DNA of 64,000 nucleotides, from the NCBI GenBank assembly GCA_964418315.1, contig CAYQMO010000002.1, positions 579 to 64,578 on the forward strand. Reading direction: 5' to 3'. The stretch comes from an uncultured Geobacter sp. (lineage in GTDB: Bacteria > Desulfobacterota > Desulfuromonadia > Geobacterales > Pseudopelobacteraceae). The notes below the pieces were generated by a model. That model searched no databases and had not been told where the DNA came from. It saw only the letters and a list, made by a program, of their open reading frames with translations. Below are positions 1 through 64,000 of this stretch, one piece after another (position 1 is the first letter of the stretch; each line of letters begins with the position of its first letter). A program made the translations under genes and the position numbers.

Positions 1-1457
1 GCCGTTTGTGCCGCTGCCAGTGTCTTGGTGTCCGTTACCACTGCAGCAGTGGTGCCGTTGTAGACCTTGCTGGTGGGCACTGAAAGGCCGCTCATGGTTA
101 GAGCTTTGGTGGTAATGGTGCCGTTGCTGCCGCTGAGTGAACTGCCTGCGGAGAGGTAATAGTTGGCGGCATCGGTGCTGCCAAGTGTCAGCGAGCCGAT
201 GGTGAAACTCTTGTTGCCGCTGCCGACGTTCTTGGTTGAGAAGTTGCCGTTACCGGAAACGCTGACGACATCATTGCTTTCCAGTCCGGTCAGGCCGAGG
301 CTGACGTTAGTCATGGCGGTCGTGCCGTCATAGACTTTTGTCAGGCCGGTGGCGGTCGCCGTGAGTGCCTTCTGGTTGACGGTAAGCGCGCCAACCACTG
401 TCAGCGTATTACTGAAATTTGCGCTAATCCCGCTGATGTTGCTTGCCGTAATGCTGTAGTTTCCGGCTTTCAGAGCACCATTTGTGCTGGCCTGCGGGCT
501 TTGCGGGGCAAGGGAAAAAACGGCACTGCCTCCGGCACCGTCGCTGTAGGTATAGGTGTTGCCGCTTACCGTAGGTGCCGCCAGCGTTTGAACCACGTTA
601 CTACCGTTCATGTATCTGGCGTTGGCGATGCTGTAGGATGGCGCGGTGCCATATGTGGAGGCGACATTGTTTACTATCACCAGAAGCTGCCCGGCAGGGA
701 CGACGGTATAGTTGCCGCTGGCGTAGCTGATGGAGTAATTGCCGTTGTTGGCGGTAACGCCGGAAGGTGTCAGGGCGTTTGTGTAGGTACCGGCCTGGGT
801 GTTTACGCCGCCAGTATTGCCATCCGGGCCGCTGGCGCTGCGAGTGATGGCGAGGCTGCCCAGGCCAAGTACTGCGGATGTTTCCCCATTGACAAAGCCG
901 TTGTAGCTCACGCCGTTGTAGGCCGCGACTCCGGTCGAGGCCAGGGTGACGAAATTGGCGTCGTTGTTGGCCTTCACCGTGAGCGGTGCGGGGTTTATGG
1001 TGCCGCTGCCGTTGCTCCAGCTCAGTGTGTAGTTGCCGGCATCGGTACCGGCAATGGCCACGGTGCCTACGTTGATTGTCTGTGTGCCCTGGTTGGCGGA
1101 GCTGAACACTGGCGCACCAGACACGGTGACTACATCACTGCCCACAATCCCCACCAGACCGCCATAGCCGTTGCTGTCCACGGGCATGGCGGTTGTGCCA
1201 CTGTAGGTCTTGGTTACTCCAGTGGTGCTACCGGCCAGCGTCAGGGTCTTCTGGCCGATAGTCAGGTTGGCTGGCACATAGGTAATGTTGTAGTTGCCGT
1301 TGGCGGTGTTGGTCATCGTTCCCTGCTGAATCTGATACGTCACGCCGCCTGCGCCGCTGGTCTCGCCGGATGCGCGGGTCAGACTGCCGGTGAGGCTGTC
1401 GCCGCTTAACAAGCCAACCCCCGTGCCCACAGTGCCGGTGGTGTTGGTGTATGTCAG
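1..1457 (-). CDS. Downstream (C-terminal) part of the TpsA-like exoprotein, read in a frame shifted by one nucleotide relative to ORF 1228..6084; open to the window edge
   Basis: Hand translation of the minus strand from 1457 (ctg aca tac acc ...) gives LTYTNTTGTVGTGVGLLSGDSLTGSLTRASGETSGAGGVTYQIQQGTMTNTANGNYNITYVPANLTIGQKTLTL..., followed by KVYDGTTAM / NYxIxY / LTV units with no stop down to position 1. This is the same repeat grammar as the upstream ORF. The ORF-track frame turns into H/R/Q-rich nonsense right after ANYAITFT. Confidence 0.6.
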   Translation of the reverse strand, partial: MTYTNTTGTVGTGVGLLSGDSLTGSLTRASGETSGAGGVTYQIQQGTMTNTANGNYNITYVPANLTIGQKTLTLAGSTTGVTKTYSGTTAMPVDSNGYGGLVGIVGSDVVTVSGAPVFSSANQGTQTINVGTVAIAGTDAGNYTLSWSNGSGTINPAPLTVKANNDANFVTLASTGVAAYNGVSYNGFVNGETSAVLGLGSLAITRSASGPDGNTGGVNTQAGTYTNALTPSGVTANNGNYSISYASGNYTVVPAGQLLVIVNNVASTYGTAPSYSIANARYMNGSNVVQTLAAPTVSGNTYTYSDGAGGSAVFSLAPQSPQASTNGALKAGNYSITASNISGISANFSNTLTVVGALTVNQKALTATATGLTKVYDGTTAMTNVSLGLTGLESNDVVSVSGNGNFSTKNVGSGNKSFTIGSLTLGSTDAANYYLSAGSSLSGSNGTITTKALTMSGLSVPTSKVYNGTTAAVVTDTKTLAAAQT

Positions 1458-4400
1458 TGGTAAAGGTAATGGCGTAGTTGGCTGCCTTGGCCCCCGTTCC
1501 CAGCGCAATGTCGTAGCTACCCACATTGCTGCCGGCTTCGCGACTCAACGTGCCGCTCACATCGGCCATCGCATCGTTCTGCGCCACCGTGGCCAGGCTA
1601 CCGCCGGTTACCGTGACGGCCAGAGTCGGTTCATTCTCGCCGTATACCTTGCTGGCGGCGCTGGCCGTCAGGGTGATGGGGCGCTGGGTAATGCTCAGGT
1701 TGGCAGGCACAAAAGCGATGGCGTAGTTGCTGTTGGCCACCGTGCCTTGCGCAATCGCATAGGGCCCACCCGCGACCGTCTCGCCTGCGGTGCGCGACAG
1801 GCTGCCGGTAAAGGTGTCGGTGCCGACGCGGCCGCGGCCGGTGCCGGCTGCTTCCATGGCGTAGGTCAGGCTGGGATCAGCATTGCCATACACCTTGGTT
1901 TGCGCATCCGCCGTCAGGGTGATCGGGCGCTGGGCAATCGTCAGCGTGCCATCCACATAGGTGTAACTGTAATTACCTGCGGTGTAACCACTGGGGCGGA
2001 TGGTGTAGCTACCGGCATTGACCGCGCCGCTCGACGAGCCGGTGCTGTAGTCCAGTGCGCCAGGTAGGTCTGAGGCGCCTTGCCCCAACACAAAGCCGCT
2101 ATAGGTCACCCCGTTGCCGCCGCCTGGTAAGGCCGCGCCGTCATAGGTCTTGCTCGCGTTGTTGGCGGTGACCGTCAGCGGTGCCCTATCCACCGTCAGA
2201 TTGCCGTTGCTGTAGGTGATGTTGTAGTTGTTGCTGTCGAAGGTGCCACCCGTGGCGGCGGAAGGGGTAATGGTGTAAGTGCCGCGCGCGGCGGTGTCCA
2301 TTGCTCCGCTGCTGCTGAGCGTCACCCCGCCGATGGTGTCAGTGTTCTTCAAGCCGGCTGGGCTAAAGCCGGTAGTGCCCAGGTTCAGCGTGGTGCCGTA
2401 GTTTTTGCTTTGCCCCGTGGCCCCGATGGTGAGCGGTGCGCGGTTCACCGTCAGCGCGCCATTCACATAGGTGATGCTGTAGTTGCTGGCCATAAACGTG
2501 CCGTTGGTGGCATTGCTGGGGACAATGCTGTACGGGCTGCCGCTGACGCCGGCGGTATCAACCGCGCCGCTGCTGGCTAGCGTTAAGCGGCCAATGGTTT
2601 CGCCGTTTTGCAGGCCGGACGACGTGAACAAGTTGGTGTCCGTGGTGTTGCCCATCGTTAGGATGTCGCCATAGGTTTTGCTCTGCGCGCTGGCGGTGAC
2701 GGTGAGCGGTGCCTGCGTCACGGCAAAGTTGGCCGGCACCACGGTTATGGCGTAGTTGCTGTTGGCCAGCGTGCCCACGCTGTTAATGGCGTAGGTGTCA
2801 ACGTCTTCACCGGCCACGCGGGCCAGTGCGCCGATGAAGGTGTCGTTATTGACCCGACCGCGACTACTGCCTGCGGCCTCTACAGCATATGTATATGCCG
2901 GGTTGGCGGCACCGTAGACCTTGGTCTGGCCGCTGTTGACGGTGATGTTGATCGGGCGAGGGCTGACGGTATAACTGCTGTTGGTGCCCCATGTGATGGA
3001 GTAGTCGCTGGCGCTGCCGCTGGTGTAGCCGATGCTCAGCAGAGTGGGGTTGCTTGCGTAGCTGTAGGAACCTGCTGCGGTGGTGCTGGTCAGGAAGCTG
3101 CCGTAGCTGAGCGTCAGGTTGCTGGAGCCAACCAGCGTATACCCTGAGGAAATTGTGCCGCTCGGCGGGGTGTCGCCATAAATGCTGGAAAGAGCGCTGG
3201 TGAAGTTGATAGTGACCGAAGTGGTGCTACTACCCATACGCCAAGGAGTAGCACCAAATGTTAGCGTCGGATAAGCTCCATCGGCACCGGTTATGCTCCA
3301 GCCCGCATTTGTAAATGTGCTCAGGGTTTTCATCTGGGCCGTGGTTTTACCTACTGCCGCACCACCGCTTGTAGCCATACCACTAGTTTGGTTATCCCAG
3401 AAGCTATTTGTAATAGTTCCCCCTGTATAACCTGAAAAGCCACCCTTTCTGGAGGTACTTCCACTACTAACACTTCCGGTTGAATAAGAATTTGAAATAG
3501 TCCCGTTATTTCCAACAAAACCACCGACATAATACCCACCTGTACCACTTCCGGTTGAAGTCGCACTTCCGGTTGAGTAACAATTTGAAATGGTTCCGCC
3601 TTGCCCAGAAAAACCACCAACATATGTGGTAGATGAAGTAACATTTCCAGTTGAATAAGAATTTGAAATGATTCCGCTGCTTTGCCCAACAAAGCCTCCA
3701 GCACTGCTGCCGGTTGCAGTAACACTTCCAGTAGAGTAAGATTTTGAAATGGTTCCAGTGTCATAACCTACAAAACCGCCGGTCATGCTAGCTCCACTAA
3801 CAGTTCCAGTTGAGTAAGAATTTGAAACGGTTCCGCCATTATTACCTACAAATCCGCCGGTATAAGCACCCGTTGCAGTAACTGATCCGGTAGCATAAGC
3901 GTTTGAGATAGTTCCGCTCATATTGTATCCAACCAGCCCGCCGGTTCCGTTAGCTCCCGATACATTAACAGCAGCGTAGGAATCTGAAACGATTGACGAA
4001 CCGGTATTGAGCCCAAGCAATCCTCCGGCACTGTCAGATGCAGTAATACTTCCGCTAGTAATACCTATATTTTTAATAGAGGCTGACGAATTTGTGCGTC
4101 CGAATAGTCCTTGATTATACTCAGTAGGGCGATTGATCGTCAGGTTGCTGACACTATGACCAAGTCCATCAAACTTTTTTGTAAATTGTGTAGCGCTATT
4201 GCCAATTGCTACCCAGTTGGCTATGCTGTTTAAGCTAATATTGCTACCCAAGGCATAGTTGTTTACAGTATCATTAATCATGGCTTGGAAAGAGCTTGCA
4301 TAATTGACAACCCTATAAGTCACAAGTGCGCCGTCACTTCCAAGTTTGGTGCTAAATCTTTCGCCCTCAAGAAGATTGATTTGACCTGTAAAGTTATTGC

Positions 4401-6084
4401 CGGTGTTGTTATTCAAAGTTCCGGTTAATCCAAAGTTATAAGTCGCCGTATTCCCAGCCGCAACAGCGCCTTGACCATAGTATAATGATACATTGCCGTT
4501 TGTGGCCGTGATATTGGCATTGATCGCGATGTTTCTATAGGCGCTAAGTGTTAAGCTGTAAGCGGATGTCCAGCTAATAGCAGAAGAGACTGTGATGTCA
4601 CCATCTGTGCCACTTTCACCACTTGTAGTGCTTGGTGTATTACCTCCATTGGTCGTGATAGTTACATTACCAGTTCCCAAAGCTGTCCCTATTGTGCTAG
4701 CCAGCGTACTGTCTATCGTGATATTGACAGGGTCGATGAGCCACTTTTTTGCTTTGACCTGCGCGCCTTCTTGGATAGTGAAGTGCTCGCCGGAAGTCTC
4801 GACCCAGCCGCCGTCGCCACCTTCTGCACCGCCTTTTGAGAGGATTTCGCCACCCACCGTGGTGATTGAGTTGGCGTTGTGGATATCCGACCAGAGCACA
4901 GCAGTACCACCATTGCCGATCTGCGTTGCACTGACGTCTATCTTCGCCCCCTGTTCCATGGTGACAGTGGTTGCCTGGTGCATGGTGCCGCTCCCCTGCC
5001 AGCCGCCGCCCACCAGCACCGTGCCGCCGCCGGTTTTGCCGGTAGCATCAAGCAGACTGCCGCTGGCAAGGGTGATATGATCGCCGGAAAGAGTGATGGT
5101 GCCACCTTTTACCCCATCCCCACCCCGACCCTCCCCTTGAAGGGGAGGGAGTATTTGTGTGAGAGTTGACTTGCCTGAGACATCCAGCGTGCCACTATTG
5201 GTGACATTGCCCCCTTCAATGACGATCTCGCCATTGCGCTCCACCATGCTGCGGGCGCGAACCTTGCCGCTGTTGTTGACAACCGTAGCCAGTAGGGCAT
5301 CAGCAGCCGAAGCAGTCATTACCACCGTGCCGCCGTCAGCCTCAATTACGCCGCTGTTGGTCACCTGGGCGTTATATGCCGCTTTATCTACCTTGATCGC
5401 CATCAGGCCATTGGGATCAAAACCGAGAGTAATCTCATCACCCGCAGCCAACCCTGTCGTCCCCTTGGTAGTAACAATGGTTCCGGCGTTCTCGACTGAA
5501 TTACCAAGCAGCGCCACAAAACCGCCAGAGACATTCCCCTGATTGACCACCGAACCGCCTGCTCCATCTTTAAAGAACGAATATTTCCCCGCCAGGAAAT
5601 CACTGTCCTTTATGCTGAGGCTGGACGCCACCAGACCGCCGACATTGACGCTGGCACCGGGAGCAAAGAGGATGCCGGAGGGGTTGGTCAAAAAGACCCG
5701 GCCATTTGCTGTCAACGAGCCGAAGATGTTGGAGGGGTTATTTCCCAGCACCCGGTTTAGCAGAGTTGACTGGCTGGAAGGCTGTGCGATGTTGACCGCC
5801 TCACCTTTGCCAATGCCGAAGGAATTCCAGTTAATAATCGCCTGGTTTGTTCCCTGGGTGATGTTCATCTGGTTAGTGGCCGGCGTGCTGATGGCAGCCT
5901 GTCCGGCGGCAACCTGTCCGCCTGATGGCAGCGCAAACGCACCGCTTGCGGCCATAATCAGCGAAGTCACAACGGCAGCGGCAACGGTAATCGGCGACGG
6001 CCCGCCGTTGCCTTTGATAATCTCGGCGGCGACAACCCAGCGTTCTTTTGCTTTGCTCCAGATCAGGCGGTATGCTTTATTCAT
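1228..6084 (-). CDS. Two-partner-secretion (TpsA) filamentous-hemagglutinin-family exoprotein: ESPR signal, TPS domain, beta-helix repeats, GLUG-type repeats, MBG-type repeats. The last ~76 codons of this ORF are probably out of frame.
   Basis: The N-terminus MNKAYRLIWSKAKERWVVAAE is an extended signal peptide region. NQAIINWNSFGIGKGEAVNIAQPSSQSTLLNRVLGNNPSNIFGSLTANGRVFLTNPSGILF is a TPS/haemagglutination-activity domain. Then come G/T/S-rich repeats, GGxVGxNxGTISNSYSTGSV repeats, and repeated ...KxYG/YDG...NYxIxY..G.LTV units. Confidence 0.9.
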   Translation of the reverse strand: MNKAYRLIWSKAKERWVVAAEIIKGNGGPSPITVAAAVVTSLIMAASGAFALPSGGQVAAGQAAISTPATNQMNITQGTNQAIINWNSFGIGKGEAVNIAQPSSQSTLLNRVLGNNPSNIFGSLTANGRVFLTNPSGILFAPGASVNVGGLVASSLSIKDSDFLAGKYSFFKDGAGGSVVNQGNVSGGFVALLGNSVENAGTIVTTKGTTGLAAGDEITLGFDPNGLMAIKVDKAAYNAQVTNSGVIEADGGTVVMTASAADALLATVVNNSGKVRARSMVERNGEIVIEGGNVTNSGTLDVSGKSTLTQILPPLQGEGRGGDGVKGGTITLSGDHITLASGSLLDATGKTGGGTVLVGGGWQGSGTMHQATTVTMEQGAKIDVSATQIGNGGTAVLWSDIHNANSITTVGGEILSKGGAEGGDGGWVETSGEHFTIQEGAQVKAKKWLIDPVNITIDSTLASTIGTALGTGNVTITTNGGNTPSTTSGESGTDGDITVSSAISWTSAYSLTLSAYRNIAINANITATNGNVSLYYGQGAVAAGNTATYNFGLTGTLNNNTGNNFTGQINLLEGERFSTKLGSDGALVTYRVVNYASSFQAMINDTVNNYALGSNISLNSIANWVAIGNSATQFTKKFDGLGHSVSNLTINRPTEYNQGLFGRTNSSASIKNIGITSGSITASDSAGGLLGLNTGSSIVSDSYAAVNVSGANGTGGLVGYNMSGTISNAYATGSVTATGAYTGGFVGNNGGTVSNSYSTGTVSGASMTGGFVGYDTGTISKSYSTGSVTATGSSAGGFVGQSSGIISNSYSTGNVTSSTTYVGGFSGQGGTISNCYSTGSATSTGSGTGGYYVGGFVGNNGTISNSYSTGSVSSGSTSRKGGFSGYTGGTITNSFWDNQTSGMATSGGAAVGKTTAQMKTLSTFTNAGWSITGADGAYPTLTFGATPWRMGSSTTSVTINFTSALSSIYGDTPPSGTISSGYTLVGSSNLTLSYGSFLTSTTAAGSYSYASNPTLLSIGYTSGSASDYSITWGTNSSYTVSPRPINITVNSGQTKVYGAANPAYTYAVEAAGSSRGRVNNDTFIGALARVAGEDVDTYAINSVGTLANSNYAITVVPANFAVTQAPLTVTASAQSKTYGDILTMGNTTDTNLFTSSGLQNGETIGRLTLASSGAVDTAGVSGSPYSIVPSNATNGTFMASNYSITYVNGALTVNRAPLTIGATGQSKNYGTTLNLGTTGFSPAGLKNTDTIGGVTLSSSGAMDTAARGTYTITPSAATGGTFDSNNYNITYSNGNLTVDRAPLTVTANNASKTYDGAALPGGGNGVTYSGFVLGQGASDLPGALDYSTGSSSGAVNAGSYTIRPSGYTAGNYSYTYVDGTLTIAQRPITLTADAQTKVYGNADPSLTYAMEAAGTGRGRVGTDTFTGSLSRTAGETVAGGPYAIAQGTVANSNYAIAFVPANLSITQRPITLTASAASKVYGENEPTLAVTVTGGSLATVAQNDAMADVSGTLSREAGSNVGSYDIALGTGAKAANYAITFTTDIHQHHRHCGHGGWLVKRRQPHRQSDPRIRRDQRRRRRDVSDSAGNDDQHRQRQLQHYLCASQPDYRPEDPDAGR
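3395..4045 (-). repeat. About 9-10 tandem GLUG-type coding repeats (GGFVGxxxGTISNSYSTGSVT) inside the exoprotein gene
   Basis: The translated segment SDSAGGLLGLNTGSSIVSDSYAAVNVSGANGTGGLVGYNMSGTISNAYATGSVTATGAYTGGFVGNNGGTVSNSYSTGTVSG...GGFSGYTGGTITNSFWDNQTSG has a period of roughly 22-25 aa. Confidence 0.75.
5111..5150. repeat. Family-A palindromic element (C-rich tail + CCCTCCCCTT-G-AAGGGGAGGG hairpin), in frame inside the exoprotein CDS
   Basis: ACCCCATCCCCACCCCGACCCTCCCCTTGAAGGGGAGGGA is 40/40 identical to the reverse complement of 46417-46456. Here it is translated as ILPPLQGEGRGGDGV. Confidence 0.85.
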
Positions 6085-6124
6085 GGTGGTTTTCTCCTAT
6101 TGGTTTGTGGCGTGTCCATGCGGT

Positions 6125-6152
6125 GTAGGGGCAAAAGATTTTCTGCCCCTAC
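6125..6152. repeat. Family-B palindromic element GTAGGGGCAAAAGATTTTCTGCCCCTAC in the leader region of the exoprotein gene
   Basis: Two perfect 9-bp arms (GTAGGGGCA / TGCCCCTAC) flank a 10-nt loop. A related copy lies at 7945-7987. Confidence 0.8.
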
Positions 6153-6204
6153 GGTATAAATCCAACCAAATTCTATTTTCCGTACATCTCATCCGTTTTT
6201 TTAT

Positions 6205-6570
6205 TCATGGCGATGTCTCCAATTGGCTTGTACGTGACAAAATTCCAATATTTCCATGTTCAGCACTCTGTTCTGCTGCATGCGCTGCGATAACCTGGGC
6301 TCCGATTTGTGCCGCCTGGGCAAAGTGTTCCATCACCATACGGCGCAGTTCGTCTATCTGGGACAGTGCGTAATGCACATCGGGAAAAATGGCCGGCATT
6401 TCAACGAGCTGCTTTTGCTCAGTAAGAAACATGGTGCGAACTGAAAGGCCGGTTGCGGTCATTTCCAAGGCAAATACCGAGCGACCGTGCAGAGTTTGCG
6501 GGGTTGCTGCTTCAGTAGAAGTTTCATCTGGTGTGACTGCTGAATTTACTTCGGGTAATTTTTTGCTCAT
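6205..6570 (-). CDS. Hypothetical protein (121 aa), co-oriented immediately upstream of the exoprotein gene
   Basis: ATG at 6570 is preceded by AAGGAG with 6-nt spacing. I recognise no family. Confidence 0.55.
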   Translation of the reverse strand: MSKKLPEVNSAVTPDETSTEAATPQTLHGRSVFALEMTATGLSVRTMFLTEQKQLVEMPAIFPDVHYALSQIDELRRMVMEHFAQAAQIGAQVIAAHAAEQSAEHGNIGILSRTSQLETSP

Positions 6571-6611
6571 TTGCTACTCCTTTTTTGTTGTGTGGTATGA
6601 AAATTTGGCCA

Positions 6612-6806
6612 CTACGATGGAGTTTTAATTTCTATCGAATCGCCATCAGCCTGTTTATTCCTGTAAAGCGGACATTCCGCAAACCTGTCGCCACAACACT
6701 CAAGAATAGCCGGTATGGTCTTGCCGGTTATCACCTGCACCTTGCAACCGGGCAGGGCTTGCGGTATGAAGGGGCAGATTTCTGAGGTGCGCTGGGGTTC
6801 AGGCAT
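6612..6806 (-). CDS. Small Cys-rich hypothetical protein (64 aa from the internal ATG; the ORF track starts at 6824)
   Basis: ATG at 6806 is preceded by AAGAGG with 7-nt spacing, whereas the ATG at 6824 has no Shine-Dalgarno sequence. The protein has six Cys (ICPF...PGC...ECCGDRFAECPLY). No family recognised. Confidence 0.45.
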   Translation of the reverse strand: MPEPQRTSEICPFIPQALPGCKVQVITGKTIPAILECCGDRFAECPLYRNKQADGDSIEIKTPS

Positions 6807-6957
6807 TTTTAAGCCTCTTTGCATTAGTTGATCTATTATTCAGCGTGATAATCCGAAAACGTAAATGCGCAGGCAATCATTATTTCTACAAATAAATGTA
6901 AAGTGGCTTTAAATGGGGGTTTACAGAGGAAATGAGGGAAATTCAGGTGGCGGAAAT

Positions 6958-6984
6958 TGACACCTGTGGGTGTCAGTTTCTGAC
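6958..6984. promoter_or_regulatory. Two overlapping palindromes upstream of the small-ORF/exoprotein gene string; possible regulator binding site
   Basis: The palindromes are TGACACC-tgtg-GGTGTCA (6958-6975) and GTCAG-ttt-CTGAC (6972-6984). They lie about 150 nt upstream of the ATG at 6806. Confidence 0.3.
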
Positions 6985-7104
6985 AGCAGGGCAGATTTTA
7001 AACCTCCAAGGTTTCTTACAGGGAGTTTGAGAAAGAAGGGGAAATAGTTTTCAGGGCACTCTTATTGGGTGTTACTGCAACAGAGATCAGTGCTTGCGAG
7101 TCGG

Positions 7105-7416
7105 TCAGTAACCGGACACAAGATAATCTATCGCCTTGATGATCGTCTCATGCAGATGGGGCAGCGTAGTTACCAGTGAACGTAACTCATCAGCCATGAC
7201 GGTGCCGGGCATAAGCAGGTTGACAAAACAGTCCTCACCCTGAATCGACACGACAGGACAGAAAATAGTACTAGCGCCGATTATTGACAGATTACCCCGC
7301 AGAAAGATTGGCACTACGGTTGCCAAACCGAATTTCAGCAGTTCATCATTTGAAACCACCATCAGGTACTTTGCCAACGATACTTCATCGCTATTTCGGT
7401 ACACCGAATACTGCAT
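7105..7416 (-). CDS. ccdB: CcdB-family toxin (gyrase-poison type)
   Basis: MQYSVYRNSDEVSLAKYLMVVSNDELL...VVPIFL...PVVSIQGEDCFVNLLMPGTVMADELRSLVTTLPHLHETIIKAIDYLVSGY parallels the F-plasmid CcdB layout (MQFKVY...VIPL...PVVHIGDE...V...L...I..AI..L..G). Its ATG overlaps the upstream stop as TAATG. Confidence 0.7.
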   Translation of the reverse strand: MQYSVYRNSDEVSLAKYLMVVSNDELLKFGLATVVPIFLRGNLSIIGASTIFCPVVSIQGEDCFVNLLMPGTVMADELRSLVTTLPHLHETIIKAIDYLVSGY

Positions 7417-7649
7417 TACCAAACCCTCTTGCTTTTTACATAGTGAGCAATACCGTCCTTGTCGGACATCAGGTGGGTCATGACATGTTCGACGCTATTA
7501 AACGCTTCAATAATATCCTGTTTGCGTCGTTCGGCCGCAATATGTGCAGTCGCAACCCGGCTCAGGTCTATTCTGTTTTGCCTGACAAACTCAAAATCTT
7601 CAGGAGTAAGACTGATACTGGTCTGCTGTTTTCGTTTCAGTTGCGCCAT
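7416..7649 (-). CDS. ccdA: CcdA-family antitoxin
   Basis: This is a 77-aa protein read from ATG 7649, with GGAGG 8 nt upstream. ISLTPEDFEFVRQNRIDLSRVATAHIAAERRKQ resembles the CcdA N-terminal ribbon-helix region. The protein ends in W, as CcdA does, and is translationally coupled to ccdB. Confidence 0.65.
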   Translation of the reverse strand: MAQLKRKQQTSISLTPEDFEFVRQNRIDLSRVATAHIAAERRKQDIIEAFNSVEHVMTHLMSDKDGIAHYVKSKRVW

Positions 7650-7683
7650 CTCTCCCACCTCCCGTATAGCTATTTTGACACTA

Positions 7684-7712
7684 ATAATACACTGAAATTC
7701 ACACTACATCAA
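7684..7712 (-). promoter_or_regulatory. Sigma-70-type promoter for ccdAB (TTGATG-N17-TATTAT), embedded in repeated AGTGT motifs
   Basis: The minus strand reads TTGATG (7712-7707), a 17-nt spacer, then TATTAT (7689-7684), 35 nt upstream of the ATG. TAGTGT/CAGTGT occurs four times within 7675-7725. Confidence 0.45.
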
Positions 7713-7798
7713 CACTAATATATGTAATACAAAGGATTACGTTACTACTCGCCAACACTTTCTGTCTGGTAATAGTTGGGCAAATAATTTTTCCCCCC

Positions 7799-9172
7799 CT
7801 ACGATATCCCGTATCTCCGCATTTTTTCCTTGAAGGCGTTATAACTGATCCCTAGCAGTTCCGCCGCCTGCATTTTTTTGCCGCCGGTGGTGTGAATGGC
7901 TCTTTCGATGGCCCACCGCTCCAGATCCGATAATTTGCACGATTGTAGGGGCAAAAAATCTTTTGCACCTACGTCTTTTGCCCCTACGGAACCCACGGCG
8001 TCAACGCCACTCGCTCTTACTTCTGCGGCGGTGATAATATCTCCGGCCTGAAAAAGCAGCCGTCGCAGGCGCTGCTTGAGCTCGCGAAAATTACCCGGCC
8101 ACTGCTCCGCCTGTAAAAGCTGGAGCGCTTCAGGAGTCAGCATGGGAGAGTTGCGACCCAGATCATCTGCCGCCTGGGCGATGAAATTGCTACAGAATTC
8201 AGGTATATCCTCACTCCTGTCACGCAGCGGCGGTATGTTCAGGACAACATCGCTCAAACGCAGCCAGAGGCTGCCACTGAAACGCCCCTGCAGAGCCTCT
8301 TCGCCCAGATCAGCCGTGGTAAGGGCTATAACTCGTACATCGCACTCTATCGATTCGATCCCCGCTGCCGGAGAATAGCTTCCGCTCTCCAACAGACTCA
8401 ATATTCGCTCCTGCAAAGAGACCGGAAGCAGCTCCGGTGATTTCAGCGCCAGCGTGCCACCATTAATTTCCTTCAGGATTCCACTGTCCCGATGCGGAGA
8501 GGGGCGACCACGTCCTGGCGTTCTGCCGAACAAATCAAGCTCAAGTTGCTCGGCGCTGCGACTGCGGCACTCTATGGTGTGCAGACGTTTTTTCTTTCGT
8601 CTGCTCATACTGTGCAGCAGCTCAGCAACCATCCCCTTGCCTGTCCCGTTTTCTCCACGCACAACGACTGCATAATCGCTCTCAGCCGCTCTGGTGATCT
8701 GTTCCCTGAGAGCCAGCATGGCGGGACTGTTGCCGCTCAAAAGGCCGTTTGTCTTTATCGCCTCGGATTTGAGGCGCTGAATCTCCCTCCGCTGAAGAAT
8801 CGGCAAAACCGCACGATTGACAGCATCCAGCATCCGAGCCGTATCAATCGGTTTTGGTATGTAGGCAGCGACCCCCAGTTCTATCGCTCGCAGCAGATAG
8901 GCGGTATCTGTGAAAGCTGTGCAGAGGATGACCGGGACATCCGGAAAGTTACGCTTTAACTCGGCGGTAAGCTCAAGGCCGTCCATGATCGGCATCCGAA
9001 TATCGCTTATAACTACATCGGGACGGTTTATTTTGAAAAGTTCAAGCGCCTCTCTTCCGTTGATGGCGGTCAGGACATTTTCAAAATGCAGGGTGAGAGC
9101 AAAGGCGACATGTTCGCGAAGTTCGGGCTCGTCTTCGACATAAAGGATCGTAAGGTTCGATGTTTCAGGCAA
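7799..9172 (-). CDS. NtrC-family response regulator (receiver + AAA+ + Fis-type HTH) with degenerate ATPase and sigma-54-contact motifs
   Basis: The receiver domain reads ILYVEDEPELRE...DVVISDIRMPIMDG. Walker A is GENGTGKG; WPGNFREL and PLRDRSEDI are present; the C-terminal HTH is AAELLGISYNAFKEKMRRYGI. A likely TTG start at 9172 overlaps the kinase stop. The ORF-track start at 9247 would overlap the kinase gene by 83 nt. Confidence 0.85.
   Translation of the reverse strand: MPETSNLTILYVEDEPELREHVAFALTLHFENVLTAINGREALELFKINRPDVVISDIRMPIMDGLELTAELKRNFPDVPVILCTAFTDTAYLLRAIELGVAAYIPKPIDTARMLDAVNRAVLPILQRREIQRLKSEAIKTNGLLSGNSPAMLALREQITRAAESDYAVVVRGENGTGKGMVAELLHSMSRRKKKRLHTIECRSRSAEQLELDLFGRTPGRGRPSPHRDSGILKEINGGTLALKSPELLPVSLQERILSLLESGSYSPAAGIESIECDVRVIALTTADLGEEALQGRFSGSLWLRLSDVVLNIPPLRDRSEDIPEFCSNFIAQAADDLGRNSPMLTPEALQLLQAEQWPGNFRELKQRLRRLLFQAGDIITAAEVRASGVDAVGSVGAKDVGAKDFLPLQSCKLSDLERWAIERAIHTTGGKKMQAAELLGISYNAFKEKMRRYGIS
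7945..7987. repeat. Family-B palindromic element (1.5 units), in frame inside the response-regulator CDS
   Basis: GTAGGGGCAAAAAATCTTTTGCACCTAC-GTC-TTTTGCCCCTAC is translated on the minus strand as VGSVGAKDVGAKDFLPLQ, between the AAA+ and HTH domains. Confidence 0.8.
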
Positions 9173-11927
9173 TTGGCAACTCGATTCTGAAGACAGTCTC
9201 TCCCGGTCTGCTCGTAAAGGTGAGCGTTCCACCCATGCTCTCCTCAATTATCTGTCTGGACATGTAGAGTCCGACACCGGTTCCCTGACTTTCCTCTTTA
9301 GTGGTAAAATATGGTTCAAAAACCCTGGACGCAGCTTCTGGCGGAATGCCGCAACCGCTGTCCGTAATTTCGATGACGAGGCAACCCCCTTTGACCAGCG
9401 AGGATATCGCGACACGGCTTGTTTCATCGCCGTTTGCGCTCCGCTTGTCAAGTATGGCGTCTCTGGCGTTGGCAAGAAGATTCAGGATCACCTGTGAGAA
9501 TTCATTTGGAAAGCCATTAATAATGCTATTCGTATCAATATCTTCAGCCATTGTAACTGTGATGCCGAGTGATTTGAATTGACCATCAATGAACCCCAGC
9601 GCTTCTTCTATTTTCTTCAGGACTTTGAAGTTTTCTTTATTTTTTTCCGGTTTGAAAAAATTCCTGAAGGAGTCAATTGTTTTGGACATATGGGTTATCA
9701 GTGCGGTAGCATCAGTCGCTGCCTTCTCCAGATACGCTTCGTCAAGTTTATTCATCTTGCGAGCTGCAAGCAGGTTTTGAAAAATGACGCTGACTGTTGA
9801 GAGCGGCTGACGCCACTGGTGGGCGATGGCGCCTATCATCTCTCCCATGGCCGCCATTTTGGTGCTTTGGGTAAGCAGACCTTCATTGGCTATACGACGA
9901 TTTGTTTCTTCTTCGACTCTTTGCATGAGTGTTTCGTTCAGAATTTTCAACTCCGACTCCATTACCTTGTCTCTGGTAATATCCTGGGTTGTGCCATAGA
10001 CTTTGACGACTTTCCCCTGAGTGTCAACAAGCGTTTTGCCGGTTCCGCGATGCCAGACTATCCGGCCATCGGGTAGCATAACCCTGCCGTCGTGCTGCCA
10101 GCCTGTTCCCTCTTCGAGAGCACGGCGAAAATACTGCTCCACTTTCGGCGCGTCATCAGGATGAAAAAACGGCATAACCTCTGAAATATGGAGAGATCCG
10201 GAGCCGGGCTCCAGACCAAGCAACTTGTACATCTGATCCGAATAGCCGAGCATGCCGGTCTCCGGATCAAAGTCCCAGTCTCCAATTTTTGCAACGGCCT
10301 GTGCTTCACGCAGTCGAAGATCGTTTTTCCGTAAAGCGGTTTCAGACCGTGTATGTTCTTCGCGTCGCCTGGCCTCGTTGGAAAGGAGCAGCGCCAGAAG
10401 AAGCGTAAAAAGCAAAATGGTCACTGAAGTTATAACCAGCCAGCTCATCCGCTCGCGAATGCCATGCCCTAATTCATGATTTGAGAAGCCGGTCACCATG
10501 ACCAGCGGCAGTTCGCCGATTTTTTTGAAAACATAGATCCGGCGGATAGAATCCACCTTGCTGGTGTTTTCATATAAGCCTGATGGCCGTTTCTGCAACA
10601 TCTCCCAGATTGGCGAATCAACCGGCTGCGACCAGCGGTCAGGAGATGGATCCGGTATGCGTGCTCGTAACTTTCTATCATCAGTACTGAGCAAGGAAGC
10701 GATATTGTGGGTTCCGGTCATCAGCCTGCCATAATAACGGGTAAAGGCTTCCGGGTTTACCGCCGCAAGCACGATGCCTCCGAAACTGCTATCAGGATTG
10801 CTGATACGATGAGTAATACGGAAGTGGTGTTTGCCTGTGACACGACCTGGCTCAACCGACGCGATAAACATCCGGTCAATGGAATTTGATCGATGGAAGG
10901 TAAAGTAATCCCGGTCTGATACACTGCGCCCGATTGCTTTCGGATCGTGCGCTATAACAATTCTGCCATCAGCCGCTATCAGGTAGATATTATCTATAAC
11001 CGATCGGTCAAAGCCGAGATTATAGATAAATGTTTCAGTTTCGCGAAGAGAACGGGTTCTCTTGTAAAAGTTTCGCACAGCGTTCAGGCTTGTTTCAACC
11101 TGACCGGTGATCTGGATTGTATGCTCTACAAAGGCGTCATTCGCCAGCTCGGTAGCGCGGATCATCCGCTCTTTTTCGCTATCCCTTATGTTGAGATAAC
11201 CGATGCCTAGCATGCTGGCAACGCCTACGATCAAAACCGTAACTGCACTCCAGAGCAGTAGCAGCTTATTACGAAAATAGTCTACAAAAACGGATAATCT
11301 TCCTGCATTTTGATCGATCTCGACCGACCTTTCTTTAAGACGGTTGGCCTCCATCCACATCACACATACAGTCATCAACGACATTAAGATGATGTAGCCG
11401 AACACCGTTATCCAACTGGTCGGGTTTGCGCCACGTAGTTCTGGCGGCGGCGGAGTAGAGAGTAACAGCACAGTAAAACGTACCGTCATCCAGGCAGTGA
11501 GTACAGAAAACAGGGCTGCCATAACTCTGGTAGGAATATCAAATCTCTGTTGCACTGCATTACGCCCAAACAGTAAAGCCGTAGGAAAATTAATGGCGGC
11601 AGCAGCCAGGGAAAACACCATACTTCGATAAATGCCATTCGGCTCAATCAGCCCCCAGTAGCAAAAAGCCGGCACCGTGAGCGCTACAATTACCCATCCC
11701 CACAAGTTCGGCGTACTGTGGCGTCTCTTGAAAAAGGCAGAAAAACCTGAATAAATGATTGGACCAGAAGAAAGCAGAGCAACATTTGTTCCGACAACAG
11801 TTGCCCATACCGGCAGAGTCGGGCCAATACCTGATACGAAGAAGCCGATAGAAAGCAGCAAAACAGAAAGAACCCAATTGCGGATTACAAGCGTACCAGG
11901 CTGGAAACGGACAAAAACCAGCAGCAC
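9165..11927 (-). CDS. Membrane sensor histidine kinase (multi-TM N-terminus, periplasmic Cache-like region, PAS, HisKA, HATPase_c)
   Basis: The first ~200 aa contain several hydrophobic helices. A PAS-like segment reads DWDFDPETGMLGYSDQMYKLLG. The H-box is IAHQWRQPLS, and the G-boxes include DSGCGIP...GTGVGLYMSRQI. Confidence 0.9.
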   Translation of the reverse strand: MLLVFVRFQPGTLVIRNWVLSVLLLSIGFFVSGIGPTLPVWATVVGTNVALLSSGPIIYSGFSAFFKRRHSTPNLWGWVIVALTVPAFCYWGLIEPNGIYRSMVFSLAAAAINFPTALLFGRNAVQQRFDIPTRVMAALFSVLTAWMTVRFTVLLLSTPPPPELRGANPTSWITVFGYIILMSLMTVCVMWMEANRLKERSVEIDQNAGRLSVFVDYFRNKLLLLWSAVTVLIVGVASMLGIGYLNIRDSEKERMIRATELANDAFVEHTIQITGQVETSLNAVRNFYKRTRSLRETETFIYNLGFDRSVIDNIYLIAADGRIVIAHDPKAIGRSVSDRDYFTFHRSNSIDRMFIASVEPGRVTGKHHFRITHRISNPDSSFGGIVLAAVNPEAFTRYYGRLMTGTHNIASLLSTDDRKLRARIPDPSPDRWSQPVDSPIWEMLQKRPSGLYENTSKVDSIRRIYVFKKIGELPLVMVTGFSNHELGHGIRERMSWLVITSVTILLFTLLLALLLSNEARRREEHTRSETALRKNDLRLREAQAVAKIGDWDFDPETGMLGYSDQMYKLLGLEPGSGSLHISEVMPFFHPDDAPKVEQYFRRALEEGTGWQHDGRVMLPDGRIVWHRGTGKTLVDTQGKVVKVYGTTQDITRDKVMESELKILNETLMQRVEEETNRRIANEGLLTQSTKMAAMGEMIGAIAHQWRQPLSTVSVIFQNLLAARKMNKLDEAYLEKAATDATALITHMSKTIDSFRNFFKPEKNKENFKVLKKIEEALGFIDGQFKSLGITVTMAEDIDTNSIINGFPNEFSQVILNLLANARDAILDKRSANGDETSRVAISSLVKGGCLVIEITDSGCGIPPEAASRVFEPYFTTKEESQGTGVGLYMSRQIIEESMGGTLTFTSRPGETVFRIELPIA

Positions 11928-12228
11928 AAGGCAGAGGCAGAGGCTCAGTCCGGCTGCAATGCTATAAAACGTCAGTGTGACAGGGATATCGAAAATGTTG
12001 GAGTCTCCTGGAATGTAAATATTCGGTTACCCCCCGTAGAAAGCTTACTTATCCACCTGAGAACCCTCGTTCCCACGCGCTGCTCTCATCGTTATACTAT
12101 ACTTTCGTCCTTCGCAGACCGTTTTTGGGTTAATTGTTCATGTCTACACTGGGATTTGTCTGTCGGAGAATGATCGGAATGGTGATGTTCATGGTGGAAA
12201 GCTACTCAATATTTCGCCATTGGTGGCT

Positions 12229-12263
12229 GTAAAGTGGGGATGCTTTTGACATCCCCACTTTAC
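12229..12263 (-). terminator. Perfect 14-bp-stem hairpin just downstream of maeB; possible terminator or REP, with no clear U-tract
   Basis: GTAAAGTGGGGATG-cttttga-CATCCCCACTTTAC lies 23 nt beyond the maeB stop. Confidence 0.4.
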
Positions 12264-12285
12264 GCATTGTCCGGCGTGATTGTTT

Positions 12286-14535
12286 CTAAATATTCTGTAC
12301 GTCTACCACGGCAATTGCTGCCATCTTGACGATATCATCAACACTATCACCACGTTGCAGAACATGTACCGGCTTGTTCATGCCCATAAGGATCGGGCCT
12401 ATCGCTTCACCGCCACCCAGATGGCGCAGAAGTTTGTAACAGATGTTGCCGGAGTTCAGGTCAGGGAAGATCAGGATATTGGGGTTTGTTTTTAGTTTTG
12501 AGAAGGTGAAACCTTCGAGCAGGCTTGGCACTACAGCCGTATCAGCCTGCATTTCCCCTTCGACGATCAGTTCCGGCGCACGCTGCTTGACGATTTCAAC
12601 CGCCTGTCTGACTTTTTTGGATTGGGGATGGTTAACTGAACCGAAGTTGGAAAAGGAGAGCATGGCAACCCGAGGCTCAATGTCGAGCATACGGACTTTC
12701 TCGGCTGAGAGGATAGCTGTCTCTGCAAGTTCCTCGGCGGTCGGATCGATGGTTACAGTGGTGTCAGCCAGGAAATAGACGTCGTTTTTAAACACCATCA
12801 TGTAGAGGCCATGAACGCTGGAGAGTCCTTTTTGTTTGCCGATGACTTCCAGGGCGGGACGGATGGTCTCCGGGTAATGGGTATCGATGCCGCCGAGCAG
12901 AGCATCGGCGTCTCCCATATGAACCATCATGGCACCAAAGTGGGTGCGTGATTTGCGCCTCAGGATACGTTGTGATTCGGTAAGAGTCAGTCCTTTGCGC
13001 TGGCGAAGGCTGTAGAGCTTTTCGATGTATTTGTCTGTCAGTTCCGAGTCGGCGGGATCAATAATCGGCACATTGAGTTCGATATTAAGTTCAGCCATTT
13101 TCTGTTCAACTTTTTTCTTATCGCCGATCAGAATCGGGTTGGCTATCCCCTCCTCCACCAGAACCTGGGCGGCTCTAATGGTTTTCTCATTGTCCCCTTC
13201 CGGAAACGCTATCGATTTCGGATCACTTTTAGCTTTGTTTATGATCATGCGCATGATCTCTTTTGATTTGCCCTGTGTAGATTCAAGGTGTTCGATGTAT
13301 TTGGCCATGTCTTCAATCGGCTGACGAGCCACACCGGTTTCCATGGCAGCACGGGCGATAGCTGGGGCGACGTGCAGGAGAACGCGAGGGTCGAACGGTT
13401 TGGGGATTATGTAGTCGCGACCAAAGGAGAATTTTACGTTGCCGTAGGCTTTACTGACTGAATCGGGTACCTCTTCGCGCGCCAGTTGCGCCAGGGCTTT
13501 AACGGCGGCTAGTTTCATCTCTTCGTTGATGCAGGTGGCACGGCAGTCCAGGGCACCACGGAAGATGAAAGGGAAGCCAAGGACGTTGTTGACCTGATTC
13601 GGGTAGTCGGAGCGACCGGTGGCGATCATGACGTCATCACGAACAGAACGGGCATCTTCCGGGGTTATTTCCGGGTCAGGGTTGGACATGGCAAAGATGA
13701 TCGGGTTGGGAGCCATGCTGGCAACCATCTCTTTCGTGAAGGCACCTTTGACAGAGAGGCCGAAGAGAACATCGGCACCGTTGGCGGCTTCCTCCAGGGT
13801 GCGGAAGTGGGTTTCAGCGGCGAAGAGCTCCTTGTAAGGGTTCATCCCCTCAACTCTACCTTTGTAGATAACGCCTTTGGTGTCGCACATGATCATGTTG
13901 TTCGGCTGTACACCGAGTGAAATGGCGAGTTTGGCGCAGGAGTTGGCGGAGGCACCGGCACCGTTAACGACGATGCGGATGTCTTCTATTTTTTTGTTTA
14001 CCAGGTGCAGGGCGTTGAGAAGAGCAGCGGAAGAGATGATGGCTGTACCGTGCTGGTCATCGTGGAAGACCGGGATTTTCATGGTTTTTTTGAGCGTTTC
14101 TTCGATGTAGAAGCACTCCGGTGCCTTGATGTCTTCAAGGTTGATACCGCCAAAGGTCGGCTCAAGCAGTTGGCACGCTTTTATGATTTCATCGGGATCT
14201 TCGGTGTCAAGTTCAATGTCAAAAACATCGATGTCGGCAAAGCGCTTGAAAAGAATTCCTTTCCCCTCCATGACCGGTTTACCGGCAAGGGCGCCAAGGT
14301 TACCGAGTCCTAATACGGCGGTACCGTTAGAGACGACGGCGACCAGGTTACCTTTGGCGGTGTATTTGTAGGCATCTTCAGGGTTTTTCTGGATTGCCAG
14401 ACATGGCTCCGCAACGCCTGGCGAATAGGCCAGCGACAGATCCGCTGCGGTCTGGCAGGGCTTGGTGGATACAACTTCAATCTTCCCTTTACGCCCCATT
14501 GAGTGATATTCGAGTGCGCTAATTTTTTTACTCAT
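12286..14535 (-). CDS. maeB: NADP-dependent malic enzyme (malic enzyme domain + PTA-like C-terminal domain)
   Basis: The 749-aa protein shows LSLAYSPGVAEPC, FHDDQHGTA and GAGASA motifs, plus a C-terminal phosphate-acetyltransferase-like half. Confidence 0.93.
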   Translation of the reverse strand: MSKKISALEYHSMGRKGKIEVVSTKPCQTAADLSLAYSPGVAEPCLAIQKNPEDAYKYTAKGNLVAVVSNGTAVLGLGNLGALAGKPVMEGKGILFKRFADIDVFDIELDTEDPDEIIKACQLLEPTFGGINLEDIKAPECFYIEETLKKTMKIPVFHDDQHGTAIISSAALLNALHLVNKKIEDIRIVVNGAGASANSCAKLAISLGVQPNNMIMCDTKGVIYKGRVEGMNPYKELFAAETHFRTLEEAANGADVLFGLSVKGAFTKEMVASMAPNPIIFAMSNPDPEITPEDARSVRDDVMIATGRSDYPNQVNNVLGFPFIFRGALDCRATCINEEMKLAAVKALAQLAREEVPDSVSKAYGNVKFSFGRDYIIPKPFDPRVLLHVAPAIARAAMETGVARQPIEDMAKYIEHLESTQGKSKEIMRMIINKAKSDPKSIAFPEGDNEKTIRAAQVLVEEGIANPILIGDKKKVEQKMAELNIELNVPIIDPADSELTDKYIEKLYSLRQRKGLTLTESQRILRRKSRTHFGAMMVHMGDADALLGGIDTHYPETIRPALEVIGKQKGLSSVHGLYMMVFKNDVYFLADTTVTIDPTAEELAETAILSAEKVRMLDIEPRVAMLSFSNFGSVNHPQSKKVRQAVEIVKQRAPELIVEGEMQADTAVVPSLLEGFTFSKLKTNPNILIFPDLNSGNICYKLLRHLGGGEAIGPILMGMNKPVHVLQRGDSVDDIVKMAAIAVVDVQNI

Positions 14536-14568
14536 AACTGTGTATTCTCCTCTGTCGTAGATATTGTT

Positions 14569-15441
14569 TTACGGTTTATATACTTTCAACAGCGCCTGAG
14601 CCATTTCGGCAGGACTGTCGGCGACACTGATACCGCACTCTCTTAAAATTGCAACTTTTTCTGTAGCCGTCCCCTTCCCGCCGGAGATAATTGCGCCGGC
14701 ATGCCCCATACGCTTGCCTGGAGGAGCGGTGATTCCTGCGATGTAGGCCGCAACCGGTTTGGTCATGTAATCCTTGACAAAGCGGGCTGCCTCTTCCTCG
14801 GAGGTACCGCCAATCTCACCGATCATAACGACCGCATCGGTGTTGGGATCGGCCTGGAACAACCGGAGGACATCAAGATGGTTGGTGCCGTTGACCGGGT
14901 CGCCACCTATACCGACGCACGTTGATTGACCCATGCCAAGGCAGGTGAGCTGCCAGACCGCTTCATATGTCAAAGTTCCGGATCGGGATACAACACCGAC
15001 ACGACCCGGTTTGTGAATGTATCCCGGCATAATGCCTATCTTGCATCCTCCAGGGGTAATGATGCCGGGACAGTTTGGACCAATAAGGCGTGTTTTCTTA
15101 CCCCGCATGAAATGTTTGACTTTAACCATGTCGAGAACCGGAATCCCTTCGGTGATGCAGCATACCAGATCGAGACCGGCATCGACCGCCTCCATAATAG
15201 AATCAGCAGCAAATGGTGGTGGAACATAGATAACTGACGCGGTAGCGCCGGTTTTTTCTACGGCCTCCTTGACCGTATCGAAGACCGGGAAGCCATCAAT
15301 GACAGTGCCACCTTTGCCGGGGGTGACACCGCCGACCATCTGGGTGCCGTAGTCCCGGGCACCCTGTGCATGAAAGAGCCCGGTCGCACCGGTTATCCCT
15401 TGTGTAATTACCTTGGTGTTTTTATCTATCAAAATACTCAT
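14569..15441 (-). CDS. sucD: Succinyl-CoA synthetase alpha subunit
   Basis: [26 protein letters not shown]..., [10 protein letters not shown], and [15 protein letters not shown] (active-site His loop). Confidence 0.96.
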
Positions 15442-15456
15442 GTGAACGTTTCTCCT

Positions 15457-16623
15457 TTAGCAGGCTGCTACAGCCTGGACAATTTTTTGAGCTGCGTCAG
15501 CCATACCGTCTGCAGCGACTATATCGAGGCCACTTTCGGCCAGAATCTGTTTCCCCTGTTCGACATTGGTGCCCTCAAGGCGTACAACGAGCGGGACGTT
15601 GAGAGATACCTGACGGGCTGCAGCAACAACGCCGGTGGCGATGATGTCGCACTTCATAATGCCGCCGAAGATGTTAACGAGGATGCCTTTAACTTTCTTG
15701 TCGGAGAGAATTATCTTGAAGGCTTCGGTGACGCGTTCGATGGTGGCACCACCGCCAACGTCGAGAAAGTTGGCCGGATCACCGCTGTAATGCTTGATAA
15801 TGTCCATAGTTGCCATGGCCAGACCGGCGCCATTGACAAGACAGCCGATGTTGCCGCCGAGAGAGATGTAGGATAGTTCAAATTGTGAAGCTTCGATCTC
15901 TTTCGGATCTTCTTCATCGTAGTCGCGCATGTCGGCAATTTTGGGATGGCGGAACATCGCGTTATCATCGAAACCGAATTTAGCATCAATAGCGAGCAGA
16001 TTGCCTTCAGCGGTGACAACAAGCGGGTTTATTTCGAGCATTGAACAGTCGCAATCCATGAAGGTTCTGTAGAGACCGAGCAGTACGTCAGAAGCCTTAC
16101 CGACCAGTTTGCCGGTGAGGCCGAGTTTGGAGGCGATGTTGCGGCATTGAAATGCAGTCAGACCGACCAGTGGGTCAACCGTTTCAATAAATATTTTTTC
16201 CGGAGTGCTGGCGGCAACCTCTTCGATGTCCATGCCCCCCTCGGTGGAGGCCATGACCGTCACCTTGGATGTGGCGCGATCAACAAGCAGGCTGACGTAG
16301 AGTTCGTTGGCAATGTTACACCCTTTTTCCACTAAAACGCGGGTAACAAGTTTCCCCTCTGCCCCGGTCTGGTGTGTGCGCAGAATCATGCCGAGAATCT
16401 CGCGTGATATGTTACGCACTTCATCCGGGGTATGGGCCAGCTTGACACCGCCACCTTTACCTCTGCCGCCGGCGTGTATCTGTGCCTTGATGACCCAGGG
16501 GCCGTCACCCAGGCGCTTCGCCCATTCGCGCGCACCGGCGCTGTTGTAGGCGACGTGGCCGTCAGGAACCGGGACGCCGAATTTTCGTAATATCGCTTTT
16601 GCCTGGTACTCGTGAATGTTCAT
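15457..16623 (-). CDS. sucC: Succinyl-CoA synthetase beta subunit
   Basis: [20 protein letters not shown], an ATP-grasp N-terminus, and [10 protein letters not shown] near the C-terminus. Confidence 0.96.
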
Positions 16624-16763
16624 GAAGCTCTCCTTGGTAAGTTTGAATTGTCGCTAAACTACACATTGTCACATCTGGATAAAATAGTTGATTTCAAAGA
16701 AAAGTCAAACGGAATATTTAATTATGGTAAATATATTTACCTTTGATAAATAGTTTACTGGCT

Positions 16764-17216
16764 CTATTTCACTTGAATGTTGATCGACTTCAGTTTTGTC
16801 TTCTCCTTTTTAGGAAGTGTTATTGTCAAAATTCCTTTCTCGCAGTTAGCTTCAACTTTTTCCTGATCTACAGACGTCGGCAAACTGAAACTCCTTTGGA
16901 ACGTACCGAAGTACCTCTCTATACGGTGATAGTTTTCTTTTTTCACCTCGTCTTCATGCTTACGCTCACCTTTAAGAATCAGAGTGCTCTCCTCAATGCG
17001 CACCTCAATATCATTCTGGTCTACATCCGGGAGTTCAGCTTTTATGACAATAGAGTCGGCTGTTTCATATATGTCTACTGCTGGTTGCCAGAGCCCCTCT
17101 TTGATATCTTCGCTGGGTAGATCATGATTCCAGGAAAGATTTAGGAGTCTGTTCATCTGATCCTGCATTGTACGCAACTCTCGTAGCGGATTATATTTTA
17201 CAAGTGCCATAATCAT
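16764..17216 (-). CDS. Hsp20/alpha-crystallin family small heat-shock protein
   Basis: The alpha-crystallin core is PAVDIYETADSIVIKAELPDVDQNDIEVRIEESTLILKGERK...ERYFGTFQRSFSLP...GILTITLPK. Confidence 0.92.
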   Translation of the reverse strand: MIMALVKYNPLRELRTMQDQMNRLLNLSWNHDLPSEDIKEGLWQPAVDIYETADSIVIKAELPDVDQNDIEVRIEESTLILKGERKHEDEVKKENYHRIERYFGTFQRSFSLPTSVDQEKVEANCEKGILTITLPKKEKTKLKSINIQVK

Positions 17217-17393
17217 TTACTCCTTCTCTCAGCAATTTTTATCCGGTGTTATGAAGCAAAAAATGCTACCATAGCTCAGCGGCTCAAAAACGAGCTATAA
17301 CTTAAAAACAGAAAAAACCCATGCTACTCTATTTAATTCTCTTGAAAATGCCGTAAAACCTGTTTTTAGAGCAAGGCCTTCTCGTCCCTTATT

Positions 17394-18056
17394 TTATGCG
17401 GCTTTGCTCGACTTCAGGAACGTCAGCACCCTTTCACCCATGTTTTCAGGCAGTGTATAGCGCCGGATCGAGACAACGGTAAAGCCGCTGGCCAGTAGAC
17501 GATTATCATTCGCAGAAACTTCGCACTCCACCTGCCCACCTTTCATTGCAATCAATACTCCGCCTTCAGCAAGCAGTGGAGCAGCCAAAGCAACGAAACG
17601 ATCCAGTCGAGCAAACGCACGTGAGGTAATAACAGTAAATGAATTGGGTGCTGTTTTATGAAGCTCTTCAATGCGTGAGTGAATCGCTTCTATTTTTTTT
17701 AAATCAAGAATCCGAATAATATGTCGCTGAAATTGTATTTTTTTTTCTACGGCATCAACGGAGACCATAGAAATTTCCGGCCTGACTATTTTTAGCGGAA
17801 TGATCGGTAGCCCAGCTCCTGATCCAATATCAAGCAGACGATCATCTGTAGTAAGATGCGAAACAAGGTTGAGTGAATCAAAGAAGTGCTTTATTGCAAC
17901 CTCTCTGTCTTTTATGATTGCAGTCAGATTAAACTTTCTGTTCCATTTTTTAAGTTCAGCGGCATAGCGCTCAAACGCCGCTATTTCGGGGGTTGTAAGT
18001 TTCAGCCCGATTAATTGCGACTTCTGCGCGACCATGTCTCCGATATCTGAATTCAA
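17394..18056 (-). CDS. rsmG: 16S rRNA (guanine527-N7)-methyltransferase
   Basis: The SAM motif LLDIGSGAGLPIIPLKI is present. The gene sits downstream of mnmG in the conserved ori-proximal order. Confidence 0.9.
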   Translation of the reverse strand: MNSDIGDMVAQKSQLIGLKLTTPEIAAFERYAAELKKWNRKFNLTAIIKDREVAIKHFFDSLNLVSHLTTDDRLLDIGSGAGLPIIPLKIVRPEISMVSVDAVEKKIQFQRHIIRILDLKKIEAIHSRIEELHKTAPNSFTVITSRAFARLDRFVALAAPLLAEGGVLIAMKGGQVECEVSANDNRLLASGFTVVSIRRYTLPENMGERVLTFLKSSKAA

Positions 18057-19942
18057 TGTTTACGAGTGTCCTTCCATAACGAAGATTTCAGAGCAATTGA
18101 CAAAACTGAAATGGCCGCAGGTGTAATTCCTGGTATTCTAGATGCTTGACCAAGTGTGCCTGGTCTGATTTTTGACAGTTTTTCATAAACTTCTGTAGTC
18201 AGGCTTTTTATCGATGCGTAATCAAGTTCTTCTGGAATGCGGGTAGATTCCAGTTTTTTTGACTGTTCTATCTGCTCTAGTTGGCGATCTATGTAACCCT
18301 TGTACTTGGTCTGAATTTCGACCTGATCACGAATCGCTTCTGATGTTTCACGTGAAACATGATCGAGTTCAGCCAAATCTGCGTAAGAGACCTCCGGGCG
18401 TTTGAGAAGATGTTGTAGTGTTGTTCCCCTCTGAATATCATTAAGACCAAGTCGAGCGAGGATATCAACCTGCTCGTCATTATGATTCAAGCGAGTAGTG
18501 GAAATGCGCTCCAACTCAACTGCAATTTTAAGCCGTTTTTCAGCAAATTGAATATAATCCTGCTCAGAAACAAGACCAAGCTGGTGACCTAGCTCACGCA
18601 GACGAAGATCTGCATTGTCTTCACGCAATAACAGACGGTATTCAGCCCGGGATGTAAACATACGATACGGCTCTTTAGTACCGAGTGTCACGAGATCATC
18701 GATCATTACACCGATGTATGCTTGACTCCGCAAGAGTACAAGAGGTTCACTACCCTTTACCCTGAGAGCAGCATTGATACCGGCGATGAGCCCCTGACCG
18801 GCGGCTTCTTCGTAACCGGAAGTACCGTTTATCTGACCGGCGTGAAATAGGTTTTTTACAATTTTTGTTTCAAGCGAACGGTGGAGTTGAATCGGATCGA
18901 CATAATCATACTCAATTGCGTATGCCGGACGCATTATTTCAACACGTTCAAGTCCTTCAATTGATCGGTAGAAAGCGACCTGAATATCAATCGGCAACGA
19001 TGTTGACATCCCGCTCGGATAGACTTCAATCGTATCAAGACCCTCAGGCTCTATAAAAGTCTGGTGACGATCCTTATCTGGAAAGCGCACTACCTTATCC
19101 TCTATTGAGGGACAGTAACGAGGACCAATGCCTTCAATAATCCCCGAATATAGCGGAGAACGATCAAGGCCGGACCGAATGATATCGTGCGAACGCTGAT
19201 TCGTGTAGGCAATATGGCACGGTAACTGCGGCATGATAATTCGCGCCGTAGAAAATGAGAAAGGGCGCGGCGGGTCATCGCCAAACTGGGATTCCAGTTT
19301 GGAAAAATCGATCGATCTACCATCAAGACGCGCCGGAGTCCCTGTTTTTAAGCGACCAACCTGAAAACCATAATCACGCAACTGATCTGATAGACCGATA
19401 GAGGCCTGATCACCAGCGCGGCCACCAGGATAATTATTCAATCCGACATGAATAAGACCGCGCATGAATGTTCCAGTGGTGACAACTACCGTTTTTGAGA
19501 GATAGCTGATCCCGGATCTCAACTTGACACCATGAACCTCCGCATCATCCAGAAGTAAAGAGGTCACCTCACCCTGCTTAAGATCAAGATTATACTGCTG
19601 CTCAAGTACCCTTTTCATGCGAAGCCGATAAAGCTGCTTATCAGCCTGGGCGCGAGAAGCCCTCACAGCAGGTCCCTTTTTGACATTGAGAGTGCGAAAC
19701 TGAATGCCGGTAGCATCAATATTCTTCGCCATCTCCCCGCCAAGAGCATCAATTTCCTTGACTAAGTGCCCTTTTGCCAGACCTCCAATTGAAGGGTTGC
19801 AGGACATGAGAGCAATTGCGTCTAAATTGATAGTCAGCAGCATTGTCCGACACCCCATACGAGCGGAGGCCAGTGCCGCTTCACAACCGGCATGGCCCGC
19901 ACCAACAACAATTACATCGTATATGCGATCTGAGGTAGTCAT
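18053..19942 (-). CDS. mnmG: tRNA uridine 5-carboxymethylaminomethyl modification enzyme MnmG (GidA)
   Basis: [23 protein letters not shown] is the FAD motif. ATG at 19942 overlaps the mnmE stop as ATGA; the ORF-track TTG start is at 19954. Confidence 0.96.
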
Positions 19943-21306
19943 TTGCCGATGCAAAACGAAGAAAAAATAAGATCAAGGACTTCATCCGTAGCGGTTTGAC
20001 CGGTAACCGAAGCAACAGAATCAAGTGCAGCACGCAGGTCTAAAGCAAGCAGCTCCAGGTTACGCTCCTGAAGACCGGCTGAAAATTGCCGTATATAGAA
20101 CTCGGCTGAAACTAAAGCATCCCTGTGCCTGGATCGGGATAACGCAATGAATTCACGGGAATCAACAGCCGAAGAGTGTAAAAACTGACTGCATACAGAA
20201 TGTTTGAGTTGATCGATTCCGAACCCTGATAACGCCGATATGGTGACCGTTGTCAAAAAACAGCTCTCATCAGGAATGGTTAGAATCTGAGGAAGGTCAG
20301 ACTTGTTAATCACAGCTATTATTTTTTGTCCAGAAACAGCATCCAGCAGCATCTGATCTTCCTGGCTAAATGTACTGGAGCCATCAAACAGCGCAATTAT
20401 AAGATCCGCCTGAGTCACTTTTTGCAGTGTTCTATTGATACCCTCCTGCTCCACCAGATCTTCGGTATGACGAATACCCGCAGTGTCTTGAAACCTGATT
20501 GACAAACCTTCAATAGTCATTGATTCCTCGATTATATCCCGGGTTGTACCGGGAATATGAGTGACAATAGCGCGATTCTCATTGAGGAGACGATTAAGCA
20601 GGCTCGATTTACCGGCATTCGGCTTACCGACAATCAGCACGGAAATGCCGTCGCGAATTATTCGCCCCTCCTCAAAGGTGGTGAGAAGGGCAGACAACAT
20701 ACTATGAGCGGTATCAGTAGCAACAGTAATAGCAGCTACATCGGTCTGGCCAAGATCATCGTCAGGAAAGTCTATATACGCTTCAACAAGGGCAAGAGCC
20801 TGGAGCAGATGCATCCTCACATCACCAATACGCCTCGAAAGCGCACCATCCTGTTGACTCTGCGCCAAATGAAGAGCAGCTTCACTCTTTGAAGAAATGA
20901 TATCCATTACCGCTTCAGCCTGTAACAAATCAATACGCCCGTTTAGAAACGCACGGCGCGTAAACTCGCCGGGATCGGCCAGTCGCACCCCACAAGCGAG
21001 GACTAAAGCCAAAACACGTTCAACAACCAGCCAGCCACCATGACAGTGTAACTCCAAAACATCTTCGCGAGTGTAAGAGCGGGGAGAGCGCATAAATACC
21101 GCCATTGCCTCGTCTACCTTTTCACCGGTCGCCACATCGCAGATAGTACCAAAATAAAAACGGTGGCTCACAAGGCCACCGTCTGATACAGAGTTGAAAA
21201 CAGTATTTCTAACCAGGGACGCCTGATCTCCACTTACCCGAATTATGCCGATACCGCCATTTCCGGGGGGGGTGCTGACAGCCGCTATAGTGTCACGAAT
21301 ATACAT
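19939..21306 (-). CDS. mnmE: tRNA modification GTPase MnmE (TrmE)
   Basis: [26 protein letters not shown], the G1 motif [12 protein letters not shown], and the C-terminal CIGK motif. The ATG at 21306 is preferred over the TTG at 21333. Confidence 0.95.
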
Positions 21307-21329
21307 ACACAAAATACTCCCGGCTGAAA

Positions 21330-22940
21330 TCAATCTTTTACCAGCTTGTTAATGTACATCTGCTGGCCAATAGTGAGTATGTTATTAACCAACCAGTAGA
21401 GTACCAGACCGGAAGGAAAACTAAGAAACATAAAGGTAAAAACGACCGGCAACGCCAACATTATCTTCTGCTGCATCGGTTCTAATTGTGTAGGAGTCAT
21501 TTTCTGCTGGATAAACATCGTGACGCCCATAATAACCGGCGTAACATAATAGGGATCTTTATCTGCAAGGTCGGTAACCCACAAAAAGAAAGGAGCATGG
21601 CGAAGCTCTATAGAAAACATCAACGCCTTGTAAAGAGCAAAAAATACCGGTATCTGAACAATCATCGGCAGGCACCCCCCCATCGGGTTTACCTTATGCT
21701 CACGATACAGTTCCATAACAGACTTATTCATGGCATCTCTGTCATCTTTATATTTTTCGCGCAGCTTTACCATTTCAGGCTGTATTTTTTGCATACCTTT
21801 CATGGACTTGTAGCTCTTGTGAGTAAGCGGGAAAAAGAATATTTTAAGAATAATTGTTATGATTATGATAGAAACACCGTAGTTACCAGCATACCCGTAA
21901 AAATATTTCAGCGAGTAAAGCAGCGGCTTTGCTAGTACAGTAAACCAGCCCAAATCAAGTGACTGCTCAAGTGAATTACCCTGTGCCTTGAGTATATCGA
22001 TATCTTTTGGACCTACAAACAAGCGGCTTGTAGTAGTAACTGACTGCCCTGGATTGATGGTAAACGGCTGAGATGAAGCGATAGATTCAAAAAAACCGGC
22101 GCTGTTTTTTTTCAGCTCAACAGAAGCAATACTATTGTTCTCTGCGAGAATTGCATTCAGAAAATACTTGTCTGCGAAACCAGACCACTGAATACTCTTC
22201 TCGTAGCGCTTGGAGGCAGGAGAAACATCACTAATTTTATTTGCTTGCAAGGTGTTATCAGAAAAGAGGTATGCTCCGGCGGTGTCATAGCGGTTGTCTA
22301 TAACTTTCGGCTCGGCCGGATAGGTCAAAACATGTTGAATTGCTCCTGCCACGGGAGCAGCAGAATTGTTAAAAACCTGAGTTTCAAGTTTGATTCCGTA
22401 CTCGCCGGACGAAAAAGTATATATTTTTCGAACCGTATACCCCTGACCGGAAATATAATTAAACGTAAGCTGACGCGCACCACCCTTTTCAATTGTCATA
22501 CTGTTGGCATCAGCCATGAAATCGGTATTATCGGGGAGATTAAAACCGGAAGCTCGCGTTGAAAAAGAAAAAATATTCGGGTCTGAATCTTCTCCCAGAG
22601 TTACATTTTTCGATTCCGGTGAGTTATCCTCATGGTATTTTTTAAGCGTCAGGCTCTTGAGGCTTGCTCCACGAGAAGAAAATCGCGCTGTGTAAAGATC
22701 GGTTTCCACTGTGATGATTTTTTGCGTGACATTTGTGGGGAGAGATTGGCTACTATTTACCACAGGAGTCTGAAATACTGGCGGCTGCAGACCCGCTGCA
22801 ACAGGACCGTTAGCCACTGAGGAAGCACTCAGTGGGGCAACAGGGGGAGCAACTACCTGCTTATTAGGTCCAAACAGCATGGAAAACAGATAAAAAACTG
22901 CAATTGAAAGACCTACTGCTATAAAAGCGCGCTTTTCCAT
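21330..22940 (-). CDS. yidC: Membrane protein insertase YidC
   Basis: 536 aa with an N-terminal TM segment, a large periplasmic domain, and a conserved C-terminal core ([16 protein letters not shown]...[14 protein letters not shown]). Confidence 0.95.
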
Positions 22941-22973
22941 CGAAACTCCCAGTGAGCTACTTATCTTAATCTG

Positions 22974-23186
22974 TTAAGGTACCGGGTCGTAACCGCCCGG
23001 ATGAAACGGATGACACTTACATATTCTGCTAACAGAAAGATTCAGCCCCCTGACAACACCATACCGAATTAAAGACTCGCGGGAATACTCGGAACAGGAG
23101 GGATAAAAACGGCAGGTTTGAGGGAGAAGTGGTGAAACCGCCTTCTGATAAAACCTGATTACGAGGAGCAAACCGCTTTTGAACAT
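22974..23186 (-). CDS. yidD: Membrane protein insertion efficiency factor YidD
   Basis: [31 protein letters not shown]...[13 protein letters not shown]. Confidence 0.93.
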
Positions 23187-23539
23187 GGGGACAAGCCTAT
23201 TCTACTAAGAGCCTTCTGGAGTTCCAGCACAATATCAGGAAACGTCATAAGCGCCGATTCTCGACGGGCGATAATATTAAGATCAACTGCCGGCATCTCC
23301 AGGCGATTATGCCTGAAAAATTCACGCAGACGTCGTTTAATCCTGTTACGAACAACTGCACAGCCAATTTTTTTACTTGCAGTGATACCCAGTCGAGCTG
23401 TTTGCAAATTATTTTCACGCCACACGACAAGAAAACCACGAACTGCTGATTTGTGTTGTGCGGAAGCGAGTTGAAGAAATTCAGCTCGCCTTCGCAAACG
23501 TACACTTTTGGGAAATTTAGCAGTCAAAACGACAGTCAC
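23159..23539 (-). CDS. rnpA: RNase P protein component
   Basis: [10 protein letters not shown]...[27 protein letters not shown] (the RNR motif), a GTG start, and a position between rpmH and yidD. Confidence 0.92.
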
Positions 23540-23551
23540 GTCAGAAAAAAA

Positions 23552-23701
23552 TTACTTTACAGAAACTCTTACTGCCAGATTTTTACGCCCTTTTGCTCTT
23601 CTGCGCTTAATTACCAGACGACCGTTTTTTGTGGCCATCCTTACAAGGAAACCGTGGGTGCGCTTGCGGGAGATATTACTTGGCTGATAAGTTCTTTTCA
23701 T
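23552..23701 (-). CDS. rpmH: 50S ribosomal protein L34 (too short for the ORF track)
   Basis: Hand translation gives [49 protein letters not shown] (49 aa), with ATG at 23701 and TAA at 23554-23552. Confidence 0.95.
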
Positions 23702-24057
23702 ATTTATTTACCTCTACATAATTATTTTTCAGCAAACGGCTTATTAAGCATACCTCCCCATGTATGTCAAGTTATATAATATCCAAACATAGCACTCTGC
23801 CAATTGATTTGCCTTGAAAAAGAGGGTTGGCTCTGCTATCCTCCTGCTCCTTCAATAAGCCTGACACTATCAAAAATATACTTTAACTTCCTGTTTTTGT
23901 TTATTTAAATAGTTATCAACAGATGTTGACAATATTGTTGAAAACTTTCATGGCAAACAGCACCATGCTACAATAATTATGCTTTCTCTTTTAATAGTTA
24001 CATATCAGCATTCAATGTTGATAACCAATATACAATACAGAATTGTGGTTTTTACCG
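23702..24057. other. rpmH-dnaA intergenic region with DnaA-box-like motifs and AT-rich tracts (candidate oriC / dnaA promoter region)
   Basis: TTATCAACA (23913-23921) and TGTTGATAA (24017-24025) each differ by one base from TTATCCACA/TGTGGATAA. Weaker copies are TGTTGACAA (23925-23933) and TGTTGAAAA (23937-23945). The AT-rich stretch CTGTTTTTGTTTATTTAAATAG lies at 23891-23912. Confidence 0.55.
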
Positions 24058-25407
24058 ATGTTAGATGCGTGGCAACAGGCAACAGAAAATATAGAAAAAG
24101 TCCTGTCGGAAGCTGATTTCAGCAACTGGATAAGACCGGTTTGTTACAGCCACAATGATGGTTCTGCCGTTTTTTTGACTGTTCCCAACTCTTTTACAAA
24201 AGAGTGGCTGGAGGATCATTATCTCAAAGTTTTAACCGGAGCCCTTACGGCAACTTCAGGATGTGCTGTTTCTCTTAATTTTGTCATCCGGAGTGATGAG
24301 GAACACCAACCATACATCTCAGAAGATTTTGTTATAAAAAACGACCTCAACCCTGCAACTGCAAATAGTAGCCACCTTGAACAGGTATTCACACCACTTA
24401 ATCACAAGTACACTTTTGATCTTTTTGTGAGCGGCACCGGCAATCAGTTTGCTCACGCTGCGGCAATGGCCGTTGCAAATAATCCCGCTGATACCTACAA
24501 TCCTCTTTTCATTTATGGCGGTGTCGGACTTGGGAAAAGTCATCTACTTAACTCTATTGGCCACACTATTCGCGAAAATTCACCAGAACTGAATGTATGC
24601 TACTGTTCAGCCGAAAAGTTCATGCATGAAATGGTGAATCATATCCGCAATAAAAAAATGGATATTTTTAGAAATCGTTTCAGGAACGTAGATGTACTAC
24701 TGGTAGATGATATCCAGTTCATCTCCGGTAAAATAGGAACACAAGAAGAATTTTTTCATACATTTAATGCATTGCATGACGCTCACAAGCAGATAGTTAT
24801 TACATCCGATAAATTTCCTCGGGAAATTTCAGATCTGGAAGAGCGATTAAGATCACGCTTTGAATGGGGTCTTATTGCTGATATTCAGCCGCCTGATGTC
24901 GAAACTAAAATTGCTATACTGAAAAAAAAGTCGGAAGTAACAAGGGTCTTTTTCCCAGAAGACGTTTATTATTTTCTTGCTTCAAGTGATACCAGAAACA
25001 TCCGTGAACTCGAAGGAATGCTCATACGGCTCGCTGCATTCAGCAGTCTGCAGAGTATTCCGGTTACACTTGAAATGGCTAAAGATAATCTTAAGGATAT
25101 TCTGGGGGATAGGCACAAAGAAATAACCGTGGAGTTGATTCAAAAAACGGTTGCCGACTATTTTGATCTGAAGTTGATTGATCTGAAGTCTGAAAAACGG
25201 ATAAAAAATATCGTACATGCGAGGCAGATAGCAATATGGTTTTGCAGAGAAATGACTAAATCATCCTATCCTGATATTGGACAAAAGTTCGGTGGCAAAG
25301 ATCACTCAACTGTTATTCACTCATATAAAAAAATTGATAAATCGATCACTGATGAACCAAAAGTATCTAAAACTATTGATGAAATACGACGTATTCTTCT
25401 TAAGTAA
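24058..25407 (+). CDS. dnaA: Chromosomal replication initiator protein DnaA
   Basis: Walker A GGVGLGKSHLL, the sensor and box motifs, and the C-terminal DNA-binding helix ARQIAIWFCREMTKSSYPDIGQKFGGKDHSTVIHSYKKI. The ATG at 24058 is preferred over the TTG at 24043. Confidence 0.97.
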   Translation: MLDAWQQATENIEKVLSEADFSNWIRPVCYSHNDGSAVFLTVPNSFTKEWLEDHYLKVLTGALTATSGCAVSLNFVIRSDEEHQPYISEDFVIKNDLNPATANSSHLEQVFTPLNHKYTFDLFVSGTGNQFAHAAAMAVANNPADTYNPLFIYGGVGLGKSHLLNSIGHTIRENSPELNVCYCSAEKFMHEMVNHIRNKKMDIFRNRFRNVDVLLVDDIQFISGKIGTQEEFFHTFNALHDAHKQIVITSDKFPREISDLEERLRSRFEWGLIADIQPPDVETKIAILKKKSEVTRVFFPEDVYYFLASSDTRNIRELEGMLIRLAAFSSLQSIPVTLEMAKDNLKDILGDRHKEITVELIQKTVADYFDLKLIDLKSEKRIKNIVHARQIAIWFCREMTKSSYPDIGQKFGGKDHSTVIHSYKKIDKSITDEPKVSKTIDEIRRILLK

Positions 25408-25631
25408 GGAAAACCTGTTTATTCAGTGTGAATAACTGTTGATAATTTTTTACCATGTGTAAAAGTCGTTCGTTATTTAAATGATATACACAGGCGTACA
25501 GTAATATTTTTCATTTTAATTTAATATAGTTACAAGGTTTTACCATGTTTCCACAGAACCAACAATATACTACAAGGTTTTAAATCTTTTATATAAAAAC
25601 AATATCTGGGGAATAACAGGGGGAATACATC
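25408..25631. other. dnaA-dnaN spacer with a DnaA-box pair, a very AT-rich stretch, and a 12-bp direct repeat (second candidate oriC module)
   Basis: TGTGAATAA (25427-25435) and TGTTGATAA (25438-25446) lie 2 nt apart. TACAAGGTTTTA occurs at 25531-25542 and 25571-25582, exactly 40 bp apart. Confidence 0.5.
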
Positions 25632-26753
25632 ATGGAATTCAAAATTGATAAAGAACAATTCCTTAAGTCGCTGCAAAAGATACAAGGCATAGTTGAAAAA
25701 AGAACTTCAATGCCTATCTTATCGAATGTTCTTCTTGAAGCGACTGAAACGTCTCTTATTGTCACTGCAACAGACCTGGAAGTGGGAATGAAAAGCAGTT
25801 ATTCCGCTGAAATCATATCACCTGGAAAAATCACTGTTTCTGCAAAAAAATTATTCGAAATTGTAAAGGAACTTCCCAATCAAACTATTATGTTTTCTAA
25901 AAAAGATAACGATTGGGTTGAAATAAAGTGCGGAAAGGTTCAGTTCAACATAGTGGGTCTTTCATCTGATGAGTTTCCCTATTTTCCCGATGTAAAAGAA
26001 GAAAATCTTTTTGAAATTGAAACTTCGCTTTTGCGCGGAATGATTGAGAGAACCTCGTATGCCATCTGCGCAGATGAGCAAAAATATAACCTCAACGGAA
26101 TTTTTATAAAAGTGGAGGTTCGCGAGGATGGTAGTAATGGACTGAAAATGGTTGCAACTGATGGTCATCGCCTTTCAATAGCATCAGGAAATCTCAATGG
26201 TACTGCCGGACCGGAACTTTTAAGAGGAGTTATTCTCCCCAAAAAAGGTGTTTTTGAAATGAAGAAGATAACAGATGAAGAGGGGGGTACGCTGCTCTTT
26301 GGTTTTATGGACAACAGCGCAGTTATAAAAAATGGGGACTCATACATGGTTATGCGTCTTGTTGATGGTGACTTCCCAGATTATAATCGTGTAATCCCGA
26401 CATCAAATACGCAGATTGTGACGGTCAATAAAGAAGATTTCAGCCATTCAGTAAGACGTATGGCGATACTTTCAAGTGAAAAATTCAAGGGCATCATGCT
26501 GGAAATTACCTCGGGAAGCGTCAGAATTTCTTCCAGTAATCCGGAGTTAGGCGACGCTACGGAGGAGTTGGACGTCATCTATAACGGAGATCCGATTTCA
26601 GTACGATTTAATGCTCGCTACCTCCTGGATGTCCTTGCTATAGCTGAAACAGAGCGTGTCGAAATGAAATTCAAGGACGAATTATCACCTTCGATTATTA
26701 TTCCTGAAAATACTGAAAGCTTTCTCGCAGTAATAATGCCGATGAGGCTATAA
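25632..26753 (+). CDS. dnaN: DNA polymerase III beta sliding clamp
   Basis: 373 aa. MEFKIDKEQFLKSLQKIQGIVEKRTSMPILSNVLLEA and the C-terminal IIMPMRL are typical. Confidence 0.96.
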   Translation: MEFKIDKEQFLKSLQKIQGIVEKRTSMPILSNVLLEATETSLIVTATDLEVGMKSSYSAEIISPGKITVSAKKLFEIVKELPNQTIMFSKKDNDWVEIKCGKVQFNIVGLSSDEFPYFPDVKEENLFEIETSLLRGMIERTSYAICADEQKYNLNGIFIKVEVREDGSNGLKMVATDGHRLSIASGNLNGTAGPELLRGVILPKKGVFEMKKITDEEGGTLLFGFMDNSAVIKNGDSYMVMRLVDGDFPDYNRVIPTSNTQIVTVNKEDFSHSVRRMAILSSEKFKGIMLEITSGSVRISSSNPELGDATEELDVIYNGDPISVRFNARYLLDVLAIAETERVEMKFKDELSPSIIIPENTESFLAVIMPMRL

Positions 26754-26761
26754 AACTACCG

Positions 26762-30269
<3,508 letters not shown>

Positions 30270-30322
30270 ATTACAATAACTTTCTCAATCGGTCAGGTGA
30301 GAACAGCAGATACGAGGTACCA

Positions 30323-32893
30323 ATGCAGATCCCAACAGAAATTCCAAACAACAAGATATCGGTTAATATTGAAGATGAGATGAAACGCTCGTACATGGAT
30401 TACGCCATGTCGGTCATCATCGGTCGCGCGCTGCCTGACGTGCGCGACGGTCTGAAACCGGTGCACCGCCGTTGCCTGTACGCCATGTACGATATGAGCA
30501 ACGACTACAACAAACCGTACAAGAAATCGGCTCGTGTGGTTGGTGATGTTATCGGTAAGTACCACCCGCACGGCGATACCGCTGCGTACGACACCATCGT
30601 GCGTATGGCTCAGGACTTTTCACTCCGCTACATGCTTGTGGATGGCCAGGGTAACTTTGGTTCGGTTGACGGCGACAGGCCGGCTGCGATGCGTTACACC
30701 GAGATCCGCCTGCGTCAGCTTTCCCATGAACTGCTGGCCGATCTGGACAAAGAGACCGTCAACATGGTGCCAAACTACAACGAGGAGATGTTGGAGCCTA
30801 CGGTGCTACCGTCCAAGTTCCCGAACCTGCTGATTAACGGCTCTACCGGAATTGCAGTCGGCATGGCCACCAACATACCGCCCCACAACATCAGCGAAAT
30901 AATCGGCGGTATCATTGCGGTGATACAGAATCCGGAAATCGGTTTTGAGGAGCTCCTAGAAATGATTCCGGGGCCGGATTTTCCGACAGGCGCCACCATC
31001 TACGGTCGCCAGGGGATAAGGGATGCCTACAGTACCGGGCGAGGTATCATCCAGATTCGTGCCAAGGCTCATGTTGAAGCATCAAAGCGTTCAGAGCGCC
31101 AGGCGATTATCGTCACCGAGATTCCGTATCAGGTCAATAAAGCAAAACTGATCGAAAAAATTGCCGAACTGGTTAAGGAGAAGAAGGTCGAAGGGATTAC
31201 CGAGATCCGCGACGAATCTGACCGTCAGGGAATGCGCATCGTTATCGAGGTCAAACGGGACGAAAATGCCGAAGTGCTGCTTAACCAGCTCTTCAAGCAG
31301 TCACAACTGCAAGTCTCCTTTGGCATCATAATGCTTGCAATCGTCCATAACCGTCCCCGTGTGCTGACGCTACGCGAGATGATGGACTGTTTCGTCGAGC
31401 ATCGCTGCGAAGTAGTTACCCGCCGTACTAACTTCGAGCTGAAGAAGGCGCTGGCTCGGGCTCATATCCTCGAAGGACTCAAGATTGCACTTGACTGGCT
31501 CGATGCAGTAATTGAGTTGATCCGTGAGTCAAAAACACCGCCTGAAGCAAAAATCGGCCTGATGGAGGGGAAGTTTGCAGATCCTGAATTCCTGGCGCGC
31601 CTCAATCTGCCACGCCCGGTCGGTTTTGAAGATGCCGTGCAGCTCTCCGATATTCAGGCTCAGGCTATTCTGGAGATGCGTCTGCAGCGTCTGACCGGAC
31701 TTGAACGCGACAAGATCATCGCCGAATACGATGAAATTATGAAACTGATCGCCCGTCTGCGCGAAATTCTGTCGTCAGATACCGAAATTCTCAAGATTAT
31801 CGTCGCTGAATTGACTGAAATTCGCGAACGTTTCGGCGATAAGCGCCGCTCCGAGATCGCCGACAAGAGCGCCGATATATCGCGTGAGGACACCATTGAA
31901 GATGAAGAGATGGTTGTTACGATTTCGCATACCGGTTACATAAAGCGGAGTGCCGTAGACCTCTACCGCTCGCAACGCCGTGGCGGCAAAGGGAAGACCG
32001 GCATGAAGACCAAAGAGGAGGATTTCGTCGAGCAGCTCTTCATCGCCTCTACCAAAGATTACCTGCTCTGTTTCACCGATGCTGGTCGGATGTATTGGCT
32101 GAAAGTCTACGAAATTCCTGAAGGGAGTCGTACTACCAAAGGGAAAGCGGTTGTTAATCTGGTCAACGTCTCAAACGGAGAAAAGATCACCACGATTCTG
32201 CCGGTCAAGGAGTTCAGCGAGAATACCTTCCTCTTTATGGCAACCCAGAGTGGCGTCGTTAAGAAGACCTCACTCGTCGATTACTCTAATGTTCGCCTCG
32301 GCGGCATCATCGCCGTTAATCTTGATGATGGCGACAAGTTGATTTCAGTTGCTCTGACTGACGGCACCAAGGATATTTTCCTCGCTTCAAGAAACGGTAA
32401 GGCTATTCGCTTCAACGAAGAGGATGTTCGTCCGACCGGACGTGCCACCCGCGGGGTGCGAGGTATGAATCTGGCCGAGGATGATCGGGTGATCGGCATG
32501 GAGATCGTTGACAACACCGCCGTCGGTTCGACGATCTTCACCGTCTGCGAAAACGGCTTCGGCAAGCGCACCGACCTGGACGAATATCGTGATCAGTCGC
32601 GCGGCGGTAAAGGTATCATCACCATCAAAACAACAGAGCGTAACGGCTCCGTAGTCAACGTCATGCAGGTGGCAGATGATCACGATCTGATGGTGATCAC
32701 CGACCAGGGCAAAATCCTGCGTGTGCCGGTTTCCGGCTTCTCCGTCATCGGTCGCAACACTCAGGGTGTCACCCTGATGAATACCGAAGAAAATGAGAAG
32801 GTGGTTGCTGTTGCCCGCCTGGCTGAGAAGGATGAGGACGAATCGGATGATAGCCTGGAAGAAGGGGCTGAGGAGACAGAAGCGCAGATTTAG
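30323..32893 (+). CDS. gyrA: DNA gyrase subunit A
   Basis: [38 protein letters not shown], the active-site region RYTEIRL, C-terminal beta-pinwheel repeats, and an acidic tail. Confidence 0.97.
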
Positions 32894-32933
32894 TGCAATT
32901 CTTACTTCCACAAGGAGAAAAAATTAAAGGACA

Positions 32934-32970
32934 AAAAAGGGATACTCGCAGTTAAGCGAGTATCCCTTTG
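32934..32970. terminator. Bidirectional rho-independent terminator between the convergent gyrA and the FlaG-like ORF
   Basis: AAAAAGGGATACTCGC-agtta-GCGAGTATCCCTTT has a perfect GC-containing stem flanked by A and T tracts. Confidence 0.8.
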
Positions 32971-32992
32971 AATTTAGTTATCAGCAGCGAAA

Positions 32993-33307
32993 TTACGCTT
33001 TAGTGCTTGTTGCCGTTTGGACTTTACTCATAAGTTCCTGAGCTCTAAGTACCGAATCAGAAGGCGTTTGGTAGATTACCTTGTTGCTGCTATCCATATA
33101 TTTTGTAATAATATTACCTTTGGCATCATATGAGTCCGAAATATGATCCATTCGCCGGACAGGACTCTTTTCAGGGACGCCAAGCGGAGCTTCAGCAGTT
33201 TCCGGCATATCCTCTGTTGAAGTCGCTTTATCCTTTAACTGGACTGGTGATTTAAAAACGGATTGCTTGAACTCAGGCGCTACATCTGCTATCGAATTCA
33301 CCACCAT
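32993..33307 (-). CDS. Small hypothetical protein, weakly FlaG-like
   Basis: ATG at 33307 is preceded by GGGGGAG. The C-terminal DAKGNIITKYMDSSNKVIYQTPSDSVLRAQEL resembles the FlaG core (...VVKVID..TGEVIRQIP.EE.L...). Resemblance is judged by eye only. Confidence 0.4.
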   Translation of the reverse strand: MVVNSIADVAPEFKQSVFKSPVQLKDKATSTEDMPETAEAPLGVPEKSPVRRMDHISDSYDAKGNIITKYMDSSNKVIYQTPSDSVLRAQELMSKVQTATSTKA

Positions 33308-33665
33308 GACAAACTCCCCCAATATTCGTGTTGTTTAACCGCTATGCGGATTAGTGACATTCCTGATATTTCTTATGTATTACAACATCTAAGGTTCTTC
33401 CAAAAACTCCCTGTGGACTCCCTATCGGCATTAGAGAATCGAACTTTAGGATTTTTTACCACTCCACAGGCTTCCTGACACTCTTCGCAATACTTCCTGT
33501 ACGTACTAGGTCATCCTGAACATGCCTTATCTCCCGCTACTATGCTTGTTTGTCAACAAAATTGGAGACAGCAATGCAAATAATATGTTATTGAACAAAA
33601 CTGTCTATGTAAAACCAACTGGTAGTCGCCCTGATAAGCTGAAAAATATTTTATGGAGAATCATA

Positions 33666-34892
33666 ATGTCTCAATCTGAAGTGAACCCCCCTGATCCAAA
33701 GGCATCATCCCTTGAGGCGGGGTCTGAGGAAGAAATCAATCTTCTTGAGCTTCTCCTTGTCCTTGCCAGAAACTGGAGAATGATTGTTGGTGTTCCAATT
33801 GTAGTTGCGATTATTACGGCCATATATTCATTGACTCTACCAAATATTTATACTGCCAAGGCTATGATTCTGTCGAATGACGAGGGTGGCGGCATGATGA
33901 GTACTATGCTGGCTCAGATGGGAGGTCTCGCTTCGCTTGCCGGAGGAGGTCTTGGTGGGGCAACTAAAGCTGACTTGTATATCGCTATAATGAAAAGTGA
34001 AACGGTCAAAGACTCGCTCATTGACCGCTTTAAGTTGATGGAGCTGTATAAAGCCAAACTGCGTACATCAGTCTATAACGCATTGGACGGCAACTCGGCG
34101 ATCACTCCTGGAAAAAAAGACGGGATTATCACCATTGCGGTGTCCGATAAAGATCCAAAGCTGGCCGCAGACATAGCCAACGCCTACGTTGAGGAACTGG
34201 GTAAGCGGGCAATTAAGTTGGGCATGACGGGTGCCGGTATGAACCGGGTCTTTCTGGAAGAGCGTCTCGCCAAAGCCAAGGTTGATCTGTCTGCTGCTGA
34301 AAATACGCTGAAATCTTTTCAAACGAAAAATAAGGCGATGGCTGTTACTGATCAGGCAAGGACGACTCTGGAAGGCGTAGCACGTCTGCGGGCTGAGTTG
34401 GTTGCTCAGGAGGTACAGTTGGCTGTATTGAAGCGGCAGTTTACCGAGGAGAGTCAGGATGTCAAAAGAGCCAACGCCACAATAGCCAATCTCCGCGGCC
34501 AGATAGCCAGGATGGAGGGTGCTGGTTCAGATGGTTCCATGCCGGGTGTAGGTGCCATGCCGCAACTGGGTCAGGAATATATGCGCTTGATGCGTGAGTT
34601 CAAAATTCAGGAATCTCTGGTGGAGCTGCTGACCAAACAGTATGAAATGACCAAACTTAATGAAGCCAAAGACGTTGTGCCTTTTCAGGTGTTTCAGTCG
34701 GCCAGGGTGCCGGAGTTGAAAAGCAAGCCGAAGAGGAGCCTGATGGTGATATTGGCGACTGTTACCAGCGGTTTTCTGATGGTGTTTTTGGCCTTTATTC
34801 GTGAATATGCTTCAAAGATGAACGATGAGGATCGTAAGCGATGGCAGGAATTGCGAAGCGTCCTGCCGTTTTTCAGGCGAAGTCGTTATTAA
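33666..34892 (+). CDS. Wzz/GumC-type polysaccharide chain-length determinant protein
   Basis: An N-terminal TM segment (MIVGVPIVVAIITAIYSL), LPNIYTAKAMIL, a long coiled-coil periplasmic region, and a C-terminal TM. ATG at 33666 has a GGAGAA Shine-Dalgarno sequence; the ORF-track extension from 33522 looks non-coding. Confidence 0.8.
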   Translation: MSQSEVNPPDPKASSLEAGSEEEINLLELLLVLARNWRMIVGVPIVVAIITAIYSLTLPNIYTAKAMILSNDEGGGMMSTMLAQMGGLASLAGGGLGGATKADLYIAIMKSETVKDSLIDRFKLMELYKAKLRTSVYNALDGNSAITPGKKDGIITIAVSDKDPKLAADIANAYVEELGKRAIKLGMTGAGMNRVFLEERLAKAKVDLSAAENTLKSFQTKNKAMAVTDQARTTLEGVARLRAELVAQEVQLAVLKRQFTEESQDVKRANATIANLRGQIARMEGAGSDGSMPGVGAMPQLGQEYMRLMREFKIQESLVELLTKQYEMTKLNEAKDVVPFQVFQSARVPELKSKPKRSLMVILATVTSGFLMVFLAFIREYASKMNDEDRKRWQELRSVLPFFRRSRY

Positions 34893-34933
34893 AATATCAA
34901 GTTCCGGCCTGGCCGGGTTAGGAGTAACCTTAT

Positions 34934-36058
34934 ATGCGGATAAAAAAAGCACTTATCACCGGAATCACTGGTCAGGACGGTTCATACCTTGCGGAATTGC
35001 TGCTGGAAAAAGGATATGAAGTACATGGAATCAAGCGCCGCGCATCATCGTTGAACACCCAGCGGGTTGACCACATATACCAGGATCCCCATATAAAAGA
35101 CGCTCACTTCAGGCTTCATTACGGAGACCTGACCGACTCGTCAAATTTAACCCGCATCATCCAGGAAATTCAGCCTGATGAAGTTTACAACCTGGGCGCC
35201 CAGTCTCATGTCGCCGTCAGCTTCGAATCTCCGGAATATACCTGTGACGTCGATGCTACCGGCACACTCCGTATCCTTGAGGCGATACGCTTGCTGGGTC
35301 TGGAAAAAAAGACCCGTATCTATCAGGCATCGACATCCGAACTGTTCGGACTTGTTCAGGAAACCCCTCAGAAAGAGACAACTCCCTTCTATCCGCGCTC
35401 TCCCTACGCAGTTGCCAAAATGTATGCCTACTGGATTACGGTCAACTATCGTGAAGCGTACGGCATGTACGCCTGCAATGGCATCCTCTTCAACCACGAA
35501 TCGCCCCGTCGTGGAGAAACCTTCGTAACTCGCAAGATAACCCGCGGCCTTGCCAATATTTCCCAGGGTCTGGAACAGTGTCTCTATATGGGGAACATCG
35601 ATTCCCTGCGCGATTGGGGGCATGCCAGAGATTACGTCAAGATGCAGTGGCTGATGCTGCAGCAGGATCACCCCGAAGATTTCGTCATCGCTACCGGTGT
35701 GCAATATACAGTACGCCAGTTTGTTATCTGGGCGGCCGCAGAGTTAGGCATAGCGCTACAGTTTGAAGGTCAGGGAGTAGACGAGATTGCCACTGTTGCC
35801 GAAGTGGTCGGCAACAAAGCCCCTGCGGTAAAAAGAGGAGACGTGATCGTTCGCATCGACCCACGCTACTTCCGTCCCACAGAAGTAGAAACCCTTTTGG
35901 GTGACCCCTCAAAGGCAAAAGAAAAGCTCGGCTGGGTTCCGGAGATAACGGTGCAGGAGATGTGCGCTGAAATGATCGCGCACGACCTTGAAGAGGCTCA
36001 GCGTCATGCACTGCTGAAATCTCACGGCTTCAGCGTTGCGGTCTGCACGGAGCACTGA
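34934..36058 (+). CDS. gmd: GDP-mannose 4,6-dehydratase
   Basis: [44 protein letters not shown] (YxxxK), and [17 protein letters not shown]. Confidence 0.95.
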
Positions 36059-36099
36059 TTTTATAGAGCCGCTCATTTTGCACTTGGAGAGTTTATCGG

Positions 36100-37581
36100 A
36101 TGGCATTACGCGTTTATAACACCCTGACTGGTGAAAAAGAGATTTTCGTTCCGCTGACTCCCGGCAAGGTAGGGATGTATGTCTGCGGGGTAACCGTTTA
36201 TGATTATTGTCATATTGGCCATGCCCGTGCCGGCGTGGCGTTCGATATCATTTTTCGCTACCTGAAATATTCCGGTTATGATGTTACCTACGTCCGTAAC
36301 TATACCGATATCGATGACAAAATTATCAATCGTGCTAACCAGGAAGGAACCGACTACCGTACAATCGCCGACCGCTATATCAAGGCGTTTGATGACGATA
36401 TGGGTCGTCTTGGTCTGGCCAGTCCTACTATAGAACCAAAAGCCACCGATCATATCTGCGGGATCATCAGCATTGTCGAAACTTTAATTGCCAAGGGGCA
36501 CGCCTATACCTCAGATGGCGACGTCTATTATGCAGTTGAGACCTTTCCCGACTATCTGAAACTTTCCGGACGCAACCTTGAAGAGATGCAGGCTGGGGCC
36601 AGGGTGGAAGTGGGAGACAAAAAACGGCATCCGATGGATTTTGCTCTTTGGAAGGCTTCAAAACCGGGAGAACCGTGGTGGCCGTCGCCCTGGGGCAATG
36701 GACGCCCCGGCTGGCATATCGAATGTTCAGCCATGAGTATGGAATTTCTTGGTAAAACCTTTGATATTCATGGTGGTGGCAAAGATCTGGTATTTCCCCA
36801 CCACGAAAATGAAATCGCCCAGTCGGAAGCTGCCAACGGTTGCCGGTTTGTTCGTTACTGGCTGCATAATGGCTTCATAAATATCAACGCGGAGAAGATG
36901 AGCAAATCTCTGGGCAACTTTTTTACCATCCGTGAGGTGTTGAAAAAATATGATCCGGAAACGCTCCGTTTTTTCCTCCTTTCGGCACACTACCGGTCTC
37001 CGATTGATTTTTCCGACCAGAATCTGGATGATGCTCAATCGGGGCTGGAACGGATATACGGCTGTCTTGCGGCGCTTGACGAAATACTGAATGGACTCTC
37101 TCTTTCGCCTGAAGTTGTCGAGTTGGAAAACTTGACACCGGTCGGGTTGGAGCTCCAGGAAAAGGTAAACCAGTTCTTTCCCCGTTTTGTCGAAGCGATG
37201 GACGATGACTTTAATGCCGCCCAGGCGCTGGGAGTCATGTTTGAAACCGTGCGTGCCACCAACCGTTTTTTGGCGGAAATGAAGGAGTTGACGCCTCCTC
37301 TGCTGTCGCTGATTGCGCAAGTTCGCCATCTATTTGTTGAAGTAGGAACAGTGCTGGGGCTGTTCACCACTCGTCCCGCAGCCTGGCTGGAAGGGATCAA
37401 GAGTGCCAAGGCTGACAAGATTGACATAACTGCGGATGAGATCGAGCTTTTGATCGCCGAGCGAGCCGAGGCGCGTGGCGCTAAAAATTTTAAACGTGGC
37501 GATGAAATACGTGATTTACTGTCGGAAAAGGGTATCCTGTTGCTGGATTCTGCGCAGGGTACCACTTGGAATGTGAAGTGA
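36100..37581 (+). CDS. cysS: Cysteinyl-tRNA synthetase
   Basis: [18 protein letters not shown] (HIGH motif) and KMSKSLGN (KMSKS motif). Confidence 0.96.
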
Positions 37582-37606
37582 CCCTATAGCATTCAACGGA
37601 GTATGC

Positions 37607-39232
37607 GTGAATCAGAAATATTGCTGGAACAGGGACGAAATTGGGCAGGCAGATTGTCCGATGGTCGGCAGGGGTGATGAGGAACTGCTCGTTTCAAAAC
37701 AGCAGCGCCGCTTGGAAATGTGCGGTGAATGTTGCATATTTGTTAATGACCTGAAACAGTTATATGAAGAACATAACCCTCTTGCACCCCTTCTCACCGA
37801 TCTGCTGAGTGAAAACCGCCGTCAGAAAACCGAAATTCAATCACTGGTCAGTTTTCTCGATAATAAAATTCTGGAGATGCGTTTCCTGCATGAGCTTGGG
37901 TCCGTATTGCAAAGCTCCGTCGATCTGGATGAAGTACTTTCAGTTGCTCTGACCGCAATTACCGCCGGCAAAGGCTTCGGTATGAACCGGGCCTTCCTGC
38001 TGCTCTATGATCGCGAAGCGGGTATTCTCAGGGGGCACCTCGGAATAGGCCCCGCTAATTGGGATGAAGCAGGCCACGTTTGGGGTGAAATTGTTCAGAG
38101 TGACTTGAATCTCCAGGCCATGTCACAAAATTTCCGGCAGAATAAACTGTCGTCTGAACGGGCAAAATTTCACGATCTCCTTGAAAAGTTAAGCATCCCC
38201 ATCGCCAATGAAGATCACATTCTCATCAAAGCACTGGATGGAAGGCATCCGATCATGGTGCGGGGAGCTTTTCAGCATCCGGATGTCCCGCCGGAACTGG
38301 CGCGTCTGCTGGGGGTTGACACCTTCCTGCTGCTGCCGCTCATTTCGCGCAATCGCCGTATCGGTATGATCATCGCTGATAACTGCATAACCAATCGTAC
38401 AATCACCGAAGAAGATATGCATTCGATCGAAACATTCGCTTTTCCGGTCGCATTTGCCATTGAACGAGCGTCCCTGTACGACAAGCTGCAAGTGGAGCTT
38501 AATCGCGTAACCGAAGCTGGAAAAAAACTGAAGGAGCAGCAGGAGCTGATCGTCAGAATGGAAAATATGGCGCTGGTCGGGCGGATAACTTCCAGCATTG
38601 CTCATTCGGTGCGTAATCCGCTGATGATCATCGGTGGTTTTGCCCGATCCATGCTCAAAAACAGCCCGGCCTCAGACCCGAAACGTACCTTCATCGAATC
38701 AATAGTTACCGAAACTCAACAACTGGAGGGTGTTCTGGATGAGATTCTCAACTATTCCGATTCGCTCTACCCCACGCGAGACTTCTGGGATGTGAACCAT
38801 TTGATTGAAGCTACGTTGCGTGATACCGCTGATGCGTTGATGTCACTAGGCTATGCGACCGGATACTCACCAGGCCATGACCTGCCAACGGTATACATTG
38901 ACTTTAAACAGCTCTCCTATTGTCTCCGTACCCTTCTGCAAAATGATATCAATAGCATTGGCGGCGACCTTTCTATTGCCATAAGCTCTCAAAGTGGAGA
39001 AGGCTCTGTTATCATCCGAGTTCAGGATCGCAGCAGGCACATTTCACAGGCTGAAATGGATCACTTTCTGATACCGTTTTCAGAAACACGTGATCTTGGG
39101 GTCGGTCTGGGGCTGGCGCTCTGCAAGACCATGCTTGATAAACAGGGTATTCCATTTACAGCAGTGGCAGATGAGCACAACGGAATTTATTACAGCATTA
39201 CACTTCCCACACGCAAGGAGGAACAGTCATGA
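37607..39232 (+). CDS. Cytoplasmic sensor histidine kinase with an N-terminal Cys cluster and a GAF domain
   Basis: The N-terminus carries CWNRDEIGQADCP...MCGECC. It is followed by a GAF-like region, the H-box SSIAHSVRNPL, and an HATPase_c tail (DLGVGLGLALCKTML). GTG start. Confidence 0.85.
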   Translation: MNQKYCWNRDEIGQADCPMVGRGDEELLVSKQQRRLEMCGECCIFVNDLKQLYEEHNPLAPLLTDLLSENRRQKTEIQSLVSFLDNKILEMRFLHELGSVLQSSVDLDEVLSVALTAITAGKGFGMNRAFLLLYDREAGILRGHLGIGPANWDEAGHVWGEIVQSDLNLQAMSQNFRQNKLSSERAKFHDLLEKLSIPIANEDHILIKALDGRHPIMVRGAFQHPDVPPELARLLGVDTFLLLPLISRNRRIGMIIADNCITNRTITEEDMHSIETFAFPVAFAIERASLYDKLQVELNRVTEAGKKLKEQQELIVRMENMALVGRITSSIAHSVRNPLMIIGGFARSMLKNSPASDPKRTFIESIVTETQQLEGVLDEILNYSDSLYPTRDFWDVNHLIEATLRDTADALMSLGYATGYSPGHDLPTVYIDFKQLSYCLRTLLQNDINSIGGDLSIAISSQSGEGSVIIRVQDRSRHISQAEMDHFLIPFSETRDLGVGLGLALCKTMLDKQGIPFTAVADEHNGIYYSITLPTRKEEQS

Positions 39233-39612
39233 GCAGGTTACTGGTAGTAGACGATGAAGCGAACATCCGACTTCTGTACGCCGAAGAGTTGAAGGATGAA
39301 GGGTATGAAGTAGTAACGGCGGCCAGCAGTGCCGAAGCGGTAGAAAAGCTGCAAAACAGCACGTTTGATCTGGCGGTACTCGATATCAAGCTGAAAAACG
39401 AAAGTGGTATCGATCTGCTACAGAAACTGGTCAAGGAGCGTCACGATATGCCGGTAATCCTCTGTTCGGCCTTCTCCTGTTATAAGGATGATTTTTCGGC
39501 CTGGCTGGCGGACGGCTATGTGGTCAAATCGGGTGATCTGGCGGAACTGAAACAGGAAATTGCCAGAGTCCTCGCGAGGAAGGCGCAGAAAGCAAAAGGG
39601 GAGCGCGTATGA
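39229..39612 (+). CDS. Single-domain CheY-like response regulator
   Basis: LLVVDDEANIRLLY...DLAVLDIKL (phospho-acceptor Asp)...PVILCSAF...K. It overlaps the kinase gene by 4 nt. Confidence 0.88.
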   Translation: MSRLLVVDDEANIRLLYAEELKDEGYEVVTAASSAEAVEKLQNSTFDLAVLDIKLKNESGIDLLQKLVKERHDMPVILCSAFSCYKDDFSAWLADGYVVKSGDLAELKQEIARVLARKAQKAKGERV

Positions 39613-42113
39613 AAGCAGTCATAATGGCGGGTGGTTTCGGCACCCGCATCCAACCGCTAACCGGCAGCATGCCCAAACCGATGATACCGCTCTTTAATCG
39701 CCCGATAATGCTTCATATTGTTGAGCTGCTTAAGAAGTACGATATTACGGAACTGGTTATGCTGCTCTATCACCAGCCGTTTTATATCAAAAACTTCTTT
39801 CGTGACGGCTCCGATTTCGGTGTCAAGATAACCTACGTAACGCCGATTGCCGATATGGGGACAGCCGGCGCTGTTAAAGCGGCTGAGAAGTATCTGAATG
39901 AGCGTTTTCTGGTTATCAGCGGTGACCTTCTGACCGATTTCAACCTTAAAAAAATCATCGATTTTCATGATGACCACAAGGCCAGAGCTACGATCACGCT
40001 GACATCGGTAAAAGATCCGCTTCAGTTTGGAGTTGTCATTACGGACAAGGAGAAGCGTATTACCCAGTTTCTGGAAAAGCCCGGGTGGGGTGAAGTCATC
40101 TCCGATACCATTAATACCGGGATTTATGTGTTGGAACCGGAGATATTCAAATATATTCCCGAGGGGGAAAATTTCGATTTTTCGCAGGATCTGTTTCCGA
40201 TTATGCTGAAGAAGAAAGATGCGCTCTTTGGCGTCACTGCCAAAGGGTATTGGCGTGATATCGGCAACACCGACTCCTACCGGGAAGCTTACCACGATAT
40301 TTTCAAGGGGAAAGTAAACCTGAAAATAGATGAGCCGAAACAGGATTTCGTCGGCAAAGATCTGCGCATCGGAGCCGATGTCAAGTTGGAACATTCGTCA
40401 GGGCTTGAAGGTACGGTCGTGATCGGCGACAACAGCCAGATTTTGGGAGACGTCAGCATAAAGGATTCGGTGATAGGGCGCAACTGTACGATTGAAACGG
40501 GTGTCAAACTAAATCGCTGCGTTATCTGGGATAACTCATATATCAAGAAGGGTGCCCGGATTACTGACGGTGTTATCTGTGCCAAAGTACGTATCGGACA
40601 GGGGGTAACCCTTGAAGACGGGGTCATCGTTGGTGATGAAACTACGGTCGGCGATGAGGCCATTATCAAATCAGATGTAAAAATATGGCCAAAGAAAACA
40701 ATTGAGGCTGGAGCAACGGTTACCTCGAACATGATTTGGGGGGATAAATGGAAGAAAGCGCTTTTTGAGGGGGCGATAATCAAGGGGCTCTCCAACATGG
40801 AGCTTACTCCGGAATTTTGTGCCAAGATGGGGTGCGCCTACGGCACCTCGCTCCCCAAAGGGAGCTTCGTGCTTGGTGGCCGCGATTCCAATCCGTCATC
40901 CCGCATGCTCAAGCGCTGTTTCATGGGTGGAGTACTCTCCGCCGGAGTCAATGTGCGCGATATGAAGATGACATCACTGCCGCTGGTTCGTTATAAATTA
41001 AAGACTTTCGGCGAGGTCGGCGGCGTACATTTCCGCCAGGCGCAGGATGATCCTGCCATGCTGGAGATCGTGTTTCTTGATGGTGACGGCCTCGATTTCT
41101 CCAGCGGCATGGGAAAGAATGTTGAACGCACATTTTTCAAGGAAAATTTCAGGCGGGCGCACCATACCGAACCGGGGGTTATCACCGACATCAACAATGT
41201 CGGTGATTTTTATCGAGAAGGTTTCTTGCGCGCGCTCGATCGTGAACTTCTAAAAAAATCAGCGTTTACGGTGGTTGTGGACTTCAGTTTCTCTCCTGCC
41301 AGCCAGACGCTGCCGCAGATGTTAAATGAGCTCGGCTTCTCCGTGATCGCTCTTAATGCATATGTTGATGAAGGGAAAGGAGTTCAGGCCAAGGAAAAAG
41401 AGCTCGCCCTGAATCAGCTTTCGGCGATAGTTTCATCACTGGGAGCTCAGGCAGGTTTCTGGCTTGACCCCTCGGCAGAGGCGATTACGCTCGTTGATGA
41501 AAAAGGAACGATCTGCAGCGGTGTCGAGTTGCTTGCCCTGACCGTTTCAATGCTGATGAAGGCCGGGCAGAAGGGTGCTGTTGCCGTACCGGTGCAAACC
41601 CCTTCTACAATAGAGCAACTGGTGGAGCAGAAGGGGTGCCAGGTGATCCGCACCAAGAGTTCCGACCGTGCCATGCAGGAGGTCGCTTCCTCTTCTGAAA
41701 TCATCCTGACCGGCACTACCGATGGCCGTTTTGCTTTTCCCCGCTTTCAGGCGGCCTTTGACGGCATGTTCGCCATCGCAAAACTGATGGAGCTGAGTGC
41801 TTTCAGCGGAGTATCGCTGTCACAGGCTCTCTCGGAAATTCCGCGCAGCGCGTATCTGCAGACCACTCTTCCCTGCCCCTGGGAAATGAAGGGTGGCATC
41901 ATGCGTAAAATGAGTGAGGATAGCCTGGATAAGGAAGCCACGTTTATAGATGGCATCAAGGTCCATTTTGGCGCCGATTGGGTGCTGATACTCCCGGATC
42001 AATATCTGCCTGTGGTGCATATTGTTGCAGAAGCGCGGGATCAGAAATCGACTCAGAAGCTTCTGAGCGAGTATGAGAAAAAAGTTGTCTCATGGAAAAA
42101 GGATATGGTGTAA
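39609..42113 (+). CDS. Sugar-1-phosphate nucleotidyltransferase (ManC/GlmU-like, with left-handed beta-helix) fused to a phosphohexomutase-like C-terminal half
   Basis: The N-terminus is MKAVIMAGGFGTRIQPLTGSMPKPMIPL. Hexapeptide repeats span 40400-40700. The C-terminal half carries a GGRDSNPSSRML domain-I-like motif. Confidence 0.85.
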   Translation: MKAVIMAGGFGTRIQPLTGSMPKPMIPLFNRPIMLHIVELLKKYDITELVMLLYHQPFYIKNFFRDGSDFGVKITYVTPIADMGTAGAVKAAEKYLNERFLVISGDLLTDFNLKKIIDFHDDHKARATITLTSVKDPLQFGVVITDKEKRITQFLEKPGWGEVISDTINTGIYVLEPEIFKYIPEGENFDFSQDLFPIMLKKKDALFGVTAKGYWRDIGNTDSYREAYHDIFKGKVNLKIDEPKQDFVGKDLRIGADVKLEHSSGLEGTVVIGDNSQILGDVSIKDSVIGRNCTIETGVKLNRCVIWDNSYIKKGARITDGVICAKVRIGQGVTLEDGVIVGDETTVGDEAIIKSDVKIWPKKTIEAGATVTSNMIWGDKWKKALFEGAIIKGLSNMELTPEFCAKMGCAYGTSLPKGSFVLGGRDSNPSSRMLKRCFMGGVLSAGVNVRDMKMTSLPLVRYKLKTFGEVGGVHFRQAQDDPAMLEIVFLDGDGLDFSSGMGKNVERTFFKENFRRAHHTEPGVITDINNVGDFYREGFLRALDRELLKKSAFTVVVDFSFSPASQTLPQMLNELGFSVIALNAYVDEGKGVQAKEKELALNQLSAIVSSLGAQAGFWLDPSAEAITLVDEKGTICSGVELLALTVSMLMKAGQKGAVAVPVQTPSTIEQLVEQKGCQVIRTKSSDRAMQEVASSSEIILTGTTDGRFAFPRFQAAFDGMFAIAKLMELSAFSGVSLSQALSEIPRSAYLQTTLPCPWEMKGGIMRKMSEDSLDKEATFIDGIKVHFGADWVLILPDQYLPVVHIVAEARDQKSTQKLLSEYEKKVVSWKKDMV

Positions 42114-42116
42114 CGG

Positions 42117-44666
42117 GTGCCGGCTAAAGAAGCCAAAGCCCGCATCAAGATAAACAAGCTCCTCGAAGAAGCAGGTTGGCGTTTTTTAGATTCAGCAGAG
42201 GGAAAAGCCAATATTTCTCTGGAGCACAGAACGAAGAAGGGTAAAGTTTCCAGCGACGCGTTGGGGAATGATCTTGAAAATGCGCCGGATGGCTTCATTG
42301 ACTATCTGCTGTTGAATGAACAGAATCGTCCGGTTGCACTGGTTGAAGCTAAACGTGAAAATATAGACCCTTTAACAGCCAAGGATCAGACTCGCGAATA
42401 TGCACGTGGCCAGAATATCCGTCATCTCTTCCTCTCCAACGGCAACGTCCATTACTACTGGGATCTTGAATCGGGAAACCCGACAGTTATTTCTCGTTTT
42501 CTTTCATTGGCACATATTGGAGATGCTGGGAGGTGGCAGCCTGCTCCCGAGAAAATGAAGTCTGTCGAGATTGTCGACGATTATATAGCTCTCTCCCAAG
42601 AGTCACAGTGGCGGAATTATTCAGTTGAACAACAGGCCGACGCGCTTGTCAACAAGGGTGTCCGTCGTTTGCGACCATACCAGATTGAGGCGACTCAAGT
42701 GCTGCAAAAGGAATACGTCGCCGGGAAAAGGCGCTTCCTCTTCGAGATGGCCACCGGCACCGGAAAGACTCTCCTCAGCGCTGCCATCATCAAAATGTTC
42801 ATCCGTTCCGGCAATGCTGATCGGGTATTGTTCCTGGCAGATCGTCTTGAACTGGAGAACCAGGCATTCAAAAACTTCAGAAACTATCTGGCAAAAGATG
42901 CCATAACATCTGTTATCTACAAACAGAACAGGGACAACTGGCATGACGCGCAAATAGTAATCACTACTATTCAGAGCTTTTCAACGGACAACCGCTACCT
43001 GAAACTCTTCTCCCCCAGTGATTTTCAACTCATTATTTCCGACGAGGCGCACCGCACCATTGGCGGTAATAACCGGGTCATTTTTGAATATTTCCTCGGT
43101 GCCAAACTTGGACTAACCGCCACTCCTAAAGATTATCTGAAAGGGGTGGATGTTAATGACATGCAGACCAAAGACCCTCGACAGCTTGAGCGGCGGCTCC
43201 TGCTTGACAGCTATAAAACCTTTGGATGCGACAATGGTGTGCCAACGTACCGATTCAGCCTGGAGGATGCCGTAAAGAGTACACCCCCATATCTTTGTAT
43301 GCCGTTTTTATTGGACGCACGGACAGAGGTGACAACAGAACTTCTCAGCAAGGAGGGGTGGAGCGTCAAGTTTGTCAATGACGATGGTGAGGAAGAGGAA
43401 GATACCTATTTCAAAAAGGACTTCATGCGGAAGTTCTTTTCACCGGAGACCAACCTTTCCTTTGTGCGCTGCTTCTTTGATAACGCCAAACGTGATCCAA
43501 TTTCGGGGGAGATCGGCAAGACCATTTTTTTCTGCGTCTCCCGTGCCCACTGCACCGAACTCACCACACTGCTGAACGTCGAAGCCACACGGCTTTTCCC
43601 TGACAAATATGGCTCAGGTTCAGATTTTGCCGTCCAGATTACCTCAGATATACCCGGTTGCCAAAAGTCTACTATCAGCTTTGCCGAAAACAATCTGAAT
43701 GGCTGGAGCAACTACAATCCGGAACTGATTGACTACGAAAGCTCAAAAACTCGCGTTTGCCTTACCGTGGGTATGATGACCACCGGCTATGATTGCGAAG
43801 ACATTCTCAACATTGTTCTCGCCCGTCCCATCTTCTCGCCATCTGATTATATTCAGATAAAGGGTCGCGGAACACGGCTATTCACTTTTGCATACCGGCA
43901 TGGTGCGGTAAAGAAGGAAAAGAAGAAGGACAACTACCATCTTTTCGATTTCTTTGCTAATCACCAGTATTTTCAGGACGAGTTTGATTATAAGAAACGC
44001 CTGGAGCCGCCTCCAATTGGCAGAGAAGCCGGTAATGGCGGTGGTGGTGGAAGTGGCACAGATGGTTACACGCACACCGGCCCGGATGATGTTACAAATG
44101 TGGTGAAAGAGGAGTTTGGCCCCGACAACATCATGCGGGTGGATACGGAGGCTTTCTCAAAAGGTTTTGAAACCAAAGTTCGGGAAGAAGCCGAACAATC
44201 CGAAGAGCTACGCGAAGCGATTGAACGAGAAGATTGGCAGCGGCTCTGGAGCCATGTCGAAACGAATATTTTTGATAAGCCGCAGGAGTTCTGGAATTTC
44301 GAGAAGCTGCAAAATTCATACGGCATTGATCGACGTATTTCCCCGGAAGAATTGATGCAGAAGGTGTTTATCCCCGGCTATCATTTGAAGAACCGTCAGA
44401 ATCTCGTGGATGAACAGTTTGAGCGCTTCATATCTGCCGGCAAGGTTGATGGTTCCCATTACAATGAAGCGAAACAGCTCTTTTATTCGTATCTGCTGTT
44501 CGATGATATCCGTGGCGTTATGCATAATCCAAGGCAGATGGGTTCACTGGCAACGGATATGAGGCTTTCCATGCAGGATCTGAAAAAACTCGGGCGTTCA
44601 GGCATTGACGCCACTCTCAACTACATTAAGGACAATGTTCCGATTAACCGGTTTTTGCCGAGGTAA
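42117..44666 (+). CDS. hsdR: HsdR-like restriction subunit: PD-(D/E)xK nuclease N-terminus + SF2 DEAH helicase/translocase
   Basis: AKARIKINKLLEEAGWRF. The nuclease motif is GFIDYLLL...ALVEAKR. Helicase motifs are I (EMATGTGKTL), II (IISDEAHR) and III (GLTATP), followed by a motif VI region IQIKGRGTR. The GTG start lies 3 nt after the upstream stop. Confidence 0.85.
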   Translation: MPAKEAKARIKINKLLEEAGWRFLDSAEGKANISLEHRTKKGKVSSDALGNDLENAPDGFIDYLLLNEQNRPVALVEAKRENIDPLTAKDQTREYARGQNIRHLFLSNGNVHYYWDLESGNPTVISRFLSLAHIGDAGRWQPAPEKMKSVEIVDDYIALSQESQWRNYSVEQQADALVNKGVRRLRPYQIEATQVLQKEYVAGKRRFLFEMATGTGKTLLSAAIIKMFIRSGNADRVLFLADRLELENQAFKNFRNYLAKDAITSVIYKQNRDNWHDAQIVITTIQSFSTDNRYLKLFSPSDFQLIISDEAHRTIGGNNRVIFEYFLGAKLGLTATPKDYLKGVDVNDMQTKDPRQLERRLLLDSYKTFGCDNGVPTYRFSLEDAVKSTPPYLCMPFLLDARTEVTTELLSKEGWSVKFVNDDGEEEEDTYFKKDFMRKFFSPETNLSFVRCFFDNAKRDPISGEIGKTIFFCVSRAHCTELTTLLNVEATRLFPDKYGSGSDFAVQITSDIPGCQKSTISFAENNLNGWSNYNPELIDYESSKTRVCLTVGMMTTGYDCEDILNIVLARPIFSPSDYIQIKGRGTRLFTFAYRHGAVKKEKKKDNYHLFDFFANHQYFQDEFDYKKRLEPPPIGREAGNGGGGGSGTDGYTHTGPDDVTNVVKEEFGPDNIMRVDTEAFSKGFETKVREEAEQSEELREAIEREDWQRLWSHVETNIFDKPQEFWNFEKLQNSYGIDRRISPEELMQKVFIPGYHLKNRQNLVDEQFERFISAGKVDGSHYNEAKQLFYSYLLFDDIRGVMHNPRQMGSLATDMRLSMQDLKKLGRSGIDATLNYIKDNVPINRFLPR

Positions 44667-44685
44667 AAACAAACCAAAGTCAAAG

Positions 44686-44760
44686 GCAACCCCAACCCCT
44701 CCCAACCTCCCCTTATCAGGGGAGGAGCAAGACTAAAGTCCGGGGGGCTAGGGGGGTTGC
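44686..44760. repeat. Family-A element doublet (MITE-like unit with termini GCAACCCC ... GGGGTTGC) in the hsdR/hsdMS spacer
   Basis: GCAACCCCAACCCCTCCCAACC-TCCCCTTATCAGGGGA-GG ... CCGGGGGGCTAGGGGGGTTGC, that is, tail + hairpin followed by an inverted tail. Confidence 0.7.
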
Positions 44761-44774
44761 TTTTAAGGAATTTC

Positions 44775-47696
44775 ATGCTCTCCAAAGAGACAAAAAAGAA
44801 AATAGATGATGCTCGCGATATTTTGGTGGGGCAACTGCCACTACCGTCTGATCAGGTCGAACTGATAACCATCGCTCTGATTTACAAGTTCATGGATGAT
44901 CAGGATGAGGATCTTCGTCAGCTTGATTTTGCGGAAGCGTTTTTCTCCGGTGATCTGAAACAATATTCATGGCAGCGCTTGATGAGTAATGAAATCGATG
45001 CCGATGAACGGGTGAATGTATTCACCAAAGGGATTGAGGAAATTCAGAAGGCAGCGCACATTCCTCTCCTGTTCCGTGAAATATTCAAAAACACTTTTCT
45101 CAAATTTCGCGATGGCCGTACCCTGCACCTTTTTCTCGGAGTCATCAACGGCTTCAGCTATGATCACAGTGAAGAGCTGGGCAACGCCTTTGAATATCTG
45201 CTGATGAGCATGGGGGCACAGGGGGAGAACGGTCAGTTTCGCACACCACGCAACATCATCGACTTCATTGTTGAGGTGGTCGATCCGGACAAGGGTGACA
45301 CTATCCTCGACCCGGCCTGCGGTACCGGCGGCTTTCTCCTCTCTGCATATAAGCACATTCTGCGGAAATACACGACCGACCGTGAACATTACCGGATAAC
45401 GCTTAACAACGAAGAAATCGAAGGAATACCGGTCAACTGGGGTGACAAGCTAACTACCCAGGATCTGAAACAGTTAGGCGTCAGCATTGAGGGATATGAC
45501 ATCACCCCGCAGATGACGCGGCTTGCCAAAGTAAATCTCTATCTGCACCAGTTCAAAAGCCCCCGCATTCACGAATACGACACCCTTACGTCAGAAGGTC
45601 GCTGGAAGGATAAGTACGACTGCATCCTAGCCAATCCGCCGTTTATGACGCCAAAGGGTGGTGTCTCGACTCACTCCAAATTCCGTATCCGCGCCACCAA
45701 GGCGGAAGTGCTCTTTTCTGATTACATCCTGGAACACCTCACCCCCGATGGCATGGCCGGTTTCATCGTGCCGGAAGGGATCATTTTTCAGAACAGTGAT
45801 GATTATGTGGAACTGCGCAAATGGCTGGTAAATGGTGCCGGTCTTTGGGCGGTGGTATCTCTGCCAGCCCAGATTTTCCAGCCTTACTCGGGTGTTAAGA
45901 CTTCGATCCTGTTCATTGATCGCAAGATAGCGCGAAGCCGGGATGAGATTATTCTCGTCAAGGTGGAAAGCGATGGTTATACCCTCAACACCAACCGCGT
46001 ACCGACAGCCAGGAACGATTTGCCAGAGGCGTTAAATCTTCTGACTATCGGGAAAAAGAGTCTGGATGAGTTGCGTGATTATCTGGAGAAGAACGGTGGC
46101 AAGCAGGATATGCCCAAGGCATTGATCAAACCACGTAGCGAGTTTGCCCGATTGGATGCCTACAAAGCGCAGAGCGCGGCGTTCAGCCTGATTCGCAAGC
46201 AGCATGAAAAGTGTCTGGCGGTGGAAGAGGAAATTCAACTTCTACCCCATCCCCTCCCTAACCCTCCCCTTGAAGGGGAGGGGACAAAAAACCTTCCTCC
46301 GGCTGAGAAGAAGAAAGCTGATGAAGTGGAGAAGAAGCGAGTTCGACTTAAGGCCGCTTTGACTAAACAAATCGCAGAATTTTTCAAGATAGCCGGAACT
46401 GCCTACAACAAAATCCTCCCTCCCCTTCAAGGGGAGGGTCGGGGTGGGGATGGGGTGATTGCCCTTCAGTCATACTTTGATAACAACTTGAAAGAGGCTG
46501 TCATTGCTTATGGTGCAGATGGCACAAAGGTCGGTGATCTCACTCCGCACCTGCGCGACTATCTGGACGGGTTGCGGGAATATAGTTTGAGTTTTGATAA
46601 ATATGCTGGAGGGAATGGGCCAACAGTGCACGCTATACACGAGATGGTATTGCTTGGTGACGTTTGTTCTTTTGAATATGGCAAACCCCTGAAAGAAGAA
46701 AATCGTATAAATGGAGAGTTTCCGGTTTATGGTTCAAACGGAATTGTTGGTTATCACAACGAATTTTTAGTAGAAGCACCATTTCTCGTTGTTGGTAGAA
46801 AGGGAAGTGCCGGTTCTGTCCATTATTCTGAGAAGAGCGGCTTTCCGATCGATACAACGTTTTTTGTCAAACTTGCGCAGGAAGATAAAATACTGTTGAA
46901 GTACCTTTATCCATTGCTTCAAAAGCTGAGTCTGAAAGACCTTAACACTCAAGCGGGAGTTCCCGGACTTAACAGGAATGACGCTTATCAACTTCAAATC
47001 CCACTTCCTTCCCTCGAAATCCAGAAGCAGATTGTCGCAGAAATTGAGACGTACCAGAAGGTTGTAGACGGCTGCAATCTGATTATTGAGAACTACAAGC
47101 CAGAAATACAGATAAATTCTGAGTGGCCTATGGATGAGCTTGATAGTCTGTGTGACATTGTAAGAGGAAGCTCTCCAAGGCCGCAGGGTGACCCTAAACT
47201 TTTCGGTGGACCAGTTCCAAGACTGATGATTGCAGATATAACACGTGATGGGATGAGGGTTACGCCTAAAATTGATTCATTGACCGATCTTGGTGCAACG
47301 AAAAGTCGCCCAATGGATTCTGGTAGCGTCGTTATGGCGGTTAGCGGCAATCCTGGCCTGCCAGCAATCCTAAAAGTTAATGCATGCATCCATGACGGTT
47401 TTGTTGGATTCAGGCAGTTAGATACATCTCAAATCATACACGAATTTCTTTACTATGTCCTTCTTGACAAAAAAGACGAACACGGTTCACAGTCTGTAGG
47501 TTCTGTATTTAAAAACCTGACAACTGACCAAATTCGAGCAATCAAAATCCCCCTCCCTCCACTCGAAACCCAGCAAAAAATAGTCGCTGAACTTGAGCAA
47601 GAAATGTCTGCCGTGGCAGGTGCCAAGCGCCTGAAAGCCAAGATGGAAGCCCGTATCCGCACCACCATCAGCAGGGTGTGGGGAGAGAAGGCATGA
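44775..47696 (+). CDS. Fused Type I-like methyltransferase-specificity protein (HsdM N-terminal ~470 aa + two-TRD HsdS C-terminal ~350 aa)
   Basis: The MTase part has FRTPRNIIDFIVEVV, DPACGTGGFL (motif I) and LANPPFMTPKGG (motif IV). The S part has two variable TRDs, each followed by a conserved helix: IPLPSLEIQKQIVAEIETYQKVVD and IPLPPLETQQKIVAELEQEMSAV. ATG at 44775 has an AAGGAA Shine-Dalgarno sequence. Confidence 0.85.
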   Translation: MLSKETKKKIDDARDILVGQLPLPSDQVELITIALIYKFMDDQDEDLRQLDFAEAFFSGDLKQYSWQRLMSNEIDADERVNVFTKGIEEIQKAAHIPLLFREIFKNTFLKFRDGRTLHLFLGVINGFSYDHSEELGNAFEYLLMSMGAQGENGQFRTPRNIIDFIVEVVDPDKGDTILDPACGTGGFLLSAYKHILRKYTTDREHYRITLNNEEIEGIPVNWGDKLTTQDLKQLGVSIEGYDITPQMTRLAKVNLYLHQFKSPRIHEYDTLTSEGRWKDKYDCILANPPFMTPKGGVSTHSKFRIRATKAEVLFSDYILEHLTPDGMAGFIVPEGIIFQNSDDYVELRKWLVNGAGLWAVVSLPAQIFQPYSGVKTSILFIDRKIARSRDEIILVKVESDGYTLNTNRVPTARNDLPEALNLLTIGKKSLDELRDYLEKNGGKQDMPKALIKPRSEFARLDAYKAQSAAFSLIRKQHEKCLAVEEEIQLLPHPLPNPPLEGEGTKNLPPAEKKKADEVEKKRVRLKAALTKQIAEFFKIAGTAYNKILPPLQGEGRGGDGVIALQSYFDNNLKEAVIAYGADGTKVGDLTPHLRDYLDGLREYSLSFDKYAGGNGPTVHAIHEMVLLGDVCSFEYGKPLKEENRINGEFPVYGSNGIVGYHNEFLVEAPFLVVGRKGSAGSVHYSEKSGFPIDTTFFVKLAQEDKILLKYLYPLLQKLSLKDLNTQAGVPGLNRNDAYQLQIPLPSLEIQKQIVAEIETYQKVVDGCNLIIENYKPEIQINSEWPMDELDSLCDIVRGSSPRPQGDPKLFGGPVPRLMIADITRDGMRVTPKIDSLTDLGATKSRPMDSGSVVMAVSGNPGLPAILKVNACIHDGFVGFRQLDTSQIIHEFLYYVLLDKKDEHGSQSVGSVFKNLTTDQIRAIKIPLPPLETQQKIVAELEQEMSAVAGAKRLKAKMEARIRTTISRVWGEKA
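46244..46283. repeat. Family-A palindromic element, forward orientation, in frame in the M-S linker
   Basis: ACCCCATCCCCTCCCTAACCCTCCCCTTGAAGGGGAGGGG is translated as LPHPLPNPPLEGEG. It matches the reverse complement of 46417-46456 at 36 of 40 positions. Confidence 0.85.
46417..46456. repeat. Family-A palindromic element, reverse orientation, in frame in the M-S linker
   Basis: TCCCTCCCCTTCAAGGGGAGGGTCGGGGTGGGGATGGGGT is translated as ILPPLQGEGRGGDGV. Its reverse complement is identical to 5111-5150. Confidence 0.85.
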
Positions 47697-47947
47697 GTCA
47701 AAATCAACGTCAAAACCAACCCCCCTCAGTCCCCCCTTATCAGGGGGGAGGCTTTTTAGCTCCCTCCCCTGATAAGGGGAGGGTCGGGGAGGGGTTTGCT
47801 TTTGACTCTGGTTCTGACTCTACCTTCCTCCCTTACAGCAAAAACCTCACCGCTCTTGCCCGTGAAAACCGCTGTAACCCTACAAAAGCCGAAAGCAAAA
47901 TCTGGCGCGAAGATCTTATGCTTCGGCTTATGCAGGTGACATCCTGA
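47693..47947 (+). CDS. 84-aa micro-ORF: repeat-derived N-terminus plus only the N-terminal helix of a DUF559-type (Vsr-like endonuclease) protein; possibly a gene remnant
   Basis: The start overlaps the hsdMS stop (ATGA) and the stop overlaps the darT start (TGATG). LPYSKNLTALARENRCNPTKAESKIWRE matches the usual DUF559 leader (LPYN..L...AR.LR.N.T.AE..LW..L). No nuclease core follows. Confidence 0.4.
   Translation: MSQNQRQNQPPSVPPYQGGGFLAPSPDKGRVGEGFAFDSGSDSTFLPYSKNLTALARENRCNPTKAESKIWREDLMLRLMQVTS
47713..47798. repeat. Head-to-head doublet of family-A-like elements downstream of hsdMS
   Basis: AAAACCAACCCCCCTCAG-TCCCCCCTTATCAGGGGGGA (47713-47751) and CTCCCTCCCCTGATAAGGGGAGGG-TCGGGGAGGGGTTTG (47760-47798). 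The outer tails are mutually inverted. Confidence 0.7.
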
Positions 47948-48594
47948 TGCCAGCGCCCCAACCCACCCCAATATACCGCATCCTCCACATCGACAACCTG
48001 CCGGCTATTCTTCAGCGTGGTGGTCTGCATGCACCTAATTTTACGCCGGATGATGGTTTTGTGTATCGCGCCATTCACAACACCGACGTTCAGGCAGCAC
48101 GACGGGCGTGCTCAATTCCATGTGGGCCAGGTGGGACTGCGCATGACTATGTGCCGTTCTATTTCGGTTATCTTGCCGTGATGCTTCTCAATCTCAAGAC
48201 GGGTAGAGTTTCTGGCTATAATCAGGGTCAGGAACCGTTGATATATCTCGTGAGCACAGCACAATCAATAGTAGAAAACGGCGCTGAAATTGTGTTCTCC
48301 GATGGTCATGGATTAGCTGCCCTTACGAGTTGGTATGATTCATTGTGTCACTTTGATGAAATTGACTGGAACATCGTCTGCCAGCGTTACTGGCGTGATA
48401 ACGATGAGGATAATGACCGGCAGCGCCGCAAACAAGCCGAATTTCTGATTCATAGATGGTGTGATTGGACACTTATCAAAGAAATCGGAGTGCAGAACAA
48501 TAAAATTCGTGATATTGTCGCCACCCATCTCAACAAATTTTCCGGACGACAACAGCCAATCGTAACGGTGCGACCTGAATGGTATTATTTCTGA
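47947..48594 (+). CDS. darT: DarT (DUF4433) ssDNA ADP-ribosyltransferase toxin
   Basis: IYRILHIDNLPAILQRGGLHA is the typical DUF4433 start. YVPFYF and the conserved KQAEFLIH segment, which carries the putative catalytic Glu, are present. Length is 215 aa. An AGGTGA Shine-Dalgarno sequence lies 7 nt upstream. Confidence 0.85.
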   Translation: MPAPQPTPIYRILHIDNLPAILQRGGLHAPNFTPDDGFVYRAIHNTDVQAARRACSIPCGPGGTAHDYVPFYFGYLAVMLLNLKTGRVSGYNQGQEPLIYLVSTAQSIVENGAEIVFSDGHGLAALTSWYDSLCHFDEIDWNIVCQRYWRDNDEDNDRQRRKQAEFLIHRWCDWTLIKEIGVQNNKIRDIVATHLNKFSGRQQPIVTVRPEWYYF

Positions 48595-48604
48595 AGAGGG
48601 TTCT

Positions 48605-49675
48605 ATGATCAACTATACTAACGGAAATTTGCTAAAAGCTGAGGCTGATGCACTAGTAAACACCGTGAACTGCATTGGTTTTATGGGTAAAGGTATTGCC
48701 CTACAGTTCAAACAGGCGTTTCCGGAAAACTTTAGAGCATATGAGCGCGCTTGTAAGTCGAATGCAGTACAGCCAGGGAGGATGTTTATTTTTCCCACCG
48801 GCACTATGTTAAATCCACGCTACATAATCAACTTTCCGACCAAACGTCACTGGAGAGGTGACTCGCGACTGGAGGATATTGAGTCTGGCCTCAAAGCACT
48901 GATTGAAGAAATAAGATCTCTCAATATTAGATCAATTGCTGTGCCACCGCTTGGGTGTGGCAATGGTAAACTCGACTGGGATGTGGTGCGCCCCATGATG
49001 GAACTGGCCTTTGCTCAGTTGCCTGAGGTTGAGGTTACGCTTTATGCACCACAAAGTGCGCCGGAGGCAGCTAGTATGCCAGTTGCTACCAGTCGTCCGG
49101 AGCTTACTATTGCACGAGCCTTGTTTATAAAGCTTATGGACTGCTATTCGGTACTTGATTATCGACGTACACTATTAGAAATCCAGAAACTTGCTTATTT
49201 CCTTCAAGAGGCAGGAGAGCCACTTCGTCTCAAGTATGAAGCAGGACATTATGGCCCTTATGCCACCAACCTCAATAAGGTGCTTGAGCGCCTGGAAGGA
49301 CACTTTATTCGCGGTTATGGCGATAGCCAAAAACCTGATACCGAGATTGAGTTATTGTCGGGGGCAGTACAGGAAGCAGAGATCTTCCTGACAAATAAAC
49401 ATGATTCGCTTGACAGAATGAAGATGGTCTGCGCTTTGATCGAAGGCTTTGAAACGCCCCACGGCATGGAGTTACTGGCAACTGTTCACTGGGTCGCCCA
49501 TTACGCTACTACAAAAGCGACGGATGAAGACACTGCAATTAGTGCCGTACAGCAGTGGAGTGCTCGTAAAATGAGGATGTTCCGTCCACAACACATACGC
49601 ATTGCATGGAAACGGCTAGTGCATTGCGGCTGGCTGGATTTGCCGAATCAACTTATGTTGTCATCACGAGGCTGA
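48605..49675 (+). CDS. darG: DarG antitoxin (N-terminal macrodomain + C-terminal DarT-binding domain)
   Basis: NGNLLKAEADALVNTVNCIGFMGKGIALQFKQAFPEN...IINFPTKRHWRGDSRLEDIESGL...SIAVPPLGCGNGKLDW is a macrodomain. Length is 356 aa. The gene starts 10 nt after darT. Confidence 0.85.
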   Translation: MINYTNGNLLKAEADALVNTVNCIGFMGKGIALQFKQAFPENFRAYERACKSNAVQPGRMFIFPTGTMLNPRYIINFPTKRHWRGDSRLEDIESGLKALIEEIRSLNIRSIAVPPLGCGNGKLDWDVVRPMMELAFAQLPEVEVTLYAPQSAPEAASMPVATSRPELTIARALFIKLMDCYSVLDYRRTLLEIQKLAYFLQEAGEPLRLKYEAGHYGPYATNLNKVLERLEGHFIRGYGDSQKPDTEIELLSGAVQEAEIFLTNKHDSLDRMKMVCALIEGFETPHGMELLATVHWVAHYATTKATDEDTAISAVQQWSARKMRMFRPQHIRIAWKRLVHCGWLDLPNQLMLSSRG

Positions 49676-49677
49676 TT

Positions 49678-51867
49678 ATGCCCCAACCGCTTGACGTAGT
49701 AATCGTATGGCATATGCATCAGCCATACTACAAGGATCCGCTGAAAAATGAATATGCTCTCCCCTGGACTTATCTTCACGGCATCAAGGATTATTTTGAT
49801 ATGCCGGCCATTATTGAAGATACTCCCGGTGCCAGGGCGGTATTCAATCTCGTTCCTTCACTGATAGAACAGTTGCTGGAGTATGCCTCCGGAATTGCGG
49901 TTGATCCGTTCCTTGAGAAGGGTAAGGCGGCACCGTCAGAACTGACTATTGAGGATCGGATCTTCCTGCTGGAAAATTTCTTCTCGGCAAACCGTCAGAA
50001 TATGATCGAACCTTCGCGGCGCTACCTCGAACTGCTCTATATGGCTGGAGAGGGGAAGGCTGGGAGCGCGGCAGAACGCGTCAAACATTTTACCGAGCAG
50101 GATATCCTTGATTTGCAGGTCTGGTTCTTCCTGGCCTGGACGGGTGAGGCGGCCCGCCGAAGGTATCCCGCTTTTGCCGAACTTGTCGCCAAGGGGGAAA
50201 ACTTTACCGCCACCGATAAAAATCTGCTTTTTTCAACTCAGTTAGAGGTGTTGCAGGCGATACTGCCGCTCTATAAACGTCTCCATGAGCAGGGGCGCAT
50301 TGAGCTGTCAGTGACCCCCTATTATCATCCGATTATGCCGTTACTCTGCGACCAGAAAATTGCTCTGACCGCCATGCCTCGAGTGACCCTTCCAGTTGCC
50401 GGTTTTTGTCATCCGGAAGATGCCCGCGCCCAGATCCGTCGTGGAATTGTCTATTTCCGAAAAATATTCGGCTTCAATCCGACCGGAATGTGGCCTTCTG
50501 AGGGTTCTGTCAGCAACGAGGTTTTGGCGCTCATCGCCGGGAGTGGCATTTCCTGGATTGCATCTGATGAGGAGATCCTTGAAAAAAGCATGGATGGCGG
50601 TCTTGGCGCCGGCAAGGAGAGGCTCTACCGCCCCTGGCGATACAGCTGCAGTCAGGGAGAAATCGGGGCATTCTTTCGCGATCATCAGCTCTCAGACTTG
50701 ATCGGCTTTACCTATTCGCAGTGGGAGACAGGAAGGGCGGTGACTGACCTCTGCGGACGTCTGGATGCCATCAAGTCCCGTCTGGGGGGCGACGGTCGAG
50801 TCGTATCGATCATCCTTGATGGCGAAAATGCCTGGGAGTACTACCCCAATAACGCCTACGATTTTCTGCAGGGGATGTACCTGGGAATTGCCGGATCAGC
50901 CACGCTTCGCCTGACTACCTGTAGTGACGTGCTGAAAAATACTAATTTTGAAGGGCGGCTGCATTCAATTTTTCCCGGTTCATGGATAAGCGGTAATTAC
51001 AGCATCTGGATCGGTCATCCGGAGGAGAATCTCGCCTGGGATCTGATTGCCCATGCTCGTGAAGCGGCTCTGTCCGGCAATCCATTCGTTGCCGCCACTC
51101 TCGAAAGCGGAGAGCCTTCTGGGGACGCCACCGCAGAGATGATCTGCCGCTCTCTCTATGCTGCCGAAGGGAGTGACTGGTTCTGGTGGTATGGAGATGA
51201 CCATTTTTCTCCCCACAGCGACCGTTTCGACAGCCTGTTCCGCCAGCACTTGATGAATATCTATCGGCTTCTGGGTCAGGATCCTCCGCGTGAGCTGCTG
51301 GAGCCGATCAAGAAGAAGAACCCTGCCGGATTGATTCGGGAGCCGGCCGCATTTATCGATCCGGAGATCAACGGCAGGATCAACGACTATTTTGAATGGC
51401 TGGCGGCCGGCCTGTATGATCTGACCCGCCAGGGCTCGGCCATGCATTCATCCGACCGGATGCTCCAGAGTTTCTACTATGGCTTCAACGAGAAGTCGCT
51501 TTTCTTCAGAATTGACGGCGTTCAGGATCTTTCCCGGTTATTGAAGGGAGATGATCAGCTTAATCTGCACCTTATCTACGATCATGATTACCGATTGCCG
51601 ATGCAGACTAAGAACGATGAGGGGCTATTGCTGATAAAGGAAAATGGCGTATGGAAGCCGACCAACAGCATCTGCAACTGGAAGATTGTAAAGACCTGCG
51701 AGATCAGCATCCCTCTTGAGAGCATCAAGCTGAGCCCTGAGAGCAAGCTGTTCGTATCAATAACTCTGATACGCGACAACGAGGAGATCGGCCGTTGGCC
51801 GAGCGACGCCCCGCTTATGATCTATTATGCGGGAGCGCATATCGAACTGGATAATTGGTTGATATAG
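49678..51867 (+). CDS. Glycoside hydrolase family 57 protein (alpha-glucan active)
   Basis: VVIVWHMHQPYYKDP...LPWTYLHGIKDYFDM, then ELSVTPYYHPIMPLL and DGENAWEYY. The ATG at 49678 lies 2 nt after the darG stop and has a GAGG Shine-Dalgarno sequence. Confidence 0.88.
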   Translation: MPQPLDVVIVWHMHQPYYKDPLKNEYALPWTYLHGIKDYFDMPAIIEDTPGARAVFNLVPSLIEQLLEYASGIAVDPFLEKGKAAPSELTIEDRIFLLENFFSANRQNMIEPSRRYLELLYMAGEGKAGSAAERVKHFTEQDILDLQVWFFLAWTGEAARRRYPAFAELVAKGENFTATDKNLLFSTQLEVLQAILPLYKRLHEQGRIELSVTPYYHPIMPLLCDQKIALTAMPRVTLPVAGFCHPEDARAQIRRGIVYFRKIFGFNPTGMWPSEGSVSNEVLALIAGSGISWIASDEEILEKSMDGGLGAGKERLYRPWRYSCSQGEIGAFFRDHQLSDLIGFTYSQWETGRAVTDLCGRLDAIKSRLGGDGRVVSIILDGENAWEYYPNNAYDFLQGMYLGIAGSATLRLTTCSDVLKNTNFEGRLHSIFPGSWISGNYSIWIGHPEENLAWDLIAHAREAALSGNPFVAATLESGEPSGDATAEMICRSLYAAEGSDWFWWYGDDHFSPHSDRFDSLFRQHLMNIYRLLGQDPPRELLEPIKKKNPAGLIREPAAFIDPEINGRINDYFEWLAAGLYDLTRQGSAMHSSDRMLQSFYYGFNEKSLFFRIDGVQDLSRLLKGDDQLNLHLIYDHDYRLPMQTKNDEGLLLIKENGVWKPTNSICNWKIVKTCEISIPLESIKLSPESKLFVSITLIRDNEEIGRWPSDAPLMIYYAGAHIELDNWLI

Positions 51868-51965
51868 TTCTTGGGTTGATATAGTTCTTGGTTCGTTGTT
51901 CAAGGTTCAAGGTTTTAACCACGAACCAACAACCACGAACGTTGAACCATTTTTGGGGAGGAGAC

Positions 51966-52991
51966 ATGTCAGAACTACGCTGGGATCCGATAAAGCTGCA
52001 CTGGGTAATCATTGCCACCGAGAGGGGTCGCCGTCCACGAGATTTTCAAGTGGAGCCGGAACAGAACGGTTCAGTCGCCTGTCCTTTCTGTTACGGAAAC
52101 GAGGATAAAACCCCGCCGGAAATTTTCGCTATTCGTCCGAACGGAGCTCCAAACGCCGCAAACTGGCGGGTACGGGTCATTCCGAATAAATACCCTGCCC
52201 TGCGAGTCGAGGGAGAACTGAACAATCACGGCTACGGCATGTACGACGTTATGAACGGCATCGGTGCTCATGAAGTGATCATTGAGACTCCTGATCACGA
52301 TCGGACTCTCGCCGATTTGACTCACCTTGAAATAGCAGAGGTACTGTCTGCATACCGTCATCGTTATCTTGATTTGCGCAAAGACATCCGCTTCCGTTAC
52401 ATGGTGCTGTTCAAAAACCATGGCATTCGAGCCGGGGCGTCGCTGCACCATCCTCACAGCCAGCTTATTGCTGTGCCGCTTCTGCCGCCGGTGGCAAGTA
52501 CGCAACTGAAAGTTTCCCGCAACTATTTCATTGAGAAAGAGCGCTGTGTTTTCTGTGATCTGATTGAATTCGAGCTGCGTGAAGGGGTTCGTGTGGTAAA
52601 GGAATTTTCCAATTTCGTGACGCTGACTCCGTATGCGTCCTGTTCCCCATTTGAACTGCGGCTCTATCCAAAGCGTCACAGTCATGATTTTGCCCTGATG
52701 AACGATGTCCAGTTGGGGGAGTTGGCGGTGGCAATGAAAGATATGCTGCTGAGGGTCAAAACTGTGCTGCGCGATGCGCCATATAATTTCATCCTGCACA
52801 CCGCTCCACCCATGCATCGCCGCCCTGGCAAACCTGAACAGTGGAATGCGCTGGAGTACGACTATCACTGGCACATTGAGCTGGTGCCGCGACTTACACA
52901 GATGGCCGGTTTTGAGTGGGGCACCGGTTTTTTTATCAATCCTACGTCACCTGAGGATGCTGCACTGTTTCTGAGAGAGGCGGATGTCTGA
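51966..52991 (+). CDS. GalT-like HIT-family hexose-1-phosphate nucleotidyltransferase
   Basis: LRWDPIKLHWVIIATERGRRP, the Zn site CPFCYGNE, and the active site HHPHSQLIA. ATG at 51966 has a GGGGAGGAG Shine-Dalgarno sequence. Confidence 0.85.
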   Translation: MSELRWDPIKLHWVIIATERGRRPRDFQVEPEQNGSVACPFCYGNEDKTPPEIFAIRPNGAPNAANWRVRVIPNKYPALRVEGELNNHGYGMYDVMNGIGAHEVIIETPDHDRTLADLTHLEIAEVLSAYRHRYLDLRKDIRFRYMVLFKNHGIRAGASLHHPHSQLIAVPLLPPVASTQLKVSRNYFIEKERCVFCDLIEFELREGVRVVKEFSNFVTLTPYASCSPFELRLYPKRHSHDFALMNDVQLGELAVAMKDMLLRVKTVLRDAPYNFILHTAPPMHRRPGKPEQWNALEYDYHWHIELVPRLTQMAGFEWGTGFFINPTSPEDAALFLREADV

Positions 52992-53847
52992 ACTGCACAG
53001 AGCGCTGGAGACTCTCTATGCATCCAGGTCAATTCAACATCTGCACAATGATCCTGTGTCGTTCTGCCATCGTTACCACGCTCCGGAGGATCAGGAGATT
53101 GCAGCGGTTATCGCGTCATCATTTGCATACGGCTCAATAGTTATTATTCTCCGGACTCTGGAGAGTATATTTTCCGAGATCGGCGCATCGCCAAGAAAAT
53201 ATGTCGAGCACTTTGAACCTCGAGAAAGTTTGCGCACATTCTCTCGCTTTAAACACCGCTTTAACGACGGTCGTGACCTCTGCGCTCTCTTATTGGCGCT
53301 GCAGCAGATGGTTAGGCAAGCAGGCAGCGTTCAGGCTTTTTTTCAGCGGGGGCATAATGCTGCAGATGCTGATGTGAGTGGCTCCTTGAACCGCTATACA
53401 ACTGCCGTCCTGGCGCTCGATTATTCAGATGTATTCGGTTCAGAAACACCCCCTAAAGAATCCTACTTCCCATTTCTGTTGCCGGCTCCCAGTTCCGGCA
53501 GCGCCTGCAAACGACTCTGCATGCTGCTGCGCTGGCTGGTTCGTCCGGCCGATGGTATTGATCTTGGCATCTGGAGCGGAATATCTCCGGCTCAGCTTAT
53601 AATACCGGTTGATACGCATATCAGCCGTATTTCCCGCTATCTTGGCCTTACTCGGCGGAAGGCCGCAGACTGGCGCATGGCACAGGAAATTACCTCGGCT
53701 CTACGCGCTTTTGATCATGCCGATCCGGTGAAATATGATTTTTCTCTGGCTCATCTCGGCATTAGTGACGGCTGTGACGGCAGAGATATGAGTCGTTGCG
53801 TTTCGTGTCAGATTGCCACTATCTGCGCACAAAACCGGACTAAATAG
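52984..53847 (+). CDS. TIGR02757/DUF2400-like conserved hypothetical protein
   Basis: DPVSFCHRYHAPEDQEIAAVIASSFAYGS, plus C-terminal VDTHISRISRYLGL and a Cys-rich tail. The family was recognised by eye only. Confidence 0.55.
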   Translation: MSELHRALETLYASRSIQHLHNDPVSFCHRYHAPEDQEIAAVIASSFAYGSIVIILRTLESIFSEIGASPRKYVEHFEPRESLRTFSRFKHRFNDGRDLCALLLALQQMVRQAGSVQAFFQRGHNAADADVSGSLNRYTTAVLALDYSDVFGSETPPKESYFPFLLPAPSSGSACKRLCMLLRWLVRPADGIDLGIWSGISPAQLIIPVDTHISRISRYLGLTRRKAADWRMAQEITSALRAFDHADPVKYDFSLAHLGISDGCDGRDMSRCVSCQIATICAQNRTK

Positions 53848-53955
53848 TCGAAATATATCAGCGTAATGATTTGACACCCTTATCTCTTTCTGTTATAGGA
53901 CAAGCGTTATTTCAGATAGTTCCGACCAGATGCTCTCGTCAACGAGGAGTCGCAG

Positions 53956-55233
53956 ATGATAATCCAATGCGAAAAATGCCAGACCAGATTTCGGCTTGAC
54001 GATTCCAGATTCACTAACAAGGGTGTGAAAGTCCGTTGTTCCAAGTGCAAACACGTATTCACCGTGCGTAAGGAAGTGTCGGATGCTGACACTTTGCAAC
54101 CTGAGACGGCATTTGCGGATTTTTCTCCTCCAGTTGCCGAGAGTCAGACAACCACTGCGGCTAATGAGGAGTGGAGCTTTGCCGCTGAAACGGTTCCCCC
54201 TCCTGCTACAGATGCCTCAGATTCAACTGTTTTCGGAGACATCACTCTTGAGAATGAACCGGCCGGTTTCAGTTTCACTCCGCTCGAATCGTCTCCTTTT
54301 GCTACTAAAGACGATAAAATGAGCGAATCTGTTGTTCAAAACACACCGGAAACAGCGCCTGAAGATATCTCATTTGATTTTGGGGAGATCAGTTTTGCCG
54401 ACTCAGATGCTGTGGACGGTCAGGATTCCGGCAACAAAAGTGATACGCCACCATCTCTTGATACCGCTGCAGATGCGCCGTCCAACTTTGGAGAAATTGA
54501 TTTTGGCGACGAGCCCACCACAACCCCGTTTGATGTTTCGAACGTCATTCAAGAGGAGATGAAGCCTTTTCCAGCGGCTCTGTCAGCGCATCTGGCTGAG
54601 GCCACTGCCAGCGCAGAGGAGGTAGATAAGAAGGAGGTAGATAAGAAGGAGCAATCGTTTCCTTCGGAAGCGGCGTCAAACGTGCAGCATGAGCTGCCGC
54701 CGCTCTCAATCGCTTCACGGCGCAAGCAGAGTCCGCTGTTTGGAGTTCTAATTGGCGCTGTTGCACTGCTGGTTATTTCTGTTCTCGGTTTTTTCGGATA
54801 CTCTTCACTTTCGACCCCCAAGGAAACCGCAACTCCAGAAAGTGGTAAAATTGGTGTGCGGGGCGTCAGTAGCGCTTTTGTTAAAAACAGTTCAGCCGGT
54901 GAATTGCTGGTAGTTTCCGGTGAAGCGTTCAACGAATATTCAAAACCCAGGGCTTCGTTGCAAGTTATGGTAACCGTTTTCGACTCTACCGGAAAGAAAG
55001 TTGCTTCCAAGAATGCATATGGAGGCAATCCGCTTACTAAAGAGCAGTTGGTAAATCTGCCGCTCGATAAAATCGAGGCAGCAATGACAAACCCGTTTGG
55101 AGACTCTTTGTCGAACATGGGAGTTGCACCGGGCAAATCTATTCCTTTTGTTGTGGTACTGGCAAATATACCATCTGGAGCCAAAGATTTCAGCGTGCAG
55201 TCTGCCGGATCAACGGTGGCAACTGTAAAATAG
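53956..55233 (+). CDS. MJ0042-type zinc-ribbon protein with an acidic low-complexity linker, one TM segment and a DUF3426-like C-terminal domain
   Basis: MIIQCEKCQTRFRLDDSRFTNKGVKVRCSKCKHVFTV, the TM segment LFGVLIGAVALLVISVLGFFGY, and a C-terminal beta-rich domain. Confidence 0.8.
   Translation: MIIQCEKCQTRFRLDDSRFTNKGVKVRCSKCKHVFTVRKEVSDADTLQPETAFADFSPPVAESQTTTAANEEWSFAAETVPPPATDASDSTVFGDITLENEPAGFSFTPLESSPFATKDDKMSESVVQNTPETAPEDISFDFGEISFADSDAVDGQDSGNKSDTPPSLDTAADAPSNFGEIDFGDEPTTTPFDVSNVIQEEMKPFPAALSAHLAEATASAEEVDKKEVDKKEQSFPSEAASNVQHELPPLSIASRRKQSPLFGVLIGAVALLVISVLGFFGYSSLSTPKETATPESGKIGVRGVSSAFVKNSSAGELLVVSGEAFNEYSKPRASLQVMVTVFDSTGKKVASKNAYGGNPLTKEQLVNLPLDKIEAAMTNPFGDSLSNMGVAPGKSIPFVVVLANIPSGAKDFSVQSAGSTVATVK
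54617..54646 (+). repeat. Perfect 15-bp tandem duplication (AGGAGGTAGATAAGA x2, plus a partial third copy) in frame (EVDKK x2)
   Basis: Read directly from the sequence: 54617-54631 equals 54632-54646. Confidence 0.9.
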
Positions 55234-55255
55234 TGTAGTGAGGTAATTTGTTTCG

Positions 55256-55291
55256 AAAAAAGGCCGCTGACATTACTGCCAGTGGCCTTTT
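55256..55291. terminator. Bidirectional rho-independent terminator between convergent genes
   Basis: AAAAAAGGCCGCTG-acattactgc-CAGTGGCCTTTT has a 12-bp stem (one G-U pair) with an A-tract and a T-tract. Confidence 0.7.
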
Positions 55292-55320
55292 CAGTTGTTG
55301 TGCAGAAGCAGAGGTGCTTT

Positions 55321-55833
55321 CTACAAGATATCAACCAATCTGATTGAAAAAGTCAAGTCACGACCTGCCAAAGGATGGTTGCCATCCAGAGTAATAGTTG
55401 ACTCGGTAACTTCTGTTACAAGCACCGGAAAGGGGGAGCCATCTTCCAGAATAACCTCCATCTGGTGCCCCGGTTCAGGGTTGATGTCAGCCGGAATCTC
55501 ACTCCGCTCGATCACCGCTACCATCTCCTCGGCACGCTGCCCATACGCCTCATCTGCAGGAATGACGACCGTAACGCTCTCTCCCCGCTTAAGTCCGATA
55601 ACCGCCGCTTCGAATTTTGGTATAAGCTGCCCGGCTCCAATGACGAACTCCAACGGTTCAGCTCCTTGCTTATCGCCTCCGTAGCCATCACCGTCGCTTT
55701 TTTTGCTGCCGCAGCAGCAGTCGTGTTCATGCGGTTGCTCCGCAGCCCCTTCAGAACTGTCAAAAACTGATCCGTCTTCAAGTCTGCCAGTGTAGTGTAC
55801 GGTGACTTTATCTCCCGTTTTAGCCTGCGCCAT
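55321..55833 (-). CDS. SlyD/FkpB-type FKBP peptidyl-prolyl isomerase with an internal Cys/His/Asp-rich insertion
   Basis: GDKVTVHYTGRLEDGSVFDSS...PLEFVIGAGQLIPKFEAAVIGLKRGE, an IF-domain-like segment, and LDGNHPLAGRDLTFSIRLVDI. Confidence 0.88.
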   Translation of the reverse strand: MAQAKTGDKVTVHYTGRLEDGSVFDSSEGAAEQPHEHDCCCGSKKSDGDGYGGDKQGAEPLEFVIGAGQLIPKFEAAVIGLKRGESVTVVIPADEAYGQRAEEMVAVIERSEIPADINPEPGHQMEVILEDGSPFPVLVTEVTESTITLDGNHPLAGRDLTFSIRLVDIL

Positions 55834-55844
55834 TATTTCCTCTT

Positions 55845-56297
55845 TCAGGCGAGTTCGTCGCCGGTAAGTTGTTTACTGAAACTTTCGAGTAACCCCTTGA
55901 AGCTCATTTCAAACTGAATCTTCTGTCTGCGGATCTCTTCAATCCGGCTCTTCAGTTCCCCCAACTGTCGCTCTGCGTCAGAAACAATCCGCTCACCCTT
56001 AATCTCGGCTTCAGAAACAATTAACTCCGCCTCCTTACGGGCATTGGCTTTCATCTCTTCGATGACGCGCTGGGCAGAAAGAAGTGTATCGCGCAACTCC
56101 CGTTCCTTCTCGGCCATATTCTGCATTTCACGATTATGCTGGGACTGTTCTTCTTTCAACTGGCTGTTTTCACGAATTAATCCTTCCATTTCACCGGCAA
56201 CTGTCTGCAGAAAAGCATCCACGTCATCCGGGTCCAGTCCGCGAAACATTTTAACCTTGAACTGCTGCTGCTGGATGTCAAGCGGGGAAATTCTCAT
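55845..56297 (-). CDS. DivIVA-domain protein
   Basis: MRISPLDIQQQQFKVKMFRGLDPDDVDAFLQTVAGEMEGL followed by a coiled coil. Confidence 0.9.
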   Translation of the reverse strand: MRISPLDIQQQQFKVKMFRGLDPDDVDAFLQTVAGEMEGLIRENSQLKEEQSQHNREMQNMAEKERELRDTLLSAQRVIEEMKANARKEAELIVSEAEIKGERIVSDAERQLGELKSRIEEIRRQKIQFEMSFKGLLESFSKQLTGDELA

Positions 56298-56318
56298 TGC
56301 GTATCAATCTCCTTGAGC

Positions 56319-57074
56319 TTATTGAGCAGATAATTTCAAGTAGCACTCAGCTTTATACAGGTTGGCATCTGCGGCAAGAGGTGAGTCGGAATTTTTGGCG
56401 AGGTAACGATCCAGCAGTTCAAGTGCGGTACGGCAATCATCGACGCGATAAGCCTTTACCGCCGCCTCGAAAAGTTTTTGCCCCGGTACGGCTTCAAAGG
56501 TATGACTTGGTGTTGTCTGACGTTGATACGATGCTGGGATCGGCGCAGAAAGAGTTGTTACAGGAGACGACTCGGACGGAGTTATTTTACTGGCCGGGAT
56601 GGAGTTTTTTTTCTTGCGACTGCTTTTAGCCGTTTCAGATGCTCTCAATTCGCTGAGAGAAAGCTCGGTATTTCCTGGAGTAACAGGTTTCGCTTCTGGC
56701 CGTGCTTTTTGGGTTCCAGTTGATTTAGGTTTGTCCAATGCTTTTGAATCAGGGCGCTCATCGTTGCCGGCATGCTGAGTTAACGGAACTTTGAGCTTGC
56801 TCCCGGTGTAAATCAAGTCAGGATTGCGTATCGAGTTAAACAGAAGTATCTGGGGGAAATACATGCCATGACCGCTATATTTGCGAGAAATTTTATACAG
56901 CGTATCGCCCTTTTTGATATCAATTTCCTGAACAATTATCCCCTCCTGCGAAGGAGGCAGAGTCTTGGTAGCGACTGGCTGAGGAGCGTAGAGCAGATAC
57001 TTTTGAGCCCAGGATGAGGTTGGTGCGCAAAAAATGAGTATAGTTAATATTGTACAGAGTGCGTAATGTGCCAT
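56319..57074 (-). CDS. Secreted LysM-domain protein with a C-terminal TPR-like segment
   Basis: The signal peptide is MAHYALCTILTILIFCAPTSSWA. The LysM domain is IDIKKGDTLYKISRKYSGHGMYFPQILLFNSIRNPDLIYTGSKLKVP. The start lies 1 nt after the upstream stop. Confidence 0.85.
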   Translation of the reverse strand: MAHYALCTILTILIFCAPTSSWAQKYLLYAPQPVATKTLPPSQEGIIVQEIDIKKGDTLYKISRKYSGHGMYFPQILLFNSIRNPDLIYTGSKLKVPLTQHAGNDERPDSKALDKPKSTGTQKARPEAKPVTPGNTELSLSELRASETAKSSRKKKNSIPASKITPSESSPVTTLSAPIPASYQRQTTPSHTFEAVPGQKLFEAAVKAYRVDDCRTALELLDRYLAKNSDSPLAADANLYKAECYLKLSAQ

Positions 57075-57075
57075 A

Positions 57076-59865
57076 TCAATACCTGTTCCCCAATCGGTCT
57101 TCGTAGGTCAGAATATTTTTGACTTGGATAGCCGTTCCAACGCCGACGCCCGCCTTGACTCTGAATGAAATTCTGATGCTTCGCTTTTCTCCGGCACCCA
57201 GCTCCTTAAAGCGCCAGATAATTGCGCCGTTCACGAGGGCGCTGGTTGAAGGATCTGCGGACATAAGCTCCAACTGCTCCGGCCAGACACTCTGCAGCTC
57301 TACAATACGCGCAAGGTTAGAGCCTTGATTAGTGATTACCAAATCAAATGAGGTTACGTCACCAGGCTTGAGTTGACCGTCACGCCCTGACATGACCATC
57401 TGCAGTACCGGTCTTGAATAGGTCAGTTGCGTTAAACCTGATACCACGCTGGAGGAGTCACCTTCTGAAATAAATGATACCTTGACACTGTCACGGTTGC
57501 CATCTTTGGCGCGCTTTTCGGTTTTTATTTCCACCACGACGCTGGCTTCTTCATGAGGAGCTAGTGGACCAATTTCAGTTATCATCGGCTCAGTGGCTTG
57601 TCTTATTCCGTCACGATTTATGTCGTGGAAAATTGCAGCATCCTGAGTGCCGGAAACGACAGAAACAATTTTATATTTTTCCCGAATATTGCCCATGTTG
57701 CTGACAACAAAGGGAGCCGATATTGTCTGGCCGGGAAATGCAATCAGGTGCTCTGAGCCGGTGCGAACAAAAATTCTCCGTTGCGGTTCCACGTATGCCG
57801 AATTTGCAACAAACGCAGCGGTGGTTTTAAGGGTATTGTTTATCAGTTCGGCACGTGTCACAAGCTCCTGACCAGCCAAAGCATCGTCTTTAAGCCGGAA
57901 GACCATGGTGAACTCCCGATTTTCACCCGATTTTACCTGCATTCCGTCAAGAACCAGCGCCGATTTCATCTCCTGTCTGAAACCGGCTGCTACGTAATCA
58001 AGAGGCTCAAGCTGTGGCGGAAAATTAAGACGGAAGGTAACGTCATCAGCGGCGTCTGAACCTGCATTACGTATGGCAATACGATACAAAATTTTATCGC
58101 CCGGGAGTGGCCTGGTTTTTTCTGTCTGTAGAAGAGCGCGAAGGAGCGGCGCTGATGAAATAATCTTGACCTCACGCGACTGGCTCGCTTCGGCAGCCAG
58201 GCGCGAAGCAGCTTTAAGCGGGTACGCTATGCGTGTGCCGTCAGTAGTGGCCGGCGGTATAACAAGGGAAAGAGAGCCTTTAAATGTTTCGCCCGGGGCA
58301 AGTTCGGGGGTTTGGTTGATAGCAGCGCCAGAACCTGTGATAGAGGTAAAACGCGCATTAAAAGCTGTAGGGAACGCAGATTCAAGATAAAACGAATCGC
58401 TGCCGTTGCCCCTATTTGTAACTTCAAACGGAACCAGAATCTGGCGACCGACATTAAATACTTCCGGACGGGCAAGAAGATTAAACTCAAATGCGGCAAA
58501 TTGAGTAACTTCAAACCTCAATATCTGGGCATTTTCGAGCTGAGGCGCTTCAACTACTTTAGGCGGAAAAGCGTTCGCAACTCCAAGCTCACGCAGTTTT
58601 GCGGTTGCGGTGGCTGCCGCAGTTGAAGCAGGGTATCTGTCAATAATTGACTTATACTCACTTATGGCCTTCTCGCGATATGCCCGTTTTGAAGCGTCAC
58701 CAGTTTCCCCAGCGGGATTCAGTGATGCTTGCCTGGACTCTTCATCCATTTTTTGAGTTGCCAGTCGATTCTGTTCGGCTCTGTAAACAGCTAAACGCCC
58801 CTGCTCTTTCTTTTCTTCTTCAGCCAGAGTAACAGAGAGCTGCAACTCTTCAGCCTTCGCAGCAGCCAGCAGTTCCTGCTCTGACGCCACTGCAGCCACG
58901 CGAATCTGTTCTGCGACTTTTCGTGTCTCTTCAGCCTTGAGATCTGCAGCTCTCTGCAGTTCCGCTTCTTCACGCGCAGCAGCCTCCCGGACTATCCGCT
59001 CCTGCTCGGTCTTTTCCGCTGTGACTCGTGCAGATTCAATTGCGGCTGCGACCTGTTTGGCTACCTCAGCTTTGAGATCTGCAGCTCTCTGCAGTTCCGC
59101 TTCTTCACGCGCAGCAGCTTCCCGGACTATCCGCTCCTGTTCAGCCTTTGCCGCAGCAACACGCGCTGCTTCAACTGCGGCAGCGACCTGTTTAGCCTCT
59201 TCTGCTTTGAGATCTGCAACTCTCTGCATCTCCGCTTTTTCACGCTCAGCGGCTTCCCGGGCTATCCGTTCCTGCTCAGCCTTTGCCGCAGCAACCCTGG
59301 CTGACTCAACGGCGGCAGCAGCCTGTCTGGCCTCTTCGGCTTTTTGAAGGGCAAGGCGGTCTGGTTCTTTAGCCGGAGAAGTTCCAACAGGTAGTTTTTC
59401 ACCTTTCTCAAAGCGCGCAGTAAGAACGAGCATTTCCTCTTCAACGGTATTTTTGAGAGGGTTATCCGGGTACTCTTTGGAAAATTGAGAAAGATAGCGG
59501 GCGGCTTCCTGCAGGTTGCCAACTTTGTAATAGGAGCGGGAGAGCCAAAAAAGAGCCATATCCCTGAGAGGAGTATCGGGGTGTTTTTTCAGCACCTCAT
59601 TCATTTTGTCAATTGAAACGGCGTAATTTTTCTGCTGATAGGCATTAAAACCGGCAATAAAAGACAGTGAATCCTCAGCTTCCTTGCAGAACGCAGGAGG
59701 CACTATCAGTGAAGAAGTCAAAACCATCACGACCAGGAGTCGTGAGAGAGTGCTGGAGCAAAATCTCAATAAAATCACGTTAATTGACCTCTTTCGGCCG
59801 AATACGCTACTGACGGCGCACGGAGAGCAGATGGAGCGACAGGTAAAATGCTTTCTAAGTAGCAC
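57076..59865 (-). CDS. Large secreted protein: YbgF-like TPR N-terminus, Ala/Glu/Lys/Arg tandem coiled-coil repeats, and DUF11/CARDB-like beta-sandwich repeats
   Basis: TPR-like segments are YAVSIDKMNEVLKKHPDTPLRDMALFWLSRSYYKVGNLQEAARYL. Three 45-aa repeats follow, then repeated ...NxGxxxAxxVxxxxxxPxxL... modules. The GTG at 59778 (MILLRFCSSTLSRLLVVMVLTSSLIVPPAFC) is a plausible true start. Confidence 0.8.
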   Translation of the reverse strand: MLLRKHFTCRSICSPCAVSSVFGRKRSINVILLRFCSSTLSRLLVVMVLTSSLIVPPAFCKEAEDSLSFIAGFNAYQQKNYAVSIDKMNEVLKKHPDTPLRDMALFWLSRSYYKVGNLQEAARYLSQFSKEYPDNPLKNTVEEEMLVLTARFEKGEKLPVGTSPAKEPDRLALQKAEEARQAAAAVESARVAAAKAEQERIAREAAEREKAEMQRVADLKAEEAKQVAAAVEAARVAAAKAEQERIVREAAAREEAELQRAADLKAEVAKQVAAAIESARVTAEKTEQERIVREAAAREEAELQRAADLKAEETRKVAEQIRVAAVASEQELLAAAKAEELQLSVTLAEEEKKEQGRLAVYRAEQNRLATQKMDEESRQASLNPAGETGDASKRAYREKAISEYKSIIDRYPASTAAATATAKLRELGVANAFPPKVVEAPQLENAQILRFEVTQFAAFEFNLLARPEVFNVGRQILVPFEVTNRGNGSDSFYLESAFPTAFNARFTSITGSGAAINQTPELAPGETFKGSLSLVIPPATTDGTRIAYPLKAASRLAAEASQSREVKIISSAPLLRALLQTEKTRPLPGDKILYRIAIRNAGSDAADDVTFRLNFPPQLEPLDYVAAGFRQEMKSALVLDGMQVKSGENREFTMVFRLKDDALAGQELVTRAELINNTLKTTAAFVANSAYVEPQRRIFVRTGSEHLIAFPGQTISAPFVVSNMGNIREKYKIVSVVSGTQDAAIFHDINRDGIRQATEPMITEIGPLAPHEEASVVVEIKTEKRAKDGNRDSVKVSFISEGDSSSVVSGLTQLTYSRPVLQMVMSGRDGQLKPGDVTSFDLVITNQGSNLARIVELQSVWPEQLELMSADPSTSALVNGAIIWRFKELGAGEKRSIRISFRVKAGVGVGTAIQVKNILTYEDRLGNRY
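58937..59341 (-). repeat. 3 x 135-bp tandem coding repeat
   Basis: TTGAGATCTGCA... recurs at 58937, 59072 and 59207, exactly 135 nt apart. It encodes AE(E/V)AKQVAAA(V/I)E(A/S)ARV(A/T)A(A/E)K(A/T)EQERIVREAAAREEAELQRAADLK. Confidence 0.9.
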
Positions 59866-59972
59866 CTCTCTGCTCCATTGTCAACGAAAGAAACGGTATG
59901 TCAGTATCTTATCAACCGTTATGGTACGCGGCTTCCAAAGGATTCAGACGGTACAAATATTCTCCTACGCTA

Positions 59973-61193
59973 TCATCTAATGCTCTCTTCCGGGTATGCT
60001 CCGATTTTATGGATTGAAATATCGGCTCCGTTAAACTCATCTTCCTGATCCAAGCGGATTCCAACGGTTTTATTCAGAGCGCCATAAACTAAAAAGCCGC
60101 TCACCAAAGCGAATAAAACTGCAGACGCACTCCCGGCAAGTTGTGACACAAAGCTAACCCCGCCTATGCCACCGAAAAATTTCTGTCCGAAAATACCGGC
60201 AGCAATTCCGCCCCAGGTGCCGATTATGCCATGAAGCGGCCATACTCCCAGAACATCATCAATTTTGAGTTTTTCCTGTTCAAAATGGAAGCCGTAGACA
60301 AAGATAACGGAGGCGATGCAGCCGACTGCAAATGCACCCAAGGGGTGCATGATGTCGCTTCCGGCACAGACCGCGATAAGTCCGGCCAGTGCCCCGTTGT
60401 GAATGAAGCCGGGGTCGTTCTTGCCGACTATCAGTGCCGCAATGACGCCGCCAACCATTGCCATGAGTGAATTAACTGCGACAAGGCCGGATATTTTTTC
60501 CAGATTGCCGGCACTCATGACATTAAAGCCAAACCAGCCAATGGCCAGAATCCATGAACCAAGAGCCAGAAACGGAATGTTGCTGACCAGAATCGGGTGG
60601 GATTTACCTCGCTGGTAGCGCCCCATGCGCGGGCCAAGGATTATAACAGCGGGTAGTGCGATCCAGCCACCAATGGAGTGGACGACAACAGAACCGGCAT
60701 AATCGTGAAAGTCTGCACCACCCAGTGATTTAAAGATCGCCTGGATGTGAGAGGAGTTTTGTCCCCAGATCAGTGATTCAAAAAGTGGATAGAAGAGCCC
60801 GGCAAAGATGGCTCCTGCGGTTACCTGTGGCCAGAATTTGGCTCGTTCAGCGATACCGCCGGAGATAATGGCAGGAATGCAGGCTGCGAAACAGAGAAGG
60901 AAAAAATAATGGACGAGATCGTACCCCTGAGTTGTGCCGAGAAGCTCTCCTGCCGGCCTTAAAAACGAAATGCCGTAGGCGATCGGAAATCCGACGATAA
61001 AGTAGACAACTGTCGAAACTGCCCAGTCGGTGAGAATTTTAACCAGCGCGTTGACCTGGTTTTTTCCGCGCACCGTGCCGACTTCAAGGAAGGCAAATCC
61101 GGCATGCATCGCAAAAACCATTGCTGCGCCCAGCATAAGAAACAATACATCAGCACTACTTTTGAGCCCCGTCATCGTTGACATGGAATCCAT
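59973..61193 (-). CDS. amtB: Ammonium transporter (Amt family)
   Basis: DVLFLMLGAAMVFAMHAGFAFLEVG, DYAGSVVVHSIGG and GVWPLHGIIGTWGGIAAG. ATG at 61193 has a GGGGG Shine-Dalgarno sequence. The ORF-track extension to 61343 runs through the promoter region. Confidence 0.93.
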   Translation of the reverse strand: MDSMSTMTGLKSSADVLFLMLGAAMVFAMHAGFAFLEVGTVRGKNQVNALVKILTDWAVSTVVYFIVGFPIAYGISFLRPAGELLGTTQGYDLVHYFFLLCFAACIPAIISGGIAERAKFWPQVTAGAIFAGLFYPLFESLIWGQNSSHIQAIFKSLGGADFHDYAGSVVVHSIGGWIALPAVIILGPRMGRYQRGKSHPILVSNIPFLALGSWILAIGWFGFNVMSAGNLEKISGLVAVNSLMAMVGGVIAALIVGKNDPGFIHNGALAGLIAVCAGSDIMHPLGAFAVGCIASVIFVYGFHFEQEKLKIDDVLGVWPLHGIIGTWGGIAAGIFGQKFFGGIGGVSFVSQLAGSASAVLFALVSGFLVYGALNKTVGIRLDQEDEFNGADISIHKIGAYPEESIR

Positions 61194-61251
61194 ACATATA
61201 CCCCCGTTGGTATTTATGAAATTCTGCCTATCATTTGGCAGCCCCAAAAAT

Positions 61252-61268
61252 AAGCAAGATTTTTGCCA
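61252..61268 (-). promoter_or_regulatory. Sigma-54 (-24/-12) promoter upstream of amt
   Basis: The minus strand reads TGGCAAAAATCTTGCTT. GG and GC are separated by exactly 10 nt, matching TGGCAC-N5-TTGCW at 9 of the 10 specified positions (A for C at position 6). The element ends about 58 nt upstream of the ATG. Confidence 0.65.
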
Positions 61269-61340
61269 ATCACTTAACACACCAATATTGCAACACTTAT
61301 CAGTTACTCTCATAGGTGAGACAGCCACTATTTTAAGCTG

Positions 61341-61361
61341 CATGCATAAAAAGTATGCATG
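61341..61361. promoter_or_regulatory. NtrC-type palindrome (candidate enhancer/UAS) upstream of the amt sigma-54 promoter
   Basis: CATGCATA-aaaag-TATGCATG contains TGCA-N9-TGCA, as in the NtrC consensus TGCACC-N5-GGTGCA. It lies about 75-95 nt upstream of the -24 element. Confidence 0.45.
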
Positions 61362-61488
61362 TTTGCGAGCGGCTGAAAAGCCTGAGAACTACTCGGTCGA
61401 TTATCATGTATTTAATTTGCCTTTTGGAATTCGATAAGTATAATCGCGATTATCCAAATTATGATTATACCTGAATGGTTGGCCAATT

Positions 61489-62718
61489 GTGATTAGTCAA
61501 TTAAATGATCTCCAGAAAAGTAGAAGTTCAAGCTACCACATCGAGATAAACATGAACCTGTCGCCGTTTATTACAAATGTCAATTTCCCTCCGATATCCG
61601 AGGTAAAGCGCTGGCTTGCCGAGCGCCCGGATGATGGTCTTAAGCTGATAGATCTCTGTCAGGCTGTGCCTGATTATTCCCCGGCTGCGGAATTGACGGC
61701 ACATCTGGCCGGTTTGCTGACGGATCCGCAAATGTCGAAGTACTCTCCTGACGAAGGACTTCCGGAAGTGCGTAATTCGATATGCGACTACCTTGGCAGA
61801 CGCTATGGCGGAACGGCGTCATCGGACAACATCTGCCTGACGATCGGTGCCAGTCAGGCGTTCTGGCTGGCGATTGTCACGCTCTGCCGCGCCGGTGATG
61901 AGGTTGTTGTTCAGGCTCCATGCTATTTTGATCACCAAATGGCGCTTGAAATTCTCGGTATCCGCGCAGTATTCGCTCCATTTGTTGAGTCTGAAGGGGG
62001 AATTCCTGATCCTGCTACAATTGAAGGTTTGATCTCACCCGGAACCAGGGCGATTCTTGTCGTAACACCCAGTAATCCGACCGGTACCATTACACCTCCT
62101 GGGATCATTCGTGAACTGTATGATATTGCCCGGCGTCACAACATCGCTCTGCTTCTCGACGAGACCTATAACGAGTTTATCCCCGGTGGCTTACGGCCTC
62201 ATGAACTTTTCTGCAACCCGACCTGGGGCGACCACTTTGTGCAGATAGCCTCGTTCGGCAAGACGTATGCCCTGACAGGATACCGCGCCGGTATGCTCGT
62301 GGCTTCTCGCAATTTCATTCACCATGCGCTCAAAGCTCAGGACACCATGGCGGTCTGTCAGCCGCGCATTACCCAGCATGCCGTCAAATTTGGCGTAGAA
62401 CAGCTTGATTACTGGGTTGCGGCCAACCGGGAGATGATGGGGCGGCGTCACGATATTTTCAACACCGAATTCATGCGACCCGGAAACCGATTTCAGATCA
62501 TAACAAGCGGCACCTTCTTTGCGTGGGTGCGACATCCGTTCAGCGGACGCAGCGGGCGTCAGGTGGCAAAACGATTGGTTGACGAAGCGGCAATCCTCTG
62601 CCTGCCGGGCGAGGTTTTTGGATCCGGACTGGAAAATTATCTGCGGCTGGCTTTCGGAAATATCCGCGAGGAAGCTATTCCGGAGGCGGTTGGACGATTC
62701 AAGGAGATAATGGTATAA
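61489..62718 (+). CDS. Class I/II pyridoxal-phosphate-dependent aminotransferase (start uncertain: GTG 61489 or ATG 61552)
   Basis: SFGKTYALTGYRAG is the PLP-lysine motif SxxK...GxRxG. PSNPTG and LLLDETYNEF are also present. Confidence 0.88.
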   Translation: MISQLNDLQKSRSSSYHIEINMNLSPFITNVNFPPISEVKRWLAERPDDGLKLIDLCQAVPDYSPAAELTAHLAGLLTDPQMSKYSPDEGLPEVRNSICDYLGRRYGGTASSDNICLTIGASQAFWLAIVTLCRAGDEVVVQAPCYFDHQMALEILGIRAVFAPFVESEGGIPDPATIEGLISPGTRAILVVTPSNPTGTITPPGIIRELYDIARRHNIALLLDETYNEFIPGGLRPHELFCNPTWGDHFVQIASFGKTYALTGYRAGMLVASRNFIHHALKAQDTMAVCQPRITQHAVKFGVEQLDYWVAANREMMGRRHDIFNTEFMRPGNRFQIITSGTFFAWVRHPFSGRSGRQVAKRLVDEAAILCLPGEVFGSGLENYLRLAFGNIREEAIPEAVGRFKEIMV

Positions 62719-62848
62719 ACAGTGGAATCATTGATAATTTGCCTTTCATGGTGAAATTATGTACGATGCCTTACCAAAAAAAGCGATATTAATTCAAATA
62801 CAATCAATCTGGACTGCCGGTGATTGAGTCACGAAAAGGGGATAGAAA

Positions 62849-64000
62849 ATGGTTCAAAAGAGAAATCGTGTAAAAATAAATTCACCAGGTCTGACGGAGT
62901 TGCCGCCACTGGCGCTGGATGCTGTCGGCCTGGCTCATGACTATCGTCGCTATTTTACCTATAGCCTCGGCCAGAACAAATATTGCCATTCGGTAAATTA
63001 TTTTTATAAAGCACTGGCGCTAACGGTTCGTGACCGCCTGATGGAGCGATGGAAAAAAACCCGCTACACCTACATCGAGTCGCACTGCAAGCGTGGCTAT
63101 TACCTCTCGCTGGAGTTTCTGATGGGGCGAACCCTCGGCAATGCCATGTTGAATCTTGGTGTTACCGACGCCGCTTCGGAGGCGATGCACGGGCTTGGCA
63201 TCAGGCTGGAGGAGCTGGCTGAATATGAAAGAGACGCCGGTCTCGGTAACGGGGGGCTTGGACGCTTGGCTGCCTGTTTTCTGGATAGTTGTGCCACACT
63301 GCAGTTGCCTGTAATGGGTTATGGCCTCCGCTATGAATACGGCATGTTCCGCCAGCGTATCGTCAATGGCAATCAGATAGAGGAGCCGGATCACTGGCTG
63401 CGTGACGGTAACCCCTGGGAGCAGGAACGCCCGGAATTTACCCAGCGGGTTCGCTTCGGCGGACACTGTGAACATTACGCGACGGAATCGGGAGGACGCC
63501 GGGTTCGCTGGGTCAACAGCCATGATGTTCTGGCGGTTCCGTATGATATTCCGATCCCCGGCTATCGAAATGGCACGGTTAACACGCTGCGGCTCTGGAA
63601 ATCGGCAGCCACGGAGGCCTTTGACCTGGGTGAATTCAATGCCGGAGGGTATGCCGAGTCTGTTGCCACCAAAAATGAAGCCGAAAATATCACAATGGTG
63701 CTCTATCCGAACGATGCCAGTGAAAACGGCAAGGTGCTTCGCTTGCGGCAGCAGTATTTCCTTGCTTCGGCAACTCTGCAGGATGTTGTCGATCGCTGGA
63801 TGGCGTCGCGCAAAGGCGATTTCACTGATTTCGCCGCCAATAACTGTTTCCAGCTTAATGACACCCACCCAAGTTGTTCTGTGCCTGAACTGATGCGAAT
63901 TCTGATGGATGAGCGCGGTATGAACTGGGATCAGGCGTGGGGAATAACCAGCCAGACAATGGCATATACCAATCATACACTGCTTCCCGAAGCACTCGAA
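62849..64000 (+). CDS. glgP: Glycogen/alpha-glucan phosphorylase, N-terminal 384 codons (runs off the window, so absent from the ORF track)
   Basis: Hand translation from ATG 62849 gives MVQKRNRV...YFTYSLGQNKY...ALALTVRDRLMERWKKT...YYLSLEFLMGRTLGNAMLNLG...DAGLGNGGLGRLAACFLDSCATLQLPVMGYGLRYEYGMFRQ...LRLWKS...VLYPNDASENGKVLRLRQQYF...QLNDTHPS...AYTNHTLLPEALE. Confidence 0.93.
   Translation, partial: MVQKRNRVKINSPGLTELPPLALDAVGLAHDYRRYFTYSLGQNKYCHSVNYFYKALALTVRDRLMERWKKTRYTYIESHCKRGYYLSLEFLMGRTLGNAMLNLGVTDAASEAMHGLGIRLEELAEYERDAGLGNGGLGRLAACFLDSCATLQLPVMGYGLRYEYGMFRQRIVNGNQIEEPDHWLRDGNPWEQERPEFTQRVRFGGHCEHYATESGGRRVRWVNSHDVLAVPYDIPIPGYRNGTVNTLRLWKSAATEAFDLGEFNAGGYAESVATKNEAENITMVLYPNDASENGKVLRLRQQYFLASATLQDVVDRWMASRKGDFTDFAANNCFQLNDTHPSCSVPELMRILMDERGMNWDQAWGITSQTMAYTNHTLLPEALE

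Follow-up and report, generated by a model that had tools for sequence, protein, structure and literature searches.

Triplex-type BoxC/PIT/TM-class repeats lie in frame inside intact genes of an uncultured Geobacter

Short repeats of the BoxC/PIT/TM class have been known since the 1990s and occur in hundreds of genomes; we know of no function for them and of no way in which they spread. The BoxC and PIT elements reportedly go back to work by Bergler in 1992 and Hoyne in 2000, and the Rickettsia palindromic elements (RPEs) are said to have been brought to light by Ogata et al. in 2000. The members described from E. coli (TMECO) share with the repeats reported here a layout of pyrimidine arm, short loop, purine arm, 3-nt loop and mirror-ordered G-rich segment (~37–40 nt; PMC4666352), many dispersed copies on both strands, often in inverted pairs, copy numbers that differ greatly between close relatives, and no known mobility gene. 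In E. coli, the one genome in which these repeats had been looked at in detail, the motif was reported to be always intergenic (Holder et al. 2015, PMC4666352). RPEs are selfish palindromic repeats found in frame in many unrelated genes, housekeeping genes included, in both orientations (PMC10969869). A sequence-only reading of the DNA analysed here had held that such in-frame colonization is established for Rickettsia and rarely annotated elsewhere; the second part needs correction, as other repeat families insert in frame in Geobacter genomes, one of them described as lying inside genes 'without causing frameshifts' (PMC2996986, PMC2700814), and Coxiella MITEs (QMITE) do likewise (PMC5896051). 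The repeat class and the in-frame behaviour are thus both known; we did not find their combination in print.

We examined a 64,000-nt stretch (the window; window coordinates equal contig C2 coordinates minus 578) of a 512-contig metagenome-assembled genome (MAG) of an uncultured Geobacter, in which an identical 40-nt palindrome-plus-tail element had been noticed in two unrelated genes. The identity was confirmed and extends further: positions 5111–5156 (+ strand) match the reverse complement of 46411–46456 at 45 of 46 bases, with 40/40 identity across the 40-nt core. Both long open reading frames (ORFs) also read the same peptide, ILPPLQGEGRGGDGV, from the same element frame, as had been claimed; across the repeat, the ORF at 1228–6084 (− strand) reads ...GKSTLTQILPPLQGEGRGGDGVKGGTITLSGD and that at 44757/44775–47696 (+ strand) reads ...YNKILPPLQGEGRGGDGVIALQ. 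Such perfect identity across unrelated genes is the trace of a subfamily that was copied recently, and not a sign that the two genes share a function. The shared frame is by itself weak evidence, because five of the six element frames are free of stops (only one, on the C-rich strand, contains a stop, TGA), and it is the frame bias across the genome, rather than the agreement of two copies, that carries the argument below.

The unit consists of a pyrimidine arm (CCCTCCCCTT), C, a purine arm (AAGGGGAGGG), TCG and a third strand (GGGTGGGGAT). The homopyrimidine arm and its complementary homopurine arm, separated by a 1-nt loop, form the hairpin typical of BoxC/PIT/TM repeats, and the G-rich segment after the TCG loop mirrors the purine arm, with 10 of 10 predicted purine-motif triads allowed when read against the TMECO pattern. 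Three hairpins of this pattern were observed in the window (0.01 expected from shuffles); the hairpin has a DNA folding energy of −10.4 kcal/mol (z-score −2.3 to −2.8), and a search of the whole window against Rfam at gathering thresholds gave no match, indicating that the element falls under no described RNA family. Our triplex finder recovered at least five subfamilies in the genome, among which purine arm and third strand vary jointly in mirror order. Mirror-only third strands outnumbered direct-only ones by 14 to 2, a modest support given that G-runs match both ways after a 1-nt shift and the test therefore discriminates poorly; asymmetric subfamilies are more informative about third-strand orientation than this count. 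The literal TMECO pattern (CCCTCNCCC N3-6 GGGNGAGGG N3 GGGNGAGGG, one mismatch allowed) does not describe the window's own copy, which departs from it at ~3–4 positions and has a first loop of 1 nt, whereas exact matches occur elsewhere in this genome (contig C120:8766-8799, within a PKS gene and in frame) and at locus L212, which places the element in the same class but outside the E. coli subfamily. Judged by these sequence features, the 40-mer represents a single unit of a selfish repeat that is dispersed, varies in copy number and belongs to the BoxC/PIT/TM intrastrand-triplex class. It is not a new kind of repeat, that class having been described already (Holder et al. 2015, PMC4666352).

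Across the genome, the triplex finder identified 58 triplex-type motifs, as against none in a shuffled genome, and 22 of the 58 (38%) lay deep inside long intact ORFs ('deep' refers to open frames rather than to called genes). For subfamily A, to which the window's 40-mer belongs, 14 of 22 copies (64% or more) were intragenic, a fraction that may be inflated, since four subfamily-A copies lie at contig ends and intergenic copies may be under-assembled. Where the E. coli motif is intergenic, then, more than a third of all motifs and the larger part of the window's own subfamily are here in genes and in frame. None of the 58 motifs separated two long frames in the manner of a split gene. All 14 deep-intragenic subfamily-A copies used one frame per orientation, and this preferred frame is the most hydrophilic one, reading PPLQGEGRGGDG from the G-rich strand and PHPxPNPPLEGEG from the C-rich strand. 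Far from being frame-random and restricted to disrupted genes, in-frame copies were found in at least 17 intact genes, several of them essential; hosts include MurG, UvrA, UvrB, Mfd, RNase R, HypF, CobB and NRPS/PKS genes (confirmed by Pfam, or by aligning 23 orthologues in the case of UvrB). Ten further in-frame cases, also confirmed by Pfam, came from other genomes, where less hydrophilic frames occur in real genes too, so that the frame rule is a bias and not a law. The bias itself was observed directly; it may be caused by selection on the encoded peptide. From the intact frames, we infer that the inserts are probably translated as part of their host proteins. That the in-gene copies could be artefacts of metagenome assembly or binning might be suspected from the fragmented MAG and from the copies at contig ends, but a long frame is open on both sides of every in-gene copy, inserts of the same kind occur in independent assemblies from other studies (MurG in L066, PKS in L084) and related inserts occupy one uvrB site among 20 same-genus genomes (see below), leaving this explanation scarcely credible.

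The first host gene in the window encodes a TpsA-type exoprotein (1228–6084, − strand; Pfam ESPR, TPS, Glug and MBG_2). Its subfamily-A unit (5111–5151, − strand) is coded by the G-rich strand, reads LPPLQGEGRGGDGV and occupies a turn that immediately follows the TPS domain. The gene is ~54 nt longer than its same-genus orthologue, the difference comprising the repeat and extra bases on the hairpin side up to ~5172. Separately, the C-terminal end of the exoprotein shows an apparent frameshift near 1459–1526 that is unrelated to the repeat.

The second host gene encodes a fused HsdM–HsdS type I methylase/specificity protein (44775–47696, + strand; Pfam N6_Mtase and Methylase_S), with in-frame inserts at two linker sites. 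At site 1, a 51-nt insert (46244–46294, − strand), in which the C-rich strand is coding and reads PHPLPNPPLEGEGTKN, is absent from the orthologous loci L120 and L122, and other types of triplex repeat are found there in L211 and L212. At site 2, the insert is exactly 39 nt, or 13 codons (46419–46457, + strand), and the G-rich strand is coding; the site is empty in L120, while L122 carries a different two-unit repeat no more than 6 nt away, of which L214 holds a deletion derivative. A family of 'palindromic sequences' in G. bemidjiensis (Gbem_R2xxx) has a consensus of the same repeat class and close to this two-unit insert of L122 (Aklujkar et al. 2009, PMC2700814; 2010, PMC2996986). The entries of this triplex-type family that we examined are listed as intergenic, whereas many copies here are intragenic; the family that does lie in G. 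bemidjiensis genes has a different consensus and is said to use every reading frame, in contrast to the single frame per orientation that prevails here. Upstream of hsdMS, the spacer to the helicase/R gene holds a 93-nt full element (44672–44764; triplex core 44695–44726) made up of C-tail, hairpin, spacer and G-tail, with ends GCAACCCC...GGGGTTGC; neither L120 nor L122 has this element, their spacer measuring 15 nt, so that empty orthologous sites are known for all three inserts of the hsdMS region. An inverted pair of triplex-type repeats (47719–47795; units 47719–47750 and 47761–47795) directly follows the hsdMS stop codon. The related copies that had been listed for this region were all recovered by the triplex finder, at 44695–44726, 46250–46283, 47719–47750 and 47761–47795. 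We rejected a single composite insertion of both hsdMS copies together with the 135 nt between them, as repeat-free orthologues keep the intervening segment.

Pairs of filled and empty sites were thus observed directly, with insert-free orthologues for hsdMS, the exoprotein, UvrB and MurG, and the uvrB site allowed turnover to be followed within one genus. Among 20 same-genus genomes, all with intact uvrB genes, the site is empty in 9, and the other 11 carry at least five different repeat configurations, each of which keeps the frame. Sister pairs with strong support differ in whether or what they carry at the site, and G006 has a net 39 nt more in uvrB than its sister G031. Turnover at this site is therefore rapid, and new copies probably land preferentially at or beside older repeat remnants. 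UvrB is well predicted (pLDDT 80.9), and in its model residues 429–465, which make up the insert, form a disordered loop with pLDDT <50 and no secondary structure; the structural argument is drawn from UvrB, the AlphaFold model of HsdMS being poor (pLDDT 60.6, pTM 0.34). More broadly, 30 relatives carry between 0 and 32 copies of the subfamily, decayed copies are common, and near-exact 38-mers were found in over 119 loci of Betaproteobacteria, Geobacter/Desulfuromonadales, Syntrophia and Nitrospirota, isolate genomes included.

The genome-wide frames, the intact hosts, the insert-free orthologues and the modelled UvrB loop all support an RPE-like reading: as with RPEs, the repeats have inserted in frame in many unrelated intact genes, in both orientations and at positions that the fold tolerates, adding surface segments to proteins with no transposase known. 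The likeness is one of behaviour only, as RPEs are ~100–150 bp, AT-rich and confined to Rickettsia, whereas the present repeats are built of 39-nt, G/C-rich, triplex-type units and occur in several phyla. We therefore favour, with a probability of roughly 0.8, an account in which a selfish BoxC/PIT/TM-class repeat has repeatedly entered protein-coding genes in this Desulfuromonadales-type genome and persists there in frame as floppy Pro/Gly loops. Copies would persist because three conditions coincide: the added DNA amounts to whole codons (the basic unit of 39 nt being 13 codons), nearly all frames lack stops, and the survivors are those that fall within linkers or surface turns and use the most hydrophilic frame. 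The net effect on a host protein would be merely one extra floppy Pro/Gly loop.

The same observations bear on whether hosts might instead retain the repeats for their own benefit, either as hotspots of recombination and instability that shuffle modules (hsdMS specificity domains, NRPS/PKS modules, adhesin repeats) or as hypervariable surface loops. Such motifs are reported to be tied to local genome rearrangement in E. coli (Holder et al., PMC4666352), the hosts here are rich in modular, fast-evolving genes (restriction–modification, TpsA, NRPS and PKS), the hsdMS repeats separate the conserved M part from the variable S part, and hypervariability is seen at the uvrB site within a single genus. 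However, many of the host proteins (MurG, UvrA, UvrB, Mfd, RNase R, CobB and HypF) are housekeeping enzymes present in single copy, which have no modules to vary, the uvrB insert is missing from nearly half of the congeners, and the frequency of decayed copies also counts against a benefit, which we consider very improbable.

How the selfish repeat would be copied is a separate question. Ordinary MITEs and REP-type repeats, including REPIN–RAYT systems and in-frame MITEs, resemble the present repeats in being short, non-autonomous hairpins that are sometimes paired and occasionally lie in ORFs, and mobilization in trans by a DDE transposase or a Y1 HUH enzyme (RAYT or IS200–IS605 type) could draw on the complementary ends of full elements such as that upstream of hsdMS, on the inverted pairs and on the 8 Y1_Tnp-like genes that the genome encodes. 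Those known systems, however, are marked by a GTAG/CGTC tag and RAYT association or by target-site duplication and a transposase-bearing parent, and none of these was found here: the repeats carry no such tag, three clean empty/filled pairs gave no consistent duplication, and none of the 8 Y1_Tnp genes had a triplex repeat nearby (7 had none on the contig, and the eighth was 15 kb from one). The MITE assignment was accordingly rejected despite the complementary tails. Near the E. coli copies, too, no mobility genes were reported (Holder et al., PMC4666352), and conventional mobilization seems very improbable. Since neither a transposase nor a target-site duplication nor any other consistent insertion signature was found for these repeats, we use 'mobile' in a purely comparative sense. 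At two junctions the empty site is identical over 4–8 nt to the flank or to the end of the element (AAATACTC at hsdMS site 2, GGGA|ATTT at uvrB), too few cases for us to claim microhomology-primed copying.

A possible, if doubtful, mechanism within the favoured account involves DUF559, a Vsr-like nuclease that would cut at or near repeat-like sites, with repair copying in a repeat from elsewhere; we know of no cut site or nuclease activity for DUF559. This genome has just one intact DUF559 gene (contig C168), which lies 42 nt from a repeat, embedded among repeats; in other genomes, 6 of 119 loci include a DUF559 gene, in each case 1–342 nt from the repeat (≤51 nt in 4 of the 6), and in relatives subfamily-A copies lie on both sides of several DUF559 genes (G011:C3, G021:C14 and G023:C74). 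The numbers of DUF559 genes and repeats correlate (Spearman 0.57, P = 9 × 10−4, with no phylogenetic correction), and repeated overwriting of the uvrB site fits such copying. Yet these links are only ones of adjacency and association, and the nuclease gene may be a mere passenger. In G028, 4 DUF559 genes occur but subfamily A does not, G000 has one gene and 24 copies, and G002 has no DUF559 match but a repeat pair in uvrB. Within the window, the stretch at 47828–47946 (+ strand) resembles the N-terminal leader of DUF559 nucleases (LPYSKNLTALARENRCNPTKAESKIW) in a weak pairwise match (E-value 2 × 10−4 over 26 residues) and has no Pfam match even at E = 10, at best hinting at a DUF559-like remnant. 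A bolder version, which we regard as unlikely, is that the repeats form a transposase-free, DUF559-driven mobile system adapted to gene interiors, in which cutting of repeat-like sites and repair from a family member would overwrite the same codon site in essential proteins again and again and so create hypervariable loops such as that of UvrB. Features in keeping with such gene adaptation are the 13-codon unit, the five stop-free frames and the single benign frame per orientation.

Together, these results suggest that the BoxC/PIT/TM class would gain a new property, that of forming translated parts of many proteins, cell-wall and DNA-repair enzymes among them, and rapid turnover at a fixed site is likewise new for these repeats. 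They would provide a second, phylogenetically broad case of the 'selfish DNA in proteins' seen in Rickettsia. For annotation, the inserts pose hazards in the form of spurious low-complexity 'PPLQGEGRGGDG' matches among unrelated proteins and of false N- or C-terminal extensions, and the alignment gaps that they create should not be taken as domain boundaries. In uvrB and hsdMS, finally, they offer natural series of filled and empty alleles in which the movement of such repeats may be tested.

The 40-base core of the element at 5111–5150 is identical in both of the copies from which the sequence-only reading started, and an extended comparison (5111–5156 against the reverse complement of 46411–46456) gave 45 of 46 identical bases; the window contains three matches to the hairpin pattern, versus 0.01 expected by chance. 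The first copy (5111–5151) lies in a minus-strand open reading frame (ORF) of 1,618 codons for a TpsA-type exoprotein (1228–6084) with ESPR, TPS, Glug and MBG_2 domains, and the second in a fused HsdM–HsdS ORF (hsdMS; 44775–47696, plus strand). The claim that the two hosts read the element as the same peptide was borne out (ILPPLQGEGRGGDGV in each), and the remaining copies listed in that reading were all found in place. At its end (1228–1526), the exoprotein ORF has an H/R/Q-rich tail, and a second open frame (3–1526, minus strand) carries on the repeat grammar; together, these suggest a 1-nt frameshift or assembly error near 1459–1526, with no relation to the triplex repeat.

Written on its G-rich strand, the unit is CCCTCCCCTT-C-AAGGGGAGGG-TCG-GGGTGGGGAT-GGGGT: the hairpin arms are one pyrimidine run and one purine run, and the segment 3′ of the hairpin mirrors the purine arm (each A is faced by T or A). 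In motifs with an asymmetric purine arm, the third segment repeats that arm in mirror order (for instance, GGGGAAGG then GGATGGGG, and AAAGGGGGA then AGGGGGATTT). This is the organization of the triplex motifs whose Escherichia coli form (TMECO) is CCCTCNCCC N3-6 GGGNGAGGG N3 GGGNGAGGG (Holder et al. 2015, PMC4666352), and which were reported in thousands of copies across 262 proteobacterial genomes, with widely differing copy numbers between relatives, no mobility genes nearby and a strictly intergenic location in E. coli K-12 (PMC4666352). A purpose-written triplex finder (8-nt stems, at most one mismatch per segment) recovered 58 motifs in the window's own genome (4.4 Mb, 512 contigs), versus none in a shuffled copy, and these sort into at least six subfamilies. 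Because some copies fit TMECO exactly (C120:8766–8799 in the same genome, and locus L212 from another), and the subfamily of the 40-mer (subfamily A) is not a literal match, we assign subfamily A, on its sequence pattern, to a different subfamily of the same BoxC/PIT/TM class. An Rfam search of the whole window returned no family for the element.

The window also holds another family of palindromic repeats, unrelated to the triplex motifs (GTAGGGGCAAAAGATTTTCTGCCCCTAC; 6125–6152, 7774–7803 and 7945–7972) and GTAG-tagged like REP elements; one copy is in the exoprotein leader, and those at 7774–7803 and 7945–7972 are, respectively, at the edge of and inside a minus-strand ORF (7799–9247). At 58913–59343 are three tandem copies with a 135-nt period (161-nt aligned unit, 76–82% identity).

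We then considered how triplex motifs are placed across the source genome, a fragmented metagenome-assembled genome, using open frames, Pfam hits and alignments to orthologues to decide coding status. Twenty-two of the 58 motifs were deep intragenic (an open frame running at least 100 codons on each side), compared with 43% for random positions. None of the 58 separated two long frames of differing phase, and therefore none was seen splitting a gene. The 17 host genes encode, by Pfam, HsdMS, the exoprotein, MurG, CobB/CbiA, a DUF255 thioredoxin-like protein, a histidine kinase (contig C105) and a hybrid histidine kinase (C85), HypF, UvrA, Mfd, RNase R, a second HsdM-like methylase, two NRPSs and a PKS (C125); another PKS (C120) was assigned from homology to L084 only, and UvrB from alignment with 23 orthologues. 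Subfamily A accounts for 22 copies, 14 of them deep intragenic and one more with 510 codons on one side and 97 on the other. Four others lie no more than about 50 nt from a contig end (C163, C169, C26 and C89), which suggests that the assembly breaks at clustered repeats and that the count of intergenic copies is too low. Because an NRPS gene (C3:45998–46109) and a PKS gene (C125:10048–10160) share a near-identical repeat pair together with its flanks (RN[AS]LDFPPPFQGEGRGGDGVDC...PHPxPxLPLEG), some in-gene copies have spread through duplication of a larger segment and not by separate insertion.

The survey agreed with the proposal of in-frame residence: deep-intragenic copies of subfamily A are read in one frame per orientation, and no motif was seen splitting a gene. 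The 10 with the G-rich strand as coding strand all encode PP[LFI/H]QGEGRGGDG, the four with the C-rich strand as coding strand all encode PHPxPNxPxEGEG, and the three other open frames (SLPFKGRVGVGMG, PSPSRGGSGWGWG and PIPTPTLPLKGR) are used by none of these 14 deep-intragenic copies (probability approximately 10−6 if open frames were equally likely, and somewhat less extreme allowing for the duplicated NRPS/PKS contexts). Ten more in-frame cases were found in Pfam-confirmed proteins of other genomes (an AcrB-type pump, HrpB, two MmeI-type enzymes, an aminotransferase, an acyl-CoA dehydrogenase, a PKS, a UvrD-like helicase, DnaE2 and PriA); since four of these ten use less hydrophilic frames, the rule in the window's genome is a strong bias and not a mechanical necessity. 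We infer that the bias reflects selection for the most soluble peptide.

Structure prediction places the UvrB insert in a disordered loop between a well-predicted strand and helix (model from 24 sequences, pLDDT 80.9, pTM 0.76; residues 429–465 at pLDDT <50 with no secondary structure), in keeping with the idea that inserts occupy surface loops. The MurG insert, absent from the solved Pseudomonas aeruginosa enzyme, falls between the two glycosyltransferase domains, and the exoprotein insert in a turn directly after the TPS domain; this turn varies in length in solved EtpA and other homologues. The HsdMS model was poor overall; confidence drops in two places between confidently predicted helices, and these are where the two inserts lie.

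Orthologues lacking the insert were found for both original hosts. The closest hsdMS homologue (P0004, 91% identical) has neither in-gene copy, and DNA alignment of the window with its locus (L120) gave inserts of 51 nt at hsdMS site 1 (46244–46294) and 39 nt at site 2 (46419–46457), plus a full element of 93 nt in the spacer that precedes hsdMS. The inserted segment is likewise absent from the closest exoprotein homologue (P0123) and from the orthologue in a same-genus genome (G005; net difference 18 codons). Among 30 relatives (18 of the same genus), subfamily A ranges from 0 to 32 copies per genome, and near-exact 38-mers occur at more than 119 loci in Betaproteobacteria (including isolates of Noviherbaspirillum and Undibacterium), Geobacter/Desulfuromonadales, Syntrophia and Nitrospirota, with units often ordered as C-tail, one or more hairpins and G-tail, or paired tail to tail.

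Homologous positions in hsdMS, the exoprotein and uvrB have been occupied by repeats more than once. Site 1 of hsdMS carries three different repeat types (window, L211 and L212), and in L120, which lacks the insert, the site-1 sequence itself resembles a decayed hairpin unit. Site 2 carries subfamily A in the window and an unrelated two-unit repeat in L122; L214 has what looks like an in-frame internal deletion derivative of the latter, joined between its two GGAGGGG arms, and would exemplify decay of a repeat through recombination of one hairpin arm with another. The exoprotein turn holds a TMECO-like remnant in L213. The uvrB site, between VRPVTA and GQVDDL (C28:7456–7560 and loci L215–L234), is hypervariable within the genus: among 20 same-genus genomes, all with intact uvrB, nine are empty and 11 filled with at least five configurations (two kinds of two-unit element, a tail-to-tail pair, a single 39-nt unit and decayed copies). 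In a tree built from sequence flanking the site, strongly supported sisters differ in insert state: the window's genome and G012 differ in element type (support 100/100), G006 has a single unit versus an empty site in G031 (99/99), and G009 and G010 have intact versus decayed copies (100/99). The empty G031 site (GCGGGA/ATTTCC) is identical to the sequence that borders the 105-nt insert of the window's genome. The site may be one of few permissive ones, or repeats and their remnants may attract further copies.

No consistent target-site duplication was found in the filled/empty hsdMS and uvrB comparisons, and no link was found between triplex repeats and the genome's eight Y1-transposase (Y1_Tnp; RAYT/IS200-like) genes. 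A DUF559 gene is present in six of the 119 loci from other genomes, each time 1–342 nt from a repeat; the single intact DUF559 gene of the window's genome is embedded among repeats, 42 nt from one, and several in relatives have subfamily-A copies on both sides. DUF559 gene number and repeat number are correlated (Spearman 0.57, P = 9 × 10−4, uncorrected for phylogeny), and the association has counter-examples. That the DUF559 nuclease copies the repeats, an idea based on adjacency, strikes us as rather unlikely. In L107 (7120–7999), a repeat array leads straight into an intact DUF559 gene, and six-frame reading merges both into a spurious ORF.

Geobacter genome papers (PMC2700814, PMC2996986) catalogue the triplex class as an intergenic 'palindromic sequence' family and describe a different family inside genes 'without causing frameshifts'; we found no literature description of triplex-type repeats as translated inserts. 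The comparison with Rickettsia palindromic elements (RPEs) made in the sequence-only reading gains support, at the sequence level, from in-frame copies in many intact genes, one frame per orientation and insert-free orthologues. Like RPEs, these are selfish palindromes read through in frame within many genes; unlike RPEs, to which they have no known sequence relationship, their unit is far shorter. The phenomenon is of a known kind, made from a known repeat class, to which the present analysis adds a count across the whole genome, a fixed reading frame, essential genes among the hosts, a model showing the insert as a disordered loop, and the uvrB allele series.

Follow-up and report, generated by a model that had tools for sequence, protein, structure and literature searches.

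An accessory island of two separable, predicted anti-phage systems at an integrase-less core-gene hotspot of the Geobacteraceae

Our analysis located a 7.6-kb anti-phage block at positions 42117-49675 of the window (the whole stretch of 64,000 nucleotides analysed), between manC/PMM and GH57, two conserved sugar-metabolism genes (Table 1). This block is very probably an accessory island, lodged in a core-flanked hotspot devoid of integrase, in which two separable systems, a type I restriction-modification (R-M) system and DarTG, stand in an already known pairing, together with a micro-ORF that is debris. The R-M and DarTG parts each appear individually complete, and both the gene combination and the kind of insertion site have been described previously. 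The first-pass annotation of this DNA had correctly told apart two defences that differ in mechanism, restriction and DarTG. The restriction part is a type I-like R with a fused M-S, and the proteins of both systems were recognised by PADLOC (REase_I, MTase_I + Specificity_I, DarT and DarG).

Table 1. Features of the island and its flanks (positions in the window)
Feature	Coordinates	Strand	Description
manC/PMM-like, left flank core gene	39609..42113	+	834 aa; fused sugar-1-phosphate nucleotidyltransferase / phosphomannomutase; Pfam NTP_transferase + PGM_PMM I-III
HsdR-like restriction subunit	42117..44666	+	849 aa, GTG start; N-terminal PD-(D/E)xK nuclease + SF2 motor
Palindromic REP/MITE-like repeat, R to M-S spacer	44682..44764		RNA fold -45.9 kcal/mol, z -2.9; core CTCCCCT..AGGGGAG
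Fused HsdM-HsdS (M-S)	44775..47696	+	973 aa; gamma-type N6-adenine methyltransferase, linker, two target-recognition domains
Inverted pair of repeats, family as in the R to M-S spacer	46244..46456 (46244-46282, 46418-46456)		in frame, M/S linker; 39-nt arms, 92% complementary
Micro-ORF	47693..47947	+	84 codons; hairpin repeat ~47696-47822 + DUF559 fragment ~47830-47944
DarT, ssDNA ADP-ribosyltransferase toxin (predicted)	47947..48594	+	215 aa; Thermus/thymidine (DarT2-like) type, predicted
DarG antitoxin (predicted)	48605..49675	+	356 aa; macrodomain ADP-ribosylglycohydrolase + C-terminal DarT-binding domain
GH57 glycoside hydrolase, right flank core gene	49678..51867	+	729 aa; Glyco_hydro_57 1.4e-57

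Junctions and empty sites

The manC/PMM gene stops at 42113 and the HsdR-like gene starts with a GTG at 42117, which leaves a gap of 3 nt, and the TGA stop of DarG ends at 49675, 2 nt ahead of the GH57 ATG at 49678. Stop and start codons overlap within the island as ATGA (47693-47696) and TGATG (47945-47949). From cysS (36100) to DUF2400 (53847), all of the genes are encoded by the + strand and either overlap or are separated by short gaps. These coordinates, both junctions, both codon overlaps and the same-strand gene string had been noted in the first-pass annotation and are all present in the sequence.

It is barely credible that the junctions arose by misassembly of a metagenome-assembled genome. 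The source is apparently a MAG-type contig of 66 kb, but a 2.4-kb JGI metagenome contig contains, in the same order, the end of M-S, an 84-aa ORF, DarT, DarG and the start of GH57 and is independent support for the right junction, and homologous left and right junctions were found in L081, L088, L090 and L050, all of them from other samples.

Synteny was compared in 80 species-level Geobacteraceae loci carrying manC/PMM, a gene kept at 72-98% amino acid identity across them; the manC/PMM and GH57 pair is located about 18-26 kb from dnaA in a Geobacteraceae chromosome. GH57 follows manC/PMM within 150 nt in 64 of the 80 loci, the gap being 30 nt or less in 50 (exactly 6 nt in 33) and 31-150 nt in 14. 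The 6-nt empty alleles have the conserved spacer TAAC[CT]GATT, and R or M-S genes were found in none of the loci of this 80-locus survey. The site is empty in the closest relative, L001, whose flanks are 92-94% identical to the window at the nucleotide level and whose junction reads ...GGTGTAA-CAGGTC-ATGCCCCAACC, with no insert between; it is also empty in the distant Geobacter relatives L073, L075, L076 and L080. Since the nearest relative holds nothing at the site, 42117-49675 is accessory and a real insertion, and the existence of empty-site relatives upholds the earlier proposal of an island wedged into a core gene string.

The restriction-modification pair

The HsdR-like protein combines the PD-(D/E)xK nuclease and the SF2 translocase that characterise type I R subunits (D..EAK at 58-79, GTGKT near 213, DEAH at 309). 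It matched ResIII (2.6e-37) and PADLOC REase_I (2.7e-47), and HSDR_N_2 with 22.4 bits, which is under the Pfam cutoff of 25. Its best NCBIfam match was EcoAI/FtnUII (NF046051), with 191 bits for a cutoff of 550, so the protein is not an EcoAI equivalog; TIGR00348 gave 43 bits for a cutoff of 284, and the protein is thus related to the curated HsdR families without being a member of either.

The open frame of M-S begins with a TTG at 44757, and the most likely start is the ATG at 44775, which gives a protein of 973 aa like the public protein P0001. With this start, the spacer between R and M-S is 108 nt long and holds a palindromic repeat. The protein matched N6_Mtase (7e-44) and, in two stretches (~630-781 and 787-949), Methylase_S. 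It thus contains an N6-adenine methyltransferase with an AdoMet motif (DPACGTG at 179) and an NPPF motif (287), followed by two recognition domains, as in type I systems, in a single polypeptide instead of separate HsdM and HsdS assembled as M2S1. This fusion is conserved across a large family, with more than 8000 homologues of M-S (one of them titled 'restriction endonuclease subunit M/S'), many members of which have a single recognition domain. The protein shares its first recognition domain with P0003 and P0004, and its second is different. R and M-S belong to a large, multi-phylum type I-like family. As in type IB systems (EcoAI/EcoEI-like), the R gene comes first and encodes a protein of about 850 aa in which an N-terminal nuclease is joined to a ResIII motor. 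An M-S fusion of EcoKI was made by engineering and is functional (Roberts 2012), whereas the fusion found here is natural and has a large family of its own.

M-S is predicted to methylate DNA at a bipartite target, which its two recognition domains would specify, and the separate R subunit would cut unmethylated incoming DNA with its nuclease and SF2 motor.

The DarT and DarG pair

DarT was identified by PF14487 (4e-56, 190 bits for a cutoff of 22.5), NF048013 (226 bits for a cutoff of 150) and PADLOC DarT (2.4e-62). Its best structure match was Thermus DarT 7OMV (E 6.7e-43), followed by Mycobacterium tuberculosis (Mtb) DarT 7YK3_A (1e-18). The catalytic glutamate of the ARTT motif is present (...kqaEflihr, against ...kqaAflvyk in 7OMV, whose crystallised DarT is the E160A mutant). 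By these comparisons DarT is nearer to the thymidine-specific DarT than to the other solved DarTs, and it is predicted to be of the thymidine type. The gene has a ribosome-binding site of its own, AGGTGA.

DarG starts 10 nt after DarT and was identified by NF048014 (472 bits for a cutoff of 250) and PADLOC DarG (3e-136). Its residues 1-152 match 5M3I/5M31 and its residues 191-339 match 7YK3_B, so that, as in known DarTG systems, DarT is accompanied by a neighbouring DarG whose N-terminal part is a macrodomain and whose C-terminal part is a DarT-binding domain. From these equivalog matches and the likeness to Thermus DarT, the two genes are taken to form a canonical pair. Infection is predicted to free DarT from DarG, which would lead to ADP-ribosylation of ssDNA and a halt of replication, whereas DarG would reverse the ADP-ribosylation and sequester DarT.

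The dN/dS values were 0.06 for the HsdR-like gene (against L083 and L081), 0.03 for M-S, 0.12 for DarT (against L088) and 0.06 for DarG, which indicates purifying selection in each of these island genes.

Palindromic repeats and the micro-ORF

Repeats of one palindromic family were found in three places in the island. The repeat of the R to M-S spacer is missing in the close relatives L083 and L086, where this spacer is 15 nt long. The two copies in the linker of M-S encode the extra peptides LPHPLPNPPLEGEGTKN and PPLQGEGRGGDGVIA, which are absent from P0003 and P0004 in the protein alignment. The first half of the micro-ORF is a near-perfect hairpin repeat of 125 nt (fold -79.5 kcal/mol, z -7.9), and a terminator-like hairpin (47730-47749) followed by the T-run GGCTTTTTAG is located between M-S and DarT. 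The same repeats are scattered through ordinary intergenic regions of related genomes. Like REP/BIME palindromes, they are short GC-rich hairpin units located between operon genes and sometimes terminator-like; unlike these, they are also inserted in frame within a protein linker, and they supply the N-terminal leader of DUF559 ORFs, some of which have a C-terminal tail of the same origin.

The second half of the micro-ORF comes from a DUF559 (Vsr-like endonuclease) gene, of which it is the 5' end in truncated form. The micro-ORF matched no family in Pfam or PADLOC. An exhaustive HMMER search gave 31 matches, and all 10 of those scanned with Pfam (154-208 aa) were DUF559 proteins; the alignment of the micro-ORF with these ten is confined to their N-terminal leader and roughly 25 residues at the beginning of the domain. 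It is absent from the sister alleles L088 and L092. We therefore read it as non-functional debris and not as a system component, which it had been in the first-pass annotation. One trait would be uncommon in pure debris, namely that its start and end coincide exactly with the overlapping codons.

The first-pass annotation had also proposed that R, M-S, the micro-ORF and DarTG are expressed as one module through their overlapping codons. The overlaps stand, but coupled expression is not supported by a debris ORF, a terminator-like hairpin and a DarT gene with its own AGGTGA; as the micro-ORF is debris, overlapping stop and start codons are no proof of translational coupling between real genes. 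It is accordingly improbable that the four form one integrated composite in which a small protein or translational coupling links restriction to ADP-ribosylation. Besides the ATGA and TGATG overlaps, such a composite would agree with the recurrence in L088, at this very site, of R and M-S along with a third gene and DarTG, with M-S followed by DarTG at an unrelated locus in L092, and with the idea of crosstalk between methylation and ADP-ribosylation raised by Jankevicius 2016 (PMC5179494). Against it, the ATG of the ATGA (47693-47696) is conserved in L081 and L086, where other cargo genes start with it, R + M-S also has other genes downstream, in at least five different sets, and DarTG also occurs without R + M-S. 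The idea of one obligate R / M-S / micro-ORF / DarTG unit fails on the same ground, as R + M-S and DarTG each occur without the other, both at this chromosomal site and elsewhere.

The island is most likely expressed by read-through from the host gene string. Between the modules, transcription is probably modulated by the repeat hairpins, which may also end part of it.

Alleles and history of the hotspot

Comparison of the loci occupied at this site showed that R and M-S are followed by PDC-M59A and a broken M59B in L081, by HATPase_c, DUF4325 and PIN in L086/L087, and by a 244-aa gene, DarT and DarG in L088/L089, where M-S is 801 aa long. The site contains SIR2_2, a DarT stub and DarG in L090, PDC-M59A/B with DarT and DarG remnants in L050, HATPase/DUF4325/PIN alone in L038 and PIN alone in L032. 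The manC/PMM and GH57 pair is thus a family-wide defence hotspot without integrase, with variable content that includes empty alleles as in core defence hotspots, and its modules assort independently between alleles. In the window, DarTG occupies a variable cargo position at the 3' end, downstream of M-S.

No tRNA was found in the 64-kb window, and no integrase or transposase domain was found with Pfam in 29 ORFs, among them all those of 300 aa or more between 1228 and 61343. No flanking direct repeat was found apart from a single 19-nt, 84% match within the flanking genes. Within the ORFs and window scanned, the site is therefore free of integrase, transposase, tRNA and att hallmarks, like core defence hotspots and as the first-pass annotation had it. 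The composition of the island did not mark it as foreign. R + M-S also rides a phage-like element in L083.

At the left junction, the window, L081 and L088 all read TAA-CNG-GTG, and the position of the DarG stop is the same in L090 and L050, where it is a TAA. In alleles carrying unrelated cargo, GH57 is preceded by the final 17-45 nt of DarG, which include a GAGG ribosome-binding site. The divergence of R + M-S between the window and L081 is equal to that of the flanks (dS about 1.1), which would fit long vertical residence. Junctions common to diverged lineages, this equal divergence and the DarG-tail relics beneath unrelated cargo could mean that the ancestor of the clade already had the island and that the empty sites are secondary deletions. 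We consider this quite improbable: gaps of at most 150 nt in 64 of the 80 loci, 33 of them with the same 6-nt spacing and a conserved spacer, would imply an implausible number of exact deletions, and both the nearest relative and the distant ones are empty. As L001 is empty despite being much closer (dS 0.2-0.3) than L081, the history of the island requires precise loss or short-tract replacement.

It is possible, albeit unlikely, that a mobile element rather than flank homology placed or reshuffled the island, either a phage-like or satellite element or a palindromic-repeat/DUF559 unit that would be a small mobile or recombinogenic element at module borders. Off-site copies of R + M-S with 88-92% nucleotide identity lie among AlpA, DUF927, PIF1 and Bro-N genes in L083/L084, and the phage-like element of L083 also holds an AbiJ-like gene. 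The left junction of L086 differs by a 114-nt spacer, which suggests a separate arrival. The repeats coincide exactly with breaks of similarity to relatives (44673-44765, 46234-46458 and after 47702), and some DUF559 proteins have a repeat-derived peptide at both ends. However, the island is bordered by neither an integrase nor att sites or terminal repeats, the DUF559 copy found here is truncated, and the repeats, being present in ordinary intergenic regions of relatives, may insert wherever they are tolerated.

The presence or absence of the island and the variation of its cargo most probably result from homologous recombination in the conserved flanks and illegitimate recombination within the island. 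Transfer by flank homology, as proposed for core defence hotspots (Johnson 2023; Hochhauser 2023), may have occurred here, although the window and island-bearing loci do not become more similar in their flanks towards the junctions and no recombination tract is visible as proof.

Relation to known systems

The first-pass annotation had named this unit the best candidate for an undescribed composite system. This does not hold, since DarTG inserted within type I R-M operons was reported in Thermus aquaticus and others in 2016 (Jankevicius 2016, PMC5179494), and an enteropathogenic E. coli (EPEC) island of a type I RMS and DarTG2 was shown to protect against phage in 2025 (NAR 2025, PMC12255303). 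As in both of these, a canonical DarT/DarG pair is here physically linked to a type I-like R-M, with the genes all on one strand, and its DarT is of the Thermus type. The EPEC island RptR-HsdMS-DarTG2-HsdR-M48 ('RRDM') has RptR first, DarTG between hsdS and hsdR and M48 last, whereas the order here is R, M-S, DarT, DarG, with DarTG at the 3' end and M and S in one polypeptide; there is no regulator gene between manC/PMM and R and no M48 peptidase, GH57 coming directly after DarTG. Unlike the known type I R-M + DarTG islands, this one has no flanking IS elements and is seated in a core gene string with 2-3-nt junctions.

Core defence hotspots without mobile-element hallmarks have been described in Pseudomonas aeruginosa (cDHS1/2; Johnson 2023) and Escherichia coli (Hochhauser 2023; see also PMC10250203), and they likewise have conserved core flanks, variable defence content, empty alleles and no integrase. 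Their median sizes are 6-26 kb, whereas the content of the manC/PMM-GH57 site is much smaller (0-7.6 kb). This site differs from them also in lying within an apparent single co-directional operon with a 6-nt spacer when empty, in a DarG tail, shared by occupied alleles, whose GAGG serves the core gene downstream as ribosome-binding site, and in being origin-proximal.

Insertion of the island and state of the site in relatives

With one genome taken per species, we surveyed 80 Geobacteraceae/Desulfuromonadales loci that encode manC/PMM. The GH57 gene starts at most 30 nt after manC/PMM at 50 of these loci (exactly 6 nt at 33 of them) and 31-150 nt after it at 14, while a larger occupant separates the two genes at four loci, another gene order follows manC/PMM at seven and the contig ends there at five. 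The genes of the HsdR-like restriction subunit (R) or of the fused HsdM-HsdS protein (M-S) were present in 0/80 of these loci. The nearest relative (L001), whose flanks are 92-94% identical at the nucleotide level with a dS of 0.23-0.33, has an empty site that reads GGTGTAA-CAGGTC-ATGCCCC. The synteny comparison, in which the empty-site relatives include this one, supports the claim of the first-pass annotation that the island was inserted here.

Differently filled alleles were recovered on metagenome contigs via close homologues and are listed below.

Loci carrying island genes or other occupants, with coordinates on each locus
Locus	Context	Genes	Coordinates
L081	manC/PMM-GH57 site	R, M-S, PDC-M59A, broken M59B	12835-14317 (PDC-M59)
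L086/L087	manC/PMM-GH57 site	R, M-S, HATPase_c, DUF4325, PIN	12994-14785 (last three genes, L086)
L088/L089	manC/PMM-GH57 site	R, M-S (801 aa), 244-aa gene, DarT, DarG	8552-9286 (244-aa gene, L088)
L090	manC/PMM-GH57 site	SIR2_2, DarT stub, DarG	445-2979
L050	manC/PMM-GH57 site	PDC-M59A/B, then remnants of DarT (aa 160-215) and DarG (aa 304-356)	2961-4413 (PDC-M59)
L038	manC/PMM-GH57 site	HATPase_c, DUF4325, PIN, without R or M-S	12899-14672 (the three genes)
L032	manC/PMM-GH57 site	one PIN gene	
L083/L084	phage-like element	R and M-S (88-92% nt identity), AbiJ-like gene, among AlpA, DUF927, PIF1 and Bro-N genes	
L092	unrelated locus	M-S, DarT, DarG	

Comparison of R and M-S with those of L081 gave a dS of about 1.1, equal to that of the flanks, and with those of the phage-like element L083 a dS of 0.4-0.5. 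Together with the empty site of the much closer L001, these distances point to a long and reticulate history of the island sequences and not to a single recent event. Between the window and L001, which is empty, identity remains about 90-99% right up to the junctions, and no recombination tract, seen as a rise of identity near the junctions, was found in the flanks when the window was compared with the island-bearing loci in 250-nt bins. Exchange through flank homology, as proposed for core defence hotspots (PMC10250203), would be the most economical route of spread; a phage-like vehicle for R and M-S exists in L083.

The GC3 of the island (0.45-0.53 vs 0.50-0.61 for the eight flanking genes closest to it) and its codon fit are slightly lower than those of the flanks, and its tetranucleotide distance ranks 40 among 113 windows. 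A foreign composition was rejected, since none of these measures sets the island apart. A cyanobacterial origin was also rejected, the HIP1 motif GCGATCGC occurring once when about 1.5 copies are expected and the relatives being Geobacteraceae.

Gene string and junctions

The coordinates, junctions and overlapping codons of the first-pass annotation were all found again in the sequence, among them the ATGA at 47693-47696 and the TGATG at 47945-47949. Its gene layout stood except for the start of M-S, which we moved to ATG 44775; this is probably the true start and gives a product identical to the public protein P0001. The gap between R and M-S is then 108 nt and contains a palindromic repeat. 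All genes from cysS (36100) through DUF2400 (53847) are on the + strand and, because the window includes the replication-origin region, the island can be placed about 18-26 kb from dnaA and is co-oriented with replication. In Mycobacterium tuberculosis, darTG adjoins dnaB, also near oriC, and DarT targets ssDNA at oriC. The exoprotein gene at 1228-6084 is located in the window's most deviant tetranucleotide stretch.

Features of the window
Feature	Position	Strand	Remark
Two-partner-secretion exoprotein gene	1228-6084	-	1618 aa; ESPR, TPS, GLUG and six MBG_2 repeats
yidC, mnmE, mnmG, rsmG	17394-22940	-	replication-origin region
dnaA, dnaN, recF, gyrB, gyrA	24043-32893	+	replication-origin region
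manC/PMM fusion gene	stop 42113	+	left flank
R	42117-44666	+	GTG start, 849 codons
Fused M-S	44775-47696	+	973 aa (probable start)
GC-rich palindromic repeats in M-S linker	46244-46282 and 46418-46456		two in-frame copies between methyltransferase and specificity parts
Repeat-led truncated DUF559 reading frame	47693-47947		micro-ORF
Hairpin	about 47696-47822		near-perfect, 125 nt
DarG stop codon (TGA)	49673-49675	+	GH57 ATG at 49678

The left junction TAA-CNG-GTG is common to the window, L081 and L088, and that of L086 differs (114 nt). On the right side, the final 17-45 nt of DarG are retained in every occupied allele, irrespective of the cargo (the genes 3' of M-S). This tail has a GAGG about 8 nt 5' of the GH57 ATG (...CCGAGGCTAA..ATG), and in L086 the PIN gene is fused to it at ATGCTGGATT. 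We infer that DarTG has long been established at the site and that other cassettes took its place by illegitimate recombination; occupied alleles would now draw the GH57 ribosome-binding site from the island and not from manC/PMM. Donation of the DarG stop codon by a host spacer, proposed because CTGATT matches the spacer of the related locus L004, was rejected, as the same stop position (TAA) occurs in L090 and L050. The search for flanking direct repeats or a target-site duplication returned only a 19-nt, 84% match within the flanking genes and TAAC-level microhomology, neither of which was counted as evidence.

The micro-ORF and the palindromic repeat

The micro-ORF between M-S and DarT had no match in Pfam or PADLOC at E values up to 10, and an exhaustive HMMER search with its 84-aa product as query gave only 31 matches. 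The ten of these that were scanned with Pfam (154-208 aa) are all DUF559 proteins (10/10). Since the micro-ORF aligns solely to the DUF559 leader and to roughly the first 25 domain residues (LPYxKNLTxLARENRxNPTxAExKIW), with similarity terminating at the DarT start, the alignment shows it to be a repeat joined to a truncated DUF559 gene and no component of the system. It is missing from L088 and L092. The 244-aa protein encoded between M-S and DarT in the sister allele L088, which has no Pfam match on record, was considered as an intact micro-ORF and rejected for lack of similarity. A neatly overlapping small ORF can be a translated repeat with a gene stub, which calls for caution in annotation.

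Within the hairpin at the start of the micro-ORF (-79.5 kcal/mol, z -7.9) is a terminator-like stem with GGCTTTTTAG after it. Further members of this repeat family lie in the spacer between R and M-S and, twice in frame, in the M-S linker; all three island repeat copies are absent from the close relatives L083 and L086. Relatives carry the family in ordinary intergenic regions as well, and there the copies contain stop codons. Translated as approximately PSPDKGRxGEG, the repeat supplies the leader at the N-terminus of ORFs for DUF559 (Vsr-like endonuclease) in the window and in the proteins P0243-P0263, and in P0253 and P0247 it also makes the C-terminal tail, so that it stands on both sides of DUF559 genes. 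Repeat and DUF559 gene may form a small mobile unit of repeat plus endonuclease, of which we know of no description.

DarT and DarG

DarT and DarG each score above the NCBIfam equivalog cutoffs, and by these scores they are a canonical pair. DarT matches the Thermus DarT 7OMV (E 6.7e-43), with a Glu where the crystallised protein, a catalytic mutant, has an Ala. DarG comprises a macrodomain (5M3I, 5M31) and a C-terminal DarT-binding domain (7YK3_B). DarT has its own ribosome-binding site (AGGTGA), and no sigma-70-like promoter for DarTG was found past the hairpin (47800-47947); promoter-like matches in total equal the shuffle expectation.

The restriction-modification pair

R has matches to ResIII and PADLOC REase_I and one below threshold to HSDR_N_2, and it carries the motifs D..EAK, GTGKT and DEAH. 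Its top NCBIfam family is EcoAI/FtnUII (191 bits vs a cutoff of 550), which makes it a type I-like relative outside that family proper, as judged by profile score. M-S contains N6_Mtase with the motifs DPACGTG and NPPF and two Methylase_S domains. The family to which it belongs is very large, with at least 8000 scored matches, one of them named 'restriction endonuclease subunit M/S', and across phyla an R of about 845-852 aa regularly precedes its members. The first recognition domain is common to the window and close relatives, the second differs and some relatives have a single domain, a pattern that reads as ordinary specificity shuffling. All four genes (R, M-S, DarT and DarG) are under strong purifying selection (dN/dS 0.03-0.12). 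In the M-S relative P0005, the repeat-derived insert at the second linker position is longer; the linker evidently tolerates repeat insertions.

From family membership, the island would consist of two independent layers, R with M-S restricting unmethylated DNA and DarT arresting DNA replication while DarG holds it in check. Both would be expressed by read-through from the host string, with hairpins modulating it.

The window, L081, L086 and L083 all share the conserved ATGA at the M-S stop, and in L081 and L086 the cargo gene starts at its ATG. The same R and M-S pair is followed in other phyla (L094 9951-12882, L096 9925-10614) by DUF2971, Peptidase_M78 with DUF4411, and DUF6602, the DUF6602 gene starting 3 nt past the M-S stop; these small genes are consistent with a variable position downstream of M-S. 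A more far-reaching reading, which we consider improbable as a whole, is that R and fused M-S form a carrier platform with a dedicated 3' cargo slot, with cassettes swapped at the conserved ATGA stop/start. The cassettes would be abortive-infection or toxin-antitoxin modules (DarTG, PDC-M59, HATPase/DUF4325/PIN, AbiJ-like, DUF6602 and others), the palindromic-repeat/DUF559 unit at module borders might be the exchange agent, and in Geobacteraceae the platform would have settled inside an origin-proximal housekeeping operon and brought along a ribosome-binding site from which the next core gene downstream is translated, making expression of host and island depend on each other.

Comparison with known systems

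The first-pass annotation had also offered R, M-S, micro-ORF and DarTG as a possibly undescribed composite. This is not supported: the micro-ORF reads as gene debris, the cargo varies between alleles, and DarTG with a restriction-modification system of type I has been reported (Jankevicius 2016, PMC5179494). An island of such a system with DarTG2, controlled by RptR, protects E. coli against phage (PMC12255303), hotspots flanked by core genes without mobile-element hallmarks are known in P. aeruginosa (Johnson 2023) and E. coli (Hochhauser 2023), and an engineered EcoKI M-S fusion is functional (Roberts 2012). Unlike in these cases, R comes first in gene order here, the M-S fusion is natural, DarTG is at the 3' end, the RptR regulator and M48 peptidase of the EPEC island are lacking, and the whole lies within a housekeeping string near the origin that is tight and co-directional. 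The locus belongs to already known kinds, and has some value both as a compact model of such hotspots and for the candidate defence cassettes that it offers. With it, core defence hotspots now include the Geobacteraceae, which matter in the environment and are amenable to genetics; the example is unusually clean and small, and empty, full and decayed alleles of it are all available. A defence island can reside in a string of housekeeping genes with junctions of 2-3 nt, so that read-through expression and polarity on the gene downstream can be tested directly.

Other occupants of the site

The HATPase_c, DUF4325 and PIN genes, PDC-M59, the 244-aa gene and SIR2_2 are candidates for defence-system discovery. 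The first cassette encodes HATPase_c-like (289 aa), DUF4325/STAS-like (120 aa) and PIN (186 aa) proteins and occurs at the hotspot with or without R and M-S, in two copies 82-84% identical in amino acids. With no system-level match in PADLOC, it is a candidate module of the defence or toxin-antitoxin type. PDC-M59, a PADLOC candidate system, consists of a 336-341-aa protein and a Fic/DOC protein. It lies directly 3' of M-S in L081, where M59B is split into ORFs of 39 and 69 aa, and occurs without R and M-S in L050. No relics of PDC-M59 or other cargo were found in the window's island by tblastn; a likeness over the first 10 nt (ATGAGTCAAA vs ATGAGCAAAG) was rejected as too short to count. In L090, a SIR2_2 gene lies upstream of an intact orphan DarG that is 82% identical to that of the window, and DarT is cut to its last 39 or so codons; in this allele the antitoxin was kept after the toxin was lost.

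Follow-up and report, generated by a model that had tools for sequence, protein, structure and literature searches.

Palindromic selfish DNA, the so-called Rickettsia palindromic elements (RPE), has reportedly been found in frame within protein-coding genes (Ogata et al. 2000). Canonical Type I restriction–modification systems encode M and S separately, as an earlier note on the DNA studied here rightly said, but single-chain forms also have to be considered: a functional M–S fusion, ‘Type IMS’, was engineered in EcoKI (Roberts et al. 2012, PMC3510504), and the fusion gene described below matches PDB entry 7EEW. In REP elements one end is marked by a conserved tetranucleotide, GTAG or CGTC (Di Nocera et al. 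2013, PMC3733652). For Geobacter bemidjiensis a catalogue of intergenic multicopy ‘Palindromic sequences’ (Gbem_R2001 onward) was published with function not given (Aklujkar et al. 2010, PMC2996986, Table S6); it gives no in-gene copies, DUF559 link or cross-phylum distribution. The Vsr-fold homing endonuclease I-Bth0305I and the Vsr repair nuclease belong to the same PD-(D/E)xK clade as DUF559, and the Vsr fold serves nicking at specific DNA structures or mismatches as well as mobile selfish genes (PMC3424549).

The window, i.e. the whole 64-kb stretch of DNA analysed, contains a predicted natural Type I restriction–modification system of ‘Type IMS’-like organization, made up of an HsdR-like gene and a gene that, by its translation, codes for HsdM and HsdS as a single polypeptide (Table 1). 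The M–S frame is open throughout, and the profile searches proposed in the earlier note placed N6_Mtase at aa 133–407 (Pfam, E 7e-44; nt 45171–45995, the HsdM N-domain also being present) and Methylase_S in two stretches (Pfam, E 7.7e-35), while PADLOC gave MTase_I at aa 1–423 (E 4e-82) and Type I Specificity_I at aa ∼619–775 and ∼780–951. With motif I DPACGTGGFL and motif IV NPPF both found in the translation, the claims of that note regarding the open frame, the N6-adenine methylase and the two-TRD specificity unit were all borne out. A helical linker of roughly 180 residues (aa ∼440–620) lies between the M and S parts. PDB matches were to Type I M and S chains; 7EEW covers one TRD as well as the M part. 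Were translation to begin further upstream, at the TTG at 44757, the ORF would gain 6 aa; homologues begin at MLSKETKKK, and an AAGGA is present 8 nt 5′ of the ATG.

The HsdR-like protein is the partner of the fusion. Its ORF matched ResIII (2.6e-37) and HSDR_N_2 in Pfam, REase_I (2.7e-47) in PADLOC and, with 191 bits, under the cut-off, the EcoAI/FtnUII-family R of NCBIfam. An 848-aa orthologue stands immediately 5′ of the MS gene in four related loci (L001, L003, L204 and L205), all of which keep the R-MS operon; the operon sits in a chromosomal defence island of an uncultured Geobacteraceae/Desulfuromonadales bacterium, beside DarT/DarG. The spacer between R and MS is only ∼10–15 nt long in L001, L204 and L205; in L003 a different solo copy of the repeat described below occupies the same place as the insertion seen in the window.

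Table 1. Features of the restriction–modification locus and copies of the repeat in the window
Feature	Position	Strand or orientation	Details
Third copy of the 39-mer, in FhaB/two-partner-secretion-like ORF 1228–6084 (− strand)	5111–5149	+	Exact match
HsdR-like restriction subunit, 849 aa	42117–44666	+	N-terminal PD-(D/E)xK nuclease region and SF2 helicase
Intergenic insertion between R and MS	44675–44760	+	Element copy 44690–44725 (C-tract arm and hairpin), G-rich tail 44741–44758; repeat family D1/D3/I3
Predicted natural Type I M–S fusion gene, 973 aa	44775–47696	+	ORF, Pfam, NCBIfam, PADLOC, homologues, PDB matches
Insertion 1, 51 nt, 17 codons (aa 490–507), LPHPLPNPPLEGEGTKN	46243–46293	+	Clean 51-nt gap in L001, L003, L204
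Native central linker segment, helix aa ∼509–540, outside any element	46294–46417	+	Aligns with element-free homologues
Insertion 2, 39 nt, 13 codons (aa ∼548–561), PPLQGEGRGGDGV	46418–46456	−	39-nt gap in L001, L003
TRD1/CR1	∼46629–47099	+	Part of M–S gene
TRD2/CR2	∼47115–47603	+	Part of M–S gene
Tail-to-tail pair, degenerate copies just 3′ of the MS stop	47720–47801	+ (47720–47751), − (47762–47801)	Inverted repeats I2–I4, D2/D6
Possible remnant of a DUF559 N-terminus, LPYSKNLTALARENRCNPTKAESKIWREDL (tentative)	47828–47917	+	Directly 3′ of the − oriented element, position as in intact DUF559 cassettes

Within the linker we saw two inverted arms, 46244–46282 and 46418–46456, each of 39 nt, 92% complementary (36/39) and 135 nt apart; the whole 213 nt of arms and interval is in frame (...LPHPLPNPPLEGEGTKN...ILPPLQGEGRGGDGV...). 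The earlier note had described this pair, and its existence, its in-frame reading and, by the repeat and domain coordinates, its location in the M/S inter-domain linker all hold; the sizes given there, 40 nt for the element and 133 nt for the distance, had to be corrected. The inverted pair is not a chance occurrence; the 21-nt core palindrome was observed at 3 sites, with 0 expected from 100 shuffles. On the other hand, the description in that note of a linker ‘built from’ the elements does not hold: the elements give about 30 of its roughly 180 residues, and the central ∼133 nt are native and homologous to the linkers of related genes.

Insertion 1 consists of the element in + orientation (C-arm and hairpin) followed by a 12-nt A-rich tail. 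In the AlphaFold2 model, which is of moderate quality (mean pLDDT 66), aa 495–508 of this insertion region make a low-confidence loop between helices 462–488 and 509–540, and aa 550–557, in the region of insertion 2, make another low-confidence loop. With 51 and 39 nt, both insertions are divisible in length by three; neither contains a stop codon in the frame that is read, and both fall into loops between linker helices. Insertion 2 is in − orientation, thus the mRNA bears the hairpin and the G-tract arm; this arm contains a canonical G-quadruplex motif on the sense strand (46431–46449). As for the mRNA stem of ∼40 bp that had been anticipated, a stem of ∼39 bp is predicted to form, being present in the minimum-free-energy structure (−123.6 kcal/mol, z = −9.1 in comparison with shuffles). 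Inversion in silico of the segment between the arms would produce stops from aa 514 and yield an M-only product.

Phase-variable Type I systems are known, and one could take the stem, the G-quadruplex motif and the outcome of inversion as signs of a selected regulatory device: an mRNA stem, RNA G-quadruplex or RNase III site by which expression of M and S would be tuned or uncoupled, or an inversion switch turning S off. We consider such a device improbable; the nearest relatives do without both elements, other relatives show different arrangements at these sites, identical copies of the 39-mer turn up across phyla in intergenic DNA and in unrelated genes, no recombinase gene adjoins the locus, and no sense-strand terminator-like site was found within the M–S ORF.

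How old is the fusion with respect to the elements? M–S fusions of 760–1000 aa with the same architecture and linker were found in many phyla (Leptospiraceae, Bacteroidales, Ignavibacteriota, Patescibacteria and others). Among the 120 top homologues 119 are M–S fusions, with both M and S domains on one polypeptide (the exception, P0018, is a short entry of 603 aa), and the linker is conserved among homologues in the protein alignment (A1). Judging by these sequences, a large family inherited the fusion, together with its helical linker, from a common ancestor. The M–S gene of the window is colinear with homologues before, between and after both elements; the central linker segment aligns, as protein and as DNA, with P0002–P0004, P0007, P0009, L001 and L003. 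In L001 (90% aa identity) and in the syntenic L003 (74%) both sites are empty, leaving clean gaps of 51 and 39 nt with the central ∼133 nt aligned. Since these closest relatives are fused, keep the central 133 nt and lack both elements, the elements are later, independent, in-frame insertions into inter-helix loops. The same linker sites carry other variants of the element in L204 and L205: in L204 the site of insertion 1 is empty and the site of insertion 2 holds a different head-to-head doublet, and among relatives the arrangement varies between doublet, composite and solo. Recurrent hits at the same sites in different lineages need not mean classical transposition; a preferred target, copying driven by microhomology, or selection could account for them instead.

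We thus think it highly probable that a dispersed repeat was inserted, secondarily and in frame, into an ancestral M–S fusion. The earlier note had raised a different order of events, namely that the element pair may have created the M/S junction, which would have fused formerly separate hsdM and hsdS; the outcome that it had named as a refutation, orthologues fused in the same way but free of the elements, was observed, the closest relatives being fused with both sites empty. Although the elements do lie between the M and S domains, the sequence between them is native linker and distant phyla have the fusion with a homologous linker but without elements; we give junction creation almost no credence. 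The evidence does not support a mechanism by which fused restriction enzymes arise, given how old the fusion is and how widely it is distributed. One could also suspect mis-assembly of the metagenome or a sequencing artefact, as repeats are a classic cause of mis-joins and the protein stands alone in its cluster, known from one contig. However, colinearity with homologues around both elements, the frame kept by both insertions, analogous insertions at the same sites in related contigs from independent samples, and the presence of the element in finished isolate genomes (Noviherbaspirillum, Tahibacter) make an artefact very unlikely.

The repeat unit is ∼39 nt long and consists of a C-tract arm, ACCCCATCCCCNCCCNNA, followed by a 9-bp hairpin, CCCTCCCC-TTGA-AGGGGAGGG, with hairpin arms CCCTCCCC/GGGGAGGG; its complement reads as the hairpin followed by a G-tract arm able to form a G-quadruplex. 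About six copies are present in the window, five of them inside 3.2 kb around the RM locus, and all canonical G-quadruplex motifs of the window come from these repeats. The copy in the FhaB-like ORF is, as reverse complement, identical to insertion 2 (39/39), with the element in the same frame as in the MS linker and the same peptide, ILPPLQGEGRGGDGV. An 86% identical FhaB-like homologue (P0242) lacks the element; a distant one from Sulfuritalea (P0252) has PPLPQGEGRGEG in the same loop. The tail-to-tail pair behind the MS gene is absent in L001, L003 and L204; its + copy, followed by TTTTT, makes a terminator-like site (47730–47749).

The repeat is a dispersed family that reaches far beyond the window. 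At least 119 stretches, their flanks unrelated, hold near-identical 38-mers; they come from beta-, gamma- and deltaproteobacteria and Nitrospirae (hosts include Burkholderiales, Rhodocyclaceae, Gallionella, Lysobacteraceae, Geobacter, Syntrophus/Smithellaceae and Nitrospirae). Ordinary REPs and MITEs are not known to show such near invariance of a 38-mer across these groups. About 35 of 135 copies are within long open frames; in-frame copies in protein-coding genes include those in the MS linker, the FhaB-like gene and an aminotransferase (L050). The flank consensus of the copies is WA|element|AGTTTT, and no target-site duplication of 2–5 nt was seen above expectation among 129 copies.

Among the gene families recurring near the copies, DUF559 was the only non-housekeeping one found, and no Y1 transposase cluster was seen. 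At five of six DUF559 genes near 38-mer matches the element stands on both sides, forming an inverted repeat; next to one of them (L052) the right repeat is identical to the window copies in 38 of 38 positions. We then considered 67 DUF559 genes sampled independently from metagenomes, with 166 shifted positions as controls. The layout with hairpin and G-arm upstream and C-arm and hairpin downstream was present at 36/67 genes versus 0/166 controls, and an element on at least one side at 59/67 versus 4/166; inverted repeats of at least 20 nt were present at 27/50 DUF559 positions versus 1/163 controls. Of the 20 inverted repeats that measured 30 nt or more, 18 had the G-arm proximal on the upstream side and the C-arm proximal on the downstream side, and hairpin type co-varied with DUF559 sequence (0/2000 permutations). 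Statistically, then, small cassettes that carry a DUF559 (Vsr-like PD-(D/E)xK) gene in many phyla have the 39-mer as their terminal inverted repeats, in the order [hairpin + G-arm]–gene–[C-arm + hairpin].

No intact DUF559 gene was found in the window by Pfam, nor any DUF559 gene in the many Geobacter UBA9976 loci with copies that were examined. The tentative remnant behind the tail-to-tail pair has no Pfam match; hhalign gave a weak match over 13 columns, RCNPTKAESKIWR versus RvklTDAEnkLWR (E 0.004, probability 8%).

The association with DUF559 suggests, by analogy, a REP/RAYT-like system built on a different nuclease. The units might be the ends of undescribed cross-phylum minimal selfish cassettes of ∼450–500 bp that encode only a DUF559 Vsr-like nuclease, itself driving the spread of solo copies and doublets; we put this forward tentatively, and that DUF559 mobilises the ends is likewise a reading that we judge plausible but rather less likely than not. 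By the same analogy with REP/REPIN-RAYT, the nuclease would act on the structured ends (hairpin, G-quadruplex or i-motif), and solo copies and doublets would, as a consequence, be non-autonomous derivatives of the cassette, inserted without target-site duplication into intergenic DNA and, in frame, into permissive protein loops such as the RM linker.

It is conceivable, if a little doubtful, that DUF559 is irrelevant to the spread, the copies being due to another trans-acting enzyme or to replication slippage, template switching or gene conversion at microhomologies; the DUF559 genes would then use the hairpins as insulators or terminators, or would be a favoured landing site. The lack of a DUF559 gene within the window agrees with this, and solo single-end insertions are hard to square with a two-ended cassette; moreover, a + oriented element followed by a T-rich flank resembles an intrinsic terminator, and the sites are reused, with native sequence there partly like the hairpin arm (CCACTTCA versus CCCCTTCA). 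Against it stand the high specificity of the bracket geometry for DUF559, the consistent orientation of the longer inverted repeats, the identity of the 38-mer across phyla, the co-variation of hairpin type with the DUF559 protein and the absence of any other recurrent non-housekeeping gene family near the copies.

Whatever spreads the repeat, the events at the RM locus can be pictured as follows. The linker of an already fused gene was struck twice, independently, by a selfish repeat of ∼39 nt; the protein would tolerate the insertions as longer, Pro/Gly-rich loops, much as with RPE, and the opposite orientation of the two elements and the resulting mRNA stem would be by-products. Outside Rickettsia, this is a clear example of selfish palindromic DNA that sits in frame inside proteins: the insertions are confirmed by the empty sites of close relatives, and different variants of the repeat struck the same loops in related lineages. 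There is also a tight link between the repeat and DUF559, a large domain of unknown function, in that inverted copies enclose the genes for it; should the DUF559 nuclease mobilise these ends, DUF559 would gain a function, and a new class of REP-like system, based on a PD-(D/E)xK nuclease, would be added. In practical terms, the repeats add Pro/Gly-rich peptides to many predicted proteins, of which annotation pipelines and G-quadruplex surveys should be aware.

As in the engineered EcoKI ‘Type IMS’ and in natural M–S or M-half-S proteins (NCBI ‘restriction endonuclease subunit M/S’; 7EEW), HsdM and HsdS of the window gene form one polypeptide with a separate HsdR, and, as in EcoKI ‘Type IMS’ and natural M–S proteins, the C-terminal tail of M runs into the N-terminus of S. 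Unlike the EcoKI construct, the fusion is natural, has a helical linker of roughly 180 aa with two foreign 39-nt elements, and is joined by an EcoAI-like R partner (Type IB-like; NCBIfam match below cut-off).

The palindromic repeats resemble RPE in being in frame at structurally permissive sites, absent from orthologues and a source of extra loop peptides; RPE, however, are 100–150 bp long and confined to Rickettsia, whereas the unit here is of 39 nt, rich in G/C tracts, unrelated in sequence and near-identical across several phyla. With REP/REPIN-RAYT systems it shares the short GC-rich hairpin, the many dispersed copies, often as inverted doublets, the lack of target-site duplication and a small nuclease gene placed between inverted copies. 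Here, though, that gene codes for a DUF559 Vsr-like PD-(D/E)xK nuclease rather than a Y1 transposase, and the repeat is found also inside genes, with a sequence common to several phyla instead of species-specific; the element, which starts with ACCCCAT and ends with GGGGAGGG(AG), lacks the GTAG/CGTC tag. MITEs have two terminal inverted repeats and a target-site duplication, unlike the in-gene copies of the window, which are single ends with no duplication; the 38-mer is identical to the inverted repeats bracketing DUF559 genes, which would be a MITE trait if the DUF559 cassettes were autonomous mobile elements. The DUF559 cassettes differ from I-Bth0305I and Vsr in being free-standing and bounded by hairpin/G-tract inverted repeats.

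Finally, the Gbem_R2001-onward sequences share the architecture of the window element, that is, the hairpin CCCCCTCCC..GGGAGGGGG and G-tract arm, a spacer, then the C-tract arm and hairpin, together with a solo form, and their host belongs to the same bacterial family as that of the window copies. The doublet in the MS linker of L204 is closely similar to the Table S6 consensus; the window copies represent a different sequence variant.

MS, a fused HsdM-HsdS gene directly downstream of an HsdR-like gene (R), is a 973-aa open reading frame. It joins an N6-adenine MTase to a two-part specificity unit, as the earlier note had read from the sequence: Pfam assigned aa 133-407 to N6_Mtase (E 7e-44) and two stretches to Methylase_S (E 7.7e-35), while PADLOC matched aa 1-423 to a Type I MTase and aa ∼619-775 and ∼780-951 to Type I specificity subunits. 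An MS start at the upstream TTG 44757 is unlikely, because homologues start with MLSKETKKK and an AAGGA precedes the ATG by 8 nt. In a whole-protein search the best 120 homologues were, bar one short entry, M-S fusions of 760-1000 aa; their sources include Leptospiraceae, Bacteroidales, Ignavibacteriota, Melioribacteraceae and Patescibacteria, and NCBI labels such proteins ‘restriction endonuclease subunit M/S’. PDB entry 7EEW, annotated as a methyltransferase subunit, matches the M part and one TRD of the MS protein, and an engineered EcoKI M-S fusion (‘Type IMS’) functions with HsdR alone (PMC3510504). An M-S fusion as such is not exotic; judged by its sequence, the MS protein belongs to a fused family that is already known and widespread.

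In an alignment of close relatives (P0002-P0012) with the window protein, the M part and the linker were near-identical and the TRDs had been exchanged for unrelated ones; P0004, P0009 and P0013-15 are single-TRD versions of 760-820 aa. We regard this as the usual S-domain shuffling, with half-S variation, in a single fused family. The best named relative of R, below cut-off, was the EcoAI/FtnUII (Type IB) family. Type IB has been proposed to derive from IA/IC via an M-S fused intermediate (Roberts et al. 2012, PMC3510504), a scheme to which a natural M-S fusion next to an IB-like R may be relevant.

The MS linker carries two copies of a repeat (the element) as inverted arms of 39 nt, 92% complementary (36/39) and 135 nt apart; the whole 213 nt, arms and interval, is translated in frame. 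Three sites of its 21-nt core palindrome were observed versus 0 expected by chance. The earlier note had suggested that this pair created, or now occupies, the M/S junction. Occupy it the pair does; it did not create it, since orthologues show the same fusion with no repeat elements, the very outcome that the earlier note had given as counter to its reading. The linker was homologous along its entire length in an alignment with 24 fused homologues, and the inter-element segment LPPAEKKKADEVEKKRVRLKAALTKQIAEFFKIAGTAYNKI aligned with the linker of element-free proteins. At the DNA level, two loci of relatives, L001 (encoding P0004, 90% identical to MS) and L003 (encoding P0003, 74% identical, with the flanking genes of the window: NTP-transferase/PGM, HsdR and GH57), aligned before, between and after two clean gaps, one of 51 nt at 46243-46293 and one of 39 nt at ∼46418-46456; the comparison was repeated with two further loci, L204 and L205. 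Both insertion lengths are divisible by three. In an AlphaFold2 model of moderate confidence (mean pLDDT 66) the insertions fall in loops predicted with low confidence (aa 495-508 and 550-557) and bordered by helices 462-488, 509-540 and 559-571. These comparisons show that the M-S fusion came first and that a dispersed repeat entered it on two occasions, in frame and in predicted loops.

Both arms pair in the minimum-free-energy mRNA structure (RNAfold, -123.6 kcal/mol, z = -9.1), so that the ∼40-bp stem proposed in the earlier note is indeed predicted; as the repeat, domain, frame and fold results agree, its description was right apart from small numbers (40 nt for the arms, 133 nt for the interval). 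One could suppose that the pair is regulatory, acting through RNase III processing, ribosome stalling or a truncating inversion. Inverting the segment between the arms in silico did introduce stop codons, truncating the MS protein at aa 514, and thus only an OFF switch would be possible; no recombinase is encoded nearby, however, and we keep the inversion switch at low probability. We disfavour a regulatory role in general, because the nearest relatives do without the pair and other relatives have different arrangements. The most fitting view is that the opposite orientation of the linker copies, their mRNA stem and the G-quadruplex motif on the sense strand are by-products.

The element consists of a C-tract arm, ACCCCATCCCCNCCCNNA, and a hairpin, CCCTCCCC-TTGA-AGGGGAGGG; on the opposite strand the hairpin comes first and a G-tract arm follows. 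About six copies are present in the window (see table). The copy within the FhaB-like ORF is the reverse complement of the second linker copy (39/39 identical); the FhaB-like and MS copies share the element's reading frame, and therefore both proteins contain ILPPLQGEGRGGDGV. An 86%-identical FhaB-like homologue, P0242, is without the copy. The 64-kb window has five canonical G-quadruplex motifs (at least four G-runs of length 3 or more, loops 1-7), every one of them inside an element copy, and the element's complement is i-motif-capable. No Rfam family reached its gathering score across the window, with sub-threshold miRNA-model look-alikes only, at the elements. The window is chromosomal (mnmG, gyrB, gyrA and cysS are present), and its GyrB, 92-100% identical to that of uncultured Geobacteraceae/Desulfuromonadales MAGs, assigns it to a bacterium of this group; the idea of a cyanobacterial small dispersed repeat was dropped given this Geobacteraceae GyrB.

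Element copies, canonical G-quadruplex motifs and associated genes in the window
Feature	Coordinates	Strand	Location or content	G-quadruplex motif
FhaB-like ORF	1228-6084	-	1618 aa, two-partner-secretion-like adhesin	
Element copy	5111-5149	+	within FhaB-like ORF	5118-5136
R	42117-44666		HsdR-like gene	
Element copy	44690-44725	+	R/MS intergenic region	44690-44712
MS	44775-47696	+	fused HsdM-HsdS	
Element copy	46244-46282	+	MS linker	46251-46269
Element copy	46418-46456	-	MS linker	46431-46449
Element copy	47720-47751	+	3′ of MS stop	
Element copy	47762-47801	-	3′ of MS stop	47776-47794
Candidate DUF559 remnant	47828-47917			
DarT and DarG	47947-49675		215 aa and 356 aa	
CCCCAACCCACCCCAA	47956-47971		first codons of DarT	

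A scan with the element's 38-mer (one genome per species, four free positions) matched at least 119 stretches. Those listed came from Burkholderiales, Rhodocyclaceae, Gallionella, Sideroxydans, Noviherbaspirillum, Lysobacteraceae, Tahibacter, Geobacter (many UBA9976 contigs), Syntrophus/Smithellaceae, Desulfuromonadaceae and one Nitrospirae MAG; finished genomes with the 38-mer include Noviherbaspirillum sp. ST 5-3 (NZ_CP176528.1) and Tahibacter sp. UC22_41 (NZ_CP170554.1). The element sequence is nearly invariant across phyla. Flanks from different genomes show no relationship; the conserved unit is therefore really ∼39-45 nt. The flank consensus was WA|element|AGTTTT, and no target-site duplication was found at element copies. 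Among the matches listed, ∼35 of 135 copies lay inside long open frames; in a Rhodocyclaceae MAG (L050, ∼3600-3900) an aspartate/aromatic aminotransferase is lengthened by ∼45 in-frame residues (…GHGESPPRIMKHAPLTPIPSPTLPLKGRETTDAPCSSPFKGEAGRGMGNVFHAK…) through a composite copy. Copies recur in two arrangements. In head-to-head doublets, ∼20 nt separate [hairpin + G-arm] from [C-arm + hairpin]; the other arrangement is the tail-to-tail composite, sometimes with tandem hairpins. At L063, L068, L079, L035 and L054 some copies are followed downstream by tandem repeats of just the short hairpin, with a period of ∼29-30 nt (hairpin plus a conserved ∼9-nt spacer), and several Rhodocyclaceae loci have a longer left flank, gcgaatcgccaccccgcatcatgaaacatgccccattgac, in common; larger composite repeats therefore exist. 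As the 38-mer occurred in only 5 of 2.9 million viral contigs, phages are no obvious vehicle.

Some sites were hit more than once. At L204 (encoding P0005 and syntenic with the window) a head-to-head doublet with a different hairpin variant sits no more than 1-2 codons from the window's second linker insertion, and L205 (P0008) has a tail-to-tail composite at the first linker site. The R/MS spacer has a ∼90-nt insertion containing an element copy in the window and a different solo copy in L003; L001, L204 and L205 have a short spacer only. In P0252, a distant Sulfuritalea FhaB homologue, PPLPQGEGRGEG lies in the same loop as the window's FhaB-like copy, which suggests either a recurrently targeted site or an unusually permissive one. 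Repeatedly hit sites in general could be either preferred targets or the sole places where insertions survive selection.

When all ORFs from the 119 listed loci were clustered, the sole recurrent non-housekeeping family near copies was a ∼100-130-aa protein of the Vsr-like nuclease family DUF559 (Pfam, E 1.3e-34 to 3.9e-38; MTES_1575 weaker). Five of the six such genes listed were bracketed by the element, with [hairpin + G-arm] preceding the start by 10-100 nt and [C-arm + hairpin] overlapping the stop; the right repeat of L052 (Oxalobacteraceae bacterium) is identical to the window copies (38/38). Since these loci had been chosen for carrying the element, an independent sample was drawn: 80 metagenome DUF559 loci found by protein patterns only. 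An inverted repeat of at least 20 nt spanned the gene in 37 of the 72 loci with adequate flanks (at least 30 nt in 20 of these), and, under a stricter flank requirement, in 27/50 versus 1/163 shifted control positions. The architecture, scored independently of sequence, was found in canonical orientation on both sides in 36/67 (control 0/166) and on at least one side in 59/67 (control 4/166). The hairpin variants GGGGAGGG, GGGAGAGGG and GGGGGAGG retain complementarity, and variants correlate with DUF559 sequence similarity (0/2000 permutations). The repeat family is thus widespread, within and between genes, and forms inverted repeats around DUF559 genes. A blastn search of a complete DUF559 cassette against plasmids gave one irrelevant match.

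The window itself may hold a decayed DUF559 cassette. The short ORF that follows the last element copy aligns weakly, over residues 65-77, with the DUF559 N-terminus; the candidate remnant is a 13-column hhalign match only, with no Pfam match even at E = 10. We offer this reading tentatively; if correct, it would agree with five copies lying together in 3.2 kb. DarT begins with MPAPQPTPIY, and the sequence encoding these residues, CCCCAACCCACCCCAA, resembles the C-tract arm minus its hairpin; it may represent a decayed right end of the putative cassette, or a coincidence. DarT and DarG, a complete toxin-antitoxin/defence pair, come immediately after the RM operon. Syntenic relatives have other cargo in the slot that separates the MS gene from the GH57 gene: L003 has a gene for an unknown protein of 341 aa there, and L204 has HATPase/DUF4325/PIN genes. 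With conserved housekeeping genes on both sides, the slot looks like a defence-island hot spot.

The association of DUF559 with the element is apparently undescribed in the searchable literature, and is the part worth following up: repeat-flanked DUF559 genes are not described in the DUF559 papers or the REP/Vsr literature searched. A full-text search for the element sequence returned nothing relevant, nor did the supplements of the G. metallireducens paper match it. The only description of such repeats in the searchable literature is in the G. bemidjiensis genome paper, where Table S6 lists ‘Palindromic sequences’ (Gbem_R2001 onward), all intergenic and of function given as unknown, with a head-to-head doublet consensus and a solo form (PMC2996986); that consensus has the same architecture as our doublets. 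Within the PD-(D/E)xK nucleases, DUF559 falls in the Vsr clade, together with a homing endonuclease of a group I intron (PMC3424549). REP/REPIN-RAYT systems suggest an analogous role for DUF559: the nuclease would act on the structured element ends, and solo and doublet copies would be non-autonomous derivatives of the DUF559 system. The elements themselves belong with REP-like and RPE-like selfish DNA, of which they represent a new variant.
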